A stretch of DNA of 64,000 nucleotides from an uncultured Methanomassiliicoccales archaeon (GTDB taxonomy: Archaea > Thermoplasmatota > Thermoplasmata > Methanomassiliicoccales > UBA472). The position numbers and the translations under genes are program-made. The DNA lies in the NCBI GenBank assembly GCA_963695345.1, contig OY968769.1, positions 2,464,001 through 2,528,000 on the forward strand, given 5' to 3'. A model generated the notes under the pieces. The model was not told the DNA's origin. It did no database searches and was given only the letters and a program-made list of their open reading frames with translations. Positions 1 through 64,000 of the stretch are shown piece after piece (positions within the stretch are counted from its first letter, which is position 1; every line of letters starts with the position of its first letter).

Positions 1-1431
1 ATGTCGGCGCGAGCACCAACTCATTGAGCAATGTGAACCTGCGGATAAAGGAGGGGGAGTTCATCCTGGTGCTGGGTAAATCCGGTTGCGGCAAGTCCAC
101 CCTTTGCCGTGCGCTGAACGGCCTCATCCCCCATTTCTACGGCGGAAGGATCTCCGGTCACGTGGTCGTCGATGGCATGGACACCAGGCAGCATTCCACC
201 TGCGACTACGCCAACCTGGTGGGCATGGTGTTCCAGGACCCCGAGAACCAACTGGTCATGACCAATGTGGAGAACGAGATGGCGTTCGGGATGGAGAACA
301 CCTGCGTTCCCACCGCGATCATGAGGGAGAGGGTGCTCCAATACTCCGAATACCTGGACCTGACCCAGTTCCTGACCCGTTTCATCCCCGAACTGAGCGG
401 GGGGGAGAAGCAGAAGGTGGCCATGGCATCCATCCTGGCCATGCGGCCGAAGTACATTGTGCTGGACGAACCGACATCCCAGCTGGACGGGGACAATGCC
501 GTTCTGTTCCTGGAGTTCCTCAAGCAGATGAACCGGGAATTGGGGATATCGGTCATACTGGTCGAGCACCGGGTCGAACGATGCATAGACTATCCCGACA
601 GGATAATCGTCATGGACCAGGGCTCCATCGTGAAGGATGGACCGCGGGACGAGATGATCGAGTACATGAAAGGAATGGGTCTGCTGAACGCGCCGGAGGG
701 CCGCAATGTGGCCATCCCCGATGGCAATCCGGATATCATCGAGGCGGAGAACATCAGTTTCGGTTACGAAGGCCGGGAAGTGCTCAAATGCCTGGGACTG
801 AAGGTGAAGGCCGGAGAGCTGGTCTCCATCACCGGTGACAACGGGAGCGGCAAATCCACCCTGATGAAGAACCTCAATGGACTGCTGCGGCCAAGGACCG
901 GCGACGTGAAGGTCAACGGCAAGAGCATCTCCGGAATGACATCGGCGTCGATCGCCAAGACCATCGGCTATCTGGGGCAGAACCCTAACGACTACCTGTT
1001 CGAGGAATCGCTCGAGGCGGAGCTCATGTTTACCCTCCGTAACCTCAAGGTGGACCAGAGGGAATGGGATGAGCGGATCCACTGGGCGCTCGGGATCCTG
1101 GATATGGAACGATATCTGAAGCGGTTCCCCCGGGACCTGAGCTGCGGCGAGAGGGAGAGGGCGGCGTTGGCATCGATCCTGGTGGCCAGACCCAAGGTCC
1201 TGATACTCGACGAGCCGACCAGGGGTCTGGACCAGTGGAACAAGGCCAAGCTGGGGGATATCCTCGGCAAGCTCCGCTGCAGAGGGGCAGACCACCATCC
1301 TGGTCACCCACGATTACCGTTTCATCGCCGAATACTCCAGCCGGGTGCTCCGTTTGAAGGACGGGTGCCTGACGGAGATCTCCCTGGACGACATGATGGC
1401 CATGGCCAGGGAAGAGCTGGGGGTGGTCTGA
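1..1431 (+). CDS. ECF transporter ATPase with duplicated ABC domains (5' end probably outside the window; frameshift near 1290)
   Basis: Two Walker A motifs (GKSGCGKS, GDNGSGKS), Q-loop VFQDPENQ, signatures LSGGEKQ and LSCGERE, LDEPT twice. The C-terminal VTHD switch lies in a shifted frame; TGA 1429-1431 abuts the next ATG. Confidence 0.9.
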
Positions 1432-2216
1432 ATGGAGACCGATACGATGGATACCGTGAGCGTCAGGACGCATTCGCGGGTCACCTACAAGTCATTGGTC
1501 CCGACCTTCGCGACCATCATCGTGGGGGCGTTCATTCTCTATCTCACGTTCGTCAACTCATCGGAGCTGAAGACCTATGCGGCCTTGCTCACGAACGCCT
1601 TCATGCTGCTCCTGCTGATCACGTTCTTCGGCCGGTTCGAGGAGACGTCGGTAAGCTCGAAGGAGGTGGCCCTGATCGGCATCCTCGGAGCCATCATCGC
1701 CGCCTCCCGCATCCCGTTCGCAGCCATTCCCAACGTGCAGCCGTGCACCTTCCTGATCATGGCGGTCGGTCTGGTCTTCGGACCGCTGGCCGGGTTCATG
1801 GTGGGGGGCACGACCGCCATCGTCTCCAACCTCTTCCTCGGGATGGGGCCCTGGACGATCTGGCAGATGGCGGGATGGGGCTTGGTCGGCTTCGTCTCCG
1901 GACTCATCGGAAAGAAGAAGCAAGGAAATGAGCGTGGCCAAGATGGCCATCCTCTGCTTCGCGCTCGGCTGGATGTACAATGAGGTGCTTGACTTCAGCA
2001 GCTGGGTTTGGTTGTATAACATGGACCTGGCGAAGTTCCGTTTCATGTTCGGCGCAGGGCCTGCCTTTCGGACTATTGCACGCCGGAGGCAACGTCGTCT
2101 TCACCTGCGCTATCGGAAAACCGGTCCTGCGCGCGTTCCGTCGTTTCCAGTCCCGGTTCCAGGTGACCTACGTGGACAAGGTCCGTTCGCCCGCCGTCAT
2201 TCCGGATGAGGTTTGA
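1432..2216 (+). CDS. ECF transporter S component, CbrT-like (cobalamin/corrinoid), frameshifted
   Basis: Hydrophobic protein with KEVALIGILGAIIAASRIPF..IPNVQPCTF and G.GPWT.WQM.GWG; continues in ORFs 1928-2209 and 1980-2216. Confidence 0.8.
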
Positions 2217-4337
2217 CCGCCGGCCTTAGCATGTCCATGAGCTCGTCCAGGTCATGCGTCGGTTTGAGACAGCTGCCGTTCTGGCACAGATAGGCGGTCG
2301 GTCTTCCCGTCGATAGGGACCTTGTCCCTCAGGCTGGAGAGGTTCTTGCACTCGGCCAGTTTCTTTTCCCGAACCGGATGGAGCATCACGATCGAATAGG
2401 GAAGGTAGATGGAATTGACCGCGTCTATCATCGCCTTTGTCCGTTTATCGCCCGGGTCGCCCGCTATGACCAGTACCTGGGCTGGCTTCAGCATCATCCT
2501 CAGCCCCATGATGAAGAAGGACAATGCGTCGGGGACCTTGGACAGGTAGAAATCGTAGTACCTGGCGGAGCTAGTCGCCGCCTCGAGCAGCTTCTGGTCG
2601 TCGATCATCGAGGAAAGCAAGGCAAGGTCATAGGCCATGACCGAATTGGCCGAAGGCACGGCACCGTCGGATATCTCCTTGCTCAGATAGCACCAGGTCT
2701 TCCTTGGCCATGGAGTTGTAGAAGCCTCCCCTTTCGTCGCCGAACAGATCGATGGTCCTCCTCGTGTAATCGACCGCCCGGTTCAGGTAACGTACCTCGA
2801 AGGTGGCCTGGTAAAGCTCCAGCAGCCCCCAGATGTAGTAGGAATGGTCGGAGAGCATGCCGTTGACCCTCGCCTCCCCGTCACGGTACATATGGAACAG
2901 GCCGCCCTCCGGTGACGCCAGGAACCCTTCGATCGCATCCACCGCCCGCTTGGCCGCCTGCAGGTAACGTTCCTGCCCGAAGGCCCTTCCCGCTTTGGCC
3001 AAGGCGGCGATCATGAGGCCGTTCCAATCGGTCAGGACCTTGTCGTCACGGGCCGGCCGGATCCGCAGCTCGCGGACCGCCTTCAGCCTTTCCACGCATG
3101 TTTCCAGGTAGTCGGTCAGCTCGGCCGGGCTCATGTCGAACTTGGCCGCCAGGGTGGCAATGGTCGGCGGTCAGGTGCAGGAGGTTGCGATCGATGTCGC
3201 CCTCCCTGCCAGAACCGATGGTTCCCTCGGGATGCACATCGAAGCATTCCATGAAGATCTCGGGCCTCAGGTCCTTCAGCACATCCTCGATCTCTTCGTA
3301 GGTCCAGGTGTAGAACTTTCCTTCCACGCCCTCGCTGTCGGCATCCTCCGAGGCACAGAAGGCCCCCCTGCTCGGAAACCAGGTCCTTGAGGACATACTC
3401 GATCGTCGTCCTCTGCGACCTTCTTGAAATCGTCCTTGCCGGTGGCCTGATATGCCTCCACGTACGCGATGCAGATCAATGCCTGGTCATAGAGCATCTT
3501 TTCGAAATGAGGCATGATCCATTGTTCGTCGGTGGAATATCGGTGGAATCCCCCTCCGATATGGTCATGGATGCCCCCCAAGCATCATGTTGGTGAGGGT
3601 CCAGTCGGCCATTCTCAGGGCTTCGGCATCACCGGTGTCATGCCAATAGCGGAGAAGGAAGATGGATTTGTGCGGGATCGGGAACTTGGGCGACTTCTCG
3701 AATCCTCCGATACTTCTCCTCGTACGTCTTCTTCAAACCCCTAAAGGCATCATCCAGATAGTTGACGCTCGGCTCGCCCGGCCTGACGATCTCCATGGCG
3801 GCGATGTCCTTGACGATGGTCGAGGTGATGGATTGGATCTCTCCCTGCTCTTCCCTCCAGGCGGCGGAGATGGCATTCAGTACGGTGATTATATCCGACA
3901 TTCCGAACTGTCCGTTCCTGCGGAATGTAGGTCGCGGCGAAGAAAGGTATCTTCTCCGGCGTCATTACGATGGTCAGCGGCCAACCTCCGCCTCCGGTCA
4001 TGGCCTGGCATGCCTTCATGTAAAGCTCATCGATGTCCGGCCGCTCCTCCCGGTCGACCTTGATCGCCACATATTCCGCGTTGAGCGTTCTCGCGACCTC
4101 CTCGTCCTCGAACGACTCCCTCTCCATGACGTGACACCAATGGCAGGCCGAATAGCCTATGGAAAGGAAGATCGGCCTTCCGGTCCGCTTCGCCTCCGAG
4201 AAGGCCTCCTCACCCCAAGGATACCAATCCACCGGGTTGTGGGAGTGCATGATGAGATATGGGCTCTTCTCGTTCACAAATGGTTGGAGTGTTGCGGCTT
4301 CGGCTCCATGGACTACCTTCAGGGGAAGATTCATCAA
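2197..4337 (-). CDS. Thioredoxin-domain protein of the YyaL/SSP411 family, multiple frameshifts
   Basis: [59 protein letters not shown] and [13 protein letters not shown] are spread over consecutive ORF fragments. Confidence 0.9.
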
Positions 4338-4931
4338 ATGAATAAATTAACCTATGTATGCTGGATGATAGAAAGAGTGATTGTTCTAGGTCAAATAATC
4401 TAAAAAGGTAGAGGTCACGTGGGACCTCATACCTCGGTTTAGAAGGCGTTTGGAGTTGGTTGGGCCGGTGGCTCACCGCTCCTATGCGATCCTCTCCTCC
4501 TAAGAAAGTCCGCTTTTCGTTACCTCGAACGATTGCCAGTCTATCTTCGTCGGCTGGCTAACAAAGCCAATGCGTTGGTCGATATTTATGCTTTTCCGGC
4601 TTTCTTGGGTCGATTGGATTATGTTGACGTGTTTTTATTTGAAATATTTTCAGATCTGGCTTGTGAATCTGTGGATGGATTAACCATCCCGTTATTCGAT
4701 AATTATAGTTACTATAATATTAATGTGTGCATACGAACGAAGAAAAACGATCAGAGCATTTGGACGATATCCATTGGTTGTTCAAGGCATATTTTCCAGA
4801 TGCGCGGTCCTGACATGGCCTCGGCCGCTCAGATCAGGAGTCAATCCCTCTCCGATCGTCCGCCTGATCTTCTTCAATCTCGCGACCGCATGAAGGGGAT
4901 GTGCAGAGATGGACGCGGCTCGGTCATGAGC

Positions 4932-6386
4932 TCAGCGGGTCACTCTGTCAATCAGTTGCTTCTCCTTGTTATAGACCGAGATCTCCAGAGGCATCTGACC
5001 GACTGCGAAGTGGGTGGCGCACCCGAAGCAGGGGTCGTAGGCCCGGAAGGCCATCTCCACCTTGTTCAGTATGTTCTCGTCCACCTTTCCTCCGTGTATC
5101 AGGCCCTTGGCGGCATCGCGGATGCTCATGCAGATCGCCGGATAGTTGTTGGTGGTGGCGACGATCATGTTGACGTTCCTGCACCAGGGCGTTCTCGTCC
5201 AGCCGGTAGTGGTGGATGAGCGTTCCTCTGGCCGCCTCGACGATGCCGACACCCTCGCCTGGCTCTCCCGGCTTGTTCCGTACGTCGGTGCTGGTGATCT
5301 CCGGGTCGCTCGCCAGTTCGACGGCGCGTTCGGCCGCGTACAGCAGCTCGATGAGCCGGGCCCAGTGGAAGACCAGGGTGCCATGCGCCGGCTTGCCCAG
5401 CATCGCGAACATCCGCTCGTACTCCTGCCTGAGCCAGGGGTGTGGCCATCCCGTCCGCGGCGTTCAGCCGGCCAGGGGACCGACCCTGTAGATGCCATTG
5501 TCCGGTCCGTCGGTGAAGCCGTTCCACCCGACCTTCCGCAGGAAGGGGAACTTGGAGTAGGTCCACTCCTCCGAGCGCTCCTCGATATGCTCGGCGTAGT
5601 CGGCCGCCCCGAACCGGGAGAACTCCTTGCCTGAAGGGTCGACCACCCGGACCTCGCCATCGTAGAAGTTGACGCGGTTCTTCGCGTCCACCATTCCCAT
5701 GTAATAGGTCCTCATGGTGTAGGCGTCGCTCTTGATCATGTCCAGGTACTTCGGGTTGTCCAGCACCAGGTCGTGGAACAGCTGCAGCGTGAACTGGGCG
5801 AAGTTCACCGAGGACTTGGCCATCTCCAGTATGGCGAGTCGGATCTCCTCGCTGAGCGGCTTGCTCATCCCGCCGGGCAGTCCGCTGACCGGATGGGTGG
5901 CCTTACCGCCGATGATCTCGGTGATCTTCTGGCCATAGGCGCGGTGCTTGATCACCTCCTTGGCGACGTCCAGCCCCGCCTTCTCGATCACGCCCAGGAT
6001 GTTGCGCTTCTCCGCCGGCGCATCCGGTCCGACGATGAAGTCCGGTCCGCCCAGATAGTAGAAGTGCAGCGTATGGTCGTAGATGATGTAGCCCATGTAC
6101 TGGAGCTCCCTCAGCTTCTTCGCGGCCGAAGGCGGAGTCGACCTGGAACGCCGCGTCCAAGGCCTTGACCGAGGCGTAGATGGTGGGCCACCGGGCACAC
6201 CCCGCATATCCTGGTGGTGATGATGGGCATGAGCTCGGCTGGGCGGCCGACGCAGAAGGCCTCGAAGCCCCTGAGCTCAGGGACCTTGAGGTATGCGTTC
6301 TCCACCTCACCATCGTCGTTGAGGAAGATGGACACGCTGCCGTGCCCTTCCAGCCTGGTGATCGGGTCGATGTTGATCTCCTTCAT
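4932..6386 (-). CDS. mvhA: [NiFe] hydrogenase large subunit, group 3c (MvhA/VhuA type), frameshifted
   Basis: IDPITRLEGHG, L1 motif RICGVCP, EAARGTLIHHY, L2 motif RAYDPCFGCATH followed by a 25-aa C-terminal extension. Confidence 0.92.
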
Positions 6387-7366
6387 TCTTTCATCACCTT
6401 CCTTTGCAGGATGGACGCCGGCAGGCTGTACATGTAGAATATGCCCACCGGGTCCTTGATCTGCGATATGAGCTTGGTCGACTTCCTCGTCAGTGTACGT
6501 TCCCGGCTCCTTGTCCAGGTTCAGGATGGAGGCCAGTGCCGTGATCATTCCCGCTCCCATGTCGGGCTGGTTGGGCGCCGCACCGCCGCAGCCGGTGCAG
6601 GGCATGTCCACCTTGAGGCACTGGGCTCCGCAGCCGCTGCGGGTGGCCATCCCCATGCATATGATGCCCTGCTCCATCAGGCAGCGCTCCGGTTCCGGGG
6701 TGATCTCGTACACCCGGTGGATGCTGGAGATCTTCTTGTTCTCCCGCTTGCGGGGGCATTGGTCGCACACCGCCGGCAACGGCGCCAGGACCGAGCCCTT
6801 GGGAGGCAGTTCGTTCTTCACGATAGCTTCCAACGCCTTGTTGATGAGAACGACCGGCGGCGGGCAGCCAGGCAGGAAGTAGTCGACATCGACGGTCTGG
6901 TCCAGCGTCCTGACGGTATCGTAGAACATCGGAATGTCGAAGCGTACCCTCCTTCACGGCGGTCTCGGCTCGGGATAATGCGCCGTCGTCCGTGAACTTC
7001 GTTGCGAGTAGACCTGCTCCAGTATGCCCTTGGCATCGCTGAGGTTCGCCAGTCCGGGCACGGAACCCTCGTTGGCGCATGATCCGAAGGCGACCAGGGT
7101 CTGGGATTTGGAGCGGAGCAGCTTCGCCATGTGCTCCTGCTCGCTGTTCCGTATCGAGCCGTTGAAGAACGTGATGTCGATGTGACCGTCCGGCATCGCC
7201 TCGACGTCCTTGTACTTGACGTCCATCGCCACCGGCCAGAAGACGATGTCCACCGACCTTGACGACATCGAGAATCGTCTCGTTGATGTCCAGGACGGCT
7301 ATCTCGCAGCCGCCGCAGCTGGCCGCCCAGTAGAACGCTACTCCTCAGTTTCCGGTCGATGTTCAC
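6383..7366 (-). CDS. mvhG: [NiFe] hydrogenase small subunit (MvhG type), frameshifted
   Basis: FYWAASCGGCE, AFGSCA, LPGCPP, VCDQC, CLMEQGIICMGMATRSGCGAQC..PCTGCGG. Its stop overlaps the mvhA ATG (ATGA). Confidence 0.9.
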
Positions 7367-8805
7367 TCCCCCTCTTGTGCTCTCGTTCATGAGATATTCG
7401 TGCATCGCCTTGGCAGCACGCTTCCCTGCCCCCATGGCACTGATGACGGTGGCAGCACCGGTGGCCACGTCACCGCCGGCGAACACGCCCTTCAGGTTGG
7501 TCCGTCCCTCTGCATCGACGATGATGGTGCCGTTTCGCGGATTGGTCACCAGCCCCTCGGTGGTGCGCTGGATGATGGGGTTCGGCGTCTGGCCGATGGC
7601 GACGATGACGGTATCGGCCGGGATCTCGAAATCCGAACAGACAATGGGCTTGACACCCTGCCTGCCCCTGTTCGTCCGGTTCTGTCAGCTCCATGCAGGT
7701 GCATCTCATGGACTTGACCCAGCCCTTCTCGTCACCGTAGAACTCGATCGGGGCGCTGAGGAACTTGCACATCAACCCTTCCTCCTCGGCGTTCTCGATC
7801 TCCTCCCTCCTGGCTGGCAGCTCGTTCCGCGAACGCCGGTAGTTCAGGCAGACCGTCGCCCCTAGCCTCATGGATATGCGGGCGCAGTCCATGGCCACGT
7901 TCCCTCCGCCGATGACGACCACGTGCTTGCCGATGCGGATCGGGGTGTCCTTTTCCGGGAAGTCGTAGGCCTTCATCAGGTTGACCCGGATGAGGAACTC
8001 GTTGGCCGAGTAGATGCCGCCCAGGTTCTCACCGGGGCATCCGGTCCACTGCGGGAGGCCGGCCCCGCTGCCGATGAATATCGCATCGTAACCGTTCTCC
8101 AACAGTTCCGGGATGGTGTGTATCCTCCCGATGAGATTGCCCAGTCGCAGGTCCACCCCCAGCTTCTGCACGTACTCGATCTCCTTCTGGACGATCTCCT
8201 TGGGCAGACGGAACTCCGGGATGCCATAGCTGAGCACACCGCCGGCCACATGCAGCGCCTCGAACAACGTCACCTCATGACCTAGTCTTGCCAGGTCGGA
8301 TGCTGCCGTCAATCCCGCCGGGCCGGCACCGATGACCGCCACCTTCTTTCCGGTTGGAGGCACCTTCTCCGGGATCTGCACTCCATGCTCCCTCTCCCAG
8401 TCGGCCAGGAACCTCTCGAGGCGTCCGATGTTGACCGGATCGCCCTTCTTGCCCTTAATGCACTTCATCTGGCACTGCTCCTCCTGCGGGCAGACGCGTC
8501 CGCAGACGGCGGGAAGGGCGTTCTTTGACTTTATGATCGCAATGCCTTCGGCGTACTTTCCCTCAAGGATGCAGTCGATGAACTCCGGGATAGGCACGTC
8601 CACGGGGCAGCCTTTCCGGCATTGGGGGTTCTTGCACTTGCAGGCACCGGGCCGCCTCTTTCAGGGCCATCTCCTCGGTGTAGCCAAGAGCGACCTCGCT
8701 GAAGTTCTTGACCCGCTCGTCAGGCTCCTGCCTCGGCATCGGCACGTCCTCGTCCGTCGTAGCCCGGGCGCGTCCTCTCTTCTTCTCAGGCTCAGTACCG
8801 TTCAC
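7363..8805 (-). CDS. nfnB: NfnB/SudA (GltD-like) large subunit of electron-bifurcating NADH-dependent ferredoxin:NADP+ oxidoreductase, frameshifted
   Basis: ERVKNFSEVALG, EAARCL, PAVCGRVCPQEEQC, IGAGPAG, YGIPEFRLPK, GGGNVAMD, YRRS (NADP type), GVFAGGD..GAATVISAMGAG. Confidence 0.9.
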
Positions 8806-9635
8806 ACTTGCAGCCTCCGTTCGTTTCCCAAAGCATGGAACTCAACCTCTCTTCCGGGAGCATGGTGCGCTGGCGTTTGATGAGCTCGTCGAAGTTGGTC
8901 TCGTGCCCGTCGAACTCGGGGCCATCCACGCAACCGAACATCATCTTGTCGCCCACGGTCACACGGCAGACACCGCACATGCCCATGCCATCGATCATGA
9001 TCGGGGTCAAGGTCACAATGGTCGGGATGCCGTAGGGGCTGGGTCATCTCGCTCACCTCTTTCATCATCACCACCGGTCCCATGACCACGCACCGGTCGA
9101 ATCTCTCCGTCTGGAGGAGATCGTTCAGGAAAGCCAATCCCATTTTCCCCGCAGTCCCATCGTCCGAGGCGATGTGGACCTGATCGCTGTTTGCCATGGC
9201 CTCCTCCTTCATGAAAAGCAGATCGCTGCTCCTGCAGCCAAGGACCGTAGTCACATGGTTTCCTGCCGCCTTCAAGGCCTTGGCCTGAAGCAGCAACGGG
9301 GCGATCATTATGCTTCCGCCCACGCACAGCACCTTCCCGAAAGTTCCTGATCTCGGAAGGATTGCCCAACGGTCCGGTGACGTTGAACAGGCAGTCGCCC
9401 TGGTTGAACGTGCCCAGCTCCTTGGTGGTCTTGCCGACCTCATGGAAGGCGAATGAAACCGTTCCTTTCTCCGCGTCGTAATCACAGATGGTAAGGGGTA
9501 CTCTCTCCCCTCCCGTTTTCGCTATGACGATCAGGAATTGCCCCGGCTGAGCTTTGGCGGCGATCTCCGGGGCCTCGACCTCGAACAGGGTCATCTTGTA
9601 GCTGAGCGCCTTTTGGACAATATCTTGTATGTCAT
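8792..9635 (-). CDS. nfnA: NfnA/SudB small subunit (FAD, [2Fe-2S]), frameshifted
   Basis: AQPGQFLI, GERVPLTI, GPLGNP, IMIDGMGMCGVCRV..CVDGPEFDG; lies directly upstream of nfnB. Confidence 0.88.
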
Positions 9636-10850
9636 CATTCCGCCTCCCTTTGTAGCGGTATCTTTGGCATACGGCATGGTTGCGATCCTCTCGAAGAAAG
9701 CCTCGAACTTCTGGCTGAATTCGCCCTCACATCTCGGCGAGAGCTCGTGTATCTCGAACCGATCGAGCAATCCTGCTTCTTCAGAAAGGCTGTGAGGACC
9801 TCGAGCTGCCTTTCTGAGGTGTCTCTTCCCTGCTGGAGCTTGCAGTCCTTCGCCGAGCAGACTACCGCCATGACGCCGTCGAAGCCCTGCTCGAAGGCGC
9901 TAACCACCTGCACCGGGTCCATTCCCTTGAAGCAAGGTACCTCCATGACAAGAGCGTTCTTCCCTTGGAGCATCTTCTCCGGATCGTCCAGAGCTGAGTA
10001 CTCCGACCACTGGCAGCTGAGGATCAAGATGGCAGGTCTGCCGTCTCTGGCCCTTATCCTCTGTGCCGCGGCTCCATAGGATGCGATGAGATCTTTGAAC
10101 TCATATCCTTTGACGTGGATGGCGTTGTGCGGACAGACCAGCTGACAGGCACCACAGCCCATGCATTTCTCGGCATCCGTGGAAGGCGTGGAGAACGGTT
10201 CTGACTTGATGGCTCCGTAGGGGCATACGAACACGCATTTGCCGCAACCGACGCACTCACTGTTGTTCCTGACCACCTTTCGAGAATACTTCACGACCTT
10301 CAGCGCATCATCGGGATAGCCGAGCTGCTTGATGACCGCCTCGCCAAGTAGCATGCGCCTTGTCCCGATCCCGGTGCCTTCCTTCATACGGCAGAATCCG
10401 TCATGGCACTGGATAGAGATGATGTTCTTCACGCCCGACTTCAGGGCATTGAAAATGAAATCCGTCGGGATCCTTCCGGCGCATGGGATGCGCAAGGGCA
10501 GATAACCCTCCACCTTCAGGCCCCTGTCCGGCAAGGATGTCCTCGACCTCGCCGCTGCTGGGCGAGTTGCCCCTGCACATCATAACCAGCGTATCCGCGC
10601 ATAGGTTCTTTCGTGCCGATATGACGTAATCGAGCAGGTCCCCATAATCGTAGTATGACATCTCGATGGCCGAGACGGGACAGGCACTATAGCATATCCC
10701 GCAGACCTGACACTTTTGGATGTCTATGCTCAGTTTACCGCCATCGGGCTGACGGTCAATGGCCTCGAACGGACAAAGCGAGAAGCAAACCGTGCATCGG
10801 CTACAGAGGTCTTGGTCAATTCTAACGGCTGCAAGGCAGTTATCGTTCAT
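9635..10850 (-). CDS. mvhD: Tandem (2x[4Fe-4S] ferredoxin + MvhD-like [2Fe-2S]) x2 protein, frameshifted near 10535 and 9775
   Basis: Four CxxCxxCxxxCP motifs in two pairs. Each pair is followed by an MvhD-like unit (MMC/IPCAGRI/QCHDGFC and LSCQW/VPCFKG/GFDGV..CSAKDC). Confidence 0.8.
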
Positions 10851-11196
10851 ACCTGATATCCCCCTCAGGGTCGAAGAAATTCTGTGGCCGGGACATGTAA
10901 TCCAGACCGTAGAGGGCGCATAGACATCAACTTATTTATTGGATAGCTTTGGTCCATCCGCCGTTCACTGCAAAAGAGTCCTCGCGGAATCTTTACAGTA
11001 GCAGAGGTTGGATAATGGGTAGATTATATAATGAGTACTATCGAAGGTTCGTGAATGGTTTAGGTTACATTATTATGTGTCGAAATATTTCCTGGATATG
11101 GTAATAAAAATATATGCGTGGCTAAAATTAAATAGACGCATAAACATTAATTATATGAAAATTGAGACATCTATCGCGTAATTGCCGTAAGGAATC

Positions 11197-11231
11197 ATTC
11201 AAAGCACCGTTTTTGAATAGATATTATATAA
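11197..11231 (+). promoter_or_regulatory. Candidate gdhA promoter: inverted repeat ATTCAAA-N8-TTTGAAT immediately before a TATA-like ATATTATATAA
   Basis: Perfect 7-bp arms at 11197-11203 and 11212-11218; TATA-like element at 11221-11231; GGAG before the ATG at 11270. Confidence 0.5.
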
Positions 11232-11269
11232 GAAAAATTCCATTCCGAATCTTGTAGGAGCGTCATTAG

Positions 11270-12609
<1,340 letters not shown>

Positions 12610-12644
12610 ACAGTATGTTTAGATGATCAGCGCACAAAGCTTGT

Positions 12645-12702
12645 CCCGCCCCGCTCAGACATAATCGGTCTAGGGCGGGCCGAGCCCCTTATTCATTTTT
12701 TG
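12645..12702 (+). terminator. Hairpin plus T-tract after gdhA
   Basis: CCCGCCC..AGAC..GTCT.GGGCGGG followed by ATTCATTTTTTG. Confidence 0.45.
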
Positions 12703-12958
12703 ACAATTTGAACTATGGGGAGATCCCTTTGATCTCGCTGGCCTTCCGTCGATCGGCAGATGATCCGATAGGGCCTCACCGCCAAACCTCATTCGTGTCT
12801 TGACGTTCTGCCTAATGGATCCATCCCCAAACTGGCCAGGTCCATCTTATATGGAATGTGCCCGTCAGCAACCATTGGGATACGATGCCTGCACAAATAT
12901 CAGGACGACATTTTAATAGTCTAGCTAATACTATACACCTAGCCGAGGAGGGTTCACC

Positions 12959-13492
12959 ATGCCAGACATCAGGCAGAAGGTTGAGGAAGACCGGGGGCTG
13001 ATCAAGAAGATCCAGCTGATGGTCCCAGGATATCGCGGATACAGGCTCAGGGACGACCTTAGGGACTCGGACAAGATCCTGAGGGTCGAGCTCGGGAAGC
13101 GACTGGCGCTTCAGCGCAAGGAACTGGAGGAGTTCCGGCAGACGATGGTCACGAACAATCCCATGTCGAAGAACCTTCAGCCGATCGGCGGCATCATCAA
13201 CCAGTACAAGAAGGTCGAGGGCCTGATGGCCCATGGCGAATCGGGATACTCGGGCATCTCGGCGGACATCCGCATCGGCGTACCGGAGCTGAACAGCTCT
13301 ACGAGTACGATGCCGGAATGGTCGAGAGCATCAATTTCATCGAGCAATCCATCGGATTGCTGCGGAGCGGCCGTGGACGACAAGGACGATTTCAAGGTCG
13401 CCGAGCATCTCAAGAACGTCAAGATGCGCATCACCGGTTTCGAGGAGAAGTTCGCCAAGCGCATCTCCACCATCCAGGGAATAGGAGTGTGA
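12959..13492 (+). CDS. Helical hypothetical protein, first gene of the SPFH operon
   Basis: GGAGG RBS; charged, helical-looking sequence with a PGYRGY..RDSDKILR motif; an internal pair of compensating frameshifts around 13295-13365. Confidence 0.75.
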   Translation: MPDIRQKVEEDRGLIKKIQLMVPGYRGYRLRDDLRDSDKILRVELGKRLALQRKELEEFRQTMVTNNPMSKNLQPIGGIINQYKKVEGLMAHGESGYSGISADIRIGVPELNSSTSTMPEWSRASISSSNPSDCCGAAVDDKDDFKVAEHLKNVKMRITGFEEKFAKRISTIQGIGV

Positions 13493-13498
13493 TTCTGA

Positions 13499-14622
13499 AT
13501 GAGCTTAATCGGCGCGGACACCTTCAAGTGGGAGGACCAGGACAAGCGTCTCAACATCATGTTCCGCATGAACCGGAACATCAAGTATGGCGACAACGTC
13601 GTGGTCCGGGAGGACGAGATCGCCGCGTTCTACCGGGACGGAAAGGTCCTGACCTACATGGACCGGCCGGACCGGTACGCGCTCACCGACCTGAACGCCC
13701 CCATCGTGGGCAAGCTGGTCAAGGCCTTGTCCGGTGCGCAGCAGCAGGCCGAGGTCATCTACCTGCAGAAACGCGCCTTCGACGGCAAGTTCGGCTCCAA
13801 GCAGCCGTTCCAGTTCCGGGACAAGGAGTTCGGGATGGTCAACCTCCGGGTGTTCGGCGAGTTCCGTTACAAGGTCTCGAACCCGGAGAACTTCGTGAAC
13901 CAGTTCGTCGGTACGCTCAACTTCGCCACCAGCGCCGAGATCGAGGAGCGCATCAAGGAGCAGATGGTGCTCCTGATCTACTCCGCCATCGGCGACATGA
14001 AGAACCAGGGCATGGGAGTGGCGGATCTGGCCAGCAGCCTGACGAACATCGAGCAGGTGGTCCTGTCCAAGACCAACGACCATTTCGACCTCTACGGCGT
14101 CGGCATCGACAAGATATCTGGACTGTACATCTCCCTGCCGGATGAGGTGCAGAAGGCGGTGGACACCCGGGCATCCATGCAGATAACCGGCACCAACTAT
14201 GCCCAGTACCAGAGCGGACAGGCCATGCGGGAGGCGGCCTCGAACCCCGCGGGAGGGGCGGCCGCGGCCGGTGTCGGCGTCGGCGCCGGTATCGGCATGG
14301 GCTACACCATGGTCGATTCGATGAGGAGCGCACAGCAGCAGCCCGCACCGGGAGCGGCAGCCGCCGGCACCGCAGCAGGTCCTGCTCTGCCCCAAGTGCG
14401 GGGCAACGAACAACGTCGGTGCGAAGTTCTGCAACTCATGCGGAACGAAGCTCACGGTCGAGACGGTCCCCTGCCCCAAGTGCGGCAGCAATGTGAACAT
14501 CGATGCCAAGTTCTGCCCCGAGTGCGGCAACGCGATGAAGGCAACCAAGAAGTGCCCCAAGTGCGGCACCGAATCCGCCGCGAACGGCAAAGTTCTGCCC
14601 CGAGTGCGGAACCACCTTCTGA
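13499..14622 (+). CDS. SPFH/band-7 domain protein (YdjI-like) with C-terminal double zinc ribbons, frameshift near 14385
   Basis: VVREDEIAAFYRDGK, FRDKEFGMVNLRVFGEF, GAAAAGVGVGAGIGMG. The shifted frame gives repeated CPKCG..KFC..CG; stop at 14620-14622. Confidence 0.85.
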
Positions 14623-14632
14623 GGGCGTACTG

Positions 14633-15382
14633 ATGGCCACCATCAAATGCCCCAAGTGCGCGGCACCGGTGGAGTTCGACGCCAAGGACAAGTTCGTCCA
14701 GTGCACCTACTGCGGTTCGTTGATCTATATCGACCGGAGCGGGGCCGGGTTCTACTACGCGGTCCCGTTCATGATCGACCAGAACAACGCCATCGGCACG
14801 TTCCGGCGATGGGCCAGCGGACCCACCAAGGCCAAGGACCTGGACAAGTCGGCGCAGGTGGTGGGAGCGAAGAAGGAGTATTTCCCGGTGTATCTGTTCA
14901 AGCGTGACGTCGACGGCGTCGAGCAGGTGCTGGTGGAACCGGCCGGATCGACGACGCTGCCCGGGCTGCACAGCCTCAAGGTCCCGGCAGGCGACATGAA
15001 GGTGTTCGACAGCACCTTCGACACTGGAGGGGCCGAGATGATCAAGCCGGACATCGAGATGACCTCCTACCTGGGCACACTGCCCGGGAAGCCGAAGGAG
15101 CAGGCCCTGGTCTACTTCCCCATATGGACGATAGACTATGTCTTCGAGCAGAAACGGTACAGCGTGGTGGTCAGTGCCACCTCCGGCGAGGTGTTCGCCG
15201 CCGAGTTCCCCACCCGGAGCTCCGCCTCGTACCTGCTGGTGGCCATCGTCGGTTTCGTGGCCTTCTTGGCCGAGGGATTCCTGGCCTCTAGGACCGGCAT
15301 GTTCGGATTGGCCGTGATCATGATGCTGGTGACAGTTCTGGCGGTGTTCGGGATCGCTTATTACGTGGCAAAGAGGATGTGA
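14633..15382 (+). CDS. Zn-ribbon protein with two C-terminal TM helices (YdjG-like)
   Basis: IKCPKCAAP..QCTYCGS, EYFPVYLF, VYFPIW, VSATSGEV, then two hydrophobic segments. Fused to the SPFH gene in the ORF track only because of the frameshift. Confidence 0.8.
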   Translation: MATIKCPKCAAPVEFDAKDKFVQCTYCGSLIYIDRSGAGFYYAVPFMIDQNNAIGTFRRWASGPTKAKDLDKSAQVVGAKKEYFPVYLFKRDVDGVEQVLVEPAGSTTLPGLHSLKVPAGDMKVFDSTFDTGGAEMIKPDIEMTSYLGTLPGKPKEQALVYFPIWTIDYVFEQKRYSVVVSATSGEVFAAEFPTRSSASYLLVAIVGFVAFLAEGFLASRTGMFGLAVIMMLVTVLAVFGIAYYVAKRM

Positions 15383-15384
15383 AC

Positions 15385-16399
15385 ATGGGCATCGAGGTAG
15401 GTCTAAACTGTCCCGCGTGCGGCGGTGCCATCAAGGTCGTCGAAGGTGAGAACACCGTCAACTGCCAGTATTGCGGTTCGATGCTCTTCGTCGAAGGGGA
15501 CGCGGGCGTCACCACGGTCTCCTTCAAGAACATGATCACCCGGGAGGCCGCGGTGACGGCCTCGGCCGACTGGTGGAGGAAGGGATTCAAGGCCCGGGAC
15601 CTGAAGAAGGATCGGACAGGTGACCGAATGCTATCCCATCTACATCCCGTTCTGGAGCACCACGACACGGGTCGCCGGATGGATATGCGGATACGAGGAA
15701 AGGACCCACAGCGACGGCAAGCGCACCTACACCGAACGGATCCCGAAGGAGGAGATGGTGCTGCGCGATTACCGATTCTCGGAGATAGCCTGCGACCCGG
15801 GGGACCTGGGCATCAGGAAGCTGAGGAACATGGACGGGGAAACGACCCTGACCGATTTCCAGATGATCCCGACCTTCGAGTCGACCACCAGCAGGGACGA
15901 TGCGACCGACGCATGCCAAGGAGAGCGCGATGGCGAACGCCCGGTCCGATGCCCACGTGCCTCACATCACGTTCGAGAACGTGCATGTCTTCCCGAAGTC
16001 GATGTCCATGATCTACTATCCGGTCTGGGTGGTCCGCTACACCTACCGCGACAGGATGTACCTGAACACGGTGGACGGCGTCACCGGAACGGTCCTTTCC
16101 GGGAAGGGCTCCCGGGCGATCCGCTGTTCCAGAGCCTGGCGGTGACCGCCGGGACGTCCATCGGGGGCTTGCTGGCGGCAGCCGGAGTCATCGTCGCCAG
16201 CTCTTCGGCGGAGGTGGCGGTCGGATGCTTCATCGTGGGGTTGATCATCATGATCGGGACCTATCTGTTCTTCCGGCACGGTTCGGAGATAACCGAGGGG
16301 GAATTCTCCGACCGGGGGTTCAGGCTCGGCGACCTCAAGGGCGTGGCCTCGCAGCTTTCGCAGGGACGCGTCGGCGGCAACAACTGGGGTGATATCTGA
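15385..16399 (+). CDS. Second Zn-ribbon membrane protein (YdjG-like paralog), frameshifted
   Basis: LNCPACGG..NCQYCGS, YIPFW, YYPVWVVRY, VDGVTG, two C-terminal TM segments. Confidence 0.78.
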
Positions 16400-16987
16400 T
16401 GCAGGTGATACAGGTCAAATGCCCCAAGTGCGGGAACCCGATCTATTCGAAACAGAAGGACACCGTGTTCTATCTGCATCAACTGCAACACGATGCACAT
16501 CCGGAACGGCGGGATCCAGGTCTTGGACGTCGAGATCGGGGACTTCAACAAGAGCGCCTCCCAGGACCGGGTGTACGTCCCGTTCTGGCGCATGTACTCC
16601 ACGGTCGTGGTCAACAACTCGCGTTCCGAGGGAGGAGGATTCCATAAGCTGGCAAGTGGTTCAGCGGGGACAGCAATTCCGGAAATATCTTCATCTGGGT
16701 CCCGGCATCGGAAATGGACATCGACCGGTTCAAGGGCATGGCCATGGACTTCACGCTCAACCCGCCGCCGTACAGCACCAGGATGGATTTCGGCCTGGTG
16801 CCGAGGCTGCCCACGGTCATGAAGCGAGGCGGAGGCGATGGAGATGGCCGATTTCGTGGTGGTGACGATCGAGGCGGAGAAGCCGGGCGTCCTGCAATCC
16901 CTGGACTATTCCCTCACCGTGCACGATGCCAAGCTGATCTATCTGCCGTTCGTGAGCACGGAGCGCGGACTGATACCGGCGTTCTGA
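16399..16987 (+). CDS. Third Zn-ribbon protein (soluble), frameshifted
   Basis: VKCPKCGNP..C.NCN, YVPFW, IWVPA, LIYLPF; TGATG coupling to the previous gene. Confidence 0.7.
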
Positions 16988-17073
16988 TCGCCCCACAAAC
17001 CCCACCGACTTCCTTTCCATCGTGGATGAATTAGCAGATAAGTTTGATAACGGCAGACTGTCTACTCCTGGCC

Positions 17074-17665
17074 ATGGCAGAGGGGTCTGGCATCAACAAA
17101 AGGACCATTTACAAGATCGTCGCGGTCGGACGTGATCGTCATAATCCTGCTGTGGACGGTCCTGGCGTACAATGGAATCGTGGGCAAGGACCAGAACGTC
17201 AACTCGAAGCTGTCGGAGATAAAGAACCGATACACCGTGAAGCTCAATGTGCTGCCGGCGATGCTCTCGACCCTGAACAACTACACGATCTACGAGTCCG
17301 GTCTGCTCACGAACATCACTGCGCTGAGGAGCCAATGGATGGCGGAATCAAGCAGCAGGGGCCTCCGCGACCAACCTCTCGAACACCAGCGAACAGCTGG
17401 ACACGACAGCTCAGCCAGATAGTTCTGACCTGGGAGAACTACCCGATCTCAAGGCGGACTCCCTTGTTCAGCCAGTACATGGGTGAGATAGTCAACCAGG
17501 AGGAACAGCTGTCATATTCCAGGACGAACTACAATACGGCGGTGCGGGACTACAACACGGCCATCAAGTCCTTCCCCAACAACCTGCTGGCCGGATCGTT
17601 CGGTTTCGGCGACAAGATCGTATTGGGGCACAGGGATCGACGACGGAACGGCGCTCAACCTGTGA
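17074..17665 (+). CDS. lemA: LemA family protein, frameshifted
   Basis: N-terminal TM then YNGIV, YESGLLTNITALR, ENYP.LK, EEQLSYSRTNYNTAVRDYNTAIKSFPNNLLAGSFGF. Confidence 0.9.
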
Positions 17666-17674
17666 CGGGTCGGG

Positions 17675-18430
17675 ATGAACCGCTCCACGAAGATCGCCGC
17701 CATCGTCGTGTATCGTGGTAATGGCGATTATCTTCTCGATAGGGGCGTACATCATCCTTCAGCCTTCGAACAATGATGATACCAGTTGGGTCCCCGAGCT
17801 CGACTTCCTACGTCACGGATGATACCTACGTTCTCTCGGACACGGACTACTACGACCTTCTTGACTTCTGTGCCGCGGTCGAGCACGAACAATACCTGCC
17901 AGATAGCGGTTTTGATCGTCAACGGCACGAACTACAATGGCGTCCACGTCGGGGTCAATGACCTGGCCGTCAAGGTCTTCGAAAAGAACGGGATCGGCCA
18001 GAAGGGCAAGGACAATGGCGTTCTCTTCGTCCTGTCGACAGCCGACGAGAGCTGGCGGGTGGTCACCGGAAAGGGCGTGGAAGGTATCCTCAGCGGCGCC
18101 AAACTGACGGAACTCCAGAACGCCTACCTTGTACCATACCTCGACACTCCGGGCAATTATTCCACTGGTATCACGCTGTTCGTCTACTCGATCGGACTGG
18201 AGCTGACCGATCACTATATCAATACCGGTCCGGCACCCAGCCCCTACCCGATCGACTTCATCCCCCTGAACGGCTTCGAGCTGGCGATCGCCATTGCCGT
18301 TTTCATCGTACTGATGATAATCACCCGGGGAAGGGCCATACTTTGGATCGGTCTGCTTTTCGGTAGGGGCGGAGGCGGCGGCTTCGGCGGCGGCAGTACC
18401 GGAGGCGGCGGGTCCAAGGGACGTTTCTAG
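17675..18430 (+). CDS. TPM domain (YgcG/YdjH/DUF477) membrane protein with Gly-rich tail, frameshifted
   Basis: YVTDDTYVLS, QIAVLIV, GIGQKGKDNGVLFVLS, VTGKGVEGIL, TM, GGGGFGGGSTGGGGSKGRF. Confidence 0.9.
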
Positions 18431-18614
18431 GAAATTAGAAAACGGAGTTGAGAGAGCTTCGGCTAATTTGTTTTCGGATTCCATCGATTTCATTCCTTTT
18501 TTCCGGCGAACGAACGGAGCTGATTATCAGCGTCCAGGCAATCAATATTCCGAAATGGTTTTAAATGGGATGCTCACTTGATGCCCATTCTGTATCGATG
18601 GAGATGGTCGTACT

Positions 18615-19356
18615 ATGAAATCCTGGCAGTTACGGCTCGGTTTGTTATTGGTGTTCCTTTCCGTACTCACATACGTGCATGCATTACCTGCTCTTCAATG
18701 ACCTGCACCATATCCTGATCTATTTCGTCGGGGATATCGCATTTGTATTCATCGAAGTGCTCCTGGTAACATTGATAATTCATTCTCTCTTGGATAGAAG
18801 GGAGAAGGCGAATATTATCGGCAAGATGAGCACGGTGATCGGGGCGTTCTTCAGCGAACTTGGCAGGCCCTTGATCGTCCTACTCATGAAGCATGGAGTG
18901 CGCGAGGAGGCACTGGGTGTCGACCTACGGTTTAACAACAATTGGACCGATAGCGATTATAGAAATGGCGGTCAAAGCATTGTCAGAAAAAGGAAGTATC
19001 ACTCAAGCTTGATGCGACCGACATGGCGGAGATCAAGAAGCTGCTGACCGAGAAACGGGATTTCCTATTGGGCATGATGGAGAACCCGAACCTGCTGGAG
19101 CATGAGAAGTTCACGGAAATGCTGCTGGCCCTGTTCCACGTCCAAGAGGAGCTCATGTTCCGGGGCGACTCGAACGCTCTGCCGAAATCGGACATTGCCC
19201 ATCTGAACAAGGACGTCAACCGTGCTTTTGGATTGATCATCCGGGAATGGATAATGCACATGAGACACCTTCAGAACAACTATTCCTACTTGTTCTCGTT
19301 GGCCACAAGGACGAACCCCTTCGACCCTCGAGGCGGAGGCAATAGTGAAGGAATGA
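18615..19356 (+). CDS. Conserved hypothetical membrane protein, frameshifted
   Basis: Two N-terminal TMs, GDIAFVFIEVLLVTLII, IGAFFSELG, ENPNLLEHEKFT, YLFSLATRTNPFD. Confidence 0.75.
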
Positions 19357-19482
19357 GGGTAATCACTTCATGGAGTAGAATGGAAAGACGGATCGCCCTC
19401 CAATCGAATGTTACGATTCAGATGAAGCTCAGGCGAAGGTTAATGAGAGCATTCGCGCCTTAGTCTGGAAAGGGGATCGTAC

Positions 19483-20295
19483 ATGGGAAGGCTCTCAAGA
19501 GGATGGCAGCTCACCAAGTTGAGTTTCAACGTAATCAGAAAGGACAAGGAGATCTTGCTGTTTCCGATCATCTCAGGAATAGCGCTCATCCTGATGGCGG
19601 CATCGTTCTTCGGAACATACTACTTCGCTTTCGGATTCGACAATATCAACACCTACCTGCTGGCGGCATTCTTCATCGCCTTTTACTTCGTGTCTGCCTT
19701 CATTGTCGTCTTTTTCAACGTAGCTCTAGTCTCATGCGCGATGCTCCGCCTGAACGGCGGGGATCCCACCTTCTCGTACGGGATCAAGATGGCGACCTCA
19801 CGCCTGAAGTATATCCTGGAATGGGCACTTCTTTCGGCAACGGTCGGACTGGTGCTGCAGGCGATCAGCTCCAGATCAGGGGTCATCGGAAAGGTCATCA
19901 TCGGGATGATCGGCTTCGCCTGGTCGGTGGCTACTTACTTCGTCGTGCCGATCATCGCGTTCGAGCAGATGGGGCCGTTCAAGGCGATCAAGCGCAGCGC
20001 CTCCATCCTGAAAGGCTCGTGGGGAGAGGCGTTGATATCGAACCTCGGCATAGGACTAATCTTCTTCTTGCTGGCGCTGGTAGGGCTGATTCCCCTGATC
20101 ATCGGGTTCGTCATCGGGGTTTCGTTCGCCATCATCGCCGGTATCGTCATTGCGGTGGTCTACTGGCTTTGCCTGGCGGTTCTGGCATCGGCGGCCAGCG
20201 GGGTATTGTTGACCGCTCTCTACCGTTACGGGACCACCGGGAAGCTGTCGGAGTACTATTCCGAGCAGGTCCTGCAGAATCCCTGGAGACAGTAG
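19483..20295 (+). CDS. Multi-TM membrane protein (DUF6159-like)
   Basis: Intact 270-aa ORF with about 6 TMs; KDKEILLFP, WSVATYFVVP, AIKRS..LKGSWGE. Confidence 0.8.
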   Translation: MGRLSRGWQLTKLSFNVIRKDKEILLFPIISGIALILMAASFFGTYYFAFGFDNINTYLLAAFFIAFYFVSAFIVVFFNVALVSCAMLRLNGGDPTFSYGIKMATSRLKYILEWALLSATVGLVLQAISSRSGVIGKVIIGMIGFAWSVATYFVVPIIAFEQMGPFKAIKRSASILKGSWGEALISNLGIGLIFFLLALVGLIPLIIGFVIGVSFAIIAGIVIAVVYWLCLAVLASAASGVLLTALYRYGTTGKLSEYYSEQVLQNPWRQ

Positions 20296-20310
20296 TCCCA
20301 TGACGAGCGA

Positions 20311-20340
20311 GGGGACGGCGTCCCCCTTTACTGTTCTTTG
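20311..20340 (+). terminator. Short GC hairpin plus pyrimidine tract
   Basis: GGGGAC-GGC-GTCCCC followed by CTTTACTGTTCTTT. Confidence 0.4.
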
Positions 20341-20403
20341 ACGATCTAGTCGGCAGGTCCGCCTAGCGACAATTAGTTATCCGACAGTGCGTAATTGCGT
20401 CCT

Positions 20404-20970
20404 ATGACCTCGAACACGTGCCTGTCCTGCGGCAGGGAAATGGCCAAGGACATGATGTTCTGTCCCTACTGTGGTTCCAAGATACAGGCGGAAGGCTCTC
20501 TGGCCGATGCCGGCGAACAGGAGCGGATTGAAGGGGTTATCCCTTTGGCCAAATGGAGGGGGGAAACGGACCAAGGAACATTGTCGACTCTCGTCATCAC
20601 GTCGACCAGTGTCATTATCGCCAAGGTCAAGGAGACAGATTCGGACAAGATAAGAAAGGCCACCGGTTCGCTGTTCATGGGAGGGGCGAATCTGGACCCA
20701 GAGCGCCACAGAAAGAGCCTGGGTGCCTATTCCAGTCGATACCTGACGATGGATCCGGGAACGATTCTGGCTGAATCGTCAAGCAACGAATCGATCAGAA
20801 TAACCGATGTGAAGGCGGTCCGGATTTCTTCCGAGGACGATTCCGAAGGCGATCAGTATTACATACTGGCAATTGAAACGGATCGAGGGATAAGGACGGT
20901 CCAGATCCCGGCAGACAGGGATTCCAGGGATCTGATCATTTCGACCTTCGGCCCTAAGGTACATTGGTGA
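20404..20970 (+). CDS. Zinc-ribbon domain protein
   Basis: N-terminal CLSCG..FCPYCG followed by a beta-rich domain. Confidence 0.75.
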   Translation: MTSNTCLSCGREMAKDMMFCPYCGSKIQAEGSLADAGEQERIEGVIPLAKWRGETDQGTLSTLVITSTSVIIAKVKETDSDKIRKATGSLFMGGANLDPERHRKSLGAYSSRYLTMDPGTILAESSSNESIRITDVKAVRISSEDDSEGDQYYILAIETDRGIRTVQIPADRDSRDLIISTFGPKVHW

Positions 20971-21095
20971 TGGCGGTCATGCAAACAACCGATTCTACTG
21001 TGCCAGGTGGATTCCGGCAGTAGGGTCGACTCATCAGGTAGCTAAAAGTAGGAATGGAACAGGACAGGATTCCGGACCGATTTCCGAATAGCAGA

Positions 21096-21359
21096 TCAAG
21101 CGTATGTCGAATCCATCATCTCGTCCTTTAAGATGCCCTTCATTTCTGTCACCGTTGGCACCCGACCTTCGAGGATCAGCTTGTTGTTTATGAACAAGGC
21201 GGGGACTCTGGACACCCCCCTCTCCTTGGTATAGATGGCATCATGTATGTTCTTGATGTCCGCTTCTATGTCCATCTCCTGGATCGCAGTCCTGACGACG
21301 ACATCCAGCATTTTGCATTTAGCGCAGGTGGATGTAAAGACCTCGACTTTCAGAATCAT
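21096..21359 (-). CDS. Small thioredoxin-like redox-active disulfide protein (MTH895-like)
   Basis: VEVFTSTCAKC, GVSRVPALFIN..EGRVP. Confidence 0.85.
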   Translation of the reverse strand: MILKVEVFTSTCAKCKMLDVVVRTAIQEMDIEADIKNIHDAIYTKERGVSRVPALFINNKLILEGRVPTVTEMKGILKDEMMDSTYA

Positions 21360-21645
21360 ATTAGACCTCTGGTCGGGACCACAGCGCTGTCAATGGTATT
21401 TGAATATGACCAACTCATTTCACATTCGGGATAAGTAACTGCCATTCCGCATAGGATGTAACTTTTCTCTTTCTTTCTGAGGTTGGATCGGAATCGTGAC
21501 CAACAATTCTTTTCTGCGAGGTTTGGTCTGCTGGAGGGAAGAAACGGATGCGACGAGATCCAATATTTTGAAGCATGTTCACTTTCAAAACACCCCAGGA
21601 AAAATAGATAACTCAATCGGGCGTATTTTTCGTGGGGAATGACAT

Positions 21646-22116
21646 ATGGTGAAACCCAAGTTCGAGGAAAGAAAGGAAGGCGATCTGGCTTACATCGAAT
21701 ACACAGGCAGCTACGATAGTGTGCCCTGGGACGAGCTCATACCGAAGCTCTATGGTTGGGCCAAGGGGCAGAAGGTGATGCCTGGGTTCCACCCGATGGG
21801 CATTTTTTATGACGACCCGAGTCAGGTCCCGGCGGAGAAATGCAAGAGCGAGATAGGGATAACGTTCAAGGGCCCGGGGAAGGAGGCGGATGGAATCAAG
21901 ATCAGGCATATGCCGCCTCAGAAGGTGGTTGCTGTATCGTTCAAGGGTCCGGGGAGCGAGTATCAGCGGACGTATCAAGAATTAGGGAGATGGATCGATG
22001 AGAACGGTCATAAGGTCACCGGCCCCAGCATGGAGATCTACTCGAAAAAGCCGGAGATGATCGACGGCGTCATGATACTCTATTCGAAGATACTCATGCC
22101 GGTCGAGGCGAAATGA
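21646..22116 (+). CDS. GyrI-like small-molecule-binding protein
   Basis: YIEYTGSY, GIFYDDP, FKGP..YQEL..WI, GPSMEIY. Confidence 0.88.
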   Translation: MVKPKFEERKEGDLAYIEYTGSYDSVPWDELIPKLYGWAKGQKVMPGFHPMGIFYDDPSQVPAEKCKSEIGITFKGPGKEADGIKIRHMPPQKVVAVSFKGPGSEYQRTYQELGRWIDENGHKVTGPSMEIYSKKPEMIDGVMILYSKILMPVEAK

Positions 22117-22165
22117 TATCGGCCGAATCGAAAGCGTGATAACCGCGACCGCCGTTGCCCGTCCA

Positions 22166-22441
22166 ATGGAAACATGGACGGTGCTCGGTCTACTAGCGGG
22201 GATGCTTACCACGGTCGGGTTCATTCCTCAGATCGTCAAGGGGTACCGCACGAAACAGATGAACGACGTATCGTTGACCATGCCGATCCTGCTGAGCGTA
22301 GGGATGGCGTTGTGGTTCTTCTACGGCGTGATCTTGGAAGACGCCCCGATAATGATCTGGAACCTGATAGCGCTGGTCCTGAACTTGACCGTCATTTACC
22401 TTATTCTCAGTTTCCGCCGGAATAACTCCCCCCCAAAATAG
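22166..22441 (+). CDS. SemiSWEET / PQ-loop transporter
   Basis: GLLAGMLTTVGFIPQIVK..DVSL..LWFFYG, three TMs. Confidence 0.88.
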   Translation: METWTVLGLLAGMLTTVGFIPQIVKGYRTKQMNDVSLTMPILLSVGMALWFFYGVILEDAPIMIWNLIALVLNLTVIYLILSFRRNNSPPK

Positions 22442-22886
22442 TTCGATAAGCGTCCACAGGCTTCTCCGACGCTGGCCGGGATAGCGATGCTCAGACGATT
22501 GTTCAGGGCGGTTTCTCGGCCAAAAAAGAGGGTGTCAGGGCAGGTTGATAACCCAGAGGAGTTGTTAGGGGGTATTATTATTCCGGACCTGACGAAATAT
22601 CTTTCCTTGGAATCGTATAAGATGGTTGTCATCGATAGGGTCGGATAAATCGCTGGTTTATTGCGATTCCAGCGGATATTATTCGCTCTAAGGAATAGGT
22701 AGGGATCCGTCGGTCTCGTAACCGATGATTGTCGAAGTGCCACCCAACTCCAATAATTGCATTGGATTCTATTCCCTGAACATGCCTCATGATCAAATAT
22801 CACCTACGGGAGGACATCGTCAAAATGCCGGTCATTTTGATTCGATTGTCGCCATGATGTTCGGGCCATCGAGGTAGGTCGATCCT

Positions 22887-23369
22887 TCATATGCCGCAGG
22901 TTCGCATCTTGTGTTTTTCGAAGTACCTCTGGTGGTATTCCTCCCCCCTCCAGAATTTCATGGCAGGAACGATCTCGGTGACAATCGGTTTGTCATATTT
23001 CCCCGATTTCTCCAGCCTTTCCTTCGACTCTTCAGCGGCCTTCCTCTGCTCTTCATCGAAGTAGAAAATTATCGATCGATATTGACTGCCCTTGTCTGGA
23101 CCCTGGCGATTCAGCTGGGTGGGGTCGACCATTTCCCAGAACGCATCGAGCAGATCCTTATATGTGACCATCGCCGGATCGTAGGTAAGCTCGACGGTCT
23201 CAGCATGACCGGTCTTTCCGTCGTGGGTATCTTCATACCTGGGATTCGGGAAGTTGCCTCCCTCATAACCGACGGCCGTATCAACGACCCCTCTGATCTT
23301 CCGGAAATCGGCCTCGACATGCCAGAAACATCCACCGGCGAAGGCCGCTTTGCGTAGTTTTTCGTCCAT
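22887..23369 (-). CDS. msrA: Peptide methionine sulfoxide reductase A
   Basis: FAGGCFW, GHAE, RQGPDKGSQYRS, EEYHQRY. Confidence 0.96.
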   Translation of the reverse strand: MDEKLRKAAFAGGCFWHVEADFRKIRGVVDTAVGYEGGNFPNPRYEDTHDGKTGHAETVELTYDPAMVTYKDLLDAFWEMVDPTQLNRQGPDKGSQYRSIIFYFDEEQRKAAEESKERLEKSGKYDKPIVTEIVPAMKFWRGEEYHQRYFEKHKMRTCGI

Positions 23370-23719
23370 AGCTCAACCTCGACCATATTTGGAGCGGGCA
23401 GTCCATATATTTTCTGGTTGACGTGTCATTTCAGTCATGACCTATTTTCCAGACTGATCATCAATTCCTAGGCTTCTAATCAAGTGTCCCTGTACCAGAG
23501 ACAATGAACCATGAGCGTCCGGAAATCATTGTGAAACATCATTTCTCATCGATATTAAAACACGATTGGCACACCACCCGATGTCTCCTCATCACAGGAC
23601 AGCAAGTTCATGGTCATTGAACCGCGATGTGAACTGCCAAGTTGGTCTACTTGCGGAGATGTAATTCAGACCGACCCGCCTTTATCAAGAGATAATTTTT
23701 TACCAATGAGGGTCAGATA

Positions 23720-24130
23720 ATGCCAATCATGACCGTGAGGAACGAAGGAAATCGGGTGGAATTCTTCGGCGGCAGTGAGGAGATCCAAAGATACTTGGCC
23801 GAACTCAAGAAGATCCATGTCAATATCAGCAGGTTGTCTGGAAATTACATCAATAACATGACCACAGGCGAGAGCGGTCTCGAGGTATCATTTTCTTGCA
23901 AGACCGACGAGGGTGACATCGTGGCGACATATCACGAAGAAACACCATCATGCGCCTCGATCGACGAGGCTGAGGAGATGAGGGTCTTCAAGAAGATGAC
24001 CATCAAGGTTCCGCAGGCGGTCTTCGATCGAGATAAACACAAGGATATCATGGACCTGGCCAAGAAATGGCTTGGCGATGTGGGGGTCTCCGTCGAATTG
24101 ATAGTCACGAATAGTGTCGAGATTGACTGA
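23720..24130 (+). CDS. Hypothetical protein
   Basis: Clean 136-aa ATG ORF with protein-like composition after an AT-rich promoter-like stretch. Confidence 0.6.
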   Translation: MPIMTVRNEGNRVEFFGGSEEIQRYLAELKKIHVNISRLSGNYINNMTTGESGLEVSFSCKTDEGDIVATYHEETPSCASIDEAEEMRVFKKMTIKVPQAVFDRDKHKDIMDLAKKWLGDVGVSVELIVTNSVEID

Positions 24131-24301
24131 GCAACCATCTCGACCGCTTATCTTTCATTTTCGCACATCTTCCGGCCCCGATGCTCAATGCGGTATGCGG
24201 TCATTATTATTCATTAAAAAAAGGGAATGGAGGGGCTCGTAATCCTCTGACATGAACCCCTTGGTATGGAAGACCGACGAACGGCATTTCGTTGGTATTC
24301 C

Positions 24302-24757
24302 TTATTTCCATCTTGGCTGCGGCTGCTTCTCATGCTCTTTGTGGCTGCTGGAATTCGCCTTTGCCTTCAGCTCTGTCTTCTTGAGCTCCATGGCAGCCTC
24401 CGCCCTTCGTTCCTTGGCGTTTAGCCTTTTAACGGCCGGGGTCTCTTTGGCGGAAGCGGCCATTTTCTTGGCCTCCATCTCTTCCTCGCCTTTTCGGTAA
24501 TTTGCATCCGCCAGTTTCCTGGCCTTGATCTTCTCGATGGCTTTGGTCGCCTTGGCGGTGGATTCCTTCTTGACCTTTGCCTTAAGGGCAGCCTTGGATT
24601 TCGCCGCCTCATCTTTCACCGTTTTGGATTTCACGGCGGTCTTCTTCGCACCTACCGTCTCTTTCTTGACCTGCGTGACGGCTTTCTTGCTCTTTGCCGG
24701 GTTCTTGGTCTCTGCCTTAGCCGATTTGGCTTCTACCTTTGGCGTCTTCGGTGCCAT
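24302..24757 (-). CDS. Lys/Ala-rich basic low-complexity protein (histone H1-like)
   Basis: MAPKTPKVEAKSAKAETK..., dominated by K, A, E, T; followed on the minus strand by a T-tract near 24215-24222. Confidence 0.75.
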   Translation of the reverse strand: MAPKTPKVEAKSAKAETKNPAKSKKAVTQVKKETVGAKKTAVKSKTVKDEAAKSKAALKAKVKKESTAKATKAIEKIKARKLADANYRKGEEEMEAKKMAASAKETPAVKRLNAKERRAEAAMELKKTELKAKANSSSHKEHEKQPQPRWK

Positions 24758-24928
24758 ACGACCACTGTTTAGGCTCTCGTCGTAGTTATATTGTATCCTC
24801 AAGTCAAAACGAGATTTTCATAGCTGCACGTCAGAAAACTCAATAACAGATAAGAATGGATGACTTCCGACGTTGAAGATCACTCCGCGGTCCTGCATTA
24901 GATACAGGTCCGAATATCGACTGGGATT

Positions 24929-25192
24929 TCAGGCGTACGTAATGTCGTTCATGGCATCTCTGATGATGTCCATCGTCTCCCGGATGAGAGGAACTCTGCC
25001 TTCGAGGACAAGCCTCCCATTGACGAATAGTGCCGGTGCCCGCGTCACCCCTCGCTCCCTGACCTCGATACCATCCTGGAGCTTGACGATCTCCGCATCC
25101 AGCTTCATTTCGTCGACCGCCTCATGAACGACCTGTTCCAGTTTCTTGCATTTGCCACAGGTGGATGTGAACACTTCGATTTTGACCGTCAT
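24929..25192 (-). CDS. Small thioredoxin-like protein, paralog of 21096-21359
   Basis: MTVKIEVFTSTCGKC, RGVTRAPALFVN..EGRVP, preceded by GGAG. Confidence 0.85.
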   Translation of the reverse strand: MTVKIEVFTSTCGKCKKLEQVVHEAVDEMKLDAEIVKLQDGIEVRERGVTRAPALFVNGRLVLEGRVPLIRETMDIIRDAMNDITYA

Positions 25193-25298
25193 GGGTAACT
25201 CTCCGACCTCATAAATGGGAGCATCAGGTTCATGTACTCTCGCATAGGCGTTTCCAAATAACATATTAAGGCCAGATACTCCAGGTACCCTTATACGG

Positions 25299-27062
25299 TC
25301 ACTCGTTCCTTGATTCCTCGTTCCTGGTCTCCATTGACCTGGAGAGTGCTGCTGCAACCCGATCATACCTCCGGTCGATGACGTCCCATGCCAACCAGGA
25401 CACGATGATCACACCAATCACCAACTCAAACGAGGAGACCGGCAATCCCTGATAGGAGGGCAGCAGCGGGAATATCAGGAGGATTAGCAAGACGAAAGAA
25501 ATGGCCGAGCCGATGTTCATGAAGAGACGGTAGGTGCGGAGCATTGCCGCAAGGCTATGCTTCCCTTCAGCATTGGAGGACATAGCCAGGGTGATCGCGA
25601 TCACGCTAATCCGCTTCACCAGATGGATCATTGCCGGGATAATTACGCTCAGAGCGATTATGAGCTGCACCAGAGAAGCTATCGATTCGTTCCCAGTTGT
25701 CGCATGGACATATTCCTCGATGATCGTAATCAGATCCAGTGCCAGAAGGGTTGCTATTATGATCACGAAATCGATGAATATGAGATATATCTGCTTCCGA
25801 ACGGTCAAACGGACCTTTGAGGAATGTGCCATCCTTTCCCCGGCTTCGAGACGGGATTCCTCCACGATGGTCAAGTCCCCGATTATCTTGGTCGGTATCT
25901 TGCCTAAAAACCAGTTGAAGATCCTCGGAGAGGACCGAGAAATGTATGGGAGCAGAACCATCGTGATGACTGCTGCGCCGATCACTGAAGAATAGATATC
26001 CGTGCCGATCAGCTCCCCATCCAGGGCCACCTTCGCAACCACGAAAGTGAACTCCCCCATGGCGACCATACTGGTGGCGATCAGGAAGCTGGAGCGGGCC
26101 TTGAAGTTCGCTGCATAACAACCAATTATTATGCTAGTCATCTTTCCCACGATGAAAATCGCCGCCACCATCATGGCCAGGGGGAGGCCAGTCCACATCA
26201 GCTCAGGGTCTAATTGCAGGCCGATGGAGATGAAGAATATGGCCATGAACATCTCCTTCATCGGCTCAACTTTCCTCTCCACTACGTTGCAGCACGTGGA
26301 CTGTGAGATCAATATACCAGCTAGGAAAGCACCTATGGCGACAGAAAGGCCGAGGGCGCTGGAGATCAATGAAAGGCCAAACCCGATCCCCACTGCCACC
26401 AGGAACAGGGTTTCACCCGAGTAATGTGTGTTAACCCAGTCCATAAATCTTGGGAGCACGGCGAGTCCCATGACGAATGTTATCCCTATGAATGAGACGA
26501 CTATGATGAGTGTTTCGATCAAGGAGGATGAGGTCGTACCGCCTATGATAGGGGTTGCCAGTGCCAGAATGACGATCAGCCCGATATCTTCCATGATAAG
26601 GATTCCTGTGACCGCCTTGGACAACTTCCCCTGCATGTGTTCGTTGTCTTTCATCACTCCCAGGACGACTGCCGTGCTGGCACAAGAGATGGTGACGCCG
26701 AGGAACAAAGCCTGGGCGCTGTCCATTCCCAGTCCCAGACCGAGCCCATAACCGATCACGACCATCATGGTCATCTCAATGGCGACGATGATTGCCGCAT
26801 ATGACGCTACATTCTTCAGACCCCGGAGGTTGAGCTCCAGGCCGATGAAGAACATCAACAGAACGATACCCATGCTAGCGAAGACGGTCACGGTGGATTC
26901 TTGAATGACGACTTCGGGGAATATGTGAGGTCCGAGAAGGAAGCCAGCAATCAGATAACCGATGATCGTGGGCAGCTTCAGTTTCTTGAGGACTATGGAA
27001 CATACGCCTGCCGCTATCAGCATCAAAGTGATGTCGAACAGTAGGACGGTCTCGGCGCTCAT
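25299..27062 (-). CDS. CPA2 cation:proton antiporter with extra C-terminal membrane segments
   Basis: LPTIIGYLIAGFLLGP, LMFFIGLE, GILIMEDI, GAFLAG, FFISIG, MGEFTFVV. Confidence 0.92.
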   Translation of the reverse strand: MSAETVLLFDITLMLIAAGVCSIVLKKLKLPTIIGYLIAGFLLGPHIFPEVVIQESTVTVFASMGIVLLMFFIGLELNLRGLKNVASYAAIIVAIEMTMMVVIGYGLGLGLGMDSAQALFLGVTISCASTAVVLGVMKDNEHMQGKLSKAVTGILIMEDIGLIVILALATPIIGGTTSSSLIETLIIVVSFIGITFVMGLAVLPRFMDWVNTHYSGETLFLVAVGIGFGLSLISSALGLSVAIGAFLAGILISQSTCCNVVERKVEPMKEMFMAIFFISIGLQLDPELMWTGLPLAMMVAAIFIVGKMTSIIIGCYAANFKARSSFLIATSMVAMGEFTFVVAKVALDGELIGTDIYSSVIGAAVITMVLLPYISRSSPRIFNWFLGKIPTKIIGDLTIVEESRLEAGERMAHSSKVRLTVRKQIYLIFIDFVIIIATLLALDLITIIEEYVHATTGNESIASLVQLIIALSVIIPAMIHLVKRISVIAITLAMSSNAEGKHSLAAMLRTYRLFMNIGSAISFVLLILLIFPLLPSYQGLPVSSFELVIGVIIVSWLAWDVIDRRYDRVAAALSRSMETRNEESRNE

Positions 27063-27334
27063 TCATTTATCCCTTTACTACCAGGTCAATACTGGCTTAC
27101 TTGATATTTATTTCCGAGAGAACCCCGATGGGGCATAAGCGATCCATCCCAGACCAGAAAGCAAACCTTATGAAAATGGATTCTGGATCAAGCAATCCCT
27201 GGTTTGGAAGGCTAAGTACTGAGACAATGACCCAATGGCAATGGCCGATTACCTAGGCTAGGTCAATCCTCCTGAGGTTGCGCAACTTGCGAAACAGACC
27301 ATGTTTGAATTCTTGCTGTTTTGCAGACCGTCCC

Positions 27335-29290
27335 TTATACCGGGTCACCGCTTGCCCTGGCGCAAACCTTGATCCAATTCGAGCTTTTGTTGAGCAAGAC
27401 GGAATCCTTGCTCTGTCCTCCCTCGTAGGCTTCCACCATGACCTTGACGTCCTTGGCGCCGGCCAAGGCCGCTCGGTCCATCACATAAGTGGTGGCCATC
27501 TCCTTGGCCCGCAGGACGGCATCCTCCTGGGTATCGAATTTCTGGGGATCGGTTATGGAGGAGAAGATCCAGAAGTGACTGCCCCTGGGATATACCTGCA
27601 ACGTGACCGATTCCGATACCTTGCTGCACACCGCCCCTACCGCATTTCCCACATCCGCGTGGGGCGGAATGACCACCTTGACATCCAAACGCTTCTCCAG
27701 TTCCGGGACGAAAATGTGCGCCGGTGCCCCTATGCCCACGATCGGGCGGTCGAGCATCGCGTGGATGGACATGGTGCGGAAGCCTGCCGCTCCCAGGCTG
27801 GCACGGATCATATAGTCTAGAGAGCGGGAATTGGTGAGCTCTCCGGCCTCGTCATAGATCAGCTTCTTGATGATCTCGGCGCCCACTCGGGTCACCATCT
27901 CCGACATGAATATCTCAATGAACGCCGCTGGAGTGACCCCCAGGCGGTTCGCGAATATCTCTATGCCTTCCATCGAAGCATCCACATCTCCCGACACGTA
28001 GACCCCCTTCGCGTGCATGATATCGGTTGGCGTGAGCCCGGTCTGGGAGATGTAACCCTTGGCCTTCAGCGATTTGATGTTCTCGGGCACATAGGTACGG
28101 TCCTCCAGCGCGTCATGCAGCTCGTAGAGCGTGCAGAGCCCGAACGTCTTGATGTAATCGTACACCAGCGCATCCTCCCAGCACAGCCCGGAAGGGTCCC
28201 TTTCGTACCAGGTATAGAACGTGGTGATCCTGGTCGTCTTGATCTTCTCCAGAACATACGGGTTCCGTTTTGAGGCGACCGCTAGAGGGGTCACTCTGTC
28301 CGGCCCGATCTCGATACGCCCATGGCTGTCCATCTGGACGTCCGAATCGCCTCCGAGCCCGCTGGTCCAAATGTCGATGGCCCTCACCCGGGTCCTCCAA
28401 TTTCCCACCGTCGCCCCTTCCTTGGTTATCCGGGGAAATCCCTTGTCCAAGTAGGCGATGTCGGTGGAGGTCCCACCGATGTCCAGCACGATGCAGTTGT
28501 CCAGGCCCGATAGCAGGCGCCCGCCCATTAGGCTGGCGGCCGGTCCGGAGAGGATGGTCTCGACCGGCCTTTCCCTTGCCACGGAAATGCTCATCATCGA
28601 TCCGTCACCCTTGAAGACCATTATCTGGCCCAATATGTTCCTCTTGCGAAGCGAGTTCTCGACACCGGTCAGGAACTCACCGATTATGGGGATGAGCTTG
28701 GCGTTCAAGATGGCGGTGACTGTCCTTTCCGCCACCCCAAGTTCCGATGTCAGGTCGTGACCCGCCACCACCAACCGGTCCGATTTCTCCAGGATCATTC
28801 TGCGGGCGATCTCCTCGTGCTCCGGGTTATGGACGCTGAATATGCTGGATACGACGATCGCGTCCACGTTTCCGACCATCAGATTGATGGCGTGCTCCAT
28901 CTGGAACATGTTCAAGGGTGCCTTTTCCCTTCCGCTTACCGTGTGCCCTCCCACGACCGAGTGTACCACCTTGGCTCCGAGATCGCATTCTGGGTCTGGG
29001 ACCCATCCTATGCATATGAGGCCGACAGAACCTCCCTTCCCGGTCAGAATGGAATTGGTCGCCAATGTCGTGGAAAGACCTACCAGTTGAATCTCATCGA
29101 CAGAGAATGTACCGGAGGAGAGAACACCGTCCACCGCCCCCAGCATCCCAATGGATAGGTCAGAATAGGTAGTCGGTGATTTTGAAGTGGCCAGGACCTT
29201 CATGGACCCCATATCCACGATGGCCGCATCGGTGAATGTTCCCCCAGTATCGATCCCTAGGCCTAGGGTCCTGTGACTTGCTGAAGCCAT
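27335..29290 (-). CDS. Hydantoinase/oxoprolinase family protein (A-subunit type)
   Basis: GIDTGGTFTDA, STTLATN, ETILSGPAAS, DIGGTSTDI, GLGGDS, TPTD, VGNAVGA. Confidence 0.92.
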   Translation of the reverse strand: MASASHRTLGLGIDTGGTFTDAAIVDMGSMKVLATSKSPTTYSDLSIGMLGAVDGVLSSGTFSVDEIQLVGLSTTLATNSILTGKGGSVGLICIGWVPDPECDLGAKVVHSVVGGHTVSGREKAPLNMFQMEHAINLMVGNVDAIVVSSIFSVHNPEHEEIARRMILEKSDRLVVAGHDLTSELGVAERTVTAILNAKLIPIIGEFLTGVENSLRKRNILGQIMVFKGDGSMMSISVARERPVETILSGPAASLMGGRLLSGLDNCIVLDIGGTSTDIAYLDKGFPRITKEGATVGNWRTRVRAIDIWTSGLGGDSDVQMDSHGRIEIGPDRVTPLAVASKRNPYVLEKIKTTRITTFYTWYERDPSGLCWEDALVYDYIKTFGLCTLYELHDALEDRTYVPENIKSLKAKGYISQTGLTPTDIMHAKGVYVSGDVDASMEGIEIFANRLGVTPAAFIEIFMSEMVTRVGAEIIKKLIYDEAGELTNSRSLDYMIRASLGAAGFRTMSIHAMLDRPIVGIGAPAHIFVPELEKRLDVKVVIPPHADVGNAVGAVCSKVSESVTLQVYPRGSHFWIFSSITDPQKFDTQEDAVLRAKEMATTYVMDRAALAGAKDVKVMVEAYEGGQSKDSVLLNKSSNWIKVCARASGDPV

Positions 29291-29575
29291 TTGTCTACAC
29301 CTGTTAATGCTCCATTTCACAGAGGGATTCAATATACTTTCTAAAACTCATACGCCTAAGTCAGAAGACATTTCCGAAACGGTACTTCTTGGCCAGAAAC
29401 ATCATTTCATGAACATCGATCAAGGGGGGCATTCCGTGGGTAATTATGTCGTCGTTGATTTTCATTAAAATATTTTACTCATTTTAATATTATTAGGTCA
29501 TCAAGAATGCCGCCTCATGTGAATGGCAAGATTACCTTTTTAAGGAGGCAGTCCAGTATTTAATATGACTCGGTT

Positions 29576-32479
29576 ATGAAACTAAGGACCAAGACCATCA
29601 TCACATTGATCCCGATGGCCATTCTGTTCGTTCTCCTGACGAACTCCCTAGGTTCCAGCATAATCGTCGGAGAAGCATTAAAAGAGGACAATGCCAGGGC
29701 TGAAGTGGCATCGAAAGAGATCAATCTCGGGCTTGATGACAAGGTTTCCCAATTGGATATGTTCTGTGCCGACTGGGGCATTTGGGACGAAGCCTGGTAC
29801 TTCGTCCAATTTCATAACTCTAGCTTCGCCGAGCAGGTCCTGAACCCAGATTCGATGTCGGCCGGCGATCTAGGCGCCCTCTTGTTCTATAATGTGACCG
29901 GAAAATTTGTCGATGGACTCGCCCTCGATAAGGTCAATGGCACTGTAATCGAGATTCCTGTAGACCTGCTTTCGATTATCGAGAATGATACGACCTTGCA
30001 TTTGAGGACGGACATCGAAGATCATCGATTGGGAATTCTTTCCCTGGGGAACGGCACTGCCATGTTCTCATCAAGACCTGTGGTCAAGACCAGTATGATA
30101 GGTCCGCCGATGGGCAGCATCATCATGATCGTCTATGTTGACGAGGATACGATATCCTCATTGTCGGCGCTGTATGGGGCAAAGCTCTCGCTAGGTTCAG
30201 ACGTCCTGGACCAGGAGATGTTTGGCAACCTGGGAACCGACAATGTGGTTATTGATATGCTGAACGATTCCACCATAGCTGCCTCCTGGTTTGTCCAGGA
30301 CATCTATGGCCAGCCAGCGCTATCCCTAACGATTGACGTCCAAAGAACCGCCTTTTTGAACGTCCAGGATTCGACAGTATACATGAGCATCGCCGTTTTA
30401 GCGGCAGGCCTGGGCAATTTCTTTCTCATGCTGGTTTTCGTGGATAGGGGGATCCTATCGCACCTTCACAAGGTCATGGATGACATAAACGGGATTGGAA
30501 CCGGAAAAAGGAAGGAAAGGCGGGTCCGGGTTATGGGGGATGATGAGCTGAGGGACCTCAGCATACAGGTGAACGTCATGTTGGAGTCCCTTGACCGTTC
30601 GGACAAAGAAATGGTCCATAAGGAGAAGAAGTACAGGACCATAGTGGAGGGCTCTTCGAACGCCATACTGATCGTAGGAAGGGAAGACCAGAGGATAATC
30701 GATGTGAACCCTGCCTTCCTTAAGATGACTGGAAAATCCGTGGAAATGCTTAACACCCTCAAGATCGGGGACGTCCTCATCACTCCGGAACAATGGTCCA
30801 GACCATCATCCCCTGATTCTTCCGCGGAAGAAGGGTACGGGTATATTATCCACACCGATTCGTCAACCTCGGAGGTGGAATTGAGCAGGTCCTCTCTTCT
30901 GCTGGATGGGACTGAGGTGGACTGCTATATCGCCAAGGACGTGACCGAAAGGAGAAAGGCCGAGAGGGAGAAGGAATCGATACTGGACCAGCTCCAGAGG
31001 GCCAATGAGAAGTTGGAGATCACCCTGAGGTCCATCGCCGACGGTGTGATCACCATCGATGGCCAGGGAAACATCATTCTCGGTAACCGGGCGGCGGAAG
31101 AGATGATGGGCCGAAAGATGGATTCTATCACTGGCCATAGGATCAAGGAGGTCTTCGACCTTCCCGACAACCAATGGAAAACGATCACATCGATCACTTC
31201 CGGCGGTCCATTGAGGAACGAGACCCGGAATCCCGACGGTCTCAACTGGCTAATGGAGTACAACTTCACCACCTTGAGGGGTGAGAAGGACGAAGCGATA
31301 GGCAAGGTGTTCGTGTTCCGGGACATCTCGCAAAAGGTCAGGGCGGAGATCGCCGAGGCCAACGCCGACAGGCTAGAATCGATAGGTACATTGGCGGGAG
31401 GCATTGCCCACGATTTCAACAACCTGATGACCTCGGTCATGGGCGAGATGTTCTTGCTGCGAGCGGAGATAGATCAAAGCGAGAATTCGATGAAAAGGTC
31501 GTTGGGCCGTATCGATGAGATGGAGACCGCCATGGACCGTGCCAAGTTCGTCGCCCAGGAACTGCTTTCCCTTTCAAAGGGCGGTTCGCCCATCCAGAAG
31601 CCTACGGTAGTAAAGGGGCTTCTAGAGGACACCGCCAGGCTCGCCTTCACCGGATCGAACCTGAACTGGATCTTGGAATGCCCCGAGGACCTGTGGGCCG
31701 CGAACATCGATTCCGGACAGATGAACCGGGCCTTCCTCAACATACTCTTCAACGCCCAGGAGGCCAGCCCTACCGCGAGCACGGTGAGGATGGTCGCCCG
31801 TAATTTCGAAGGCGTCCCGCCCGGTCTAGCCAAAGGTAGATATGTTGTACTCGATTTCATCGATCAGGGGGTCGGTATTCCGCCTGAGGTCTTACCAAGG
31901 ATATTCGATCCTTACTTTACCACAAAGGAAACCGGTTCGGGCCTGGGCATGACAGTCACCTACAGCACGGTAAAGCGTCATGGCGGATCCATCGAGGTCG
32001 CATCGGAGGTAGGGAAAGGCACCCAGGTCACTATCTATATCCCGGCGGTCATCGACAAGGTCGAGCCTCAGCCTCAGCACCTGAAGGCGATCAACGGTTC
32101 CGGTCGCATACTCATCATGGACGACGAGCAGTTCATCCTCGATGTAACTGGAGAGGTCCTTCAGGAGCTGGGTTATGAAGTCGATGTGGCCGCTGATGGG
32201 TTGGAGGCCTTGAAAAAGTACGAGAAGGCCATTAACGAAGAAAAACGGTTCGACGCGGTCATAATGGACCTTACCATCCCTGGTGGGATGGGGGGTAAGG
32301 AGACTATCTCCCGTCTCTTGGAAATGGACCCGAGGGCAAAGGCGATCGTCTCATCGGGATATTCGAACGATCCGGTCATGGCGAACTTCCGCGATTATGG
32401 ATTCGCCGGGGTTGTGCCTAAGCCATACAGGATAGAGGAGCTCTCGCATACGCTCAAGAACGTTCTGGCCGGAAAATGA
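29576..32479 (+). CDS. Hybrid sensor kinase: TM-CHASE4-like-TM-HAMP-PAS-PAS-HisKA-HATPase-REC
   Basis: DWGIWDE, GDDEL, LAGGIAHDFNN, FDPYFTTK..GSGLG, ILIMDDE..MDLTIPG..KPY. Confidence 0.93.
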   Translation: MKLRTKTIITLIPMAILFVLLTNSLGSSIIVGEALKEDNARAEVASKEINLGLDDKVSQLDMFCADWGIWDEAWYFVQFHNSSFAEQVLNPDSMSAGDLGALLFYNVTGKFVDGLALDKVNGTVIEIPVDLLSIIENDTTLHLRTDIEDHRLGILSLGNGTAMFSSRPVVKTSMIGPPMGSIIMIVYVDEDTISSLSALYGAKLSLGSDVLDQEMFGNLGTDNVVIDMLNDSTIAASWFVQDIYGQPALSLTIDVQRTAFLNVQDSTVYMSIAVLAAGLGNFFLMLVFVDRGILSHLHKVMDDINGIGTGKRKERRVRVMGDDELRDLSIQVNVMLESLDRSDKEMVHKEKKYRTIVEGSSNAILIVGREDQRIIDVNPAFLKMTGKSVEMLNTLKIGDVLITPEQWSRPSSPDSSAEEGYGYIIHTDSSTSEVELSRSSLLLDGTEVDCYIAKDVTERRKAEREKESILDQLQRANEKLEITLRSIADGVITIDGQGNIILGNRAAEEMMGRKMDSITGHRIKEVFDLPDNQWKTITSITSGGPLRNETRNPDGLNWLMEYNFTTLRGEKDEAIGKVFVFRDISQKVRAEIAEANADRLESIGTLAGGIAHDFNNLMTSVMGEMFLLRAEIDQSENSMKRSLGRIDEMETAMDRAKFVAQELLSLSKGGSPIQKPTVVKGLLEDTARLAFTGSNLNWILECPEDLWAANIDSGQMNRAFLNILFNAQEASPTASTVRMVARNFEGVPPGLAKGRYVVLDFIDQGVGIPPEVLPRIFDPYFTTKETGSGLGMTVTYSTVKRHGGSIEVASEVGKGTQVTIYIPAVIDKVEPQPQHLKAINGSGRILIMDDEQFILDVTGEVLQELGYEVDVAADGLEALKKYEKAINEEKRFDAVIMDLTIPGGMGGKETISRLLEMDPRAKAIVSSGYSNDPVMANFRDYGFAGVVPKPYRIEELSHTLKNVLAGK

Positions 32480-32743
32480 CCTTTGAATCCTGTGTCGGTC
32501 AATGCGTGCCATCCTCCTAGGAATAGGGCTGAGCAGGTTGAGAAGGAACACCGAATCCTCAAGAATCGAGCAACGGCAATCCATTAGTCTCGCTATTCAA
32601 TCATGGAAACTGACATATGTTAGCCCTCCGAGCGCGTTTGGAAATCATTTCTCGAAGGCTGGATACAGACGTCGAGAATCCCGCTCAGGGTAGCATTCAA
32701 ATGTAATGGCCGCATACCCCGGGCAAAGCGAGTTGAAGCGGTC

Positions 32744-33316
32744 TTGAGCAACGACACCACTGCTAATCCAGCCCCCCTTGGGCTGATGGGATTCGGACTG
32801 ACGACCATACTGTTAAGCCTGAGCAATGCCGGCTACTTTGCGCTGGGAGCAGCCATCCTGACCATGGGATTGTTCTTCGGCGGAGCGGCCCAGATATTGG
32901 CTGGCATCATGGAGTACAAGAAAGGGAATACCTTCGGAATGACCGTGTTCTGCAGTTTCGGGTTCTTCTGGATTGTTGTCATCAGCACCATACTGGCCCC
33001 AACGCTCGGACTGGTGGCCAAGGCCGAGACCGCCCAGGCAATGGCATGGCTCTTCTTCCTCTGGGGTGTCTACGTAGTGTATCTCACGATCGGCACTCTC
33101 CGTACCAACCGGATGATGCAATTCACCTTTGCCGCCCTCGCACTTGTGCTATTCCTGCTGTCCGCTGCGGATGCCCTAGCAAGCACCGACATCAAGAACC
33201 TGGCCGGTTACGTCGGCATCCTCGCCGGTGCCGGAGCGGTGTACATGGCTGCTTCCCACGTCCTCCAGGAGTCCCTGGGTAAGAGCGTGCTACCACTGTT
33301 CGCGGTCAAAAAGTAG
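32744..33316 (+). CDS. satP: Acetate uptake transporter (SatP/YaaH/GPR1 family)
   Basis: ANPAPLGLMGFG, GGAAQILAG.MEY..GNTFG..F..FGFFW; TTG start. Confidence 0.92.
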   Translation: MSNDTTANPAPLGLMGFGLTTILLSLSNAGYFALGAAILTMGLFFGGAAQILAGIMEYKKGNTFGMTVFCSFGFFWIVVISTILAPTLGLVAKAETAQAMAWLFFLWGVYVVYLTIGTLRTNRMMQFTFAALALVLFLLSAADALASTDIKNLAGYVGILAGAGAVYMAASHVLQESLGKSVLPLFAVKK

Positions 33317-33344
33317 GCTGAACCAGAAAACCCGATGATATTAT

Positions 33345-33380
33345 GAGGCCAAATTCGGCCTCTCTCTTTCTTCTTTCTCA
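33345..33380 (+). terminator. Hairpin plus T/C tract after satP
   Basis: GAGGCC-AAATTC-GGCCTC then TCTCTTTCTTCTTT. Confidence 0.55.
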
Positions 33381-33527
33381 CTTCGGTTCTCTTACAACAT
33401 TGCTGTCGATCTGACGGATTGAATGATTTGTTTTCATGAACTCCCTTCCCAGTTCTCTTCCAGTCATCTCAATTCATCGAGAGGTGGTAAAATCATCCCC
33501 ATCCGTTGATGATTACTAGGGGGCCCA

Positions 33528-33791
33528 TCATTCAGGCTTCTTGGAGTAGCCCGTGTCTGTGGCAATGGCAGTCGGGGCAACGAAGTAGACCGAGTACTCT
33601 CGATCTCCCGCCAGTTGGTTGGCGAGGATCTCCACCTCCGATTCTGTCGAGGCGACCGCGATGACCTGCTGGTCCAGGACAGCTATCCAATCCCTGGCAT
33701 GATCCTGCATGAGGTCGATGTAATTCGCCTTGAACCATTCATCATTGGTCAGATCTGCCTCGCTCTCGATCATCTCATCATCTTCTGCCAT
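33528..33791 (-). CDS. Small protein, DUF5678-like
   Basis: EWFKANY.DL...WIAV...VIA..; GAGG RBS. Confidence 0.7.
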   Translation of the reverse strand: MAEDDEMIESEADLTNDEWFKANYIDLMQDHARDWIAVLDQQVIAVASTESEVEILANQLAGDREYSVYFVAPTAIATDTGYSKKPE

Positions 33792-34007
33792 ATCGATCTA
33801 CCTCTGTGTTTCTATTGCATTCTCTGGCATTTATTCTTTCTTAGCAATGCCATTTCGGTAGCGTTCTCGAACGGAGTTGGACCAGACTCTATTGGATAGG
33901 CAATATGTACTGTCGATTCCGAACAAACTGTTTTAAAAAGATCGGATCGGAGGTCCGGACCAAGTTACAATTACCACCCGCTCTGACGCGTTTCTGGAGG
34001 CACAACC

Positions 34008-34391
34008 ATGAACGAATATGAGAAGACCCTAAATGAGATCAAAGCCGCCATCGGAATCGTGCCTGGGTTCATGAAAGCATTGCCAGAGGATGTCCCTGAT
34101 CCATAATCGGCCCCTTTGGAAGAGATACTCCTTGGGAGAGACAGAGATGCCGACCAAGTACCGAGAACTAATGGGGCTATCGGTCGCAGCCAACATTAAA
34201 TGCTCCTACTGTGCGTTCCTTCACACCGCCATGGATGGCCGGGGCCAACGATGCGGAGATCGCAGAGACCACGTTCCTGGCCAGTCTGACCGCGAGATGG
34301 AGCACTATGCTGCATGCCCAATAATACGAAATCAAGACCTTGGAGAAAGAGGGGGAACAGATAGGGGAAATTCCTGTCCAATAATAAGTGA
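34008..34391 (+). pseudogene. Carboxymuconolactone decarboxylase/AhpD-like pseudogene
   Basis: GGAGG RBS, GIVPGFMKALP, KYRELMGLSVAANIKCSYC, ARWSTMLH; contains frameshifts, an apparent short deletion and an in-frame TAA. Confidence 0.75.
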
Positions 34392-34440
34392 AAATCTGTT
34401 CCTTTGTTTCCCGATTATCCAGAGGAGAATAGTGTTGGCC

Positions 34441-34683
34441 TCACCTGCGGGGCCTCCATTCCACATAGTTACCATGGGTCCGGTCCGGACTGACCTTGCA
34501 CAGTTCCTTTCTGGCGGCCGAACAGCTCCGGAAGAACAGGCAGCTGCTGCAGGACCGTACCACTACAGGTTCTGAGTCAACTCGATGACCGGTTCTTTTC
34601 AAATGCCTCGGAGATGCTTCCACGTTCTCGCCCTCTTGGAGGGCAAAAATCGGCTCTCTAGGTATATGCGGTCTTTTCGCCAA
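34441..34683 (-). CDS. Possible small Cys-motif protein
   Basis: 80-aa TTG ORF with CSSCLFFRSC..LC near the C-terminus; no family recognised. Confidence 0.35.
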   Translation of the reverse strand: MAKRPHIPREPIFALQEGENVEASPRHLKRTGHRVDSEPVVVRSCSSCLFFRSCSAARKELCKVSPDRTHGNYVEWRPRR

Positions 34684-34914
34684 TTATCAGCAACAATAAT
34701 AGCAGGCCATCTCTTGGGCCGGTACTGTGCAATCTGAATGTTCTGGGGGCTCCTGGGCCTCGGAATCCGTTCCATCGCACGAGAGCTGAAAAGATGTCGC
34801 ATTCATTGGACCAGATAGCCACTTATTGGCTTTCTATCTCAGTTCAATGAATGGGAGGGGTGCGGGATCTCGATCGGATGGAATGAGTTCATTCAGCCAA
34901 TTTGGCGATGTTCA

Positions 34915-36810
34915 CTATCCTCTTATTCCAGAGTGGGGCGCCCGCATGATGAACCGAGCCCCGCTGCCCGCCAAGCCTTCTTCCGATATCCTTATGCCGG
35001 TAATGGAGAGGATCTCGTGCGATAGGAACAGCCCGAAACCATGGTCCTTGCCTGTCCCCCTTATGAACAACTTCTTCCTCAACGAGGCGGAGACACCTGT
35101 TCCATCGTCCTCGCATGCAATTGCCTTCGTTCCATCTCTCTCCTCTAGGTAGAAACGTATCCGGGTCGTCTTCCCGCCGTGCTTGATGGCGTTATCGACC
35201 AGATTATGGAACACCTTGACTATCAGAGGATCTGCGAACATCTCAACGCTCGATGGAACGTCGTTCTGCAACGTTATCTGTCCCAGATGGACCTCGTCCG
35301 CGCTCTTGTCCACCAACGCCCTGACGTTCTGCCATGCGGGGATGTGCTCTCCGATGTCCTCATATTCCTTGGTGAACTGGATCATGGAGGATATGCGTTC
35401 CGCGGCCGTTTTGGCCTTGATAAGGCGTTGTTCGAAGGAAACGCTTACCGACTCGTTCTCCATAAGTGCCAGATAGCCAGAGAGCGCGACCAGCTGGTTG
35501 TTGATGTCATGCCGGGTGATGCTCGACAAAAGGTTGAGCTTACGATTCGCCAAATGAAGGGCAACCTCTATGTTCTTCCTTTGAGTGATATCGTGGGAGA
35601 AGATGAGGACCCCGCTTTCCCTCTCGCTCGGACCCGGCACATAGGTGAAGACAGATAGGAACCAGTGCTCACTTCCGGAAAAGATGACCAGGTCCTCGAA
35701 CTCCATCGGCCCGTCCGAATTCACCGCCTTCTTGATGCGGTCCAGGTAGGTCGTCCCCTTCTCTTCGAACAGGTCTTTGATGTTGCGCCCAATAAGATCC
35801 TCAGGTTTGCTGTTAAGATATCCGGCGGCGATCGAGTTCATCAGGATCAGGCGCCCTTCCAGGTTCCAGTAGCCCAGACCGATCCCGGCGTTGTCAAGGA
35901 TCGCGCGGTGCATGACCTCACTATCTCTCAGATTGCGCTCGGCTTCGATCCGGTCCTTGATGTCGATCCCGAGCCCCATGAAGAACGATGAGTCCTTGGT
36001 GTCGAACCGTTTGCCGGTGAGCAGGTAAGGGACCTCGGATCCATCCTTCATGACCAGCGGGGCCTCGATGCTCGCCTGCCCCACCTCCATCAAGCTGTTG
36101 ATGGCTGCCAGGACGGCGTCCGAATTGTCAGGAAGATGCCAGGATAGGACATGCTTTCCGATCATCTCGTCGGCGGTGTAGCCGCTCACTTCCTGATGGT
36201 TCTTGTTCCAACGGACCAGGCGAAGTGATTCCGCCTCGTACAGGTAGAATATCCCGGGTAGGCTGTCCATGAGGGACTCCGAGAAGGCCATTTCCTTTCC
36301 GAGCTCCTCCTGGGCCCGGACGATCTCTTCCAACTGGGCCTGAAGTTCCACTTCTGCCGATTCCAATTCCTCATTGACCACGCGCAGTTCCTCGTTATGG
36401 CTTCGCATCGATTCCTCCGTCCGGTATCGTCTCACCGCCGCGAGGATATGATGGCGGAGTTCCGCGAAAAGAATCTCTGGCTTGTTGTCCTTCCGGAGAT
36501 AAGCGTCGGCTCCGTTGTTCAGGGCATCGATGACTATCTCCTCTCGCCCTTTCCCTGTCAATAGGATGAAGGGCGTCCTGTCGTTCTTGCTACGCAATGA
36601 TTTGAGGAACATCATGCCGTCTTCTTCGGGCATCTGATAGTCAGAGACTATGGCATCGTATCCGCCCCGCGAAAGTGCTTTCCTGGCCTCCTTTACCGAA
36701 CCGCACATCTGGACCTCGATATCCCCCGGATGGCCCAGATACTCCTTGATCAAGGTACATATGTCTGGTTCATCGTCGATTACCAGTATCTTGACCTTGG
36801 AGGACGCCAT
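34915..36810 (-). CDS. REC-PAS-PAS-histidine kinase
   Basis: ILVIDDEP..SDYQMP..TGKG; SSITRHDINNQL; NLVDNAIKHG; GFGLF. Confidence 0.92.
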   Translation of the reverse strand: MASSKVKILVIDDEPDICTLIKEYLGHPGDIEVQMCGSVKEARKALSRGGYDAIVSDYQMPEEDGMMFLKSLRSKNDRTPFILLTGKGREEIVIDALNNGADAYLRKDNKPEILFAELRHHILAAVRRYRTEESMRSHNEELRVVNEELESAEVELQAQLEEIVRAQEELGKEMAFSESLMDSLPGIFYLYEAESLRLVRWNKNHQEVSGYTADEMIGKHVLSWHLPDNSDAVLAAINSLMEVGQASIEAPLVMKDGSEVPYLLTGKRFDTKDSSFFMGLGIDIKDRIEAERNLRDSEVMHRAILDNAGIGLGYWNLEGRLILMNSIAAGYLNSKPEDLIGRNIKDLFEEKGTTYLDRIKKAVNSDGPMEFEDLVIFSGSEHWFLSVFTYVPGPSERESGVLIFSHDITQRKNIEVALHLANRKLNLLSSITRHDINNQLVALSGYLALMENESVSVSFEQRLIKAKTAAERISSMIQFTKEYEDIGEHIPAWQNVRALVDKSADEVHLGQITLQNDVPSSVEMFADPLIVKVFHNLVDNAIKHGGKTTRIRFYLEERDGTKAIACEDDGTGVSASLRKKLFIRGTGKDHGFGLFLSHEILSITGIRISEEGLAGSGARFIMRAPHSGIRG

Positions 36811-36999
36811 TTGGTCTCGTATCATCCAACGAATGAATAATGGTTCTTGCGAGACTATCAAAACTGACATTCAAGAATCGAAGAGTAAACACCCTGTCAA
36901 AGAATCATAATCCACGCTCTGGACCTCAACGCTTGAAGCGGAGTCCGATATTAATGCGGTAGCTAATATATACCGCAATATTTGATACAAATCCTGCAG

Positions 37000-39900
37000 A
37001 TGTTTTCCTTGCCGCTTCAAGTCCTTGTGGTCGACGATGAACCGGACCTGTGTACACTGTCAAAGGAATTTCTTGAGATCCCCGGTGACATTCACGTGGA
37101 CATCGCCTATTCGGTAAGGGAGGCGAGGGGCTCGCTGGCAAATAAACCGTACCAGGTCATCGTGTCCGATTACCAGATGGCCGTTGAGGACGGCGTTCAA
37201 TTCCTGAAATCTCTAAGGTCTCGCGGTGACAGCACCCCATTCATCCTCTTCACTGGCAAAGGCCGCGAGGAAGTGGCCATTGAGGCTCTCAACAATGGAG
37301 CGGACGCTTACATACAGAAGGGCGGAATGCCAGGACCGATGTATGCGGAGCTCAGGCATCGAATAATGGCGGCAGCCGGGAAAAGGCGGGCGGAAGAGGA
37401 GATCGCCCGCACCCTTTCGATCCTGGAATCGACCATGGAATCCACGGCGGACGGAATAATGGTCGCGGACGGGAAAGGGGCGATCGTCCTGTCCAATGAA
37501 GTGTTCAGGGAAATGTGGGGAATCCCTCAGGAGATCATGGCGGCCAAGGATGATGATAAAGCGTTGGACTTCGTCATTCATCAGATCAAGGATCCGGAGC
37601 AGTTCCTCGCAACGGTAAGGGACCTTTACGGAGCTCCCGATAAGATCAGTTTCGACGTCATCGAGCTGAATGATGGCCGTGTTTTTGAACGGTACTCCAG
37701 ACCGCAAAAGATCGGCTCAATTGTGATTGGTCGTGTCTGGAGCTTCCGCGACGTCACTGAGAGGAAGAGGATGGAGATGTCGCAGAGGGAAAGCGACGCG
37801 CTGTATCGCTCGATCCTCAATGCATCGCCCGATGCGATCATCGTTATTGATACCCTAGGCAAAATACTGATGGCATCCCCTGCCGGATATGTCATGTTCG
37901 GCCTAAACAAGGAGGAAGATGTCAAAGGACGATCGATCATGGATTTTCTCTCGCCCAAGGAAAGGGAGAGGGCAATAGCCAACATTCGATCGATTCTAAA
38001 CGGAGCCTTCATCGGCCCCGACGAATTCCAAGCCATTCGAATCGATGGCAGCTCACTGGTCGTGGAGGTGAACACCGACCTGATCAAGGACCTTGATGGT
38101 CATCCATCGGAATTGATCATAGTCATCCGGGACATCACCCAACGGAAGAGGTTGGAGATTGAACTTTCCGAGAGCGACGAGTTCCATCGCCAACTGATGT
38201 CCAACATATCGATGGGAGTGGTCATCATCGATCCGCTGACCCGAATCATCGAGAATGTGAATGGCGCGGCAGCCGCGATGTTCGGCGCCGCCGAGGGAAA
38301 GATCATCGGGAACAGATGTCATTCGTTTCTCTGCCCAGCAGAGGAAGGGCGCTGTCCGGTTTGTGATCTCGGGAAAGAGGTGGACAATTCAGAGAAGATA
38401 CTGCTTTGTGCCGATGGAGGCAAACGCTCGATCATAAAGACGGTCAAGAAGACCAACATCAATGGTCGAGAGAAGCTGCTGGAATGTTTCGTTGACATCA
38501 CCGAACATAAGAGGGATGAAGAAGCCTTAAGGGCCAGCGACGGCCGGTTCCGGGCCTTGTTCGAATCCTTCGGCGATACCATGTGGGTCATCGATCAGGA
38601 GACGGGGAACATAATCGACGTCAACCCGGCGGCGACACAGATGTATGGATACACCAAGGAGGAGTTCCTCACCTTTGCCCTGACCAAGGTTTCCACCGAC
38701 CCCGAGGGCACCATTAGCCTCCTTCGCAATCCAGGTCGAAGTCACCTTCCACTCCGGTATCATAGACGCAAGGATGGATCGATCATACCAGTGGAGATAA
38801 CCTCAAACACATTCCAGGTCGATGGAAGGACACTTGTCATCGGTACGGTCCGGGACATAACAGAACAGATAAATGCCCAGAAGGAAATCGAAGAGAGCGA
38901 AGCGAAATATCGTGGTCTTTTCGACAACATGCAGGACATGGTCGCTTTTCTGCGCCTGATCCGGGATGAGCGGGGCGTGGCAACCGACGGGACATTGATC
39001 GATGCGAATATGGCGGCACTGACAACATTGAGGCAACCCACCCTGGATAAGGTTCGGGGAAAAACGATAGAAGCGTTTCTCAGCCCTGATTCGGCCTCAA
39101 GATTACGCCGCAATATCCTGAATATGGAACAGACCGGAAAACCGTTGACCGATGAGATACATTCAGAGATCGTAGACCGGGATTTCCTCACCACCATCGT
39201 ACCACTGGGCGAAGACAACGTAATCATCACCAGCACCGACATCACTGAGCGCAAGAAAGCCGAGAGTGAAAGGCTGAAGGCCATTCAAAGATATGAAAAT
39301 CTGGCCTCCAGGATCAAGGTCGGAATTTACCTTCTGCGCAATACATCTGAAGGGGCGTTCTCGTTCGACTATGTCAGTCCCAAGATGGCCGAACTTTTCG
39401 ACGTCGAAGTTGGGCCATTGCTCAATGATGCTTATATCCTGTTCGGATCGATCCATCCCGAAGATCTGGATGACCTTATCAAACTGAATGAGGAAAAGAC
39501 CCGGCTGAAGCAGCTCTTTGAATGGGAAGGGCGCATCATAACGAAAGACGAACATACCAGATGGTTGAGGCTCGAATCATCCCCAGAGCCTCTTCCGAGT
39601 GGCGATACCTTGTTCCACGGGATCGCCATCGACATCACAGAACAGAAGAGGATGGAAGAAGCGTTGCGGGACGGCGAGGAGAAGTTCCGCGAGATATTCA
39701 ACCATGCGAACGACGCGATCCGCGTGCATGAGATCGACGATATGGGCGTTCCTGGGCAATTTGTAGATATCAATGATGTTGCATGCCGCACGCTTGGCTA
39801 TACTCGGGAGGAGATGCTCCGAATGAAACCATCGGACATTTCGACAGGTTTCTACAAACCAAGCTTCCCATGTGTGTTAGCGGCTCTCGAGAATGAGGGC

Positions 39901-40713
39901 TGGGCGAAATTCGAGACTGAGCATCGACACAAGGACGGAACGATCATCCCGGTCGAGATTAACGCTCATATCGCGAGATTCCAGGGTAAGAGAAATACGA
40001 TCGCGGTCTGCCGTGATATCTCGGAGAACAAACGTCAGATGAACGCCCTAAGGACCGCGAATGAGAAGCTAAACCTTCTATCCGGCATCACCCGCCATGA
40101 TATCAGGAATCAATTGATGACCTTATCCGGTTTTTTGGAACTGATCGATTGTGAGGAGAACCGCGACCAATGCGATCAGCATCTCCAGAAGGCCAAGGCC
40201 GCCGCCAACCGGATCTCCGCCATGATCCAATTCACAAAGACCTATGAGGATATAGGGGTGAACGCACCAGTATGGCAAAATGTCAGGGAATTGGTGGACA
40301 TATGCTACAAGGGTGTGCCGGCAGGGCAGATACACTTAATGAACGATGTGCCACCGGGGGTTGAGATATTCATCGATCCTCTCATTGTGAAGGTTTTCCA
40401 TAATCTGGTCGATAACGCCATCAAGCACGGCGGGAAGACGACCACGATCCGATTCTTCCTGGAGGAAATAAACGGGATAAGTTCGGTCATATGTACGGAC
40501 GATGGGGACGGGGTCCCGCCCGAGGCGAAGAACTGTCTTTTCAGGAAAGGATTCGGTAAGGACCACGGTCTCGGCCTATTCCTTTCCAGAGAGATCCTCG
40601 CCATCACTGGGATAACGATCGCTGAGGTGGGTTGTCTAGGTGAGGGAGCGAAGTTCCGTATGACAATACCATCTGGGGGACTCCGGACAAGTCCCGCCTG
40701 TTCCGACACTTGA
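37000..40713 (+). CDS. REC-multi-PAS (about 7)-histidine kinase
   Basis: VLVVDDEP..SDYQM; repeated DITE PAC ends; SGITRHDIRNQL; NLVDNAIKHG; GLGLF. Confidence 0.93.
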   Translation: MFSLPLQVLVVDDEPDLCTLSKEFLEIPGDIHVDIAYSVREARGSLANKPYQVIVSDYQMAVEDGVQFLKSLRSRGDSTPFILFTGKGREEVAIEALNNGADAYIQKGGMPGPMYAELRHRIMAAAGKRRAEEEIARTLSILESTMESTADGIMVADGKGAIVLSNEVFREMWGIPQEIMAAKDDDKALDFVIHQIKDPEQFLATVRDLYGAPDKISFDVIELNDGRVFERYSRPQKIGSIVIGRVWSFRDVTERKRMEMSQRESDALYRSILNASPDAIIVIDTLGKILMASPAGYVMFGLNKEEDVKGRSIMDFLSPKERERAIANIRSILNGAFIGPDEFQAIRIDGSSLVVEVNTDLIKDLDGHPSELIIVIRDITQRKRLEIELSESDEFHRQLMSNISMGVVIIDPLTRIIENVNGAAAAMFGAAEGKIIGNRCHSFLCPAEEGRCPVCDLGKEVDNSEKILLCADGGKRSIIKTVKKTNINGREKLLECFVDITEHKRDEEALRASDGRFRALFESFGDTMWVIDQETGNIIDVNPAATQMYGYTKEEFLTFALTKVSTDPEGTISLLRNPGRSHLPLRYHRRKDGSIIPVEITSNTFQVDGRTLVIGTVRDITEQINAQKEIEESEAKYRGLFDNMQDMVAFLRLIRDERGVATDGTLIDANMAALTTLRQPTLDKVRGKTIEAFLSPDSASRLRRNILNMEQTGKPLTDEIHSEIVDRDFLTTIVPLGEDNVIITSTDITERKKAESERLKAIQRYENLASRIKVGIYLLRNTSEGAFSFDYVSPKMAELFDVEVGPLLNDAYILFGSIHPEDLDDLIKLNEEKTRLKQLFEWEGRIITKDEHTRWLRLESSPEPLPSGDTLFHGIAIDITEQKRMEEALRDGEEKFREIFNHANDAIRVHEIDDMGVPGQFVDINDVACRTLGYTREEMLRMKPSDISTGFYKPSFPCVLAALENEGWAKFETEHRHKDGTIIPVEINAHIARFQGKRNTIAVCRDISENKRQMNALRTANEKLNLLSGITRHDIRNQLMTLSGFLELIDCEENRDQCDQHLQKAKAAANRISAMIQFTKTYEDIGVNAPVWQNVRELVDICYKGVPAGQIHLMNDVPPGVEIFIDPLIVKVFHNLVDNAIKHGGKTTTIRFFLEEINGISSVICTDDGDGVPPEAKNCLFRKGFGKDHGLGLFLSREILAITGITIAEVGCLGEGAKFRMTIPSGGLRTSPACSDT

Positions 40714-40920
40714 ACAACCGAACAGGGATGCTGAGATCATCTACCATATAATGCTGGATGTTCTCGTTCGGGCGTTTAACGAACACCATTCCCGTCGATC
40801 GCCTTCTACCAAGTGGATCGCGTCCCCTGGAACATTGTATTGATATCAATCTACCAGAATTTTTTCTTAGATAAGAATTATTATATCTGGAATGAACATA
40901 CGGGTGTAGAGGGATGCACT

Positions 40921-42168
40921 ATGCCAAGTTCTTTTGTAAAGGATGCGCTAGCTAATGCTGGCGTAAAACAACCAGCCAATGCAAGCATGGGAAATCAACA
41001 AGCACCGGCCCAGCCAGCCTATCAACCGGCAGCTCCGGTCATGAGCGCCTCCGATGAGGAATTGCTCAGGATAGCGGCTTCGTTGGACGTTTGTATCAAG
41101 ATCGTCGGCTGTGGCGGTGGCGGAAGCAACACCATCAACCGCTGTGTCGATGCCGGAATAGCTGGCGGACAGCTCTGCGCTATCAACACGGATGCCAAGC
41201 ACCTGTTGACCATCAGGGCACCGAAAAAGATCCTGATCGGAAAGTCCAAGACCCGCGGGCTGGGAGCTGGAGCTAGGCCCGAGGTCGGAGAGGAATCCGC
41301 GCGCGAGAACGACAGCGAGATCAGGGATTTCTTGGCCGGCGCTAACATCGTATTCGTCACCGCGGGAATGGGCGGCGGCACCGGGACCGGCTCGGCGCAC
41401 TACGTCGCCGGTATCGCCAAGGAGCAGATCAGGGCGCTAACCCTGGGCATCGTCACCCTGCCGTTCAAGGCAGAGGGAACGATGCGTATGGAGAACGCAC
41501 TGTCCGGGCTGAACAAGCTGAGGCAGGTGTGCGACACGACCATCGTCGTACCGAACGACAAGCTTCTGGAAATGGTCCCGAAACTGCCGGTCGAAGCTGC
41601 CTTCAAGGTGGCGGACGAGGTCCTGATGCAGACCATCAAGGGACTCACCGAGATCATCACCAAGCCAGGCCTGGTCAATCTCGACTACGCCGATATCCAG
41701 ACCGTCATGAACGAGGGCGGTGTGGCATTCGTCGGTATCGGTGAAGGGAACACCGACAACGATGACCGCGTGGGAGCGGCCGTGCACGAGGCGCTGACCT
41801 CCCCGATGCTGGGCGAGGTCGACCTGAAGGGAGCCAAGGGCGCCTTGATCCGTGTTGTCGGAGGGCCCGACATGACCGTAGGAGAGGCCCAGAGGGCTGC
41901 GGAGATCGTCACCAAATCCATCAGCGAGAGGGCCCGGATCATCTGGGGATGCTCGATCGAGCCAGAACTGACCGGCACCATCAAGATCCTGCTGATCATC
42001 ACCGGGGCCAAGAGCCAGTACATGCTCGACGGCCGCGGAATGAACGGCATGAACACCCAGCCTTCGAGGGGAGCGCCTCAAACCCAGTATGCGCGCAACC
42101 CCGCCCCCCAACCGCAGCAGTACCAGCAATCAAGACAGCGCGACGATGATGTAGACTTCGTGCGCTGA
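40921..42168 (+). CDS. ftsZ: Cell division protein FtsZ
   Basis: [40 protein letters not shown]. Confidence 0.97.
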
Positions 42169-42196
42169 ACTTGGGGGCAAACGAGAACTGCGTCGG

Positions 42197-42230
42197 CGGA
42201 CGCACCCTTCCCATGCGGAAGGGGCGTCCG
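42197..42230 (+). terminator. Strong GC hairpin downstream of ftsZ
   Basis: CGGACGC-A-CCCTTCC-CATGC-GGAAGGG-GCGTCCG: 14 bp with one bulge. Confidence 0.45.
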
Positions 42231-42648
42231 ATATTCGGGTGCGCCGCCTTACTGATAGCAGGATAGGTTACAGGGTCCATCAAAAATGGATCGGATTAAT
42301 CACCTGTTTCATATCCCACTACAGTCGAAGTGCACCCTCTATGCAACCGGCGACGCGCACGAGCTACGATGCATTCCTCGGCCTTATCCATGGACCGGCG
42401 TCAACCCTTTTCATTTCTTGCTCTCAATTCTCATGTCGAGAACAAACTCGATGGCGTATCATCAATACAGGTCAGTCAACACAACATTGACCCAACAATC
42501 GCATGTTGATCTATCTTAGGAGTTCCTTTTTCGCTCAGGGAGGCAATGTATCTCCCCCATTTCGCCTCGTTCCATTCTGATATGGACATTATCCAGAACG
42601 ACCGATGACGAAGCTTGACAAATTCGATCGCTGATACAAATCTCAGTC

Positions 42649-43494
42649 CTATTCTTCCGAAATGTCAACCAGCGGATTTACCTTCTTGATCGCCTGCTCG
42701 AAATAATCCGGGTCGGTCAGAACAACGGACACGGCTTCGTTCACGCAGAACTCCGCACATCTCCCACAACCCCTGCAGGTCGAACCATCGATGGTCGCCT
42801 TACCGTCAACCATGGTGATGGCACGGACAAAGCAGATGTCCTGCTCAACGCACATCCCGCAGCCGGTACAGAGTTCTTCGATCACCTGCACCTCAAGACC
42901 GGGGAGCCGGGCCACTCCGGAGCCGATCGTTTCGTTCAGTTCCGGCAACATCTTCCAAAGGCAGCAACACTGGCAGCAATTGCAGATCGAGAGAAGATCT
43001 TCCTTCGGACCGGTATTTAGCCATAGGCTGTCGATCTTGTTTCTGCCAATGAGGTGCACCAGGCCGGCATCCCGGGCCTTCTTCATATGTTCGATGGCTT
43101 GCTCTGAGTCGACACGGCGGCCCATCTTCTCCGGGATACGGGTGACGCCGCGTCCGAGGAATATGCAACCAAGCTCATGCGGGTAGTCATGGCAATGGTT
43201 CGCCTCGCGGCACATGCAGGCGTTCATGATGAAAATATACCGTGAACGCCGCAGGAAATGATCGATGACCTGGGAGGGCAGTATGATGTTGCTTACTCCG
43301 ACCTCATGGTTGAGTTCGATGACCGTTCTCCTCACGGTCACATCACGGGGAAGATACATCATTTCGTCCCGCTCAAACAGGGCAAATTCAACCATCCGCC
43401 CAACCAACGGCAATCGGGTAAGTCGGGCTCCTAGGAATCTTTGCTTGAAGGTCGAACGGATCAACCGCGAGAACAGATCGGTACGGAGGCCCAT
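42649..43494 (-). CDS. 4Fe-4S binding protein with Cys-rich central domain
   Basis: CMCR...C..GC, GLVH, ICNCCQCCC, CTGCGMC..C, CRGCGRCAEFC. Confidence 0.85.
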   Translation of the reverse strand: MGLRTDLFSRLIRSTFKQRFLGARLTRLPLVGRMVEFALFERDEMMYLPRDVTVRRTVIELNHEVGVSNIILPSQVIDHFLRRSRYIFIMNACMCREANHCHDYPHELGCIFLGRGVTRIPEKMGRRVDSEQAIEHMKKARDAGLVHLIGRNKIDSLWLNTGPKEDLLSICNCCQCCCLWKMLPELNETIGSGVARLPGLEVQVIEELCTGCGMCVEQDICFVRAITMVDGKATIDGSTCRGCGRCAEFCVNEAVSVVLTDPDYFEQAIKKVNPLVDISEE

Positions 43495-43715
43495 CAGGAT
43501 ATCGTATTGACAGGATGGGTATATCAATTTGAGGGGAAATAACAAAGAACTGGATAGGATTGGGATCATCGCGTAAAGGAATCAGCATGATACATGGCCA
43601 TGCTGGAAACAACGAATAATTCTGATTTTCTAAGGAATCAAATCTGATTCAGGGACAATCAGTCTTAAAGCAGCAAAATTCGTCGCCTTGACGATCTTAA
43701 AGGGTTTGACATAAA

Positions 43716-46651
43716 ATGTGGCCGGAATTCCTGATCATCTGTTATTCTGTTTTTGTCATTTCCTGCTTGGTCATATTCATTGCCCTGCTGGGCAGGAGGC
43801 CGATCAGGGTCAGGGCAGGCTTGGTCATGCTTCCAGCTTGCGCATTGCTCTCTTTCGCATCGATAATTCAGACAATGTCCCCGAATTTCACGACCCTTCT
43901 GGTTACCTACTACTTCAACTCCCTCATGTTTGTGGTAATTTTCACCGGCTACATATTCTTCGCCGGAGAGTTCACCGACAGGTTCGATCCATTCAAAAAG
44001 AGGAACCTGATCCTGATACTTGCTGTCCCAGTGGTCGTCACTTTTTCGCTTATAACCGACCCCTGGCTTCACCTTTTCAATTCGTCATACTCTCTGTTGA
44101 GCGTACCGGACTTTGAACAGCAATTGCTCGGCATCCAGATATCGTGGATGAACTTCATATGGACCGCCTACTGCTATGTCATCGGGGCGATTTTCACCTT
44201 CATTCTTGCGGTGCGTCTGAACCGCGAACGCAGCAAGGTCATCCTGTACATATTCTTGATGAGCTTCGGGATCTGCTACTCCATGAACATCGGGTCACTG
44301 TTCTATGTGGACCTCATGGTGATGCCGATCGACGGGCTGTCGTTCACGTTTGTTACCCTCCTATTCTACACGGCAGCTCTGGGTTTCGGATACTTCGATA
44401 TTGCTCCAGTTGCGCGTAAGAAGATGTTAGATGTCATGAAGGACGCGATCTTCGTCCTCGATTCACAGGGTTCGATTACCGATGTCAACACTGCCGGTGC
44501 AGGATTGATCGGAAAGGAGAGGAACGAACTATTAAGAAAACCCCCATCCGCGATCATTCAAAAGTTCCCAGGATTGACAGAACTGATCATTCGAAAGGAA
44601 TCATTTTCGAACATCGAGACAAGCGATGAAATGGGAAGGACCTATAACGTGGAAATGATCCCCTTCCAGTACGGAAAGATCGGTCAATTCGGGAACATGC
44701 TGGTAATGAACGATACGACCGAAAGGAAGAAAGCGGAGAGGAAGTTCCTAGAGGCCGAGACCAGGGCCAAGATGGCCGAGGTCGATCGGAAATATAGGAC
44801 CCTAGTGGATAACCAGACCGAGTCGATCATAACCTTTGACGTGAATGGTAAAATCACATTCGGAAATCCTGTCTTTGACCGTATCATAAGGAAAATCGGA
44901 AAAGAACTTCATAAGGCCAACCTCAGCGACATCATGAGCGACATGGATAGGGAGACGATGTGGACCTTGATCCATAGGGCCACAGCCGGGAGGCCGGAAT
45001 TTCATTACGAACATATGATCTCATTCTCTGAGGATGAGGTCCTCTGGCTTCATTGGCAGGGAAAGGTGATATTCGACCAGAACGGCTCGATCAGAGAGGT
45101 CCAATCCGCCGCGATGGATATCACCGAGAAAAAGACCAGCGAGGCGGAATATCAGGCCATTGTGGAATGCCAGAAGGAAATGATAGTGCGGAGGACAAAA
45201 GCCGGCCGGATCAACTTTGCCAATCAGGCATTTTCCGCGTTCTTTGATGTCCCCATCGGGGAGCTCATCGGCAGCAGCTACTTCCCCCCGGCGGACGAGG
45301 AAGACATCATCTCCTTCATGGACGCCATTTCCTCGCTCACCAAGGATAAACCGGATCATGATTTTCTTCCTTTGAAAGTGTTCCTCGCCGATGATATCAC
45401 CAGGTTCACCGAATGGAAGGTGCGCGGCATTTTTGATTCCAAGGACCGGTTGATCGAATATCAGGCCGTGGGCAATGACATCACCGACAAGCTAAAAATG
45501 GAACAGGAGCTTGTCAAGACCCAGAAACTCGAGTCCATAGGGGTCCTGGCCGGAGGGATCGCCCATGATTTCAACAACCTTTTGTCCTCGATAGTCAGCA
45601 ACATCGAGGTAGCCACATCTGAGGCAACGATCGAGAGGGCTGCACGCCACAGGCTCGACGAGGCGGTAAGGACGGCTTTGAGCGCCAGGCGTCTTACTCA
45701 GCAGCTCCTCACATTCTCTACGGGGGGTAAACCGGTGAAGGAGGCAATGGACATCGCCACCATGTTGCGACCGAACATCGAGTTCACCCTCGCCGGTTCA
45801 AATGTCAAAGCTGATTACCGCATCACGAGCGATCTGCGCCATATCTCGGCGGACCCATTCCAGATCAGCCAGGTCATCAACAACCTGGTAATCAACGCCA
45901 TCCAGGCGATGCCAGACGGGGGAAGGATCATTGTGAACGCGTCTAACGCAGAGACCAAAGAGACGCCCACGGACCTGGCCGACGGAGTGGAATATATCGA
46001 GATATCCATAGCGGATACCGGTGCTGGGATGCCCGAAGAGATACAGAATAAGATCTTCGACCCTTTCTTCACCACCAAGAAGAAAGGAACTGGTTTGGGA
46101 CTTTCCACGGTTCAATCCATTGTCAAGAACCATCATGGAAGCATCCGGGTGGAATCCAAGCTGGGGGAGGGAACGACGTTCAACATCTACCTTCCAGCGT
46201 GTGAAAAGGACCTGATGGAGCTACCGGAACAACTACCCAAGGCGGTAAGGGTACGGGAAGCCAAGATCTGGTGATGGACGACGATGAGTCGATATTAGAC
46301 GTCCTTTCGATAATCCTTTCCGACATGGGCCATCATGTGGAGGTTGCCAGGACCGGGGAGGAGGCGGTGGAGTCTGTCTCCTCATCCGTCTCCGATAATG
46401 CGAGATTCGACCTGATCATAATGGACCTGACGATCAAGGGAGGAATGGGTGGGAAGGACGCTATCATACACATCCGGAGATTGGACCCGGAGATCCAGGC
46501 CATCGTATCAAGCGGATACTCCAATGACCCGGTGATGTCCGATCCCCAGAAATACGGTTTCAACGATGTTTTGCAGAAACCATACACCATACAGGAGATC
46601 AAGGAAAAGCTATCGACGATGCTCGGCGACGAAGTCGATCAAGGTTATTAG
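43716..46651 (+). CDS. Hybrid kinase: 7TM sensor (HisKA_7TM-like)-PASx3-HisKA-HATPase-REC; receiver split off by a 1-nt frameshift near 46270
   Basis: About 7 N-terminal TMs, LAGGIAHDFNN, FDPFFTTK.KGTGLG; KI|VMDDDE continues in ORF 46271-46651. Confidence 0.9.
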
Positions 46652-46991
46652 AAACAGACCGGTTTTGTTCATGTCGGAGCGATGTCATTTTCGGTCCTGA
46701 GGCACACTCAAGAGAGATTGTGGAAAGAATTGACCATGTTCCAAGCTACCCATTCGTTTAGCAACATATATTATCTAAAGAAGGCAGGGGAAGACAAGGT
46801 CGAATGTTCGGATTGAACAATTTCCAATTTATCGCTGAAATCTTCCCGCTTGTTCAAATATCTCAGGTCCGAATCATCAACCGTAGTGTCTGAGCTAATC
46901 GCGGCCTGGTCATGGACGATTGGAAAACATCGCCAGACTTCCGGCGAACCATTGGCGTTTGGACACGAGTTCGTTACAGGATGGGGATGAT

Positions 46992-47441
46992 ATGATAGGT
47001 CATCGTTGCGTACGGGTCTTGATAGTCGAGGATAAGAAAGCCGATGCACGACTGGTCCAAGCCTTGTTGGAAGAAACCGGTGTGCCAGCGACGATCACGT
47101 TTGTTGAAGACGGGGAAAAGGCGATCGAGTTCATGGAAGATGCCGCAAATGGAGACATTCCAGCGCCAGACCTTGTGCTGCTGGACATCAACCTACCTAA
47201 ATTGAACGGACATGAGGTCCTTACCCGCATTAGAGAGCATGCCCGAATTGCCCACACCTTCATCGCCATGTGTTCGGGTTCGAGTTCATGCGAAGACATC
47301 CGGCGCTCACGAAGCAATGGCGCGGATGCCTATCTTCTCAAGCCCACCGGAATGGAAGAAATGGACGAGATAGTGAACCGTTTGAGGGAGATCCTCACCT
47401 CGATCGATGGAACGGAACGCTTGATCTCTCTCCAGCACTAG
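46992..47441 (+). CDS. Stand-alone response regulator (Rcp1-like receiver)
   Basis: VLIVED, PDLVLLDINLPKLNGHEVL, AYLLKP. Confidence 0.88.
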   Translation: MIGHRCVRVLIVEDKKADARLVQALLEETGVPATITFVEDGEKAIEFMEDAANGDIPAPDLVLLDINLPKLNGHEVLTRIREHARIAHTFIAMCSGSSSCEDIRRSRSNGADAYLLKPTGMEEMDEIVNRLREILTSIDGTERLISLQH

Positions 47442-47496
47442 CGACCTCTTCCGACGCCTATCGATGGTCCTGACCCGAACCGTCGACGAAGGCCGT

Positions 47497-50112
47497 TTAC
47501 CTTGCCCCTTCTCCTGCCGTATTCCCTTTTAGCTTGGTCTCCAGTTTTGTTACTTCAATGTTCGCCATCACGCCGTCGATCTTCGTCGAAAGGTCGTTCA
47601 TGGTGAATGGCTTCTGCAACACATCAGCAAACCCATATTCCCGAGGGTGGGCCATTATCGGATCGTTCGAATATCCGCTGGAAACGATAACCCGGGCATC
47701 CGGGTCCATGGACCTGATCTCATGGATCGCCTCCTTCCCGCCCATACCCCCGCGTATGGTCAGGTCCATGATGACCGCGTCGAACGGCCGTCCTTCCGAT
47801 AGACGCCTCCGATAGGCCTTTATCGCCTCTTCTCCGGTCTTCGCGCATTCGACCAGATAGCCAAAGCTTTCCAGCATGGTCTGCAGAACGTCGAGGATCG
47901 ATTCCTCGTCATCCATCACCAGGATGCTCCCTTGTCTTTTCATATCGACCCTCAGTATTTCGATGGAAGGTTGGGCATCGTCCTCCGTTGCCGGCAGGAC
48001 AATGGAGAATTTGGTTCCTGCCCCGACCCTTGAATCGACCGTCACTATCCCCCCATGGTTCCTTACGATGGACCTGACGGTGGATAGTCCCAGACCGGTC
48101 CCTGTCGCCTTGGTGGTGAAGAAGGGATCAAAGATCTTGTCCATATGGTCCGGATGGATTCCTCCGCCCTCGTCCTTGATCTCTATCACGATATGGGAGC
48201 GATTCCCATCCTCCGAATGAAGGATGTCCGAATCAAAGTTCCTCATCTCGATGAAAAGGTTGCCGCCGCGGGGCATGGCCTGCATCGCGTTGATGACGAG
48301 ATTGTTAATGACCTGTTCTATCTGGATGGGATCCGCCGATATCATGTGCAGCCCGCTGTCTATGTCATAGACGGGGACGAACTGGGAACCGGCAAGCACG
48401 AATTCGACGGTTGAGGGGACCAGGGCCTTGAGGTCGACCACTTCTTTGATCGGCTGCCCTCCTTTGGAGTAGGTCAGCAGCTGCTGTGTCAGGTTCCTCG
48501 CCCTCATGGCTGAACTGACCGCCTCTTGCAGGCGGAGAACATACTTCGCGTCCTCCGGATGCTCAAGCATGGCGATCTCGGTGTTGCTGACGATGGAGGC
48601 CAACATGTTGTTGAAATCATGCGCGATCCCTCCAGCCAGGACTCCCAGGGATTCGAGCTTCTGATTCCTGGCCATCTCCTGCTCGAGCCGCTGGCGCTCG
48701 GTGATGTCGATGCCCACGGCCTGGACCTCCTGTAGCGAGCCCGCGCCGTCGTAGATGCCCTTCGCTCTCCAAAGAATGTTCTGGGTTCGCCCGTCCGGCC
48801 TCGAAATGACGTGCTCGTACTCTCCGACCGGGTTCCCCGGCGTCATTGCGGATATGAACTTGTTCAATCCCCGGGAATCCCAGAAGGTTGGAAACTGATA
48901 GACGTTCAGCTCGCTAAGCGGGATCCCTATCTTGGCGAGGTATTGCTCGACGACCCGATTGGCGAAGGTGACCTTGCCGTCCGGACGGAAGGAGACAATG
49001 GCCTCGGTCTGGTTGTCGACCACCATCCGGTACTTGCGCTCGCTCTCAGCCAGCTTCTCCTGGGCCTCAGCCTTCCTCATGAGCTCCTCTATCTTTTTGC
49101 GCTCGGTAAGCTCGTGCAGGACCACCAGGTTTCCCAGGCTCGCGGTGTAGCCGATCTTGTATTCCTTGATGTTCACCTCAAAGCTCCGTCCATGCGGATC
49201 GGTGACCTCCCGGGGGAGGTCCCTGATATCGGTCGGATAAGGAAGGCCCTTGAAGTACGGGATCGTTGCGAAAACATCGGGGAAAGGCTTCCCGATGACC
49301 TCCTTGGCCTGGTCTCCCAGATATTCTTTGCAGGCTTGATTGAGGACCATCACCCGGCCGCGGGAATCGATGGTGATTATATTGTCCTGGATCACGTCCA
49401 GCATCTTCTCCTTGCTGGCCGGCGCAAGGTCGAAGACTCCGAATTTGAAAGAGTAAAGGTAGATGGCGGCCACCGATATGGCATAGGCGAGATTGTCCGG
49501 ATCGACCGCGTTAAGGTCCTGATAGAAGTAAGAGGCGAATATGAAGGAATGGATCAGCACCACGCCTCCCAGGAAAGTGAACGCCAAGCCCTTGGAGCCA
49601 TCCCAGTAAACATATAGGAAAAGGTAGAAGGCGAAAACAGTTCCAACGATATCGAAATATGCGATCCAGAGGAAACCGATGATCGACTGGTTGACGATCA
49701 ATATGGGGCCTGACATCGATTGGCTGAAGGTAAGCGCCTGAGAGCTTGTGAACAGGTGGAACCACGGATCGGTGAGGATGGCGAACGTGGCCAGTGCCGG
49801 AACCGTTAGCAACGGGAAGAAAACTTTCTCCTTGAAGGGATCGTATCGCTGGGTTATCTCCAACACCATGAACAGGAAACAAGTGAAGATGACGATGAAG
49901 AGCAATGAAGAAACATAGTAGAGATTGCTCTTTTCCTCGAGCGTGTCAGAGTAGAGCTGGATGATCTCAACCAGGCAAGCCACCGAGGTCAAAGGGAGCA
50001 TGACGAGACCGGCCTTGATCATCAAAGGGCGGCGACCCATGATGATGCTGAAGATCCACATGTTGAGGAACAATAAAATGGACAGGGCGGCTAGAAAGAC
50101 CTCGAAGAGCAT
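47497..50112 (-). CDS. Hybrid kinase: 7TM sensor-PASx2-HisKA-HATPase-REC
   Basis: N-terminal TMs, LAGGIAHDFNN, GTGLGL, ILVMDDE..MDLTIRGG..KPF. Confidence 0.92.
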   Translation of the reverse strand: MLFEVFLAALSILLFLNMWIFSIIMGRRPLMIKAGLVMLPLTSVACLVEIIQLYSDTLEEKSNLYYVSSLLFIVIFTCFLFMVLEITQRYDPFKEKVFFPLLTVPALATFAILTDPWFHLFTSSQALTFSQSMSGPILIVNQSIIGFLWIAYFDIVGTVFAFYLFLYVYWDGSKGLAFTFLGGVVLIHSFIFASYFYQDLNAVDPDNLAYAISVAAIYLYSFKFGVFDLAPASKEKMLDVIQDNIITIDSRGRVMVLNQACKEYLGDQAKEVIGKPFPDVFATIPYFKGLPYPTDIRDLPREVTDPHGRSFEVNIKEYKIGYTASLGNLVVLHELTERKKIEELMRKAEAQEKLAESERKYRMVVDNQTEAIVSFRPDGKVTFANRVVEQYLAKIGIPLSELNVYQFPTFWDSRGLNKFISAMTPGNPVGEYEHVISRPDGRTQNILWRAKGIYDGAGSLQEVQAVGIDITERQRLEQEMARNQKLESLGVLAGGIAHDFNNMLASIVSNTEIAMLEHPEDAKYVLRLQEAVSSAMRARNLTQQLLTYSKGGQPIKEVVDLKALVPSTVEFVLAGSQFVPVYDIDSGLHMISADPIQIEQVINNLVINAMQAMPRGGNLFIEMRNFDSDILHSEDGNRSHIVIEIKDEGGGIHPDHMDKIFDPFFTTKATGTGLGLSTVRSIVRNHGGIVTVDSRVGAGTKFSIVLPATEDDAQPSIEILRVDMKRQGSILVMDDEESILDVLQTMLESFGYLVECAKTGEEAIKAYRRRLSEGRPFDAVIMDLTIRGGMGGKEAIHEIRSMDPDARVIVSSGYSNDPIMAHPREYGFADVLQKPFTMNDLSTKIDGVMANIEVTKLETKLKGNTAGEGAR

Positions 50113-50332
50113 TATGACCTACCAGATGGACAACGCCGTAGTCCATTAGACACGTTATAAACGTTTCCACTTTGATACCACATTGAGGAGCATGAAGACG
50201 ATGGATCGATCAAGGTCCAGGAATTGCGATGAACAGCGTCTGCCCTCTTCATGAATCGAACCTCCTATCTTCCCCGCCCTTCGCGTATTTCACCGGTCGC
50301 TTCCAGAAAGGCGCCCACCGATCCGGCACCGA

Positions 50333-50600
50333 TCACAGGCCGAGGGCCACACCGGCCAGGATCGACAGAACACCGGCCGATATCAGTCCGACCACGTACT
50401 GCCTCTTGAACATGCTGGTCAACTGGTCATCCAAGTAGGCATTGGCATTCTTGAGGTTGTTCACCGATGCCTGAGCCCCGTTCTCCATGGTGGAGAAGAT
50501 CGTCTTGACCCCATTTGCCAGGTCTTCCAGGTCGTCCATGGAGTCATTGATGCCGTTCTTGAAGGTGGTATCCACATAGTTCCTTATCTGGATGATCTCC
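50333..50600 (-). pseudogene. 3' fragment of a helical, C-terminally membrane-anchored protein (or a short GTG-start gene)
   Basis: Protein-like ORF ending in a TM (VVGLISAGVLSILAGVALGL). The reading frame extends upstream to a stop located inside a hairpin. Confidence 0.45.
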
Positions 50601-50608
50601 GGGGGATG

Positions 50609-50630
50609 CCGCCTTCAGAAACGAAGGCGG
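50609..50630. terminator. Perfect 8-bp hairpin downstream of cheC
   Basis: CCGCCTTC-AGAAAC-GAAGGCGG. Confidence 0.45.
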
Positions 50631-50688
50631 ATCCAGGCGATCTGGGACACAACCACATCCGCTTTGCCCATTTCGCCTTGACGGCGGA

Positions 50689-51315
50689 TTACTCGATCTC
50701 GAACTTCTCCATCAACAGTTTCTCGGTATCGCGGTCCGGAATGTAGATGAAATATGCAGGGAATCTTTGCTTTTCCGTTATGAAGTGGGTCTTGATGATG
50801 ACCAGATTCTCATAGTCCTCCGACGCCATCAAAGCCGGGTATTCCATCACCGCGCTGAGCATCCCGACGGCGATTCCGGGAGGGGTGGGAAGTATGGTTA
50901 TCCCGAGGAAACCCGAGATGGCGTTCAGGTATGCTGACGCGCATATGTTGCCGATCTCTGCTATCGCCTCGCGGTCCTCCTCGTTGAACGCCCGGGACTC
51001 GTCATGGTTCTGGGAGAACAGCATGTCGGTCATCTGCATGGCCACCTTCTCCGTGAGGATCAGAAGCATGCTCCCCTTGTCTTTTCCATTCGCTCCAAGG
51101 TAGACAGCGACTACGGGTTGTTCCGGCTCTCCCAGGACGTACGGTGCCTCCAAGGTCTTGCAGACAAAGCATTCCGGTACATCGACCAGGATGTCCTGGT
51201 GCAGCATCGTCGTCAGCGCTGTCGAGGCGTGCGAGGCCCCGATGTTACCGATCTCGCGTAGAGCGTCGATCTGGTCGGCTGTGTATGTTGATTTTCTGTT
51301 GGTTGTGTTTTCCAT
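50689..51315 (-). CDS. cheC: CheC-family receiver phosphatase
   Basis: Two catalytic motifs, DALREIGNIGASHA and EAIAEIGNICASAY, plus PTPP. Confidence 0.9.
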   Translation of the reverse strand: MENTTNRKSTYTADQIDALREIGNIGASHASTALTTMLHQDILVDVPECFVCKTLEAPYVLGEPEQPVVAVYLGANGKDKGSMLLILTEKVAMQMTDMLFSQNHDESRAFNEEDREAIAEIGNICASAYLNAISGFLGITILPTPPGIAVGMLSAVMEYPALMASEDYENLVIIKTHFITEKQRFPAYFIYIPDRDTEKLLMEKFEIE

Positions 51316-51438
51316 CTCTAATCCGCCCTTTTCATCCAGACCTTCTGTGACATGAATCCACTGAATCGACGCCGACATCTAGAAGGCCAGGTCCAGGGCC
51401 GTAAATGCCGGGAAGGAAGGGGTTTAGATCGACTATGA

Positions 51439-51810
51439 TCATACCGTCTGTTTGGATATCTCCATGAACTCGGACATCTCGATATCGAATGTGGTGTTCT
51501 TGGAGGTTCCATCGATCATCTCTATGTTGGCCCTGATCTTGTTCCTCTCGAACACGATCTGCGCATTCTTAACGTTCGATTTGTACAGGCTGATCCTCTT
51601 TCCCGCCTGGGTAAGTCTCCTTTCCACACAGTTGATAAGTCCGCAATCCTCCAGGATCTTGATCTTGCGGTAACAGGCGGCTATCGGCACACCGAGCTTG
51701 TCGCTCAATTCGAATGCCGTTTTCGGTTTCCCCATGGTGGCGAGAAGTATCTTCGCGGAGTACTCCTCGGTCAGTATCCTCGATGTTTCGAGTGCGTGCA
51801 TTTCCGACAC
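51439..51810 (-). CDS. Archaeal winged-helix (ArsR-like) transcription regulator
   Basis: EEYSAKIL..PKTAFELSDKLGVPIAACYRKIKILEDCGLI..GKR..LYKS. Confidence 0.85.
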   Translation of the reverse strand: MSEMHALETSRILTEEYSAKILLATMGKPKTAFELSDKLGVPIAACYRKIKILEDCGLINCVERRLTQAGKRISLYKSNVKNAQIVFERNKIRANIEMIDGTSKNTTFDIEMSEFMEISKQTV

Positions 51811-52029
51811 CTTGAGAATGAACGCAACTTTTTGGTATATAATCCGGATTAGTCGCCTACTGTTTTTGATATTGAAAAGAACATGGGTGCCAGATCATAC
51901 AATTATCGATAAAATCATTCATTTCTGGATTTGGAACTAGTCGTTCTTGCATCAGCGAACAAGCCTCTCAAGGTAGCATAAACTCATAAAAGCGAATACA
52001 TTGAACGCAATTGACAGACCATTCCTCGA

Positions 52030-53346
52030 TCAGCTCGTGATCGCCCCTGCGCTCCTACGAAATCGGACAATTGCCACCACGATCATCATTTGACGATCGG
52101 GGTTATGTCGATATTGAACATCTCTGCTCCAGTCCTCGTTGCCGAGGCATCCGCCCGAGCATATCCCCGCATAAGGGCAATCGCAGGACGGCCTTCTCCG
52201 AAGCGCGACCATGTCCTTCGAGTGCCAAAGGTCCAGAATCCTTTGGTCCTTGATATTGCCGATCGTCTGGTCCAGATTACCGCACGCCCTTACCTCCCCA
52301 TCGGCGCTGATGTACATCAGCGACCTTCCAGCAGGGCATCCGTAGATGGTGGCATCGCAGCAGACCGGACCGTAGGGCGGGAACCCTCCCCCTTCGATGT
52401 TCAGACCGTCCGGGCCGCTCTCCCGGAAGACCCGTATCCTGTCTGACATTTCCACCTTGTCCTCCCTGTCCCATTGGTCCAGTTTGCTGCCTCTGCCTTT
52501 GGAGAACAGAACAAGAAAGCGCAGGGAAGGTACATCCAGGCTACTTGCCAGTCGGATCATGTCATCCATCTGATGCACGTTGGCATCCATGACGGTGCAG
52601 GAGATGTTCAGGGAGCCGACCCCATGCTTCCTCAGCAGCCTGACGGCCTCGCAAGCCCTGGAAAAGGCCCCTGACCTGCCAACGATGGCATCGTGGGTAC
52701 TTTCGTTCGCCCCATGGATGCTTACCTGAACCGAGTCGAATAGGATCGCCATCTTCTCAGCCAGGGCGTCATCCACCAACAGACCATTTGTGCTCGTGGA
52801 AAGGGTCCTGATCCCCGACATCCTGGCCAAGGTGGCTAGCTCGATGAAGGAGGGATTGCAGGTGGGCTCGCCGCCCATGAACGACATTTCCGGAATCCTG
52901 AGCTCACCAGCCTGTTGTATGATATCCACATAGTCCTGTAAGGAGAGGCCGCTCTCGGCGGATGCTGGAGATGCTTCCCTCGAGCAATGGATGCAACGCA
53001 GATTGCATTTCTTGGTGATGTCCAACTCAATCTTCAGGGGCATCTGGAAAAACCATGTGGTCTCCATATCCCGGTATGATTCCGCATATCTTCGGTCTAT
53101 GTCGGGGACTATCAGTCTCCTAGAGGCGTCTGGCCCATATCCGATGAGGCCGTACCGATAATATTGTTCAAGCTCCTCTGCGTCTTGGTCGGACCGGGAT
53201 ATCTCCCAGAAGCTCTTTCCCGGGACCGATTTGAGAAGATCGACCGAATCCACCACATACTGTCCCCGATCGTTCTCGATGACATATCCGGCATTCATGG
53301 GGTAAACAAACAGATCATCCGTCAAATAGAGGGGCGCACCCTTCAT
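52030..53346 (-). CDS. Radical SAM enzyme with SPASM domain and RRE-like N-terminus (peptide maturase); start may extend to 53427
   Basis: CNLRCIHC, MGGEP, STNG, VQVSIHG; SPASM CPAG..ISADGEVRAC..IGNI..CDCPYAGICSGGC. Confidence 0.9.
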   Translation of the reverse strand: MKGAPLYLTDDLFVYPMNAGYVIENDRGQYVVDSVDLLKSVPGKSFWEISRSDQDAEELEQYYRYGLIGYGPDASRRLIVPDIDRRYAESYRDMETTWFFQMPLKIELDITKKCNLRCIHCSREASPASAESGLSLQDYVDIIQQAGELRIPEMSFMGGEPTCNPSFIELATLARMSGIRTLSTSTNGLLVDDALAEKMAILFDSVQVSIHGANESTHDAIVGRSGAFSRACEAVRLLRKHGVGSLNISCTVMDANVHQMDDMIRLASSLDVPSLRFLVLFSKGRGSKLDQWDREDKVEMSDRIRVFRESGPDGLNIEGGGFPPYGPVCCDATIYGCPAGRSLMYISADGEVRACGNLDQTIGNIKDQRILDLWHSKDMVALRRRPSCDCPYAGICSGGCLGNEDWSRDVQYRHNPDRQMMIVVAIVRFRRSAGAITS

Positions 53347-53482
53347 TGAGATCTCCTTTCCTTCGCCGGTATGGGAGATCTCGGGTATCGAACAGGGGAG
53401 ATACTGCTCATTCTTGAATTGCATCATGATTCAACCTGCTGGCGATGTCGATTATAGAGGACTGCCAAACAACCGTTCCAGA

Positions 53483-53791
53483 CTATTTCCTTATCTGAAC
53501 CCCTTTTGACTTGAAGTATTCCGCAACAGAATCCTTGTTCATGCTGATGTACTCGGATACCAGATCCTGACGGTCATTGATCTTGATCGAGAAGTCGTCA
53601 CCGGCACACCCGAATCGATCCATCTCGGCCGGGCATTTTCCTTCTCTGCAACAACCCTTGTCTTTGCAGCACCCCTGGTCCCCGACGCAACCGCAATCAT
53701 CGGCCCCCACCGGACCGATCCCCGCTCCTATCTTTTTCGTCGCCCTGACCTTTGTCGACGATCTGATGGCTTCTGTGGCAGTTCTTGGCAT
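53483..53791 (-). CDS. Cys-rich 102-aa peptide, candidate RiPP precursor
   Basis: Lies directly upstream of the rSAM/SPASM gene on the same strand; core DDCGCVGDQGCCKDKGCCREGKC..GC with 8 Cys. Confidence 0.75.
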   Translation of the reverse strand: MPRTATEAIRSSTKVRATKKIGAGIGPVGADDCGCVGDQGCCKDKGCCREGKCPAEMDRFGCAGDDFSIKINDRQDLVSEYISMNKDSVAEYFKSKGVQIRK

Positions 53792-53813
53792 GATTATAAG
53801 TCTGAATCCACGA

Positions 53814-53821
53814 TATTTATA
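53814..53821 (-). promoter_or_regulatory. TATA box (TATAAATA) about 23-30 nt upstream of the precursor ATG, implying a leaderless mRNA
   Basis: Plus-strand TATTTATA at 53814-53821 within an AT-rich intergenic region. Confidence 0.5.
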
Positions 53822-53997
53822 CATATTCATGGTTAGGCAATAATCTACCCAATTTGGATTACGAATGCCACTAAAATATTAAAGAAGATTTCATCATAAA
53901 CAAGTTATTCTTCTTCTATTGATGTATAGTGAAAATTGATTTCCCAATCATATCGGCCTTGTTTGTCATCAATTCCTGACTACATCAATCTCGTACC

Positions 53998-54492
53998 CTA
54001 TGGCAGGTTATTTAGAAGTGCTCTCTCCACCCGAACGGCAGCCGCCTCCACCTCGGGGGTCAGTCCCTCGCCGAAGTCCACGTTCTTCGGTTCGATCAGC
54101 AACAAGGCGATCCTTGCTCCGGTCAATGTGCTTACGTAATCGCAGAAGACCCTGAGGGGAAGGGTATGAGTGGAGATCGATGGGACATTGACCACCTCCT
54201 CAGCCTCGTACAGATGGGCGGTGCCTGGCTCAAGTCCGAGCAATGCCGCGTCAACGAGGAGCACATGGGAGGGGCTGATCGCCACGATCTCGTCAACGAA
54301 GCTCTCCGGTACTGTCTCGCATTCGATCAGGTGGACCGATCCCGAGACCTTGTCCTGGAGATCCTCCACGATCCTCACCCCGACGTAATCATCGGAGCGG
54401 ATCGAGTTGCCTATACCGGCCACCACGACACTGGTCGCGCCGTTTAGCCAGTCCCTCAGTTCTTCCTTCATTTCCTGGGTGTGCTGGTTCAA
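53998..54492 (-). CDS. hycI: Hydrogenase maturation endopeptidase (HycI type)
   Basis: VAGIGNSIRSDDYVG, ETVPESF, LVDAA, STHTLPL, FGEGLTPEV; GGAGG before the TTG start. Confidence 0.92.
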   Translation of the reverse strand: MNQHTQEMKEELRDWLNGATSVVVAGIGNSIRSDDYVGVRIVEDLQDKVSGSVHLIECETVPESFVDEIVAISPSHVLLVDAALLGLEPGTAHLYEAEEVVNVPSISTHTLPLRVFCDYVSTLTGARIALLLIEPKNVDFGEGLTPEVEAAAVRVERALLNNLP

Positions 54493-54575
54493 TTCAGGAC
54501 CTCCTGGTTGATTCGCTCGTGGTCGCGGAGAGTCCGGTGCTGGACGATTTACGCGCGCTGGCGGCAGACGCGTTG

Positions 54576-54925
54576 TTAGCCTCGTCCATGGAACACCAGT
54601 GTGCCATGCACCGGCTTGCCCAACGCTTCGAAAGCGACGTGTCGGCCTGCGCCAGAGGTGTGGCCGATCACCGCGGCGTTCAGTCGGCGCGGAAGGCCAT
54701 CTCCACCTTGTTCAGCGCCTCGTTGATCCCTTCCATCCCACCTTTGGGTAAGGGACTTTGGAATAGGGCCGCCTCGGACCTTTCGGCGATGTGCTCCTGG
54801 CAAGACGGCCGATCTGGAGAACTATTTCCGGAGGGGTCGACCACCCGGCGTCGCTGTCGTAGAGTTGACCAGTTCTTCGCACCACCGCTCCCGGTCCAGG
54901 TTCGCATGTAGTGGAGGTCGCTAGC
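54576..54925 (-). pseudogene. Degenerate, rearranged relic of an mvhA-type hydrogenase gene
   Basis: Fragments RVVDPSG, EHIAERSE, LNKVEMAFRA, RLNAA and LGKPVHGTLVFH match mvhA at 4932-6386. The 26 nt at 54690-54715 are identical to 5044-5069. Confidence 0.8.
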
Positions 54926-55147
54926 GTAGCCCCCGGGCCGCCTTTCGGGTCGCCTTAATGGATGTGGTTATTTAATCGATGCGTCCGACTCTTCGTATGT
55001 GGCTGAACGCGAATGCTTGGACGAACCGCCCTGGACAGCAACGAGAACCATGACCTGTCTTACACCTGCAGATGTGCAGAAAGAAATGAGGACCATGGAC
55101 GAGCCAGCAAGAATATCTTAATATGGCATCACCCAATAGCTATTTTA

Positions 55148-56077
55148 ATGGACTACGACCTGGTCATCATCGGGGGCGGGCCAGCCGGTCTTACGGCGGG
55201 CATCTGCGCGGTGCAAAGCAGGATCCGTACCGTCATCATCGAAGCCGCCGAGGCCGGAGGACAGCCAGGCGTTCTCTATCCGGAGAAGGAGATCCACAAC
55301 TTCCCCACCTCCCAGGCGGTGACCGGCAGGGACATTTCGCGGAGTTTCGTGGAGCACGCCCTGAACAAGGGCTGCATCATCAAAGAGAACGAGACGGCCG
55401 AGGACATTCTCGACATTCCCGACGGCTTCCGGGTCGTAACGACCAAGGGATCGTACACCACCACCGCGGTCATCGTCGCCATAGGCAACGGGTTCTTCAT
55501 TCCCAAGAAACTGGACATACCGGGAGCCGCTGAGCTCGAGGGCAGGGGGGTTTACTACATGATGCCCCCAAAGAAGGAATTCCTCGGGAAAAAGGTCATG
55601 TTCATCGGAGGGGGCAACTCCGCGCTCGAGATGGCCCTGATGGTCCATGAGATCGCCGAAACATGCATTGTGCACCGGGGCGGAACGTTCCGGGCCGACC
55701 ATTGCTTCATCGAGAGGGTGGAGGAATCCCATATCCGGACACGCATGAACGCCCAGCTCCTGAGGATCGAAGGGGATGGCAAGGTGGAGAGGGTCGTGCT
55801 GAGGGTCGGGGATGCGGAGGAGGAGGTCCCGGTGGACATGGTGGTCATCAAGGTCGGCATGACCCCGGAACCGGAACACCTGAAGCGTTGGAACCTGGAC
55901 CTGGAGGGAGAAGGAATCCGGGTCAGTCAGCAGATGATGACCTCCCGGAAGGGCGTGTTCGCGGCCGGGGACGCCGTCACCTATCCAGGCAAATACCGGC
56001 AGATAGTCACAAGCTGCAGCGAGGGGGCGACCGCCGCCAACTCCGCGATCAAATACGTCAAGAAGATCACCGTCTAG
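55148..56077 (+). CDS. TrxR-fold NAD(P)/FAD oxidoreductase lacking CxxC (YumC-type ferredoxin-NADP+ reductase-like)
   Basis: IIGGGPAG, GGQ..LYPEK.I, GGGNSA, HR..FRA, GVFAAGD; RGVYYMMP in place of the CxxC. Confidence 0.85.
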   Translation: MDYDLVIIGGGPAGLTAGICAVQSRIRTVIIEAAEAGGQPGVLYPEKEIHNFPTSQAVTGRDISRSFVEHALNKGCIIKENETAEDILDIPDGFRVVTTKGSYTTTAVIVAIGNGFFIPKKLDIPGAAELEGRGVYYMMPPKKEFLGKKVMFIGGGNSALEMALMVHEIAETCIVHRGGTFRADHCFIERVEESHIRTRMNAQLLRIEGDGKVERVVLRVGDAEEEVPVDMVVIKVGMTPEPEHLKRWNLDLEGEGIRVSQQMMTSRKGVFAAGDAVTYPGKYRQIVTSCSEGATAANSAIKYVKKITV

Positions 56078-56845
56078 GATCGGACGTTCGTCCTATCCCC
56101 GCCCGGTCCATTGGGCGGATATGGATTTTTTCCATCTCTCCATGCATGTCCTGGCCCCGCCAACAATCGTAATTAACAACCCCCTCAGAATATCTCTTGG
56201 AGCGTGGATAGATGGCTACCGTTATCTATGGGCCAATCGGATTTTCCGTCAACGACATTTTTCCGGACAGTCGGAGACATGGGCACTGACCGGGTTCAAA
56301 TGGGAGGATGTGAACGAGGTCTCTGCGCATCATTCGTGTGTAGGGGTGGAAAGGAGAGATCGCTGACTGTGACAGACATCGTTTCAGAGGCGTCACCCAA
56401 CGGAGACTGGCGCCTCCGGTTCACGGTGAGGAATGTGGGCAGCTCCACCCTGAACTACGGGATATTCACTCCGTGGATAAGGGCGTGAGTTCCTTGAACG
56501 ATACTGGAAGGAATGGGAAAAAGGAGGCGGCACGATGAGGATTCAGGTACCTGCATGACGACCAGGGCATCATAATCTCCTTCTCGGAGCTTCAGGAAGG
56601 GTTCGACGGCGAACTGACCCTGATGCCGAAGGAAGGCCAGTAGGTGAAGGTATTGGATCTGCCCGGTAAAATAGGGAGAAGCCGGGCAGCGGGGAGGATT
56701 TCAGAAGCCTGATCGAACGGGTGAAGCAGCACAAGGTGGACATCACCAGCAAGGGAGCTTAAGCTTGTCAGGAGAACTGGCTGATAGAGATCGGACGGAA
56801 GGAAACATCCAGGTCCTGGTCGGAACAAGGCACCTGAGAGAGCGA

Positions 56846-59629
56846 TCACGCCGGTCTATGGCCGGAGTGGGCTGGCAACCTCCCCTCGATCGGGATGGTG
56901 AAATAGAAGGTGGCCCCCCGTCCTGGTTCCGACTCCACCCATATCTGTCCACCGTGCCTTTCCACGATCCTCTTGCAGATGGCCAGTCCAATGCCCGACC
57001 CTTTGTACTCGTCCCTCGTGTGCAGACGCTGGAACATCTCGAATATCCGACGCCTGTACTTCTGGTCGAACCCTATCCCGTTGTCCCTGACTGCGAATTT
57101 CCAGTATGATCCCGCCTTGAGCGCGGATATGTGCACCGTTGGTGGTTCTTCCCCATGGAACTTGATCGCGTTGGAGATCAGATTCTCCAGCAATTGGACC
57201 ATCTGGGTCTGATCGGCGCTGATGGTCGGCTGGCTCTCATAGGATATGATGGCGCCGGTCTCATTGACAGGATGCTCGAGATCCTTTAATACGATGGCCA
57301 TCACCGTTTCCATGTCGGTCGGCAGGAACTCTTTTCCTTGGGTCTCCACCCTTGAGTAGTCCAGTATGTCCTTGATCAGCCCTTTCATGTCATTGGCGCC
57401 GTCAATGGCGTGGGAGATATATTCCGTCGATCTCTTGTCCATTATGCCGCGGTTGCACCTCTCCAGAAGATGGAGATAGCTAGTTATCGTCCTCAAAGGA
57501 GCTTGCAGATCGTGCGAAGCGACGTAGGCGAACTGCTGAAGGTCGGCATTCGATCGGGCAAGCTCTTCCTGGACCTCTCGAAGTTCGGTGATATCCTGGG
57601 TGGTGGTCACTCCCCCGATGATCGCCTCTCGGTGGTCCTTGATCGGGGAGGCGGAAACCATGATCGTCCCGCCGGTGCCGTCGGACCTCTCGAGGTCGAA
57701 GACCCGTCCAATGACCGGTTTCCCATTCGTTATCGCCTCCCAAAGAGGCATTTCGTCCGGTTGAACTGGCCTGTCACTATCCTCCCACCTCAGGTCACGC
57801 TGTTGCGTTTCCTCAAGGAGTCGGACCTTCCTTTGCCTACCGCAGATATCATCTAGCCGGCTGTTCGTAAGCTCGGTCCTTCCGGAAACATCGGTGACCC
57901 GAACACCGACCGGGAGGGTATCGAGGATGGTCTTCAGACGGATCGTTTCCTCTTCCTTCCTTTGCACCAGTTCCTCTATCCGTTTCCTGGCGTTCACCTG
58001 CTCCGTGATGTCCATCATCGTGGCGACCCTTGCCGGTTCTCCATTGAAGTCCATGCTCCTGGCCTTGATCTGCACGAAACGAACATCGCCGTCCTTACGG
58101 ACCATATGCGCTTCGTACGCCTCGGCCATTGGATGCTGGACCACTTCTTCGACGATCTCCTGAGATTCTGGTGCGAATAATTCGTGGATCGATCTGCCGA
58201 TGATCTCGCCCCGGGAATATCTCATCTGCTCGAGGGCCGCTTTGTTGACATCAACGATCAACCCGTTCACATGTATCATGATGCCTTCGAATGTTGCCTC
58301 TGAGAGAGTGCGGAAACGCTCCTCACTTTCCCGCAGGTCATCCTGCGCCGCTTTCTGATCCGTGATGTCGGTAGATATGCCTAGGACCCCGATCACATTC
58401 CCTTCCTGATCTCTCAGTGGGACCTTGCTCGTGTCCAACCATCCGGTCTTGCCACCGGCCCTGCGCTGGCTTTCGACCACGTGGAGCTTCGCATTGCCGC
58501 TTTCCATCACCTGGCGGTCATCTGTCCTATATGCCTTCGCCTCGGTCCTGGCCCAGGGCATGTCAAAATCGGTCTTGCCAATGAATTCCGATGAATCGGC
58601 AAAACCGGCGTTCCTGGCGGATTCCCGGTTCGCCCCCAGGTACACCGAGTTCCGGTCCTTCCAGTATACGACCCCTGGGAAGTTGTCGAGGACTATCTTG
58701 AGCATCTGCTCCGAGCGCTGCAGCGCTTCCTCCACGTTCTTCCGCTTGGTGATGTCCTCATAGGTACCCAGAACTCCGATGACCTCTCCTTTGGAATCCC
58801 TGAGGGGAACCTTGCTGGTCTGCAGCCAACGGGTACCTCCATCGGATTGGATCTGCACCTCCTCGAAGTTGATCTTCGGTGAACCGCTCTCCATGACCTG
58901 GCGATCATCGGCCCGATAGGAGTCGGCGGAGTCACGCCATGCCAGTTCATGGTCGTTCCTCCCCACTATCTCGGCCGGGTCTGGTAGTCCTGCGTCGCGC
59001 GCCGCTATCTGATTGCAGCCCAGATAGTTCAGGTCCCGGTCCTTCCAGAACACCCGGACCGGAACGCTGTCCAGGACCAGTTGGAGCATCTGCTGGGAAC
59101 TTCGCAGAGCCTCCTCGGCCCTGACCTGTTCGGTAATATCCGTTACCACTCCGTCGATCCATTGGATTTCTCCGCCGGGGCCGGGGACGGCGGTGAATAT
59201 CAAGGAGCACACTATCGACGTACCATCTTTACGCCTCATCCTTACCTTGTGGTCCTTGACGCCACCTTCCTTTCTCAAAATGGAAAGCAATATTTCCCGA
59301 TCTCTCGGATCGCTGTAAAGTTCTATCGGGGTCACCTTCAATATCTCGGCGACGCTTTCGTAGCCGAATATCCTGGCCATCGCTGGGTTGGCTTGGATTA
59401 TGGGCTTGTTCCCAATCGCGCAGGTCTGATAGATCCCGATGTTGACGTTCTCCACCAGGGTCCTGAGCTTCTTCTCGCCTTCGGCCAACGCCCTATTGCC
59501 GCGTTCCAATTCGGCGATGCGTTCTTCGAGCTGGAGACCGGACAGTCCTATCTGCGACGCCCCTCCAGTACCGATCACCCTTTGGCGCAGGTCCCCGGCC
59601 CTTCGCAGATCATCAGGGTGCTCTTTCAT
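56846..59629 (-). CDS. Multi-PAS histidine kinase with Cph1-type kinase module
   Basis: Five PAS/PAC units; ELARSNADLQQFAYVASHDLQAPLR, NLISNAIKF, GSGIGLAIC. Confidence 0.93.
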   Translation of the reverse strand: MKEHPDDLRRAGDLRQRVIGTGGASQIGLSGLQLEERIAELERGNRALAEGEKKLRTLVENVNIGIYQTCAIGNKPIIQANPAMARIFGYESVAEILKVTPIELYSDPRDREILLSILRKEGGVKDHKVRMRRKDGTSIVCSLIFTAVPGPGGEIQWIDGVVTDITEQVRAEEALRSSQQMLQLVLDSVPVRVFWKDRDLNYLGCNQIAARDAGLPDPAEIVGRNDHELAWRDSADSYRADDRQVMESGSPKINFEEVQIQSDGGTRWLQTSKVPLRDSKGEVIGVLGTYEDITKRKNVEEALQRSEQMLKIVLDNFPGVVYWKDRNSVYLGANRESARNAGFADSSEFIGKTDFDMPWARTEAKAYRTDDRQVMESGNAKLHVVESQRRAGGKTGWLDTSKVPLRDQEGNVIGVLGISTDITDQKAAQDDLRESEERFRTLSEATFEGIMIHVNGLIVDVNKAALEQMRYSRGEIIGRSIHELFAPESQEIVEEVVQHPMAEAYEAHMVRKDGDVRFVQIKARSMDFNGEPARVATMMDITEQVNARKRIEELVQRKEEETIRLKTILDTLPVGVRVTDVSGRTELTNSRLDDICGRQRKVRLLEETQQRDLRWEDSDRPVQPDEMPLWEAITNGKPVIGRVFDLERSDGTGGTIMVSASPIKDHREAIIGGVTTTQDITELREVQEELARSNADLQQFAYVASHDLQAPLRTITSYLHLLERCNRGIMDKRSTEYISHAIDGANDMKGLIKDILDYSRVETQGKEFLPTDMETVMAIVLKDLEHPVNETGAIISYESQPTISADQTQMVQLLENLISNAIKFHGEEPPTVHISALKAGSYWKFAVRDNGIGFDQKYRRRIFEMFQRLHTRDEYKGSGIGLAICKRIVERHGGQIWVESEPGRGATFYFTIPIEGRLPAHSGHRPA

Positions 59630-60469
59630 GCCACTCCCCCGTTAGGCCGCTTTCACGGACAAGAAAGATCTTTTTGTCCCGTCGATCGTAAGCATATCCA
59701 CTGACCAGATCCCCTGCCCCAGTTCTGAATACGCTTCCTTGCGAAACGCAGTGATCCACCAGCAATCTGATTTCGGACATGATGAACGCCATGATCCAGA
59801 TATTAAATATAACATTCCATATAATATAAAATAGGCCTCGAACAAAGGATCTGATCCTCCCCATTTTCACCACTTTCAATAATGTCTGGCATCGTTCCTC
59901 GTGGTGGCCTTCGAGTCGTCACGGAAAATCGTTAACTTTTCAACTCTTGATTGGCCACGGTCATCCGAAACAGGGAACCGCTGATGGCATTCCATGAGTC
60001 CAAATCCAATGGGCATCGTCCCTGATTGCCGACCCGAAGATCCATCAGTCAGTAATAAGCCACGAACTAGAGGATAATGATTTTCATCCATGCGCTGGCG
60101 CCTTACCATTGGACAACCTGATGCCTGAATCCGTCATAGTATCAAAACTAGGACCGGCCATTCCTTGGAATTCGTGGATGGACCCCGATCAGGCAATTCC
60201 CCATCATCATTTCCCGGACCAATTATTCGTATGCCTTATCTCTCTGCGGTCATTGCTCCATCTGTAGGGCGAACTGATCGGTGTACCTAACGATCAATCT
60301 CCTCAAAATATGGGTGTCCCAGAGCGTCATGTACGCGCCCGCCGGATGAGCCGGACGTTTCTTAGGAGGAAAGCCGTGGTACATAGGCCGGCGGCCGCGT
60401 GTAAGACAATTCGGAGATGAGCGATAAGACACTTTCGGATGTTTTTCAAAAACACGAATGGGCCATTGT

Positions 60470-60937
60470 CTAGAACCAGAACTTCGGATCGGAACCGTCC
60501 GAGAGCGAGTCGAGTATGTCCTTGAGATTGATCACCGTGGCCTCCATTTCATCCGCGCACATCGGTTTGACCAGATAGGCGTTGGCGAGATTCTGCCTCG
60601 CCTTCTCAATATCTTCGGTCGAGTTCGACCCTGAACATATCACGATGCAGATATCGGTCAATTTCACTCCCTTCCGAATGAATGACAGGACCTCATGTCC
60701 GTTCTTTTTCGGAAGGTTGACATCCAATAATATGAGATCGGGGAACCGATGTTCGCCATTTAAGGCAGCTTTTATGAAGCGTATCGCCCCTTCCCCATCA
60801 TCGACCAATGACAGGTCGAAAGGAAAGCCGGTCTCCTGCATCAAAGTGCCCATCAACACAGCGTCCGCCTGGTTGTCTTCGACAAGAAGGACGTTCAAAG
60901 GAATGTTCCTTTCAATTGTGTCCTTCTTATTGTTCAT
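60470..60937 (-). CDS. Stand-alone response regulator (Rcp1-like)
   Basis: VLLVEDNQAD, PDLILLDVNLPKKNGHEVL, AYLVKP. Confidence 0.9.
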   Translation of the reverse strand: MNNKKDTIERNIPLNVLLVEDNQADAVLMGTLMQETGFPFDLSLVDDGEGAIRFIKAALNGEHRFPDLILLDVNLPKKNGHEVLSFIRKGVKLTDICIVICSGSNSTEDIEKARQNLANAYLVKPMCADEMEATVINLKDILDSLSDGSDPKFWF

Positions 60938-61189
60938 GAAATCAACGACCCAGAAATTATTATGCGGTAATCCTCACTCCATACGGGCCATTGGTCACGC
61001 ATTGGCCGCTTTTATGGATTTTATATATTTAAGATTCATGTTGTCATGAAATATTTGAGATAACCGTCATTCGAGCGATCGATATCAGGTAACAGTTTTC
61101 TGCATCACCCGGGCATGGAAGCCATGAAGATGGCTCATCTGATAGAATGTGGAATAATAATATCTACCCATCACAATATGGCGTGGTTA

Positions 61190-62356
61190 ATGAACGAGCA
61201 TGACCGGTCCTCCATGCGGAAATTCGTCTCGCCTGAGATCATCTTCGGTGAAGGCGCACTAGACCTGATAGGAAGATATGTCACCAACCTGTCCGGTCAG
61301 AGGATATTCATCGTTTCCGATAAGGGGGTGGGCTCAGCCGGTTGGACAGGACGCGTTGAGCATTCTATCCAGGATGCTGGATTGGAGCATGTCCTGTTCG
61401 ATGCGGTTTCCGCAAACCCCAGGACCTCGGAGGTCATGAAAGGGGCAGAGCTCTATGAACGCGAGAAATGCGACGTCATCGTGGCCGTTGGAGGAGGGAG
61501 CCCGATGGACTGCGCCAAGGCGGTCGGGGTTGTCGCCACCAACGGGCGGAACGTGCTCGAATTCGAGGGAGTGGACGCAGTTGAGGTGCCAGGCCCCCCG
61601 CTCATCTGCATACCCACCACGGCCGGTTCATCTGCGGACGTATCTCAGTTTGCCATCATCACCGATGAGGTCAGGAAGAAGAAGATGGCGATCATCAGCA
61701 AGGCCATGGTTCCCGACATCTCCATTATCGATCCCGCCACCACCGCCACGATGGGCCTGGACCTGACCGCCGATACCGGAATGGACGCGCTATGCCATGC
61801 ATTCGAAGCCTATGTTTCGAACGCATCATCGATGATGACGGACCTTTTCGCCCTGGAAGCGGTAAGGCTCATCTCAGAGCACCTGCCCTTGGCCTATGAG
61901 CAACCGGACTCGATGCTCCACCGGGAGAACATGATGCGGGGCAGCATGTACGCCGGATTGGCATTCTCCAACGCCAGCCTGGGGCTGGTGCATGCCATGG
62001 CCCACAGCGCCGGAGGGATGTACGATGCCCCTCACGGGGAATGTAACGCGGCCCTGCTGGAGCATGTAGTCCAATTCAACTATCCATCCGCTTCCGGTCG
62101 ATACGACATGTTGGAGAGCGTCATGCGCGGTACCATTCCGAAGGACCGCGGACTGGACCCCGAGGAGAGATTGGTGGGCAAGCTGCGGGATCTGAGGAAA
62201 AGGTTGGGAATACTGCACGGCCTGACCTATTCCAATGTCCTCAGGGCGGACCTGGTCAAACTGGGCGAGAATGCCCTTCAGGACCCCTGCATCGCCACGA
62301 ACCCAAGACCGGTGACGCTTTCGGAGGTGATGGGGATCTATGAGCGAGCGCTCTAA
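61190..62356 (+). CDS. ercA: Iron-containing alcohol dehydrogenase, ErcA-like regulatory type
   Basis: RKFVSPEIIFG, GGGSPMDCAK, PTTAGSSADVSQFAII, GMDALCHAFEAY, GLVHAMAH, PHGECNA; overlaps the downstream kinase gene. Confidence 0.85.
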   Translation: MNEHDRSSMRKFVSPEIIFGEGALDLIGRYVTNLSGQRIFIVSDKGVGSAGWTGRVEHSIQDAGLEHVLFDAVSANPRTSEVMKGAELYEREKCDVIVAVGGGSPMDCAKAVGVVATNGRNVLEFEGVDAVEVPGPPLICIPTTAGSSADVSQFAIITDEVRKKKMAIISKAMVPDISIIDPATTATMGLDLTADTGMDALCHAFEAYVSNASSMMTDLFALEAVRLISEHLPLAYEQPDSMLHRENMMRGSMYAGLAFSNASLGLVHAMAHSAGGMYDAPHGECNAALLEHVVQFNYPSASGRYDMLESVMRGTIPKDRGLDPEERLVGKLRDLRKRLGILHGLTYSNVLRADLVKLGENALQDPCIATNPRPVTLSEVMGIYERAL

Positions 62357-63512
62357 CGGGAACAATATCGAGGATCTCAGGCAGAAGATAATAGGTCTGG
62401 GGGAGAAATCCCAAAGGAAGAGCTACTATCCCCAGCTGCACAAACGCATTAGCGAACTGGAGCAGGCACTGGCCGCGCTCGGGGAAAGCGAGACCAAGTA
62501 CCGCACCCTGGTCGAGAACGTCAATGTGGGGATCTTCCGTTCCATCGCATCCTCGGGAAAGATCACCCATGCCAATACCGCGTTCCTCCGCATATTTGGA
62601 TACAGTGACGACGCCACGGACATCAACGCACTGGATCTTTATCCCAACCGCGACGACAGAATTGGGAATCTCTCTCAGCTTGCCGCCCAGGTCAGTATCA
62701 AATCGCTCCGAACCAGGCTGAAGCGGGTGGATGGAACCGACATCATCTGCTCGCTCACACTGACCGCCAGGTTCCGGCCGGATGGCGAAATTGATTATAT
62801 CGACGGTGTCGTCGAGGACATCACCGAGAAGGAGCACCAGGAGGAGGCATTACGGCAGGCCAACAACAAGCTGAACCTGCTGAGCTCGATCACCAGGCAT
62901 GACGTGAACAATCAGCTCATGGCGATCGAGGGATTCCTGGAGCTGGCCTCGCAGAGGATCACGGACCCGGTGGCCCTGGATTACCTGGCAAAGGTCAAGG
63001 CCAACGCCAACTCGATAGGGCGGCAGCAGGCATTCACCAAGGACTATCAGGAGATCGGGGTCAAGGAACCGCAATGGATCTCGCTCGGGAAGTCGATATC
63101 CTCAGCCCTGCTTACCGTGGACAAGGCGCAACTTAAGATCAACGTCGAAGTGGGTGAGTATGAGGTCTTCGCCGACCCGATGATAACCAAGGTGTTCTTC
63201 AACATCGGAAGCAATGTCAACCGGCATGCCCAGGCCAGCAACCTGTTCATAACCACCAGGGAGGAAAATGGACTGCTGTTGCTGTCGTTCGCGGACGACG
63301 GCATCGGAATCGGAAAAAAGGACCGTCTGTTCACCAGGGGATCCTCATTCGGATATGGCCTGTTCCTTTCGAAAGAGATCCTCGCCATCACCGGTATCAG
63401 CATCAAGGAGGTGGGAATACCGGGCAAGGGCGCCACCTTCGAGATGACCTTCCCACAGGATAGGTTCCGCCATACTCCGGTAAGGCAATACATGTCGAGA
63501 ATAACAGTATGA
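62340..63512 (+). CDS. PAS histidine kinase with ErcS-like N-terminus
   Basis: IIGLGEKSQRKSYYPQL, one PAS domain, SSITRHDVNNQL, DDGIG, GYGLF. Confidence 0.88.
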   Translation: MSERSNGNNIEDLRQKIIGLGEKSQRKSYYPQLHKRISELEQALAALGESETKYRTLVENVNVGIFRSIASSGKITHANTAFLRIFGYSDDATDINALDLYPNRDDRIGNLSQLAAQVSIKSLRTRLKRVDGTDIICSLTLTARFRPDGEIDYIDGVVEDITEKEHQEEALRQANNKLNLLSSITRHDVNNQLMAIEGFLELASQRITDPVALDYLAKVKANANSIGRQQAFTKDYQEIGVKEPQWISLGKSISSALLTVDKAQLKINVEVGEYEVFADPMITKVFFNIGSNVNRHAQASNLFITTREENGLLLLSFADDGIGIGKKDRLFTRGSSFGYGLFLSKEILAITGISIKEVGIPGKGATFEMTFPQDRFRHTPVRQYMSRITV

Positions 63513-64000
63513 AAGACAGGAAACGTTGATCCTCACCGGGCAATGTACTTCAATTTCGTTCTACACCAGTTGGACTGGATGGTGAACATATCCGTACAAA
63601 ACGTTGTAATCCTTCATATTCAGCGCCTGACATTGTTCATCTTCTACTCTCATGGCGTCACCCAAAAATCGGAGCCGGTAAGGGGCGACAGAACTATTGA
63701 TTGTCGCAGCATCGGTATCATTGGTCGTCATCGGTACGTCTTCAAAACCTGTCTTGTGCGAGACGCCCTTTCACCTGAGCATGGAAAAAAAGCCACCATA
63801 TTAGGCATTAGAATGAGGTGAGAAATGTGGCCAAGGGTCCAAGAGGATGTTTGCTTGGCCTTTCTTCATTTGTGTTGTTAGCTAGTAACAGAGAGTCATT
63901 GAAATACTAGATTGCAGGAACGGTATCGCCATCCAAAGCCGAACTCGGATGGAAATATCTTAAACAGAGTTGGTTAATCGTATGAGATTGATGAGTACAA

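Follow-up and report, generated by a model that had tools for sequence, protein, structure and literature searches.

Using the whole 64,000-nt stretch of DNA under study (the window), which derives from an uncultured Methanomassiliicoccales archaeon, we identified by sequence reading, Pfam and tblastn a five-gene array on the minus strand at positions 4932-10850, in the order (Fd-MvhD)2, nfnA, nfnB, mvhG and mvhA. Comparison with related genomes supports these genes as one conserved, translationally overlapped operon, and we consider it probable that their products assemble into a single H2/NADP(H)-linked complex. Taken as a whole, the observations are rather likely to be explained by a single operon for an Mvh-(Fd-MvhD)2-NfnAB enzyme that makes NADPH. 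We found no published description of such an Mvh-Nfn operon in the literature.

Layout and conservation of the operon

Detailed examination of the window placed (Fd-MvhD)2 at approximately 9639..10850 (Pfam Fer4 and FlpD on window fragments, the stop being obscured), followed by nfnA (8792..9638; tblastn), encoding an NfnS-like protein with FAD and [2Fe-2S] sites; nfnB (7363..8805; Pfam Fer4_20 and Pyr_redox_2 on a window fragment), encoding an NfnL-like protein with two [4Fe-4S] clusters, FAD and an NADPH site; mvhG (6383..7366; Pfam Oxidored_q6), encoding an MvhG-type [NiFe]-hydrogenase small subunit; and mvhA (4932..6386; Pfam NiFeSe_Hases), encoding the large subunit of the [NiFe]-hydrogenase. 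All five lie on the minus strand. The original prediction that these genes abut or overlap could be read directly in the window, where nfnA and nfnB overlap by 14 nt, nfnB and mvhG have a GTGA in common, and mvhG and mvhA an ATGA. Whole-genome tblastn with HdrA, HdrB, HdrC and MvhD queries placed no hdr gene in the 64,000-nt window, and the order, strand and coordinates proposed for the five genes, as well as the proposed absence of hdrABC, were borne out by these searches.

Upstream, an intergenic region (10851..11269), a presumed promoter region, is common to the array and to a divergent gdhA on the plus strand (11270..12609; tblastn), which encodes an NADP-specific glutamate dehydrogenase (orthologue 770.5 bits against NF006929, cut-off 536) and which adjoins the operon divergently in 13 of the 16 Methanomassiliicoccales loci with sufficient upstream flank. 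In 19 of 22 Methanomassiliicoccales loci the array is complete and its gene order unchanged; the remaining three end at contig ends, none is contradictory, and the synteny of mvhAG with nfnAB is kept. Relatives have the operon intact, its stop and start codons overlapping; nfnB abuts mvhG in all 20 assessable loci, the four gene junctions of locus L011 have a 4-nt overlap, the nfnA/nfnB overlap in locus L009 is again 14 nt, and nfnAB sits between the mvhD-like gene and mvhGA.

Across the order Methanomassiliicoccales, 37 of 261 genomes contain the cluster and 224 do not (one family, f7, contains it in 0 of 174 genomes), and (Fd-MvhD)2 and NfnB of at least 75% identity occur in the same 37 genomes. 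Within the family, hydrogenase-linked nfnAB was present in 37 genomes and stand-alone nfnAB in 7, with no genome containing both; both types adjoin gdhA or lie close to it (adjoining in L134, upstream by ~5 kb in L133 and L135). A gene encoding a hycI-type maturation protease (54001..54492, minus strand; residues 1-164 are 75% identical by tblastn, all in one frame) lies ~49 kb from mvhA in the window. It is the orthologue of the gene directly after mvhA in relatives, where mvhA is followed by hycI in 21 of 22 loci; the two are separated only in the window genome, and synteny of the window with L011 and L007 is broken at hycI.

Subunits of the candidate enzyme

The hydrogenase had been assigned to the Mvh (group 3c) type, and our analysis of sequence matches and motifs supports this assignment. 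The nickel-binding motifs of hydrogenase large subunits are RxCGxC at the N-terminus and DPCxxC at the C-terminus, and the mvhA translations from the window contain both, as RICGVCPVAHH and DPCFGCATH, with the same motifs in L009 and L011. The best NCBIfam matches of the MvhA and MvhG orthologues are VhuA (420.9 bits, below the equivalog cut-off of 800) and VhuG (215.9 bits, below the equivalog cut-off of 450), and in the PDB the MvhG orthologue matches MvhG best, over its full length (5odc_E, 210.6 bits; 7t2r_E, 69.5 bits). For the MvhA orthologue, 7t2r_D is the top PDB match (391 bits) and scores slightly above MvhA 5odc_F (383 bits), with the sulfhydrogenase alpha subunit at 114 bits; with this qualification, the closest curated or solved relatives are MvhA/VhuA and MvhG/VhuG. 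The locus departs from group 3c in that MvhD is encoded as the (Fd-MvhD)2 fusion and in that hdr genes, and with them a link to HdrABC, are absent.

In the (Fd-MvhD)2 protein, a unit made up of a 2x[4Fe-4S] ferredoxin domain and an MvhD/FlpD domain (PF02662), the latter with conserved cysteines for a [2Fe-2S] cluster, occurs twice. Intact orthologues are 403-405 aa long and show FlpD twice and the CxxCxxCxxxC motif four times; across 16 orthologues there is no variation in any of the 16 ferredoxin cysteines or in four cysteines of each MvhD repeat (C92, C123, C148 and C153, and C279, C306, C331 and C336, in L011 numbering). From these invariant cysteines, four [4Fe-4S] and two [2Fe-2S] sites are predicted, the [2Fe-2S] type of the MvhD repeats being presumed by analogy with solved MvhD (38 bits to 5odc_D).

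The proposed identity of NfnAB also held, as the two proteins are closely homologous to solved NfnAB and exceed their family cut-offs. Against TIGR01316 (cut-off 471.75) the NfnB orthologue reaches 608.7 bits; it aligns over its full length with the T. maritima (4ylf_B, 528 bits) and P. furiosus (5jca_L, 518 bits) proteins, and the NfnA orthologue scores 348.5 bits against NF004862 (cut-off 220), 277 bits against the P. furiosus NfnI small subunit (5jca_S) and 268 bits against T. maritima NfnA. By sequence, NfnB retains two [4Fe-4S] sites, FAD and an NADP(H) site: its eight cluster cysteines and a YRR stretch, the arginines of which we take to be those that bind the 2'-phosphate, are invariant in 19 orthologues, and YRR aligns with the solved NADP(H) region. 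Arginines binding the NADP(H) 2'-phosphate in NfnB, and the ERxPxT motif of the NfnA FAD strand, are described in passages of a review (PMC6405883). Both the FAD strand, as ERVPL(T/S), and a DGMGMCGxCRV...C [2Fe-2S] motif (D..C..C..C) are present in 19 of 19 NfnA orthologues.

The NAD-binding GxG motif of NfnA is altered. It reads GGSIM in the window and GG(S/G)(I/V)M in 19 of 19 orthologues, versus GGGVG in 4ylf_A and 5jca_S, i.e., the second glycine is replaced by methionine throughout and the NAD(H) glycine motif is not intact. Of the best 150 NfnA representatives, 131 have Gly here and 2 have Met, both Met cases being the nearest clusters to the query, and the stand-alone NfnA of sister genera keeps the glycine. 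Judged by the general FNR-family motif, the methionine would abolish NAD(H) binding. Since the motif is altered in all 19 orthologues, the NAD-coupled option included in the original prediction is disfavoured. A second Met-type NfnAB clade (P0001 type) lies in an operon without a hydrogenase, accompanied only by convergent HdrA-Fd-MvhD genes, so the Met signature is older than, or independent of, the operon fusion.

Proposed reaction and competing explanations

In Bathyarchaeia the same parts are encoded apart. The MvhGA orthologue, 72-79% identical, is located beside hdrCB: the gene immediately upstream is hdrB in 50 of 58 loci and nfnB in none of the 58 (Pfam on three loci), and the trio (Fd-MvhD)2-nfnA-nfnB is kept in 5 of 5 genomes examined, apart from mvhGA, with a thioredoxin reductase (TrxB) gene upstream and no hydrogenase gene within ~10 kb. 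Some Bathyarchaeia loci also have NfnB-like matches (38-41%) upstream of hdrA. Because the orthologous MvhGA sits with hdrCB, the exchange of Hdr for Nfn as gene partner, as read from these gene neighbourhoods, is real at the gene level; of the proposal that Nfn stands in place of Hdr, this part held, and the physical complex is the part that we infer. The pairing of MvhAG with HdrABC, which the original prediction had set against itself, occurs in the Bathyarchaeia orthologues, beside hdrCB, but not in the Methanomassiliicoccales lineage. Hydrogenases of this type can accordingly go with Hdr, and the trio can occur where no hydrogenase is dedicated to it. The joining of units that are separate in Bathyarchaeia into one operon is a gene-fusion-type argument for the association of the trio with MvhGA.

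We propose that one operon would give rise to a soluble five-subunit enzyme, in which MvhA and MvhG would form the H2-oxidising [NiFe] module, (Fd-MvhD)2 would be the electron wire, a role held by MvhD in Mvh-Hdr, and NfnAB would be the flavin module, in the place taken by HdrABC beside the orthologous hydrogenase of Bathyarchaeia. NADPH would be made at the NADP(H) site of NfnB by confurcation with H2 replacing NADH, such that H2 electrons arriving via NfnA and reduced ferredoxin via the NfnB clusters would yield 2 NADPH. Physical association, the entry point of H2 electrons, direction and stoichiometry are all presumptive in this scheme, and we offer the specific reaction, with H2 in place of NADH, tentatively. 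It is likewise possible, at rather less than even confidence, that Mvh-(Fd-MvhD)2-NfnAB constitutes a new flavin-based confurcating class that was assembled in Bathyarchaeia, passed on, and displaced an ordinary NfnAB next to gdhA to provide biosynthetic NADPH. The recipients in such a history would be Methanomassiliicoccales methanogens without F420-dependent routes; in Bathyarchaeia the trio and mvhGA are encoded apart.

The same operon evidence would fit a simple, non-bifurcating H2:NADP+ oxidoreductase, with electrons passing from MvhAG through (Fd-MvhD)2 and NfnAB to NADP+ without ferredoxin. Conserved neighbours use NADPH, and group 3b enzymes already pair a [NiFe] dimer with an NfnA-like gamma subunit, the match of NfnA to 9nez_C being weak (48.6 bits). 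We nevertheless regard this reading as unlikely, since the 528-bit match of NfnB is to a bifurcating enzyme, with all eight cysteines and YRR kept. In Nfn, the potentials of the bifurcating FAD are strongly crossed, and a single mid-potential branch cannot fill it; without coupling, H2 at environmental pressures does not have the reducing strength that the cellular NADP+/NADPH couple demands. Such an oxidoreductase would be functionally akin to the group 3b NADP-coupled hydrogenase and could, in reverse, be an NADPH-driven H2 valve.

It is more doubtful still that the operon encodes co-regulated but separate enzymes, i.e., NfnAB alone as a transhydrogenase, and MvhAG with (Fd-MvhD)2 serving HdrABC or ferredoxin. 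NfnAB is stand-alone in all characterised cases covered by the review passages (PMC6405883), and the Bathyarchaeia loci, with MvhGA beside hdrCB and the trio without a hydrogenase, are consistent with such a division; however, the mvhD-like gene and mvhGA flank an inserted nfnAB, codons overlap at every junction, co-occurrence is strict (37 of 37 genomes), and the NAD motif of NfnA is altered. An MvhD-domain protein beside nfnAB even where no hydrogenase is adjacent is also hard to fit with a free Nfn. In addition, the separate canonical Mvh-Hdr locus sought on the strength of the original prediction is present: genome tblastn located hdrA-mvhD-mvhG-mvhA elsewhere in the same genome. The canonical MvhA paralogue, 51-57% identical and adjoining hdrA and mvhD in the window genome, also occurs in 4 of 4 complete relatives. 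No second NfnB was found in the window genome, where nfnB is the only Fer4_20 locus.

In the assembly, all five genes of the window lack an intact open reading frame. Alignment of intact orthologous proteins to the window showed that its 5.9-kb array contains at least 14 single-base frame changes, spread over all five genes and including at least two in (Fd-MvhD)2, and window translations show an in-frame stop at 6954-6956. Together with the parting of hycI from mvhA in this genome only, these could indicate a decaying pseudogene array with real frame changes, but we consider this very unlikely. The canonical hdrA-mvhDGA locus, which is needed for methanogenesis, and gdhA, which is split over three frames, are broken in the same way (tblastn), and related short contigs from one sediment run differ from the window by one window base 'left out' per place (12 places listed, 25 more), with all the listed differences being of this kind. 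Completeness of the closed, single-contig window genome is 85%, versus 99% for a closed genome of the same genus (G218). These observations make assembly error the likelier cause, identity to orthologues within each frame segment is still 56-99%, and the frame changes in the five genes are probably assembly errors. Function in the window strain is not assured, because every gene is frame-broken and hycI is displaced.

At cellular ratios, the combined reducing power of H2 and NADH does not suffice for NADP+ reduction, which, with Met at the second glycine of NfnA in 19 of 19 orthologues, makes it highly improbable that H2 replaces ferredoxin, with (Fd-MvhD)2 docking at the distal [4Fe-4S] cluster of NfnB and NfnA keeping NAD(H) or an unnamed partner, even though (Fd-MvhD)2 has ferredoxin domains and ferredoxin, in the same review passages (PMC6405883), normally docks at that cluster.

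Relation to known systems and NADPH supply

The Mvh-(Fd-MvhD)2-NfnAB operon resembles MvhADG-HdrABC (group 3c, PDB 5ODC) in its MvhA/MvhG type and MvhD domains, and differs from it in lacking HdrA, HdrB and HdrC, in its duplicated Fd-MvhD fusion, and in having NfnAB in the place of the flavin module, where the acceptor would be NADP+ and not the heterodisulfide. With NfnAB/NfnSL of T. maritima (4YLF) and P. furiosus (NfnI, 5JCA) it shares the cluster cysteines, FAD strand and YRR stretch, but here the pair lies inside a hydrogenase operon with an MvhD-domain protein, and NfnA carries Met for the second Gly. P. furiosus NfnII (Xfn, 5VJ7) is an Nfn paralogue with an occluded NAD site and no known high-potential partner (PMC12506544). 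Like the window NfnA, NfnII departs from GGGxG in our alignment (NfnA scores 182 bits against NfnII and 277 bits against NfnI), but by a loop and Arg rather than Met, and it has no known hydrogenase or MvhD partner.

Group 3b sulfhydrogenase (HydABDG, 9NEZ) is also a soluble [NiFe] enzyme that reduces NADP+ through an NfnA/PyrK-like gamma subunit, but it lacks NfnB-type and MvhD-type subunits. Its large, small and gamma subunits match the window orthologues weakly (114, 67 and 49 bits to 9nez D, A and C), and we found no Fer4_22/AsrA-like (HydB) gene in the operon to complete a HydA/HydD plus HydB/HydG set. NfnB-like NAD(P)H modules are also proposed to be joined to Mvh/Hdr electron paths in ANME-1 HdrA9-11, where HdrA has an inserted NfnB/GltD domain (PMC9012536), and in the Bathyarchaeota 'type III HdrA' with an NfnB/GltD insert, found with mvhADG (PMC12054007); there the module is inside HdrA and HdrBC is kept, whereas here HdrA is absent and NfnAB complete. 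Hydrogenases are also genetically coupled to a GltD/NfnB-like or NuoF-like flavoprotein in the [FeFe] group A2 'glutamate synthase-linked' enzymes (HydDB paper, PMC5037454) and in the bifurcating NiFe-HydABCSL (7T2R), but these differ in their [FeFe] catalytic family or their HydABC flavin module.

The window genome contains mcrA, and a search of this genome found no match to FrhB/FdhB-type proteins or CofE, in agreement, at the level of this genome, with the proposed absence of an F420 route. The suggestion that the complex supplies NADPH to the lineage stood in part: NADP-GdhA and TrxB are NADPH-using neighbours, but the cluster is not the general NADPH route of the lineage, because only 37 of the 261 genomes carry it.

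If the five subunits are one enzyme, it would be a new combination of modules, in which the core driven by a group 3c hydrogenase is Nfn and not Hdr, and would enlarge the small set of flavin-based systems for bifurcation or confurcation. Conservation of the trio suggests that protein partners are the electron donors of Nfn enzymes in which the NAD site is disabled, and this may bear on the question of the NfnII partner in Pyrococcus. As the parts belong to well-understood families, expression, assay and cryo-EM are feasible, and a single enzyme of this kind would explain, in concrete and testable terms, where methylotrophic methanogens poor in F420, as well as many Bathyarchaeia, get NADPH from when H2 is the source.

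Gene content, conservation, and assembly state of the five-gene operon

We identified five genes on the minus strand of the window from 10850 to 4932, in the transcribed order (Fd-MvhD)2, nfnA, nfnB, mvhG, mvhA. The first encodes two repeats of a 2x[4Fe-4S] ferredoxin plus MvhD/FlpD unit, the second and third are NfnA-like and NfnB-like, and the last two encode the small and large subunits of a [NiFe]-hydrogenase. A tblastn search of the whole genome with HdrA, HdrB, HdrC, and MvhD queries placed no hdr gene within the 64-kb window, confirming the gene content, order, and lack of Hdr in the original prediction. Where the window junctions are readable, nfnA and nfnB overlap by 14 nt, GTGA is common to nfnB and mvhG, and ATGA is common to mvhG and mvhA; in the intact orthologous operon L011, four junctions are 4-nt overlaps.

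Our survey kept 80 loci out of 340 relatives of the MvhA fragment, and 22 of these carry Methanomassiliicoccales-type copies. The five genes occur in the same order in 19 of the 22, the other three end at contig ends (one of them, L018, retains nfnB-mvhG-mvhA), and no contradicting gene order was present among the 22, so that the operon is conserved. In addition, hycI directly follows mvhA in 21 of the 22 loci. Within the order, 37 of 261 species genomes contain (Fd-MvhD)2, i.e., 32 of 46 in the window's own family plus the source genome (G000), 4 of 24 in family f6, and 0 of 174 in family f7; NfnB at 75% identity or more is present in exactly the same 37 genomes, and the cluster is absent in 224.

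In the window, a hycI-type protease gene lies at 54001-54492 (minus strand), about 49 kb from mvhA. Compared with L011 and a further locus (L007), a block of the cluster plus gdhA is parted from hycI and its downstream neighbors, with synteny broken around hycI (viewed together with 40863-56069); this displacement may be either a rearrangement or a misassembly. The G+C content in 2-kb bins is 52-62% over the first ~18 kb of the window (at least 57% in eight of nine bins) and 50-55% over most of the remainder.

Alignment of intact orthologous proteins to the window demonstrated at least 14 frame changes across the 5.9 kb of the cluster as assembled, at least two each in (Fd-MvhD)2, nfnA, nfnB, and mvhG (three in mvhG with L009 queries, from the second intact operon) and five in mvhA, together with an in-frame stop at 6954-6956. 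We regard assembly error as very probably the cause, since contigs from a sediment DNA run lack a single base of the window at the broken places, the adjoining gdhA (11270-12609, plus strand) passes through three frames, the canonical hdrA-mvhD-mvhG-mvhA locus required for methanogenesis in G000 is equally shattered, and the closed contig is only 85% complete versus 99% for a closed genome of the same genus (G218). These sediment contigs, which come from relatives and not the window strain, are 88-99% alike to the window and leave out a single window base at 12 listed places and at 25 more; the listed places are not long homopolymers, and several fall at CTCC-like words. Real decay of the cluster in the window strain retains a small probability. 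Our search for RNA runs containing the window stretch found none, the sole match being a sediment DNA run (word share 0.10). Recoding or programmed frameshifting was rejected, as the orthologues have uninterrupted frames and unrelated genes are broken too. Single-base frame breaks are widespread beyond the cluster, in gdhA, in G000:C1:660000-666100 (in many pieces), and at 2252-4337 (minus strand), where the ORFs of one gene overlap and number four or more.

The source genome is a single contig of 2.56 Mb (completeness estimated from marker genes, 56% G+C) in which mcrA is present; the window corresponds to G000:C1:2464001-2528000. As the original prediction suggested checking, it contains a separate, canonical Mvh-Hdr locus, hdrA-mvhD-mvhG-mvhA at 660-666 kb, whose MvhA is ~51% identical to the window copy, and both MvhA paralogues are found in all four complete relatives. 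The genome also has hdrCB both at 940 kb and at 1689 kb, and its locus of the group 4 membrane type is at 2.347 Mb; Fer4_20 (NfnB/GltD) occurs at the cluster locus only. The closed contig gave no match of the FrhB/FdhB type (PF04432) and none to CofE (PF01996).

The two halves of the operon in Bathyarchaeia

The remaining 58 of the 80 loci are Bathyarchaeia or Bathyarchaeota by title, with one exception titled "uncultured archaeon," and their MvhA proteins are 72-79% identical to that of L009. In 50 of the 58, hdrB is directly upstream of mvhG; five of the other eight lack a usable flank on that side, and the remaining three, L042, L068, and L080, have a flank without an adjacent hdrB. In none of the 58 does nfnB adjoin mvhG. 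Pfam analysis of three Bathyarchaeia loci gave the order hdrA(-like)-mvhD-hdrC-hdrB-mvhG-mvhA or hdrC-hdrB-mvhG-mvhA. A quick IQ-TREE analysis of MvhA (82 rows, with L017 and L052 left out as too short), in which the canonical paralogues served as root, places the Nfn-linked MvhA proteins in one clade with a support of 100, nested among Bathyarchaeia sequences, with starred branches at 97-99. At L053, a Bathyarchaeia locus near the Methanomassiliicoccales clade, a second hydrogenase, which is group 3b-like (2982-6942, minus strand), is divergent from hdrCB-mvhGA; its small and large subunits have 245 and 442 aa, respectively, and its third component is a Fer4_22 plus FNR-like fusion of 638 aa.

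Bathyarchaeota MAGs are likewise a named source of full-length (Fd-MvhD)2 homologues, and all five Bathyarchaeia genomes that we examined contain the trio (Fd-MvhD)2-nfnA-nfnB, with (Fd-MvhD)2 55-63% identical to L011 and NfnB 67-78% identical to L009; no hydrogenase match was found within ~10 kb of the trio in these five genomes. A thioredoxin-disulfide reductase gene is directly upstream of the trio at L143:8478-9410 and L145:8424-9365 (349 and 335 bits, respectively, to TIGR01292, cut-off 343.45), and L142 and L146 give weak matches at this position. One Bathyarchaeia genome also encodes a second, distant (Fd-MvhD)2 paralogue, 35-37% identical (L147:9557-10729, G600:C1:225559-226734), with no nfnAB match within 10 kb.

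In a FastTree analysis of NfnB (midpoint root, 45 rows; L100, L118, L143, L104, L018, L101, and L116 left out as short or containing a stop), the 19 Methanomassiliicoccales cluster rows (support 0.997) group with four Bathyarchaeia rows (0.92), at a large distance from the stand-alone NfnB that sister genera of their family encode. Both halves of the operon, the trio and MvhGA, thus look Bathyarchaeia-like, and they appear as a single operon only in Methanomassiliicoccales; any direction of transfer between the two groups is tentative, since only these four Bathyarchaeia rows were left in the NfnB tree. The presence of the halves apart in one group and as one operon in the other provides an argument of the gene-fusion type for the trio and MvhAG working together.

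Protein features, the altered NAD site of NfnA, and the neighboring gdhA

Protein assignments were made using the intact orthologues L009 and L011. NfnB scores 608.7 bits to TIGR01316 (cut-off 471.75), and its alignments to NfnB of T. maritima (4ylf_B, 528 bits) and NfnI-L of P. furiosus (5jca_L, 518 bits) are full-length. Across 19 orthologues there is no change in its eight cluster cysteines or in the YRR stretch that aligns to the NADP(H) region. NfnA scores 348.5 bits to NF004862 (cut-off 220), 277 bits to 5jca_S, and 268 bits to 4ylf_A, and 19 of 19 orthologues keep both its ERVPL(T/S) strand for FAD and its [2Fe-2S] motif. The best NCBIfam matches of the hydrogenase subunits are VhuA and VhuG, below the equivalog cut-offs; the small subunit has a full-length match to MvhG (5odc_E) at 210.6 bits, and the large subunit matches 7t2r_D at 391 bits and MvhA (5odc_F) at 383 bits, with Frh far lower. 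Group 3b membership was rejected because matches to the sulfhydrogenase chains (9nez) are weak, at 114 bits for the large subunit, 67 bits for the small subunit, and 49 bits for NfnA, and because the operon contains no Fer4_22/AsrA-like gene. The (Fd-MvhD)2 protein resembles, in duplicate, the C-terminal ferredoxin-plus-MvhD part of HdrA2; its 16 ferredoxin cysteines and four cysteines per MvhD repeat are all invariant in 16 orthologues, so that four [4Fe-4S] and two [2Fe-2S] clusters are predicted. Its monomer fold prediction (mean pLDDT 69.7, pTM 0.61) is too modest for reading cluster distances, and a complex prediction of NfnA, NfnB, and (Fd-MvhD)2 residues 1-190, run with orthologue alignments and without controls, gave no answer at a score of 0.00 (mark 0.32), which speaks neither for nor against a complex.

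The nucleotide-binding loop, GGGVG in solved NfnA structures, reads GG(S/G)(I/V)M in 19 of 19 hydrogenase-linked NfnA proteins. Among the best 150 of 8,649 representatives, the last loop position is occupied by Gly in 131, by Ala in 6, by Met in 2, and by another residue in 6, with a gap in 5, and both Met cases are the query's nearest clusters. The sister genera g3 and g6 keep Gly in their stand-alone NfnA, and Met is also present in NfnA of the Bathyarchaeia trio. The Met signature is also found where the operon contains no hydrogenase. By analogy with the FNR-type GxGxxP loop, we infer that the Met side chain would block the NAD(H) pyrophosphate. A precedent comes from P. furiosus NfnII, an Nfn whose NAD site is occluded and whose partner is unknown (PMC12506544).

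Regarding neighbors and DISPLACEMENT, gdhA, encoding an NADP-specific glutamate dehydrogenase (770.5 bits to NF006929, cut-off 536), is the divergent neighbor of the cluster in the window; among the 16 Methanomassiliicoccales loci whose upstream flank is long enough, it adjoins the cluster in 13. Within the same family, seven genomes instead contain a stand-alone NfnB, 54-58% identical, without (Fd-MvhD)2; no genome was found with both NfnB types, and genome G226 has the order gdhA-nfnA-nfnB. This order also occurs, with Met-type NfnA, in an unplaced clade on metagenome contigs (the P0001 type), where the genes that follow it are convergent and encode fusions of HdrA-Fd-MvhD together with an MvhA-like protein; its source organism was not found among 401 genomes sampled from the phylum (best NfnA identity 56%). 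Together, this fits a replacement of the ordinary Nfn beside gdhA by the hydrogenase-linked Nfn, with NADPH supply as the common job. One metagenome contig with P0001-type gdhA-nfnAB carries a membrane-type (group 4-like) hydrogenase cluster (L110:2-6080, minus strand), in which a fusion combines the Complex1_30kDa subunit with a GltD/NfnB-like flavoprotein (598 aa).

A putative H2-dependent route to NADPH

In the mechanism that we propose, H2 would be oxidized by MvhA, and electrons would pass through the MvhG clusters to the MvhD [2Fe-2S] cluster, as in Mvh-Hdr, and then via the ferredoxin clusters of (Fd-MvhD)2 to NfnAB, with NADP+ reduced at the NfnB flavin. H2 would thereby enter on the NfnA side in place of NADH, and reduced ferredoxin from Mvh-Hdr would still feed the NfnB clusters, as suggested by an NfnB that resembles the standard bifurcating form and an NfnA with an altered NAD loop and retained FAD and [2Fe-2S] motifs. 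The thermodynamics fit such a confurcation with H2 in place of NADH. The cellular NADP+/NADPH couple lies near -380 mV. By our own calculation, H2 at ~10 Pa is NADH-like at ~-300 mV, so that H2 alone would be too weak a donor to this couple and H2 plus ferredoxin would suffice. The potentials stated in PMC9304861 are ~-280 mV for NADH, -414 mV for H2 at 1 bar, and ~-500 mV for ferredoxin.

The original prediction, that Nfn replaces Hdr as the flavin module, is partly supported by these comparisons. The Methanomassiliicoccales operon contains no Hdr gene, although the Bathyarchaeia orthologues beside hdrCB indicate that this hydrogenase is not intrinsically Hdr-free. The prediction is favored by a conserved operon in which the halves are joined, although the cluster is missing from most genomes of the order, and the Bathyarchaeia trio without a hydrogenase gene suggests that the trio may have other donors.

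Our full-text search found no published description of mvhAG with nfnAB; supplements and subscription journals on Methanomassiliicoccales energy metabolism could list the cluster. In the relevant text of a 2019 Nfn review (PMC6405883), archaeal homologues are apparently limited to Methanomicrobia, Thermococci, and Thermoprotei, and the Nfn contexts include no [NiFe] context. The nearest published ideas are the HdrA proteins of ANME-1 and Bathyarchaeota that carry an NfnB/GltD domain insertion (PMC9012536, PMC12054007) and putative GltD-linked [FeFe] group A2 hydrogenases (PMC5037454). The cluster would represent a novel combination of known modules, and it is of high interest for the hydrogenase and electron-bifurcation fields.

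What the first reader, a model, noticed from the sequence alone, without database searches (positions are those of the whole stretch)
52030..53830. Candidate novel archaeal RiPP: Cys-rich precursor plus radical SAM/SPASM maturase
Seen: a TATA-led 102-aa peptide with a basic N-terminus, a Gly-rich linker (IGAGIGPVGA), a periodic core DDCGC-VGDQGCC-KDKGCC-REGKC..FGC (8 Cys, acidic residues recurring 2-3 positions before Cys) and a roughly 40-aa helical-looking C-terminal tail. It is followed by an rSAM enzyme with a full SPASM motif and a roughly 90-aa N-terminal RRE-like region. Established: SPASM enzymes install Cys thioether crosslinks in sactipeptides and ranthipeptides, with Asp/Glu acceptors known (e.g. 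QhpD, PapB). Inference: a new ranthipeptide-like family with an internal core and a follower peptide. No transporter is adjacent, so it may act intracellularly (metal binding or signalling). It does not match the SCIFF, mycofactocin or PqqA patterns I know.
Basis: partly seen in the sequence, partly recalled or inferred. Interest (0 to 1): 0.86.

Follow-up and report, generated by a model that had tools for sequence, protein, structure and literature searches.

The report
Cys-rich peptide with radical-SAM maturase
A methanogen carries a two-gene cassette, a small cysteine-repeat protein and a dedicated radical-SAM enzyme that probably cross-links it, belonging to a rare, undescribed family shared by a few anaerobic archaea and bacteria.

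Summary
On the minus strand lie a 102-aa Cys-rich ORF (53483-53791) and, 55 nt downstream, a 465-aa radical SAM/SPASM enzyme (52030-53427). The enzyme reaches no curated NCBIfam cut-off. That includes the SCIFF maturase, QhpD and CrpC models. The peptide matches no Pfam or NCBIfam model.

The pair is conserved. All 9 distinct loci holding an enzyme ortholog also hold one to three peptide genes beside it. These come from a methanogen, four Methanosarcinales genomes, one archaeal contig, Desulfobaccales, Thermodesulfobacteriota and Acidobacteriota. No other gene is shared.

The family core is a hexapeptide repeat, D-x-G-C-C-x, with a disordered N-terminus and a folded three-helix tail. A complex model docks that tail on the enzyme: ipSAE 0.81 against 0.00 for the best control.

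A more distant enzyme clade sits beside short peptides ending in CVGDYSCC, the same module as the window's CVGDQGCC.

Best reading: a RiPP-like substrate and maturase pair, probably forming thioether cross-links. The chemistry is untested. I rate it a new variant of a known kind.

The parts
53814..53821 (-). TATA-like box (TATAAATA), 23 nt upstream of the MPRT start codon
   Evidence: Read from the sequence. It lies inside the 13-codon extension of the longer 115-aa ORF, which favours the 102-aa start. Promoter function is inferred and not tested. The sigma-70 scan does not apply to archaea.
53483..53791 (-). Gene for the 102-aa Cys-rich precursor-like small protein (stop codon included)
   Evidence: ORF. 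16 homologs, the collection's own entry being 102 aa. Alignments A1 and A4. No Pfam or NCBIfam family. Single copy in its genome.
53732..53791 (-). Basic N-terminal region (residues 1-20, MPRTATEAIRSSTKVRATKK), the putative leader, containing a (T/K)VR(A/L/F) motif
   Evidence: Predicted disordered, pLDDT below 50. The VRx motif aligns with the peptides of the distant enzyme clade. A leader role is inferred.
53702..53731 (-). Gly-rich linker (residues 21-30, IGAGIGPVGA)
   Evidence: This segment varies among homologs.
53597..53701 (-). Cys-rich core (residues 31-65): DDCGCVGDQGCCKDKGCCREGKCPAEM..GCAGD, with 8 Cys and five C-x-x-D/E spacings
   Evidence: In the archaeal-type clade C33, G34, C35, G40, C41, C42, K45, G46, C47, C48, G51, K52, C53, P54, A55, E56, C62, G64 and D65 are invariant. 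Across archaeal and bacterial members C35, G40, C41, C42, G46, C47, C48 and C53 are invariant.
53486..53596 (-). Folded C-terminal three-helix domain (residues 66-102), the follower and predicted docking element
   Evidence: AF2 helices 66-73, 75-84 and 86-95 at pLDDT 86-89. Y81, N85, K86, V89, F93 and G97 are invariant or nearly so and all six lie in the predicted interface.
53428..53482 (-). 55-nt spacer between the peptide stop and the enzyme start
   Evidence: Same strand and no terminator-like site on the minus strand. Co-transcription is inferred.
52030..53427 (-). Gene for the 465-aa radical SAM/SPASM maturase (stop codon included)
   Evidence: Pfam PF04055 2.2e-22 and PF13186 1.5e-9. 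49 homologs at E of 7.6e-62 or better, then a gap to 2.2e-27. AF2 model with pLDDT 92.2.
53392..53409 (-). N-terminal E-Q-x-L-P-C motif (residues 7-12), with Cys12
   Evidence: C12 is present in 41 of 43 homologs. The other two show only gaps at and before that position in the alignment, which I read as N-terminal truncation. L10, P11 and C12 are also invariant in the distant clade. A role as the missing fourth ligand of the second auxiliary cluster is my inference and is not tested.
53152..53340 (-). RRE-like domain (about residues 30-92): four strands then three helices
   Evidence: DSSP on the AF2 model gives E32-35, E39-44, E48-52, E55-59, H63-66, H73-76 and H80-91. Near full-length Foldseek alignments to the RRE-bearing maturases SkfB and SuiB. 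No sequence-level PqqD or RRE hit.
52984..53007 (-). [quoted passage not shown]
   Evidence: Translated. Invariant in 43 of 43 homologs.
52138..52350 (-). SPASM domain (about residues 360-430): C364, G377-x4-C382, C415-x-C417-x5-C423-x3-C427
   Evidence: Pfam SPASM at residues 364-417. Cys census: 42-43 of 43 at each of the six positions, and any downstream Cys in only 9 of 43.

Best explanation
This is a self-contained two-gene cassette.

The upstream gene encodes a 102-aa precursor-like small protein. It has three parts: a disordered basic N-terminus, a disordered Cys-rich core built from D-x-G-C-C-x hexapeptide units (with C-x-x-D/E spacings), and a small folded three-helix C-terminal domain.

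The downstream gene encodes its dedicated maturase. This is a radical SAM enzyme with an N-terminal RRE-like domain and a SPASM auxiliary-cluster domain.

Proposed mechanism:
1. The enzyme holds the substrate mainly through the conserved C-terminal helical domain, which docks on outer helices of the radical-SAM barrel. The N-terminal VRx segment may add a contact with the RRE-like domain.
2. The enzyme threads the flexible Cys repeats into the active site.
3. Using 5'-deoxyadenosyl radical chemistry it modifies the cysteines. The most likely product is a set of short-range thioether cross-links from Cys sulfur to a carbon of a nearby residue, the recurring Asp/Glu/Asn/Gln three positions away being the prime candidate.
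4. Because none of the 9 loci carries a protease or exporter, and the tail is a folded domain, the product most likely stays an uncleaved, intracellular, stapled mini-protein. Its remaining thiols and carboxylates could bind metal.

What is shown: both genes, their domains, their strict co-occurrence across two domains of life, the repeat architecture, and the predicted docking.

What is inferred: that the peptide is the substrate, the thioether chemistry, the acceptor residue, and the fate and role of the product.
For: Domains: Radical_SAM and SPASM are above the Pfam cut-offs. The CxxxCxxC motif and six SPASM Cys are conserved in 42-43 of 43 homologs.

Architecture: the AF2 model has pLDDT 92.2 and pTM 0.89, with an N-terminal four-strand plus three-helix domain. 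The best structural matches are all peptide-modifying maturases: SkfB 6efn (E 9.3e-22, TMt 0.74), SuiB 5v1s (6.9e-20), CteB 5why (3.0e-14), then TigE and ChlB. The best PDB match by sequence is SkfB at 4.6e-34.

Co-occurrence:
- The genome-contig scan gave 6 true orthologs among the 20 relatives kept. All 6, plus the window, have peptide homologs adjacent. There is one upstream in L016, L017 and L018. Downstream there are three in tandem in L019, one in L020 and two in L021.
- A peptide-first search of 284 Methanosarcinales genomes found 4 with the peptide, and all 4 have the enzyme next to it.
- That gives 9 of 9 distinct loci. L124 is the same place as L017. L121 carries the same peptide sequence as L016. 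Neither is counted twice.
- In 5 of 5 genomes the peptide occurs only at the enzyme locus.
- Only these two genes are shared among loci, and the neighbours are unrelated.

Substrate-like features:
- The core is disordered.
- Repeat statistics over 141 CC pairs in 52 family peptides: Gly at -1 in 136, D/N/Q/E at -3 in 133, and D/E/Q/N three residues after the first Cys in 119. The set contains near-duplicates, so these are not independent counts.
- In the archaeal-type clade C53-P-A-E56 and C62-x-G-D65 are invariant.
- Multiple tandem, diverged copies are typical of RiPP precursors.

Binding: the complex model gave ipSAE 0.81 (runs 0.83, 0.78, 0.81) against 0.00 for the best of 3 controls. That mark was reached by 58 of 80 solved complexes and 2 of 110 mismatched pairs. 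The runs agree in at least 19% of contacts, and the partner's pLDDT is at least 43. The tool notes that these counts hold only roughly, because I used my own alignments and ligands rode along. The confident interface is peptide 74-101 against enzyme 163-171, 193-203, 228-231 and 271. Six of the seven most conserved tail residues lie in it.

Shared module: two loci of a more distant enzyme clade have upstream peptides ending in CVGDYSCCG(R/H)VP. These align with the window's C35-VGDQG-CC42 and with the VRx motif about 20 residues upstream.

Precedent: CrpC, an RRE-rSAM-SPASM enzyme of Methanococcus voltae, installs ranthionine thioethers at C-X-X-Q/D-type motifs of the Cys-rich protein CrpA, which is not cleaved (PMC13692751; I read Results parts 1-2 and the Discussion). 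QhpD cross-links Cys to Asp or Glu in QhpC (passage in the same paper's Introduction).
Against: - No experiment bears on this pair. No modification has been observed.
- By sequence the enzyme is not close to known ranthisynthases. It scores 19.1 and 16.2 bits against the SCIFF maturase model (cut-off 425) and 20.5 against QhpD (cut-off 453). The CrpC model does not hit it.
- Its highest curated scores are to enzymes of other chemistries: AhbD 121.6, TIGR04053 112.3, NirJ2 108.6, MftC 106.9 and the sactisynthase StsB 100.4 bits. All are far below their cut-offs. The type of reaction therefore cannot be read from homology.
- Because of the 6-residue period, the acidic residue lies both 3 after one Cys and 3 before the next. 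The direction of any cross-link is ambiguous, and the last CC of bacterial peptides often has no acidic residue after it.
- The complex model did not place the Cys core in the active site, or the N-terminus on the RRE-like domain, with confidence. Only residue 53 of that domain is in the interface. The partner's own fold is uncertain and the runs share as little as 19% of contacts.
- The RRE has no sequence-level support.
- The canonical seventh SPASM Cys is absent, so the number of clusters is uncertain.
- The shared CVGDxxCC module rests on two full peptides and one truncated one. The fourth distant-clade locus, L039, showed no recognisable peptide.
Confidence: 0.55

Rival explanations
1. 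A classical secreted RiPP natural product. The same enzyme and substrate pair, but the leader and the C-terminal follower are removed by an unlinked protease, and the cross-linked Cys-rich core is exported as an antimicrobial or signal.
For: - Two or three tandem, diverged precursor genes in L019 and L021.
- Sporadic distribution suggesting horizontal transfer: no ortholog in 40 related genomes, the peptide in 1 of 401 genomes of the phylum of G042, that one being the seed, and in 4 of 284 Methanosarcinales.
- Tail-less family members end soon after the GCC repeats (P0090, P0094, P0095, P0097, P0101).
- Distant-clade peptides have a C-terminal core like ordinary RiPPs.
Against: - No protease, exporter or immunity gene is shared by the loci.
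- The tail is a folded, strongly conserved domain.
- There is no signal-peptide-like hydrophobic stretch in the N-terminus (read from the sequence).
Confidence: 0.22
2. The same enzyme and substrate pair, but with chemistry other than thioether formation. Candidates are conversion of Cys to thiooxazole (as by SbtM), epimerisation, C-C or C-O cross-links, or use of the peptide as a scaffold for a small redox cofactor (as with PqqA/PqqE or MftA/MftC).
For: - The enzyme's curated-model scores are spread over many chemistries, with none near its cut-off: MftC 106.9, PqqE 81.3 and SbtM 76.9 bits.
- One distant-clade member is annotated by its source as a putative MftC.
- SuiB, a C-C cross-linker, is the second-best structural match.
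Against: - What is invariant in the core is Cys and Gly, not aromatic or C-terminal residues.
- The accessory genes that cofactor pathways need (peptidase, flavoenzyme, PqqB/C/D or MftB/D/E/F equivalents) are not seen among the neighbours examined.
- Repeated units fit a repeated cross-link better than a single cofactor.
Confidence: 0.2
3. An unmodified metallothionein-like or Fe-S/metal-binding small protein. It only partners with the radical SAM enzyme, or is co-regulated with it, for example as a cluster or sulfur donor or a chaperone, and is not its substrate.
For: - The region is Cys-rich with vicinal CC pairs and nearby carboxylates.
- No modification has been demonstrated.
- The docked part is the folded tail on an exosite, not the core in the active site.
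Against: - Strict pairing in 9 of 9 loci across archaea and bacteria, with the gene order flipped.
- The peptide is never found away from the enzyme in 5 of 5 genomes.
- Enzyme architecture and structural neighbours are those of peptide maturases.
- Several diverged copies per enzyme.
Confidence: 0.1
4. The enzyme is a heme or heme d1 biosynthesis radical SAM enzyme (AhbD/NirJ-type), as some source records name its Methanosarcina orthologs, and the small ORF is incidental.
For: - The best NCBIfam score is to AhbD at 121.6 bits.
- Source names include 'Radical SAM domain heme biosynthesis protein' for Methanosarcina siciliae members.
Against: - 121.6 bits against a cut-off of 500, covering only residues 135-318.
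- The extra 125-aa N-terminal domain with its conserved LPC motif.
- Obligatory adjacency to the peptide.
- The genome has other rSAM/SPASM paralogs, for example at G000:C1:1875667-1876596.
- The enzyme is absent from 40 of 40 related genomes, which would be odd for a housekeeping heme enzyme.
Confidence: 0.03

Closest known systems
CrpA/CrpC of Methanococcus voltae (NCBIfam TIGR04463, rSAM_vs_C_rich; PMC13692751)
   Same: A methanogen. An RRE + radical SAM + SPASM enzyme next to a Cys-rich repeat protein. C-x-x-(D/Q)-type motifs. No cleavage and no exporter. Recognition goes beyond a short leader, with domain-domain contacts. A metal-related role is suspected.
   Different: The window enzyme is not hit by TIGR04463. 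The substrate is 102 aa with a 6-residue GCC repeat, whereas CrpA is 28.8 kDa with a 17-residue motif repeated 10 times. Here the conserved folded domain is C-terminal to the core. There is no CrpB-like second protein. The seventh SPASM Cys is absent here, whereas CrpC has seven. The authors' screen required at least 100 aa and at least 10% Cys, and this peptide has 7.8%. I could not see their supplementary tables.
QhpC/QhpD (quinohemoprotein amine dehydrogenase gamma subunit and its rSAM/SPASM cross-linker; TIGR03906)
   Same: A radical SAM/SPASM enzyme with an RRE that makes intraprotein Cys-to-Asp/Glu thioethers in a small protein which stays part of a functional protein (passage read).
   Different: 20.5 bits against a cut-off of 453. 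No dehydrogenase subunits or QhpE-type protease are nearby. The core is a repeat.
SCIFF/CteB and PapA/PapB ranthipeptides (TIGR03974 maturases)
   Same: A Cys-rich core with acidic acceptors at short spacing. The Cys-X3-Asp motif of PapA is recalled, not from a call. An RRE-rSAM-SPASM enzyme. CteB is a significant structural match.
   Different: 19.1 and 16.2 bits against a cut-off of 425. The core is internal and followed by a folded domain. Vicinal CC pairs. Occurs in both archaea and bacteria.
SkfA/SkfB and StsA/StsB sactipeptide systems
   Same: SkfB is the best solved-structure match by sequence (4.6e-34) and by fold (E 9.3e-22, TMt 0.74). StsB scores 100.4 bits. Both form Cys S to C-alpha thioethers on a ribosomal peptide.
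   Different: Far below the family cut-offs: StsB 625, SkfB 300 with 62.5 bits obtained, AlbA 850 with 65 bits obtained. Sactipeptide precursors are short, with a C-terminal core and usually hairpin topology. There is no GCC repeat and no follower domain.

Membership tests
Radical SAM superfamily (PF04055) | CxxxCxxC cluster motif and a partial TIM-barrel core scoring above the Pfam cut-off | tested here: met
   80.4 bits against a cut-off of 29.5. C141, C145 and C148 are present in 43 of 43 homologs. Barrel topology in the AF2 model.
SPASM-domain rSAM enzymes (PF13186) | Pfam SPASM domain above its cut-off | tested here: met
   38.5 bits against a cut-off of 21.5, at residues 364-417.
SPASM-domain rSAM enzymes (PF13186) | Full seven-Cys motif CX9-15GX4C..CX2CX5CX3C..C (motif recalled; CrpC's seven ligands are read) | tested here: not met
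   Six Cys are conserved. The spacing is C-x1-C rather than C-x2-C at residues 415/417. No downstream seventh Cys in the window protein or in 34 of 43 homologs. An invariant N-terminal Cys12 might substitute for it. That is inference.
RRE (PqqD-like RiPP recognition element) | Winged-helix fold of three strands plus three helices, detectable by profile, that binds the leader as an added strand | tested here: inconclusive
   Four strands then three helices at residues 32-91. Near full-length Foldseek alignments to the RRE-bearing SuiB and SkfB. No Pfam or PDB profile hit for the N-terminal domain alone. The complex model shows only residue 53 in the confident interface.
SCIFF/ranthipeptide maturase (TIGR03974) | Score above the curated cut-off of 425 bits | tested here: not met
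   19.1 and 16.2 bits at the window locus.
QhpD (TIGR03906) | Score above the curated cut-off of 453 bits | tested here: not met
   20.5 bits.
CrpC family (TIGR04463, rSAM_vs_C_rich) | Score above the curated cut-off of 525 bits | tested here: not met
   No match at the window locus. The only match in the genome is 14.7 bits, elsewhere.
Sactipeptide maturases (StsB NF045574, SkfB TIGR04403, AlbA NF012164) | Score above the curated cut-offs of 625, 300 and 850 bits | tested here: not met
   100.4, 62.5 and 65 bits.
MftC (TIGR03962) and PqqE (TIGR02109) | Score above the curated cut-offs of 265 and 381 bits | tested here: not met
   106.9 and 81.3 bits. The peptide has no MftA-like or PqqA-like hit.
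AhbD heme b synthase (TIGR04545) | Score above the curated cut-off of 500 bits | tested here: not met
   121.6 bits over residues 135-318 only.
RiPP or RiPP-like modified protein (general) | A ribosomal precursor encoded beside its modifying enzyme, with co-occurrence across taxa | tested here: met
   9 of 9 distinct loci. Peptide only at the enzyme locus in 5 of 5 genomes.
RiPP or RiPP-like modified protein (general) | Demonstrated post-translational modification of the core | not testable with these tools
   This needs co-expression and mass spectrometry.
Ranthipeptide | Thioether from Cys S to a beta or gamma carbon of the acceptor residue | not testable with these tools
   Only the C-x-x-D/E spacing is seen.

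The most novel reading that the evidence does not exclude
This is a new RiPP-like class, 'GCC-repeat' peptides, defined by three features not seen together before.

1. A core of D-x-G-C-C hexapeptide units, each stapled by a radical-SAM-made thioether, leaving one free thiol per unit.
2. Substrate capture by a folded C-terminal three-helix follower domain that docks on an exosite of the radical-SAM barrel, instead of or in addition to leader-RRE binding.
3. A SPASM domain that has lost its last Cys and borrows an invariant Cys from an N-terminal LPC motif to complete the second auxiliary cluster.

The product would be an intracellular, thioether-stapled, metal-binding mini-protein. The cassette would be exchanged horizontally between methanogens and sulfate-reducing or acidobacterial anaerobes.
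Probability: 0.22. Interest if true: 0.78.

Novelty: new variant of a known kind. Interest (0 to 1): 0.6.

Why it matters
Enzymatic thioether stapling of proteins rather than short peptides has very few worked examples: QhpC and, since 2026, CrpA. This cassette would add a compact, two-gene, 102-aa case.

It has practical advantages for experiments. An ortholog (WP_011021323.1) is in Methanosarcina acetivorans, which I recall to be genetically tractable. The substrate is small enough for intact-mass MS and NMR.

Two features would be mechanistically new for SPASM maturases if confirmed. One is docking of the follower domain on the radical-SAM barrel. The other is the missing seventh SPASM Cys paired with an invariant N-terminal Cys.

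The family is rare: 34 clusters among 1.84 billion representatives. It is uncurated and easy to miss. The peptide gene was listed with no source name, or as 'hypothetical protein', wherever it was called.

Its role is unknown, so the biological pay-off is uncertain.

Tried and rejected
- **Relatives.** No ortholog in 40 related genomes. The best hit is 28% identity over residues 127-430 only, which are ordinary rSAM/SPASM paralogs. Vertical inheritance within the genus is therefore rejected.
- **Composition.** GC is 0.49-0.57 across the cassette against about 0.5-0.6 in the flanks, so there is no clear island signal.
- **Promoter and terminator scan.** It uses a sigma-70 model and is not informative for an archaeon.
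- **Peptide against other libraries.** The ESM Atlas gave no usable hit. Foldseek of the peptide model against the PDB gave 0 matches, and the model's mean pLDDT is only 59.7. Ten bacterial family peptides against NCBIfam gave nothing credible.
- **N-terminal enzyme domain alone.** Against PDB sequences and Pfam, only chance-level hits with E of 0.056 or worse.
- **Distant enzyme clade.**
  - Of the 80 metagenome loci kept, only L037-L040 are true relatives (43-62% identity).
  - None of the 80 loci carries a GCC-x3-GCC peptide or a hit to the peptide profile.
  - Manual reading of L037-L040 found the CVGDYSCC peptides in L037 and L040.
  - L038 has a truncated candidate, and L039 has nothing recognisable.
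- **Catalytic-site proximity profiling (PMC10288494; abstract and passages read).**
  - The six CteB reference positions are given in the text.
  - The class profiles are in figures and supplements I could not see, so I did not do the test.
  - Only position 1 was read: the residue after CxxxCxxC is Ser in 31 of 43 homologs, against Phe in CteB and Tyr in StsB.
- **RNA evidence.** No RNA holder was listed by the look-up of sequencing runs.
- **Literature.** Six searches found no paper on this family. That includes searches for the accessions WP_011021323, AAM04721, WP_048170508 and A0A0E3L7Z8. Subscription-only papers and supplementary files were not searchable. The supplementary tables of PMC13692751 list RS-associated Cys-rich proteins and might include relatives.
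- **Rows dropped before the count.** P0096 is a 327-aa unrelated repeat protein. P0080 is a fragment without the GCC region. P0093 is divergent, with a single CC. The remaining 52 sequences include near-duplicates: P0072, P0073 and P0074 equal or nearly equal locus ORFs, and P0084 is a variant of P0072.
- **Rejected idea.** The HTH regulator at 51439-51810 or the HycI-type protease at 53998-54492 belongs to the cassette. Neither is conserved at other loci.

Full report
**What is there**

Both genes lie on the minus strand. The small ORF runs 53483..53830, giving 115 aa from the first ATG. Most full-length homologs begin at MP(R/K)T, and the collection's own entry is 102 aa. A TATAAATA at 53821-53814 lies 23 nt before that second ATG. 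I therefore take 53483..53791 (102 aa) as the gene.

It reads, in order:
- a basic N-terminus, MPRTATEAIRSSTKVRATKK;
- a Gly-rich linker;
- the core DDCGCVGDQGCCKDKGCCREGKCPAEM..GCAGD, with 8 Cys;
- a 37-residue tail.

After a 55-nt spacer the 465-aa enzyme begins (52030..53427). The host genome encodes McrA, so it is a methanogen-type archaeon. It holds a single copy of the peptide gene.

**The enzyme**

Pfam finds Radical_SAM (2.2e-22) and SPASM (1.5e-9). NCBIfam lists 83 families, but none comes near its cut-off:

| Family | Bits obtained | Cut-off |
|---|---|---|
| AhbD | 121.6 | 500 |
| MftC | 106.9 | 265 |
| StsB | 100.4 | 625 |

Direct tests of the three families a thioether reading would suggest all fail. 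The SCIFF maturase model gives 19.1 and 16.2 bits against 425. QhpD gives 20.5 against 453. The CrpC model TIGR04463 gives no match at the locus.

AlphaFold2, run with 43 homologs, gives a confident model with pLDDT 92.2 and pTM 0.89. It has a four-strand plus three-helix domain at residues 32-91, ahead of the barrel. Foldseek ranks peptide maturases first: SkfB, SuiB, CteB, TigE and ChlB, with near full-length alignments. A profile of the family against PDB sequences also ranks SkfB first, at 4.6e-34. The N-terminal domain alone has no sequence-level RRE hit, so its RRE nature rests on topology only.

A Cys census of the 43 homologs shows:
- the CxxxCxxC motif in 43 of 43;
- six SPASM Cys in 42-43 of 43;
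- no conserved seventh, downstream Cys (any Cys there in only 9 of 43);
- Cys12, in an E-Q-x-L-P-C motif, in 41 of 43; the other two show only gaps at and before that position, which I read as N-terminal truncation.

I suggest that Cys12 completes the second auxiliary cluster.

**The family and its pairing**

The peptide has 16 homologs in the 5.8-billion-protein collection. A profile search of 1.84 billion representatives gave 34 hits at E of 1e-3 or better, 15 of them at 1e-10 or better. At least one of the 34 (P0096) is spurious.

The enzyme has 49 homologs at E of 7.6e-62 or better. There is then a gap to 2.2e-27.

None of 40 related genomes has an ortholog.

A scan of species-representative genomes found six orthologs:
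- two Methanosarcina;
- one contig labelled Ca. Sulfotelmatobacter, which carries aIF2-beta and DUF424 and is therefore archaeal;
- one Desulfobaccales;
- one Thermodesulfobacteriota;
- one Acidobacteriota.

Every one has the peptide adjacent. It is upstream in the archaeal loci. In the bacterial loci it is downstream, as one to three tandem copies.

Searching peptide-first gave the following:
- 4 of 284 Methanosarcinales genomes hold it, all with the enzyme next door;
- 1 of 401 genomes of the phylum of G042 holds it, and that one is the seed itself;
- in 5 of 5 genomes it occurs nowhere else.

Overall, 9 of 9 distinct loci carry both genes, and no third gene is shared. These genomes are kin and few, so the count is descriptive and not a statistic.

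**Anatomy of the substrate**

Across archaeal and bacterial members the invariant positions are C35, G40, C41, C42, G46, C47, C48, C53, F93 and G97. The unit is a hexapeptide.

| Position, over 141 CC pairs in 52 peptides | Count |
|---|---|
| Gly directly before the pair | 136 |
| D/N/Q/E three residues before the pair | 133 |
| D/E/Q/N three residues after the first Cys | 119 |

The 52 peptides include near-duplicates.

In the archaeal-type clade two single Cys are followed by invariant acidic residues, C53-P-A-E56 and C62-x-G-D65. This favours a Cys to +3 direction, as in CrpA.

AlphaFold2 predicts residues 3-34, 49-51 and 55-63 as disordered. The tail forms three helices at pLDDT 86-89.

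Other family members keep the leader and the GCC repeats but carry a different tail, or none.

Two loci of a more distant enzyme clade (about 35-39% identity) have upstream peptides ending in CVGDYSCCG(R/H)VP. A third locus has a truncated candidate and a fourth has none. These peptides align with the window's CVGDQGCC and with a VRx motif about 20 residues upstream. This points to CVGDxxCC as the minimal modified module. The sample is very small.

**Binding**

The complex model contained the enzyme, the peptide, three 4Fe-4S clusters and SAM.
- It scored ipSAE 0.81 (runs 0.83, 0.78, 0.81) against 0.00 for the best of three controls.
- That mark was reached by 58 of 80 solved complexes and by 2 of 110 mismatched pairs.
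- The runs agree in at least 19% of contacts, and the partner's pLDDT is at least 43.
- The tool cautions that my own alignments and the ligands make these counts rough.

The confident interface is the peptide's tail (residues 74-101) against enzyme helices 163-171, 193-203, 228-231 and residue 271. Only residue 53 of the RRE-like domain takes part. Six of the seven most conserved tail residues (Y81, N85, K86, V89, F93, G97) are in this interface. K94 is the one that is not.

The model supports binding but does not show it. It does not place the Cys core in the active site with confidence.

**Interpretation**

The best-supported reading is a dedicated maturase and substrate pair of the RiPP-like, modified-protein kind.

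The closest worked case is CrpA/CrpC from Methanococcus voltae (PMC13692751; I read Results parts 1-2 and the Discussion). There, an RRE-rSAM-SPASM enzyme installs ranthionine thioethers at C-X-X-Q/D-type motifs on an uncleaved Cys-rich protein, and domain-domain contacts supplement the leader-RRE contact.

By analogy, and from the invariant Cys and acidic spacing, I favour thioether cross-links. Homology cannot tell whether they are ranthionine or sactionine, or even whether the chemistry is thioether at all.

Three things favour an uncleaved intracellular product over a secreted peptide: the missing protease, the missing exporter and the folded tail. The tandem diverged copies in bacteria and the tail-less relatives keep the secreted alternative alive.

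**Novelty**

The kind is known: an rSAM/SPASM maturase with a Cys-rich precursor. This family is not curated, and none of my six literature searches found it.

It differs from known members in four ways: the GCC hexapeptide core, the internal position of the core, the conserved folded follower domain predicted to dock on the barrel, and the SPASM variant with an invariant N-terminal Cys.

Noticed in passing
L018 (contig DATGZD010000147.1, labelled Ca. Sulfotelmatobacter), ORFs 3583-4044 and 4016-4354: This contig is assigned to an acidobacterial MAG, yet it encodes an aIF2-beta/eIF5-type domain (PF01873, 7.7e-34) and the archaeal DUF424 right next to the cassette. It is probably an archaeal contig binned into the wrong genome.
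   Followed up: partly
window 52030-52086 (enzyme residues about 447-465): The window enzyme is 19 aa longer at its C-terminus than most homologs (446 aa). The extension (..MMIVVAIVRFRRSAGAITS) is hydrophobic then basic and has pLDDT below 50. It could be a real extension or a shifted stop.
   Followed up: no
proteins P0085, P0087, P0088, P0091, P0092 and P0100: A sister group of GCC-repeat peptides carries a different conserved tail (..LGI/VPVE(D/E)LV.RI..LDPKLLGA..). Others (P0090, P0094, P0095, P0097, P0101) end right after the repeats. Their partner enzymes were not retrieved.
   Followed up: no
L037 204-419 and L040 338-577; L038 2190-2315: The distant enzyme clade (one member is source-annotated 'putative MftC') sits next to unannotated short ORFs ending in CVGDYSCCG(R/H)VP. 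They carry a V-R-(F/L)-(S/A)-N..R-(H)-P leader motif. The L038 candidate lies downstream and is cut by the contig end.
   Followed up: partly
window 51439-51810 (-), 50689-51378 (-), 53998-54492 (-), 55013-56077 (+): The neighbours of the cassette are an HTH_20/TrmB-type regulator (123 aa) 220 nt downstream on the same strand, a CheC/CheX-like phosphatase, a HycI-type hydrogenase maturation protease and a pyridine-nucleotide-disulphide oxidoreductase. None is conserved at other loci.
   Followed up: partly
window 47497-50112 (-) and 56846-59629 (-): Two very large ORFs flank the region (871 and 927 aa). Reading their translations, they look like PAS-domain sensor histidine kinases, the first with an N-terminal membrane domain and a C-terminal receiver. 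I ran no domain search on them.
   Followed up: no
protein P0096 (327 aa): An unrelated AT-rich-organism protein has five tandem copies of a motif (..NQDLVNNYLTQNKNEINKFFAQ..) resembling the peptide's tail consensus (DLV..YI..NK..V..FF). This is probably convergent low-complexity similarity.
   Followed up: no
L017 1380-2396 and L019 3827-4792: A zinc-type alcohol dehydrogenase (30% identity between the two) lies upstream of the cassette in one Methanosarcina locus and one Desulfobaccales locus. That is only 2 of 7 loci, and at different distances, so it is likely coincidence.
   Followed up: partly

Follow-up and report, generated by a model that had tools for sequence, protein, structure and literature searches.

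A frame-broken hydrogenase large-subunit fragment with one re-ordered segment upstream of hycI in an uncultured Methanomassiliicoccales archaeon

The window analysed here, a 64,000-nt stretch from an uncultured Methanomassiliicoccales archaeon, contains upstream of hycI a short region in which pieces of a hydrogenase large subunit can be read, one of them out of order. This raises the question of whether the region is a working gene garbled by the assembly, a gene in decay, or a stretch kept for another use, and of how one of its segments came to be displaced. Comparison with a full-length gene in the same window and with related genomes identified 54561-54922, on the minus strand, as part of an Mvh/Vhu-type [NiFe]-hydrogenase large-subunit gene with a broken reading frame. 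We consider this relic to be the non-functional remnant of a large-subunit gene that belonged to a second Mvh/Vhu-like [NiFe]-hydrogenase operon, and to lie at the ancestral site of that operon; we put the probability of this reading at roughly three in four. The features discussed are collected in Table 1.

Table 1. Features of the relic locus and of the relocated operon (positions are those of the window).
Feature	Position	Strand	Description	Basis
Relic segment A	54726..54922	-	approx. mvhA codons ~250-330 (…YMRT…VVDPSG…EHIAERSE…KVGW), frame-broken	blastn, MAFFT
Displaced piece C, 33-nt core	54683..54715	-	C-terminal LNKVEMAFRA region	blastn
Relic segment B	54561..54682	-	approx. mvhA codons ~343-388 (RLNAA…LGKPVHGTLVFH…)	blastn, alignment
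Spacer between relic and hycI	54493..54560	-	68 nt	MAFFT of 130 nt upstream of hycI, 10 genomes
hycI	53998..54492	-	hydrogenase maturation endopeptidase, 164 aa, intact	Pfam PF01750, E 1.2e-16
Retained trxB-proximal DNA	54956..55149		ancestral intergenic DNA (first gene of operon to trxB-like gene)	blastn
trxB-like gene	55150..56077	+	pyridine nucleotide-disulfide oxidoreductase	tblastx synteny; Pfam/NCBIfam hits of G007 orthologue
mvhA1	4932..6386	-	full-length Mvh/Vhu-type large subunit; 5 single-base indels; relocated operon	
Rest of relocated operon	6390..10850	-	mvhG-like small subunit, NfnB/GltD-like, NfnA-like, FlpD(MvhD)-polyferredoxin fusion	tblastx synteny; Pfam/NCBIfam of G007 orthologues
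gdhA	11270..12609	+	glutamate dehydrogenase, beside operon in inserted block	
8.2-kb block	4702..12902		operon and gdhA	flanking segments only 274 bp apart in complete genome G007

Extent and decay of the hydrogenase fragment

All of the elements listed by an earlier sequence-only reading of the locus (RVVDPSG, EHIAERSE, KVGW, LNKVEMAFRA, and RLNAA) were found on the minus strand by ORF translation and blastn. They are distributed over three frames, with RRVVDPSG...EHIAERSE...INEALNKVEMAFRAD in 54680-54907, PKVGWKG in 54712-54885, and RLNAA...LGKPVHGTLVFH in 54576-54803. As the reference we used mvhA1, the window's own full-length large-subunit gene, and the reverse complement of 54481-55000 was compared with that of 4801-6500 by blastn. 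The main match of the relic covers 304 nt and pairs window 54892-54589 with mvhA1 nucleotides 803-1135 (E 6e-24); 234 of 336 positions are identical (70%), with 35 gap positions in 18 openings, in agreement with the many small deletions that had been reported for the flanks. MAFFT alignment suggested roughly 54561 and 54922 as the ends of the relic, somewhat beyond the pieces first noticed within 54576..54925. Segment A is robust from 54892 in blastn, and its extension to about 54922 was drawn from a match to one relative's locus (L010) together with MAFFT.

Relatives' genes that align over a long stretch (about 10 of 17) share 67-70% nucleotide identity with the relic, and the remaining ones were matched by blastn in shorter pieces only. 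Mean identity to 18 orthologues is 62% for segment A and 68.5% for segment B. The relic is 65-70% identical to the hycI-linked group of genes versus 55% to a paralogue near 660 kb of the genome, which makes it a member of the former. About 360 nt are left, in pieces that occupy three frames with stops, and a continuous frame of about 470-485 aa is absent. The large subunit of these enzymes binds nickel and iron through an N-terminal RxCGxC and a C-terminal DPCxxCxxH cysteine motif, the second of which is visible in the relatives' mvhA-like frames. Both nickel-ligand motifs are missing from the relic, which begins near codon 250 and whose displaced piece C ends with …MAFRAD before DPC.

The genome is represented by one 2.56-Mb contig with an estimated completeness of 85%. 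Most long genes of the assembly are broken by single-base insertions or deletions, and many genes in the window lie in several frames. The five indels of mvhA1 fall outside long homopolymers, and 11270-12609 is also among the indel-affected genes. The single-base indels of mvhA1 and other genes look like long-read consensus errors, and gene calls on this assembly need frameshift-tolerant methods.

Such noise, with five indels in mvhA1, many multi-frame genes, and 85% completeness, could be taken to mean that an intact hydrogenase gene at the relic site was collapsed or garbled during a noisy long-read assembly. However, the 335 aligned columns of the relic include 11 gap openings, compared with five single-base indels in about 1.45 kb of mvhA1, counted against two orthologues that are gap-free between themselves, an indel density about ten times the assembly's own noise. 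Columns invariant among 18 orthologues are lost at 19 of 74 and 10 of 57 positions (29 of 131 for segments A and B together), and the relic branch measures 1.17 substitutions per site. Loss of constraint is therefore seen both in changed invariant sites and in frame-breaking indels above the error rate. The assembly's noise amounts to about 0.3% single-base indels, which cannot give the roughly 30% substitutions, the 1.1-kb shortfall, and the re-ordered segment of the relic. In addition, whole-genome blastn returned just three loci, namely mvhA1, the distant, 66%-identical paralogue near 660 kb, and the relic.

We also compared four public runs (X1-X4) with 53400-56300. In X1, a contig of 1259 nt (contig 4) covers 53816-54506, 54686-54725, and 54948-55176; its hycI part (53816-54506) is 98% identical with 13 differences, and the 40 nt around the displaced core (54686-54725) are present. 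The spacer between the outer anchors measures 340 nt in this contig versus 441 nt in the window, about 100 nt shorter, leaving no space between hycI and the trxB upstream region for a 1.45-kb gene. Coverage in X2-X4 was limited to the trxB side or to the conserved 29-nt core. The caveat of an assembly artefact, which the sequence-only reading had attached to the locus, is largely answered by this short spacer in an independent public contig, and such an artefact is very improbable.

The operon site in related genomes

The parent operon places hycI after the large-subunit gene, an order shared by many hydrogenase operons. HycI homologues are present in 38 of 41 related genomes (this genome counted). 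Among the related Methanomassiliicoccales hycI loci with a HycI identity of at least 50% (L002-L018), an mvhA-like frame ends directly upstream of hycI in 17 of 17; 15 of these frames have their full length of 473-485 aa, while a contig end truncates one and a frameshift divides another. No mvhA-like frame was found upstream at L019, which encodes a distant HycI-like protein. The adjacency of mvhA and hycI extends to 62 of 72 assessable metagenome loci and to 73 of 79 assessable species genomes (68 with a full-length frame). Methanomassiliicoccales and Bathyarchaeia MAGs are among them, and some of the genomes coincide with the relatives already counted.

In four genomes of the same genus (G007, G005, G002, and G003), the whole operon, comprising FlpD-polyferredoxin, NfnA-like, NfnB/GltD-like, mvhG, and mvhA genes, lies between a trxB-like gene and hycI; tblastx synteny revealed that the same interval is here a 650-nt gap holding the relic. 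DNA searches gave the order Y-Z-Q-hycI-operon-trxB in G003 and in the complete genome G007, versus Y-operon-gdhA-Z-Q-(2-kb insert)-hycI-relic-trxB in the window. The position of the relic is thus occupied by an intact orthologue in the 17 loci and in the four same-genus operons. Because relatives keep the operon at this site while the copy here sits 48 kb away, the relic is read as the remnant of the ancestral copy. The sequence-only reading had proposed the remnant of an ancestral mvh operon and an intact mvhA upstream of hycI in relatives as a check; the relatives hold the operon exactly here, from the trxB-like gene to hycI, and the check came out in favour of the proposal.

Both edges of the ancestral site can be recognized. 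The last 25 nt or so of the spacer, with an AGGAGG-type ribosome-binding site and a TTG start context, align with the mvhA-hycI intergenic region of relatives, and hycI itself, now parted from a large-subunit gene, is stop-free and 66-81% identical to its counterparts. On the other side, 54956..55149 is 82-85% identical over 41-64 nt to intergenic DNA of G002 and G003 (blastn) and would mark the far edge of the deletion; in relatives, the trxB-like gene is the divergent neighbour of the operon. No synteny was seen among the four same-genus genomes beyond trxB and gdhA, and the outer breakpoint is not reconstructable.

Several neighbouring stretches deserve mention in their own right. The region 56078-64000, whose first ORF (927 aa) was taken by eye for a multi-PAS histidine kinase, has no syntenic counterpart beside trxB in the four same-genus genomes, and this neighbourhood is rearranged in every species examined. 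Two genes are inserted at 52030-53830, between a CheC-like gene and hycI: one encodes a radical SAM/SPASM enzyme of 465 aa, and the ORF beside it, 115 aa long and Cys/Gly-rich in its core, matched no family. G007, G005, G002, and G003 lack this pair at that position, and its appearance is that of a peptide-maturase cassette. In two metagenome contigs (L074 2202-2520 and L082 2630-2948), hycI follows only the last 90-105 codons or so of mvhA, a fragment of 67-69% amino acid identity with one frame change, preceded by frames that by eye look HdrC-like and HdrB-like. The rest of mvhA is missing from the upstream sequence of both, which extends for at least 2.5 kb, making this a second, independent case.

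The full-length mvhA1 is 82.5-86% identical at the nucleotide level to six of seven relatives' genes and 75% identical to that of G014. Its orthologue in G007 had NCBIfam VhuA as its best match (E 1e-130, below the model cut-off) and also matched Pfam PF00374. At seven larger loci from three genera, the genes upstream of hycI are the same as those in window 4932-10850. The parent operon was also observed at L021 9350-15800; in relatives hycI comes next.

Searches of the DNA of G007, G005, G002, and G003 delimited the operon and gdhA as one block with breakpoints at about 4603-4701 and at 12902-12904, the same in all four genomes. The corresponding gap holds 0.27 kb in G007, 2.0 kb in G002, 2.1 kb in G005, 3.8 kb in G003, and 8.2 kb here, and its contents are unrelated between species, the picture of a variable insertion site. 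In G007 and G005, gdhA lies just past the trxB-like gene. The block ends and the donor and target sites share no direct repeats, only 10-14-nt chance matches; there is no tRNA in the window, and neither mobile-element signatures nor an integrase was found at the block ends.

A canonical-type cluster, with FAD-binding, FlpD, small-subunit, and large-subunit frames in a row, is located near 660 kb of the genome. For this order, Borrel et al. (2014, PMC4153887) describe a canonical cluster with hdrA next to mvhDGA, and this hdrA-mvhD-mvhG-mvhA cluster corresponds to the different paralogue near 660 kb. Applied to the relic, the label mvhA thus has to be qualified, since the canonical cluster is another paralogue and lies elsewhere in the genome. 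A hydrogenase of the NAD(P)-linked or the bifurcating kind is a possible product of the parent operon. This operon, an Mvh-type hydrogenase with NfnAB-like partners, is more interesting than the relic, and it is intact elsewhere in the window.

Two copies and the re-ordered patch

Segments A, B, and C each have a counterpart in the full-length mvhA1; two copies therefore once existed, and the operon was copied or imported, not simply moved. From this we infer an order of events in which a second copy of the operon was first established 48 kb away, beside gdhA, in the species-variable gap. The redundant resident copy would then have been removed piecemeal, with the loss of about 5.3 kb on the trxB side (four genes and the first 750 nt or so of mvhA) and of most of the last 300 nt or so of mvhA on the hycI side. 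The deletions would have spared hycI and its ribosome-binding site, presumably because the protease was still needed, and the remaining 350 nt or so of mid-gene sequence would have drifted since.

Duplication within the genome is a candidate origin of the second copy, but the sequence comparisons do not single it out. The relic is 68.5% identical to mvhA1, 69.9% to the gene of G002, and 70.2% to that of G001; it shares none of four private changes of mvhA1, and paired-site counts are even, on too few informative sites. The slow evolution of mvhA1 and the rapid radiation of the genus leave these tests with little power. On the mvhA tree, the relic was placed with 41% support on a very long branch. 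Searches with blastn and tblastx found no trxB relic between the operon and gdhA, no gdhA relic beyond trxB, and no hycI relic after mvhA1, so that a model in which the whole block was duplicated and its parts lost reciprocally has no marks beyond the relic itself.

The equal distance of the relic from mvhA1 and from the genes of other species is also what would be seen if the relocated operon and gdhA had been imported from a related lineage (xenologous replacement) and the resident operon had decayed afterwards, with no duplication in this genome. The relocated block has the operon-gdhA neighbourhood of G007 and G005 (where trxB lies between) and keeps about 85-130 nt of G007-type flank downstream of gdhA. 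The resident site, on the other hand, resembles those of G003 and G002, with no gdhA beyond trxB in the stretches examined, and the inserts in the target gap differ in each species. Against an import stand the 5.9-kb operon tree, in which this genome's copy is basal in its own genus clade (78% support), a position that fits vertical descent, and the lack of an integrase, tRNA, or flanking repeats at the block ends. We regard import as a real possibility, although with less than even odds.

The displaced piece raises a separate problem. Window 54715-54683 matches window 5069-5037, within mvhA1, at 31 of 33 positions (E 2e-10, blastn), and the first 26 nt are identical, as had been noticed for 5044-5069. 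In mvhA1 the source of piece C lies about 400 nt 3' of the RLNAA segment, whereas in the relic it stands 5' of it, which bears out the displacement described for LNKVEMAFRA. The core ends before DPCxxCxxH and possibly extends about 9-15 nt in the 5' direction (to about 54724). The same out-of-order match to the C-terminal region was obtained with the genes of all 17 relatives at 84-97% identity; the displaced piece is thus not a chance match. About 37 nt from the C-terminal region stand in place of about 44 nt of the original, coding FTDGPDNGIYRVGPLA (…DGPDNGIYRVGPLA…), and the inserted bases copy nearby sequence and substitute the original rather than add to it.

In the native gene, both the copied piece (LNKVE) and the segment now placed after it (RLNAA) begin with the hexamer CTGAAC (Leu-Asn); the left junction of the patch, blurred by later changes, does not join at a clean microhomology. 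Our preferred reading of the patch is a repair scar templated through microhomology, which would have arisen by one template switch during repair or replication, primed by short homology. A single switch accounts in the fewest events for the replacement of a stretch by one of similar length (about 44 by about 37 nt). Of the two mechanisms put forward by the sequence-only reading, one that involves microhomology remains the best reading of the patch, whereas gene conversion lacks specific support. To our knowledge, and with no targeted literature search, such a templated patch has no description in Methanomassiliicoccales.

Another path to the order A-C-B would be a tandem duplication, either internal or of the gene, followed by two deletions and with no template switch. 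Deletions are plainly common here, and the CTGAAC repeat, as read from the alignment, could mediate unequal exchange. Yet this path needs at least three events, none of the 17 relatives' loci has tandem large-subunit genes or internal duplications, and the patch substitutes a stretch of similar length, as templated repair does. We consider it improbable.

For the repair scar, the template may have been the relic's own 3' end in an early event, to which we give nearly even odds. Alternatively, the patch could have been copied later from the relocated, intact mvhA1 by ectopic templated repair or conversion. After the loss of the resident 3' end, mvhA1 would have been the closest intact template, its match is the 31 of 33 with 26 nt in a row, and the distant paralogue mvhA2 matches the region less well (77.6% over 49 nt). 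Moreover, piece C keeps 21 of 22 invariant columns versus 102 of 131 (78%) in the flanks, with a binomial p of about 0.03 estimated by hand after several looks; this lesser decay is easier to reconcile with late copying of an intact template than with an early event inside the relic.

The similarity, however, does not single out mvhA1. The stretch is conserved in all orthologues (84-97%) and matches three relatives at 28 of 29 positions; over 42 columns, piece C agrees with G020 at 37, with G002, G007, and G001 at 35, and with mvhA1 at 33. The 15 nt 5' of the core, which may instead continue segment A, are nearer to NEALN of G002 (13 of 15, by eye) than to DENILN of mvhA1, and there is no in-register flanking homology. 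A later copy from mvhA1 is accordingly rather unlikely. Because every orthologue matches the stretch at 84-97%, the 26-nt identity is no sign of recent gene conversion, and the conversion from 5044-5069 suggested earlier, being also out of register, is unproven. A conversion tract from mvhA1 as such is not favoured either, as the patch is no closer to this donor (33 of 42 versus up to 37 of 42) and lies about 400 nt out of register.

Possible retention and relation to known systems

Comparison with X1 bears on whether the relic is still under selection. The flanks of the relic in X1 gave no alignment at a 90% identity threshold, versus 98% for hycI, and this appears to reflect continuing neutral decay, with a relic that varies between strains; the contig may come from a neighbouring strain or even from the source habitat. 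An exact 20-nt search across the C/B junction in JGI metagenomes returned no match, and a HycI protein scan of JGI metagenomes found nothing above 79% identity, with no intermediate decay states among the matches. An Rfam scan of the relic gave no matches at E<=1, and its fold is no more stable than that of shuffled sequences (z -0.96); none of these results points to a function.

Is the relic then purely junk? Having lost its upstream operon, hycI needs a new transcription start, and the relic might be kept, for example, as a promoter or leader for the orphaned gene. A weak TATA-like GTAAAT 53 nt before the TTG start is a candidate, and L074 and L082 likewise have nothing of mvhA but a 3' fragment ahead of hycI. 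The candidate TATA, however, belongs to the 68-nt spacer, outside the hydrogenase-derived part, no RNA family matches, the fold is ordinary, and the spacer of the X1 strain, about 100 nt different and with flanks below 90% identity, behaves as neutral DNA does. Co-option of the relic is unlikely in our view, and the narrower proposal that the mid-gene fragment and its patch are retained as the source of the hycI transcription start and leader is, if anything, a little more doubtful. If true, it would mean that a dead hydrogenase gene has been put to new use in controlling the gene for its own maturation protease, and that the L074 and L082 fragments reflect the same constraint.

Annotations should label the region a pseudogene fragment rather than a coding sequence, and should treat this genome's hydrogenase operon and its protease gene as separated. 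The relic is an example of a conserved operon site emptied once a second copy existed, of piecemeal deletion stopping at a gene still needed, and of a short templated patch within a decaying archaeal gene. It is an ordinary feature of genome decay with one odd scrambled patch, and leaves the knowledge of hydrogenases and of repair unchanged.

Like other prokaryotic gene relics, the pseudogene fragments that survive piecemeal deletion of a redundant copy, this one is significantly homologous to a functional gene, has disrupted frames with too many substitutions and small deletions, and occupies the syntenic site of an orthologue that is intact in relatives. The present relic differs in its internal re-ordered patch and in that its surviving neighbour, hycI, is a dedicated maturation protease parted from any large-subunit gene. 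Its parent family is MvhA/VhuA, the large subunit of the F420-non-reducing [NiFe] hydrogenase that works with a HycI-type endopeptidase, from which the relic differs in having neither nickel-ligand motif. The parent operon, in turn, differs from the canonical hdrA-mvhDGA cluster, as far as the cited account describes it, in its NfnA-like, NfnB/GltD-like, and FlpD-polyferredoxin fusion partners.

Gene conversion between paralogues likewise produces a short tract nearly identical to another copy, but the patch is out of register and no nearer to an in-genome copy than to the genes of other species. Synthesis-dependent microhomology-mediated end joining and short-range template switching leave templated insertions (for context, PMC12426944 and PMC7954356). 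The junctions of the patch have drifted since the event, and such a mechanism is here a proposal; the resemblance lies in a short stretch for which nearby sequence would have been copied in direct orientation, with CTGAAC shared at the boundary.
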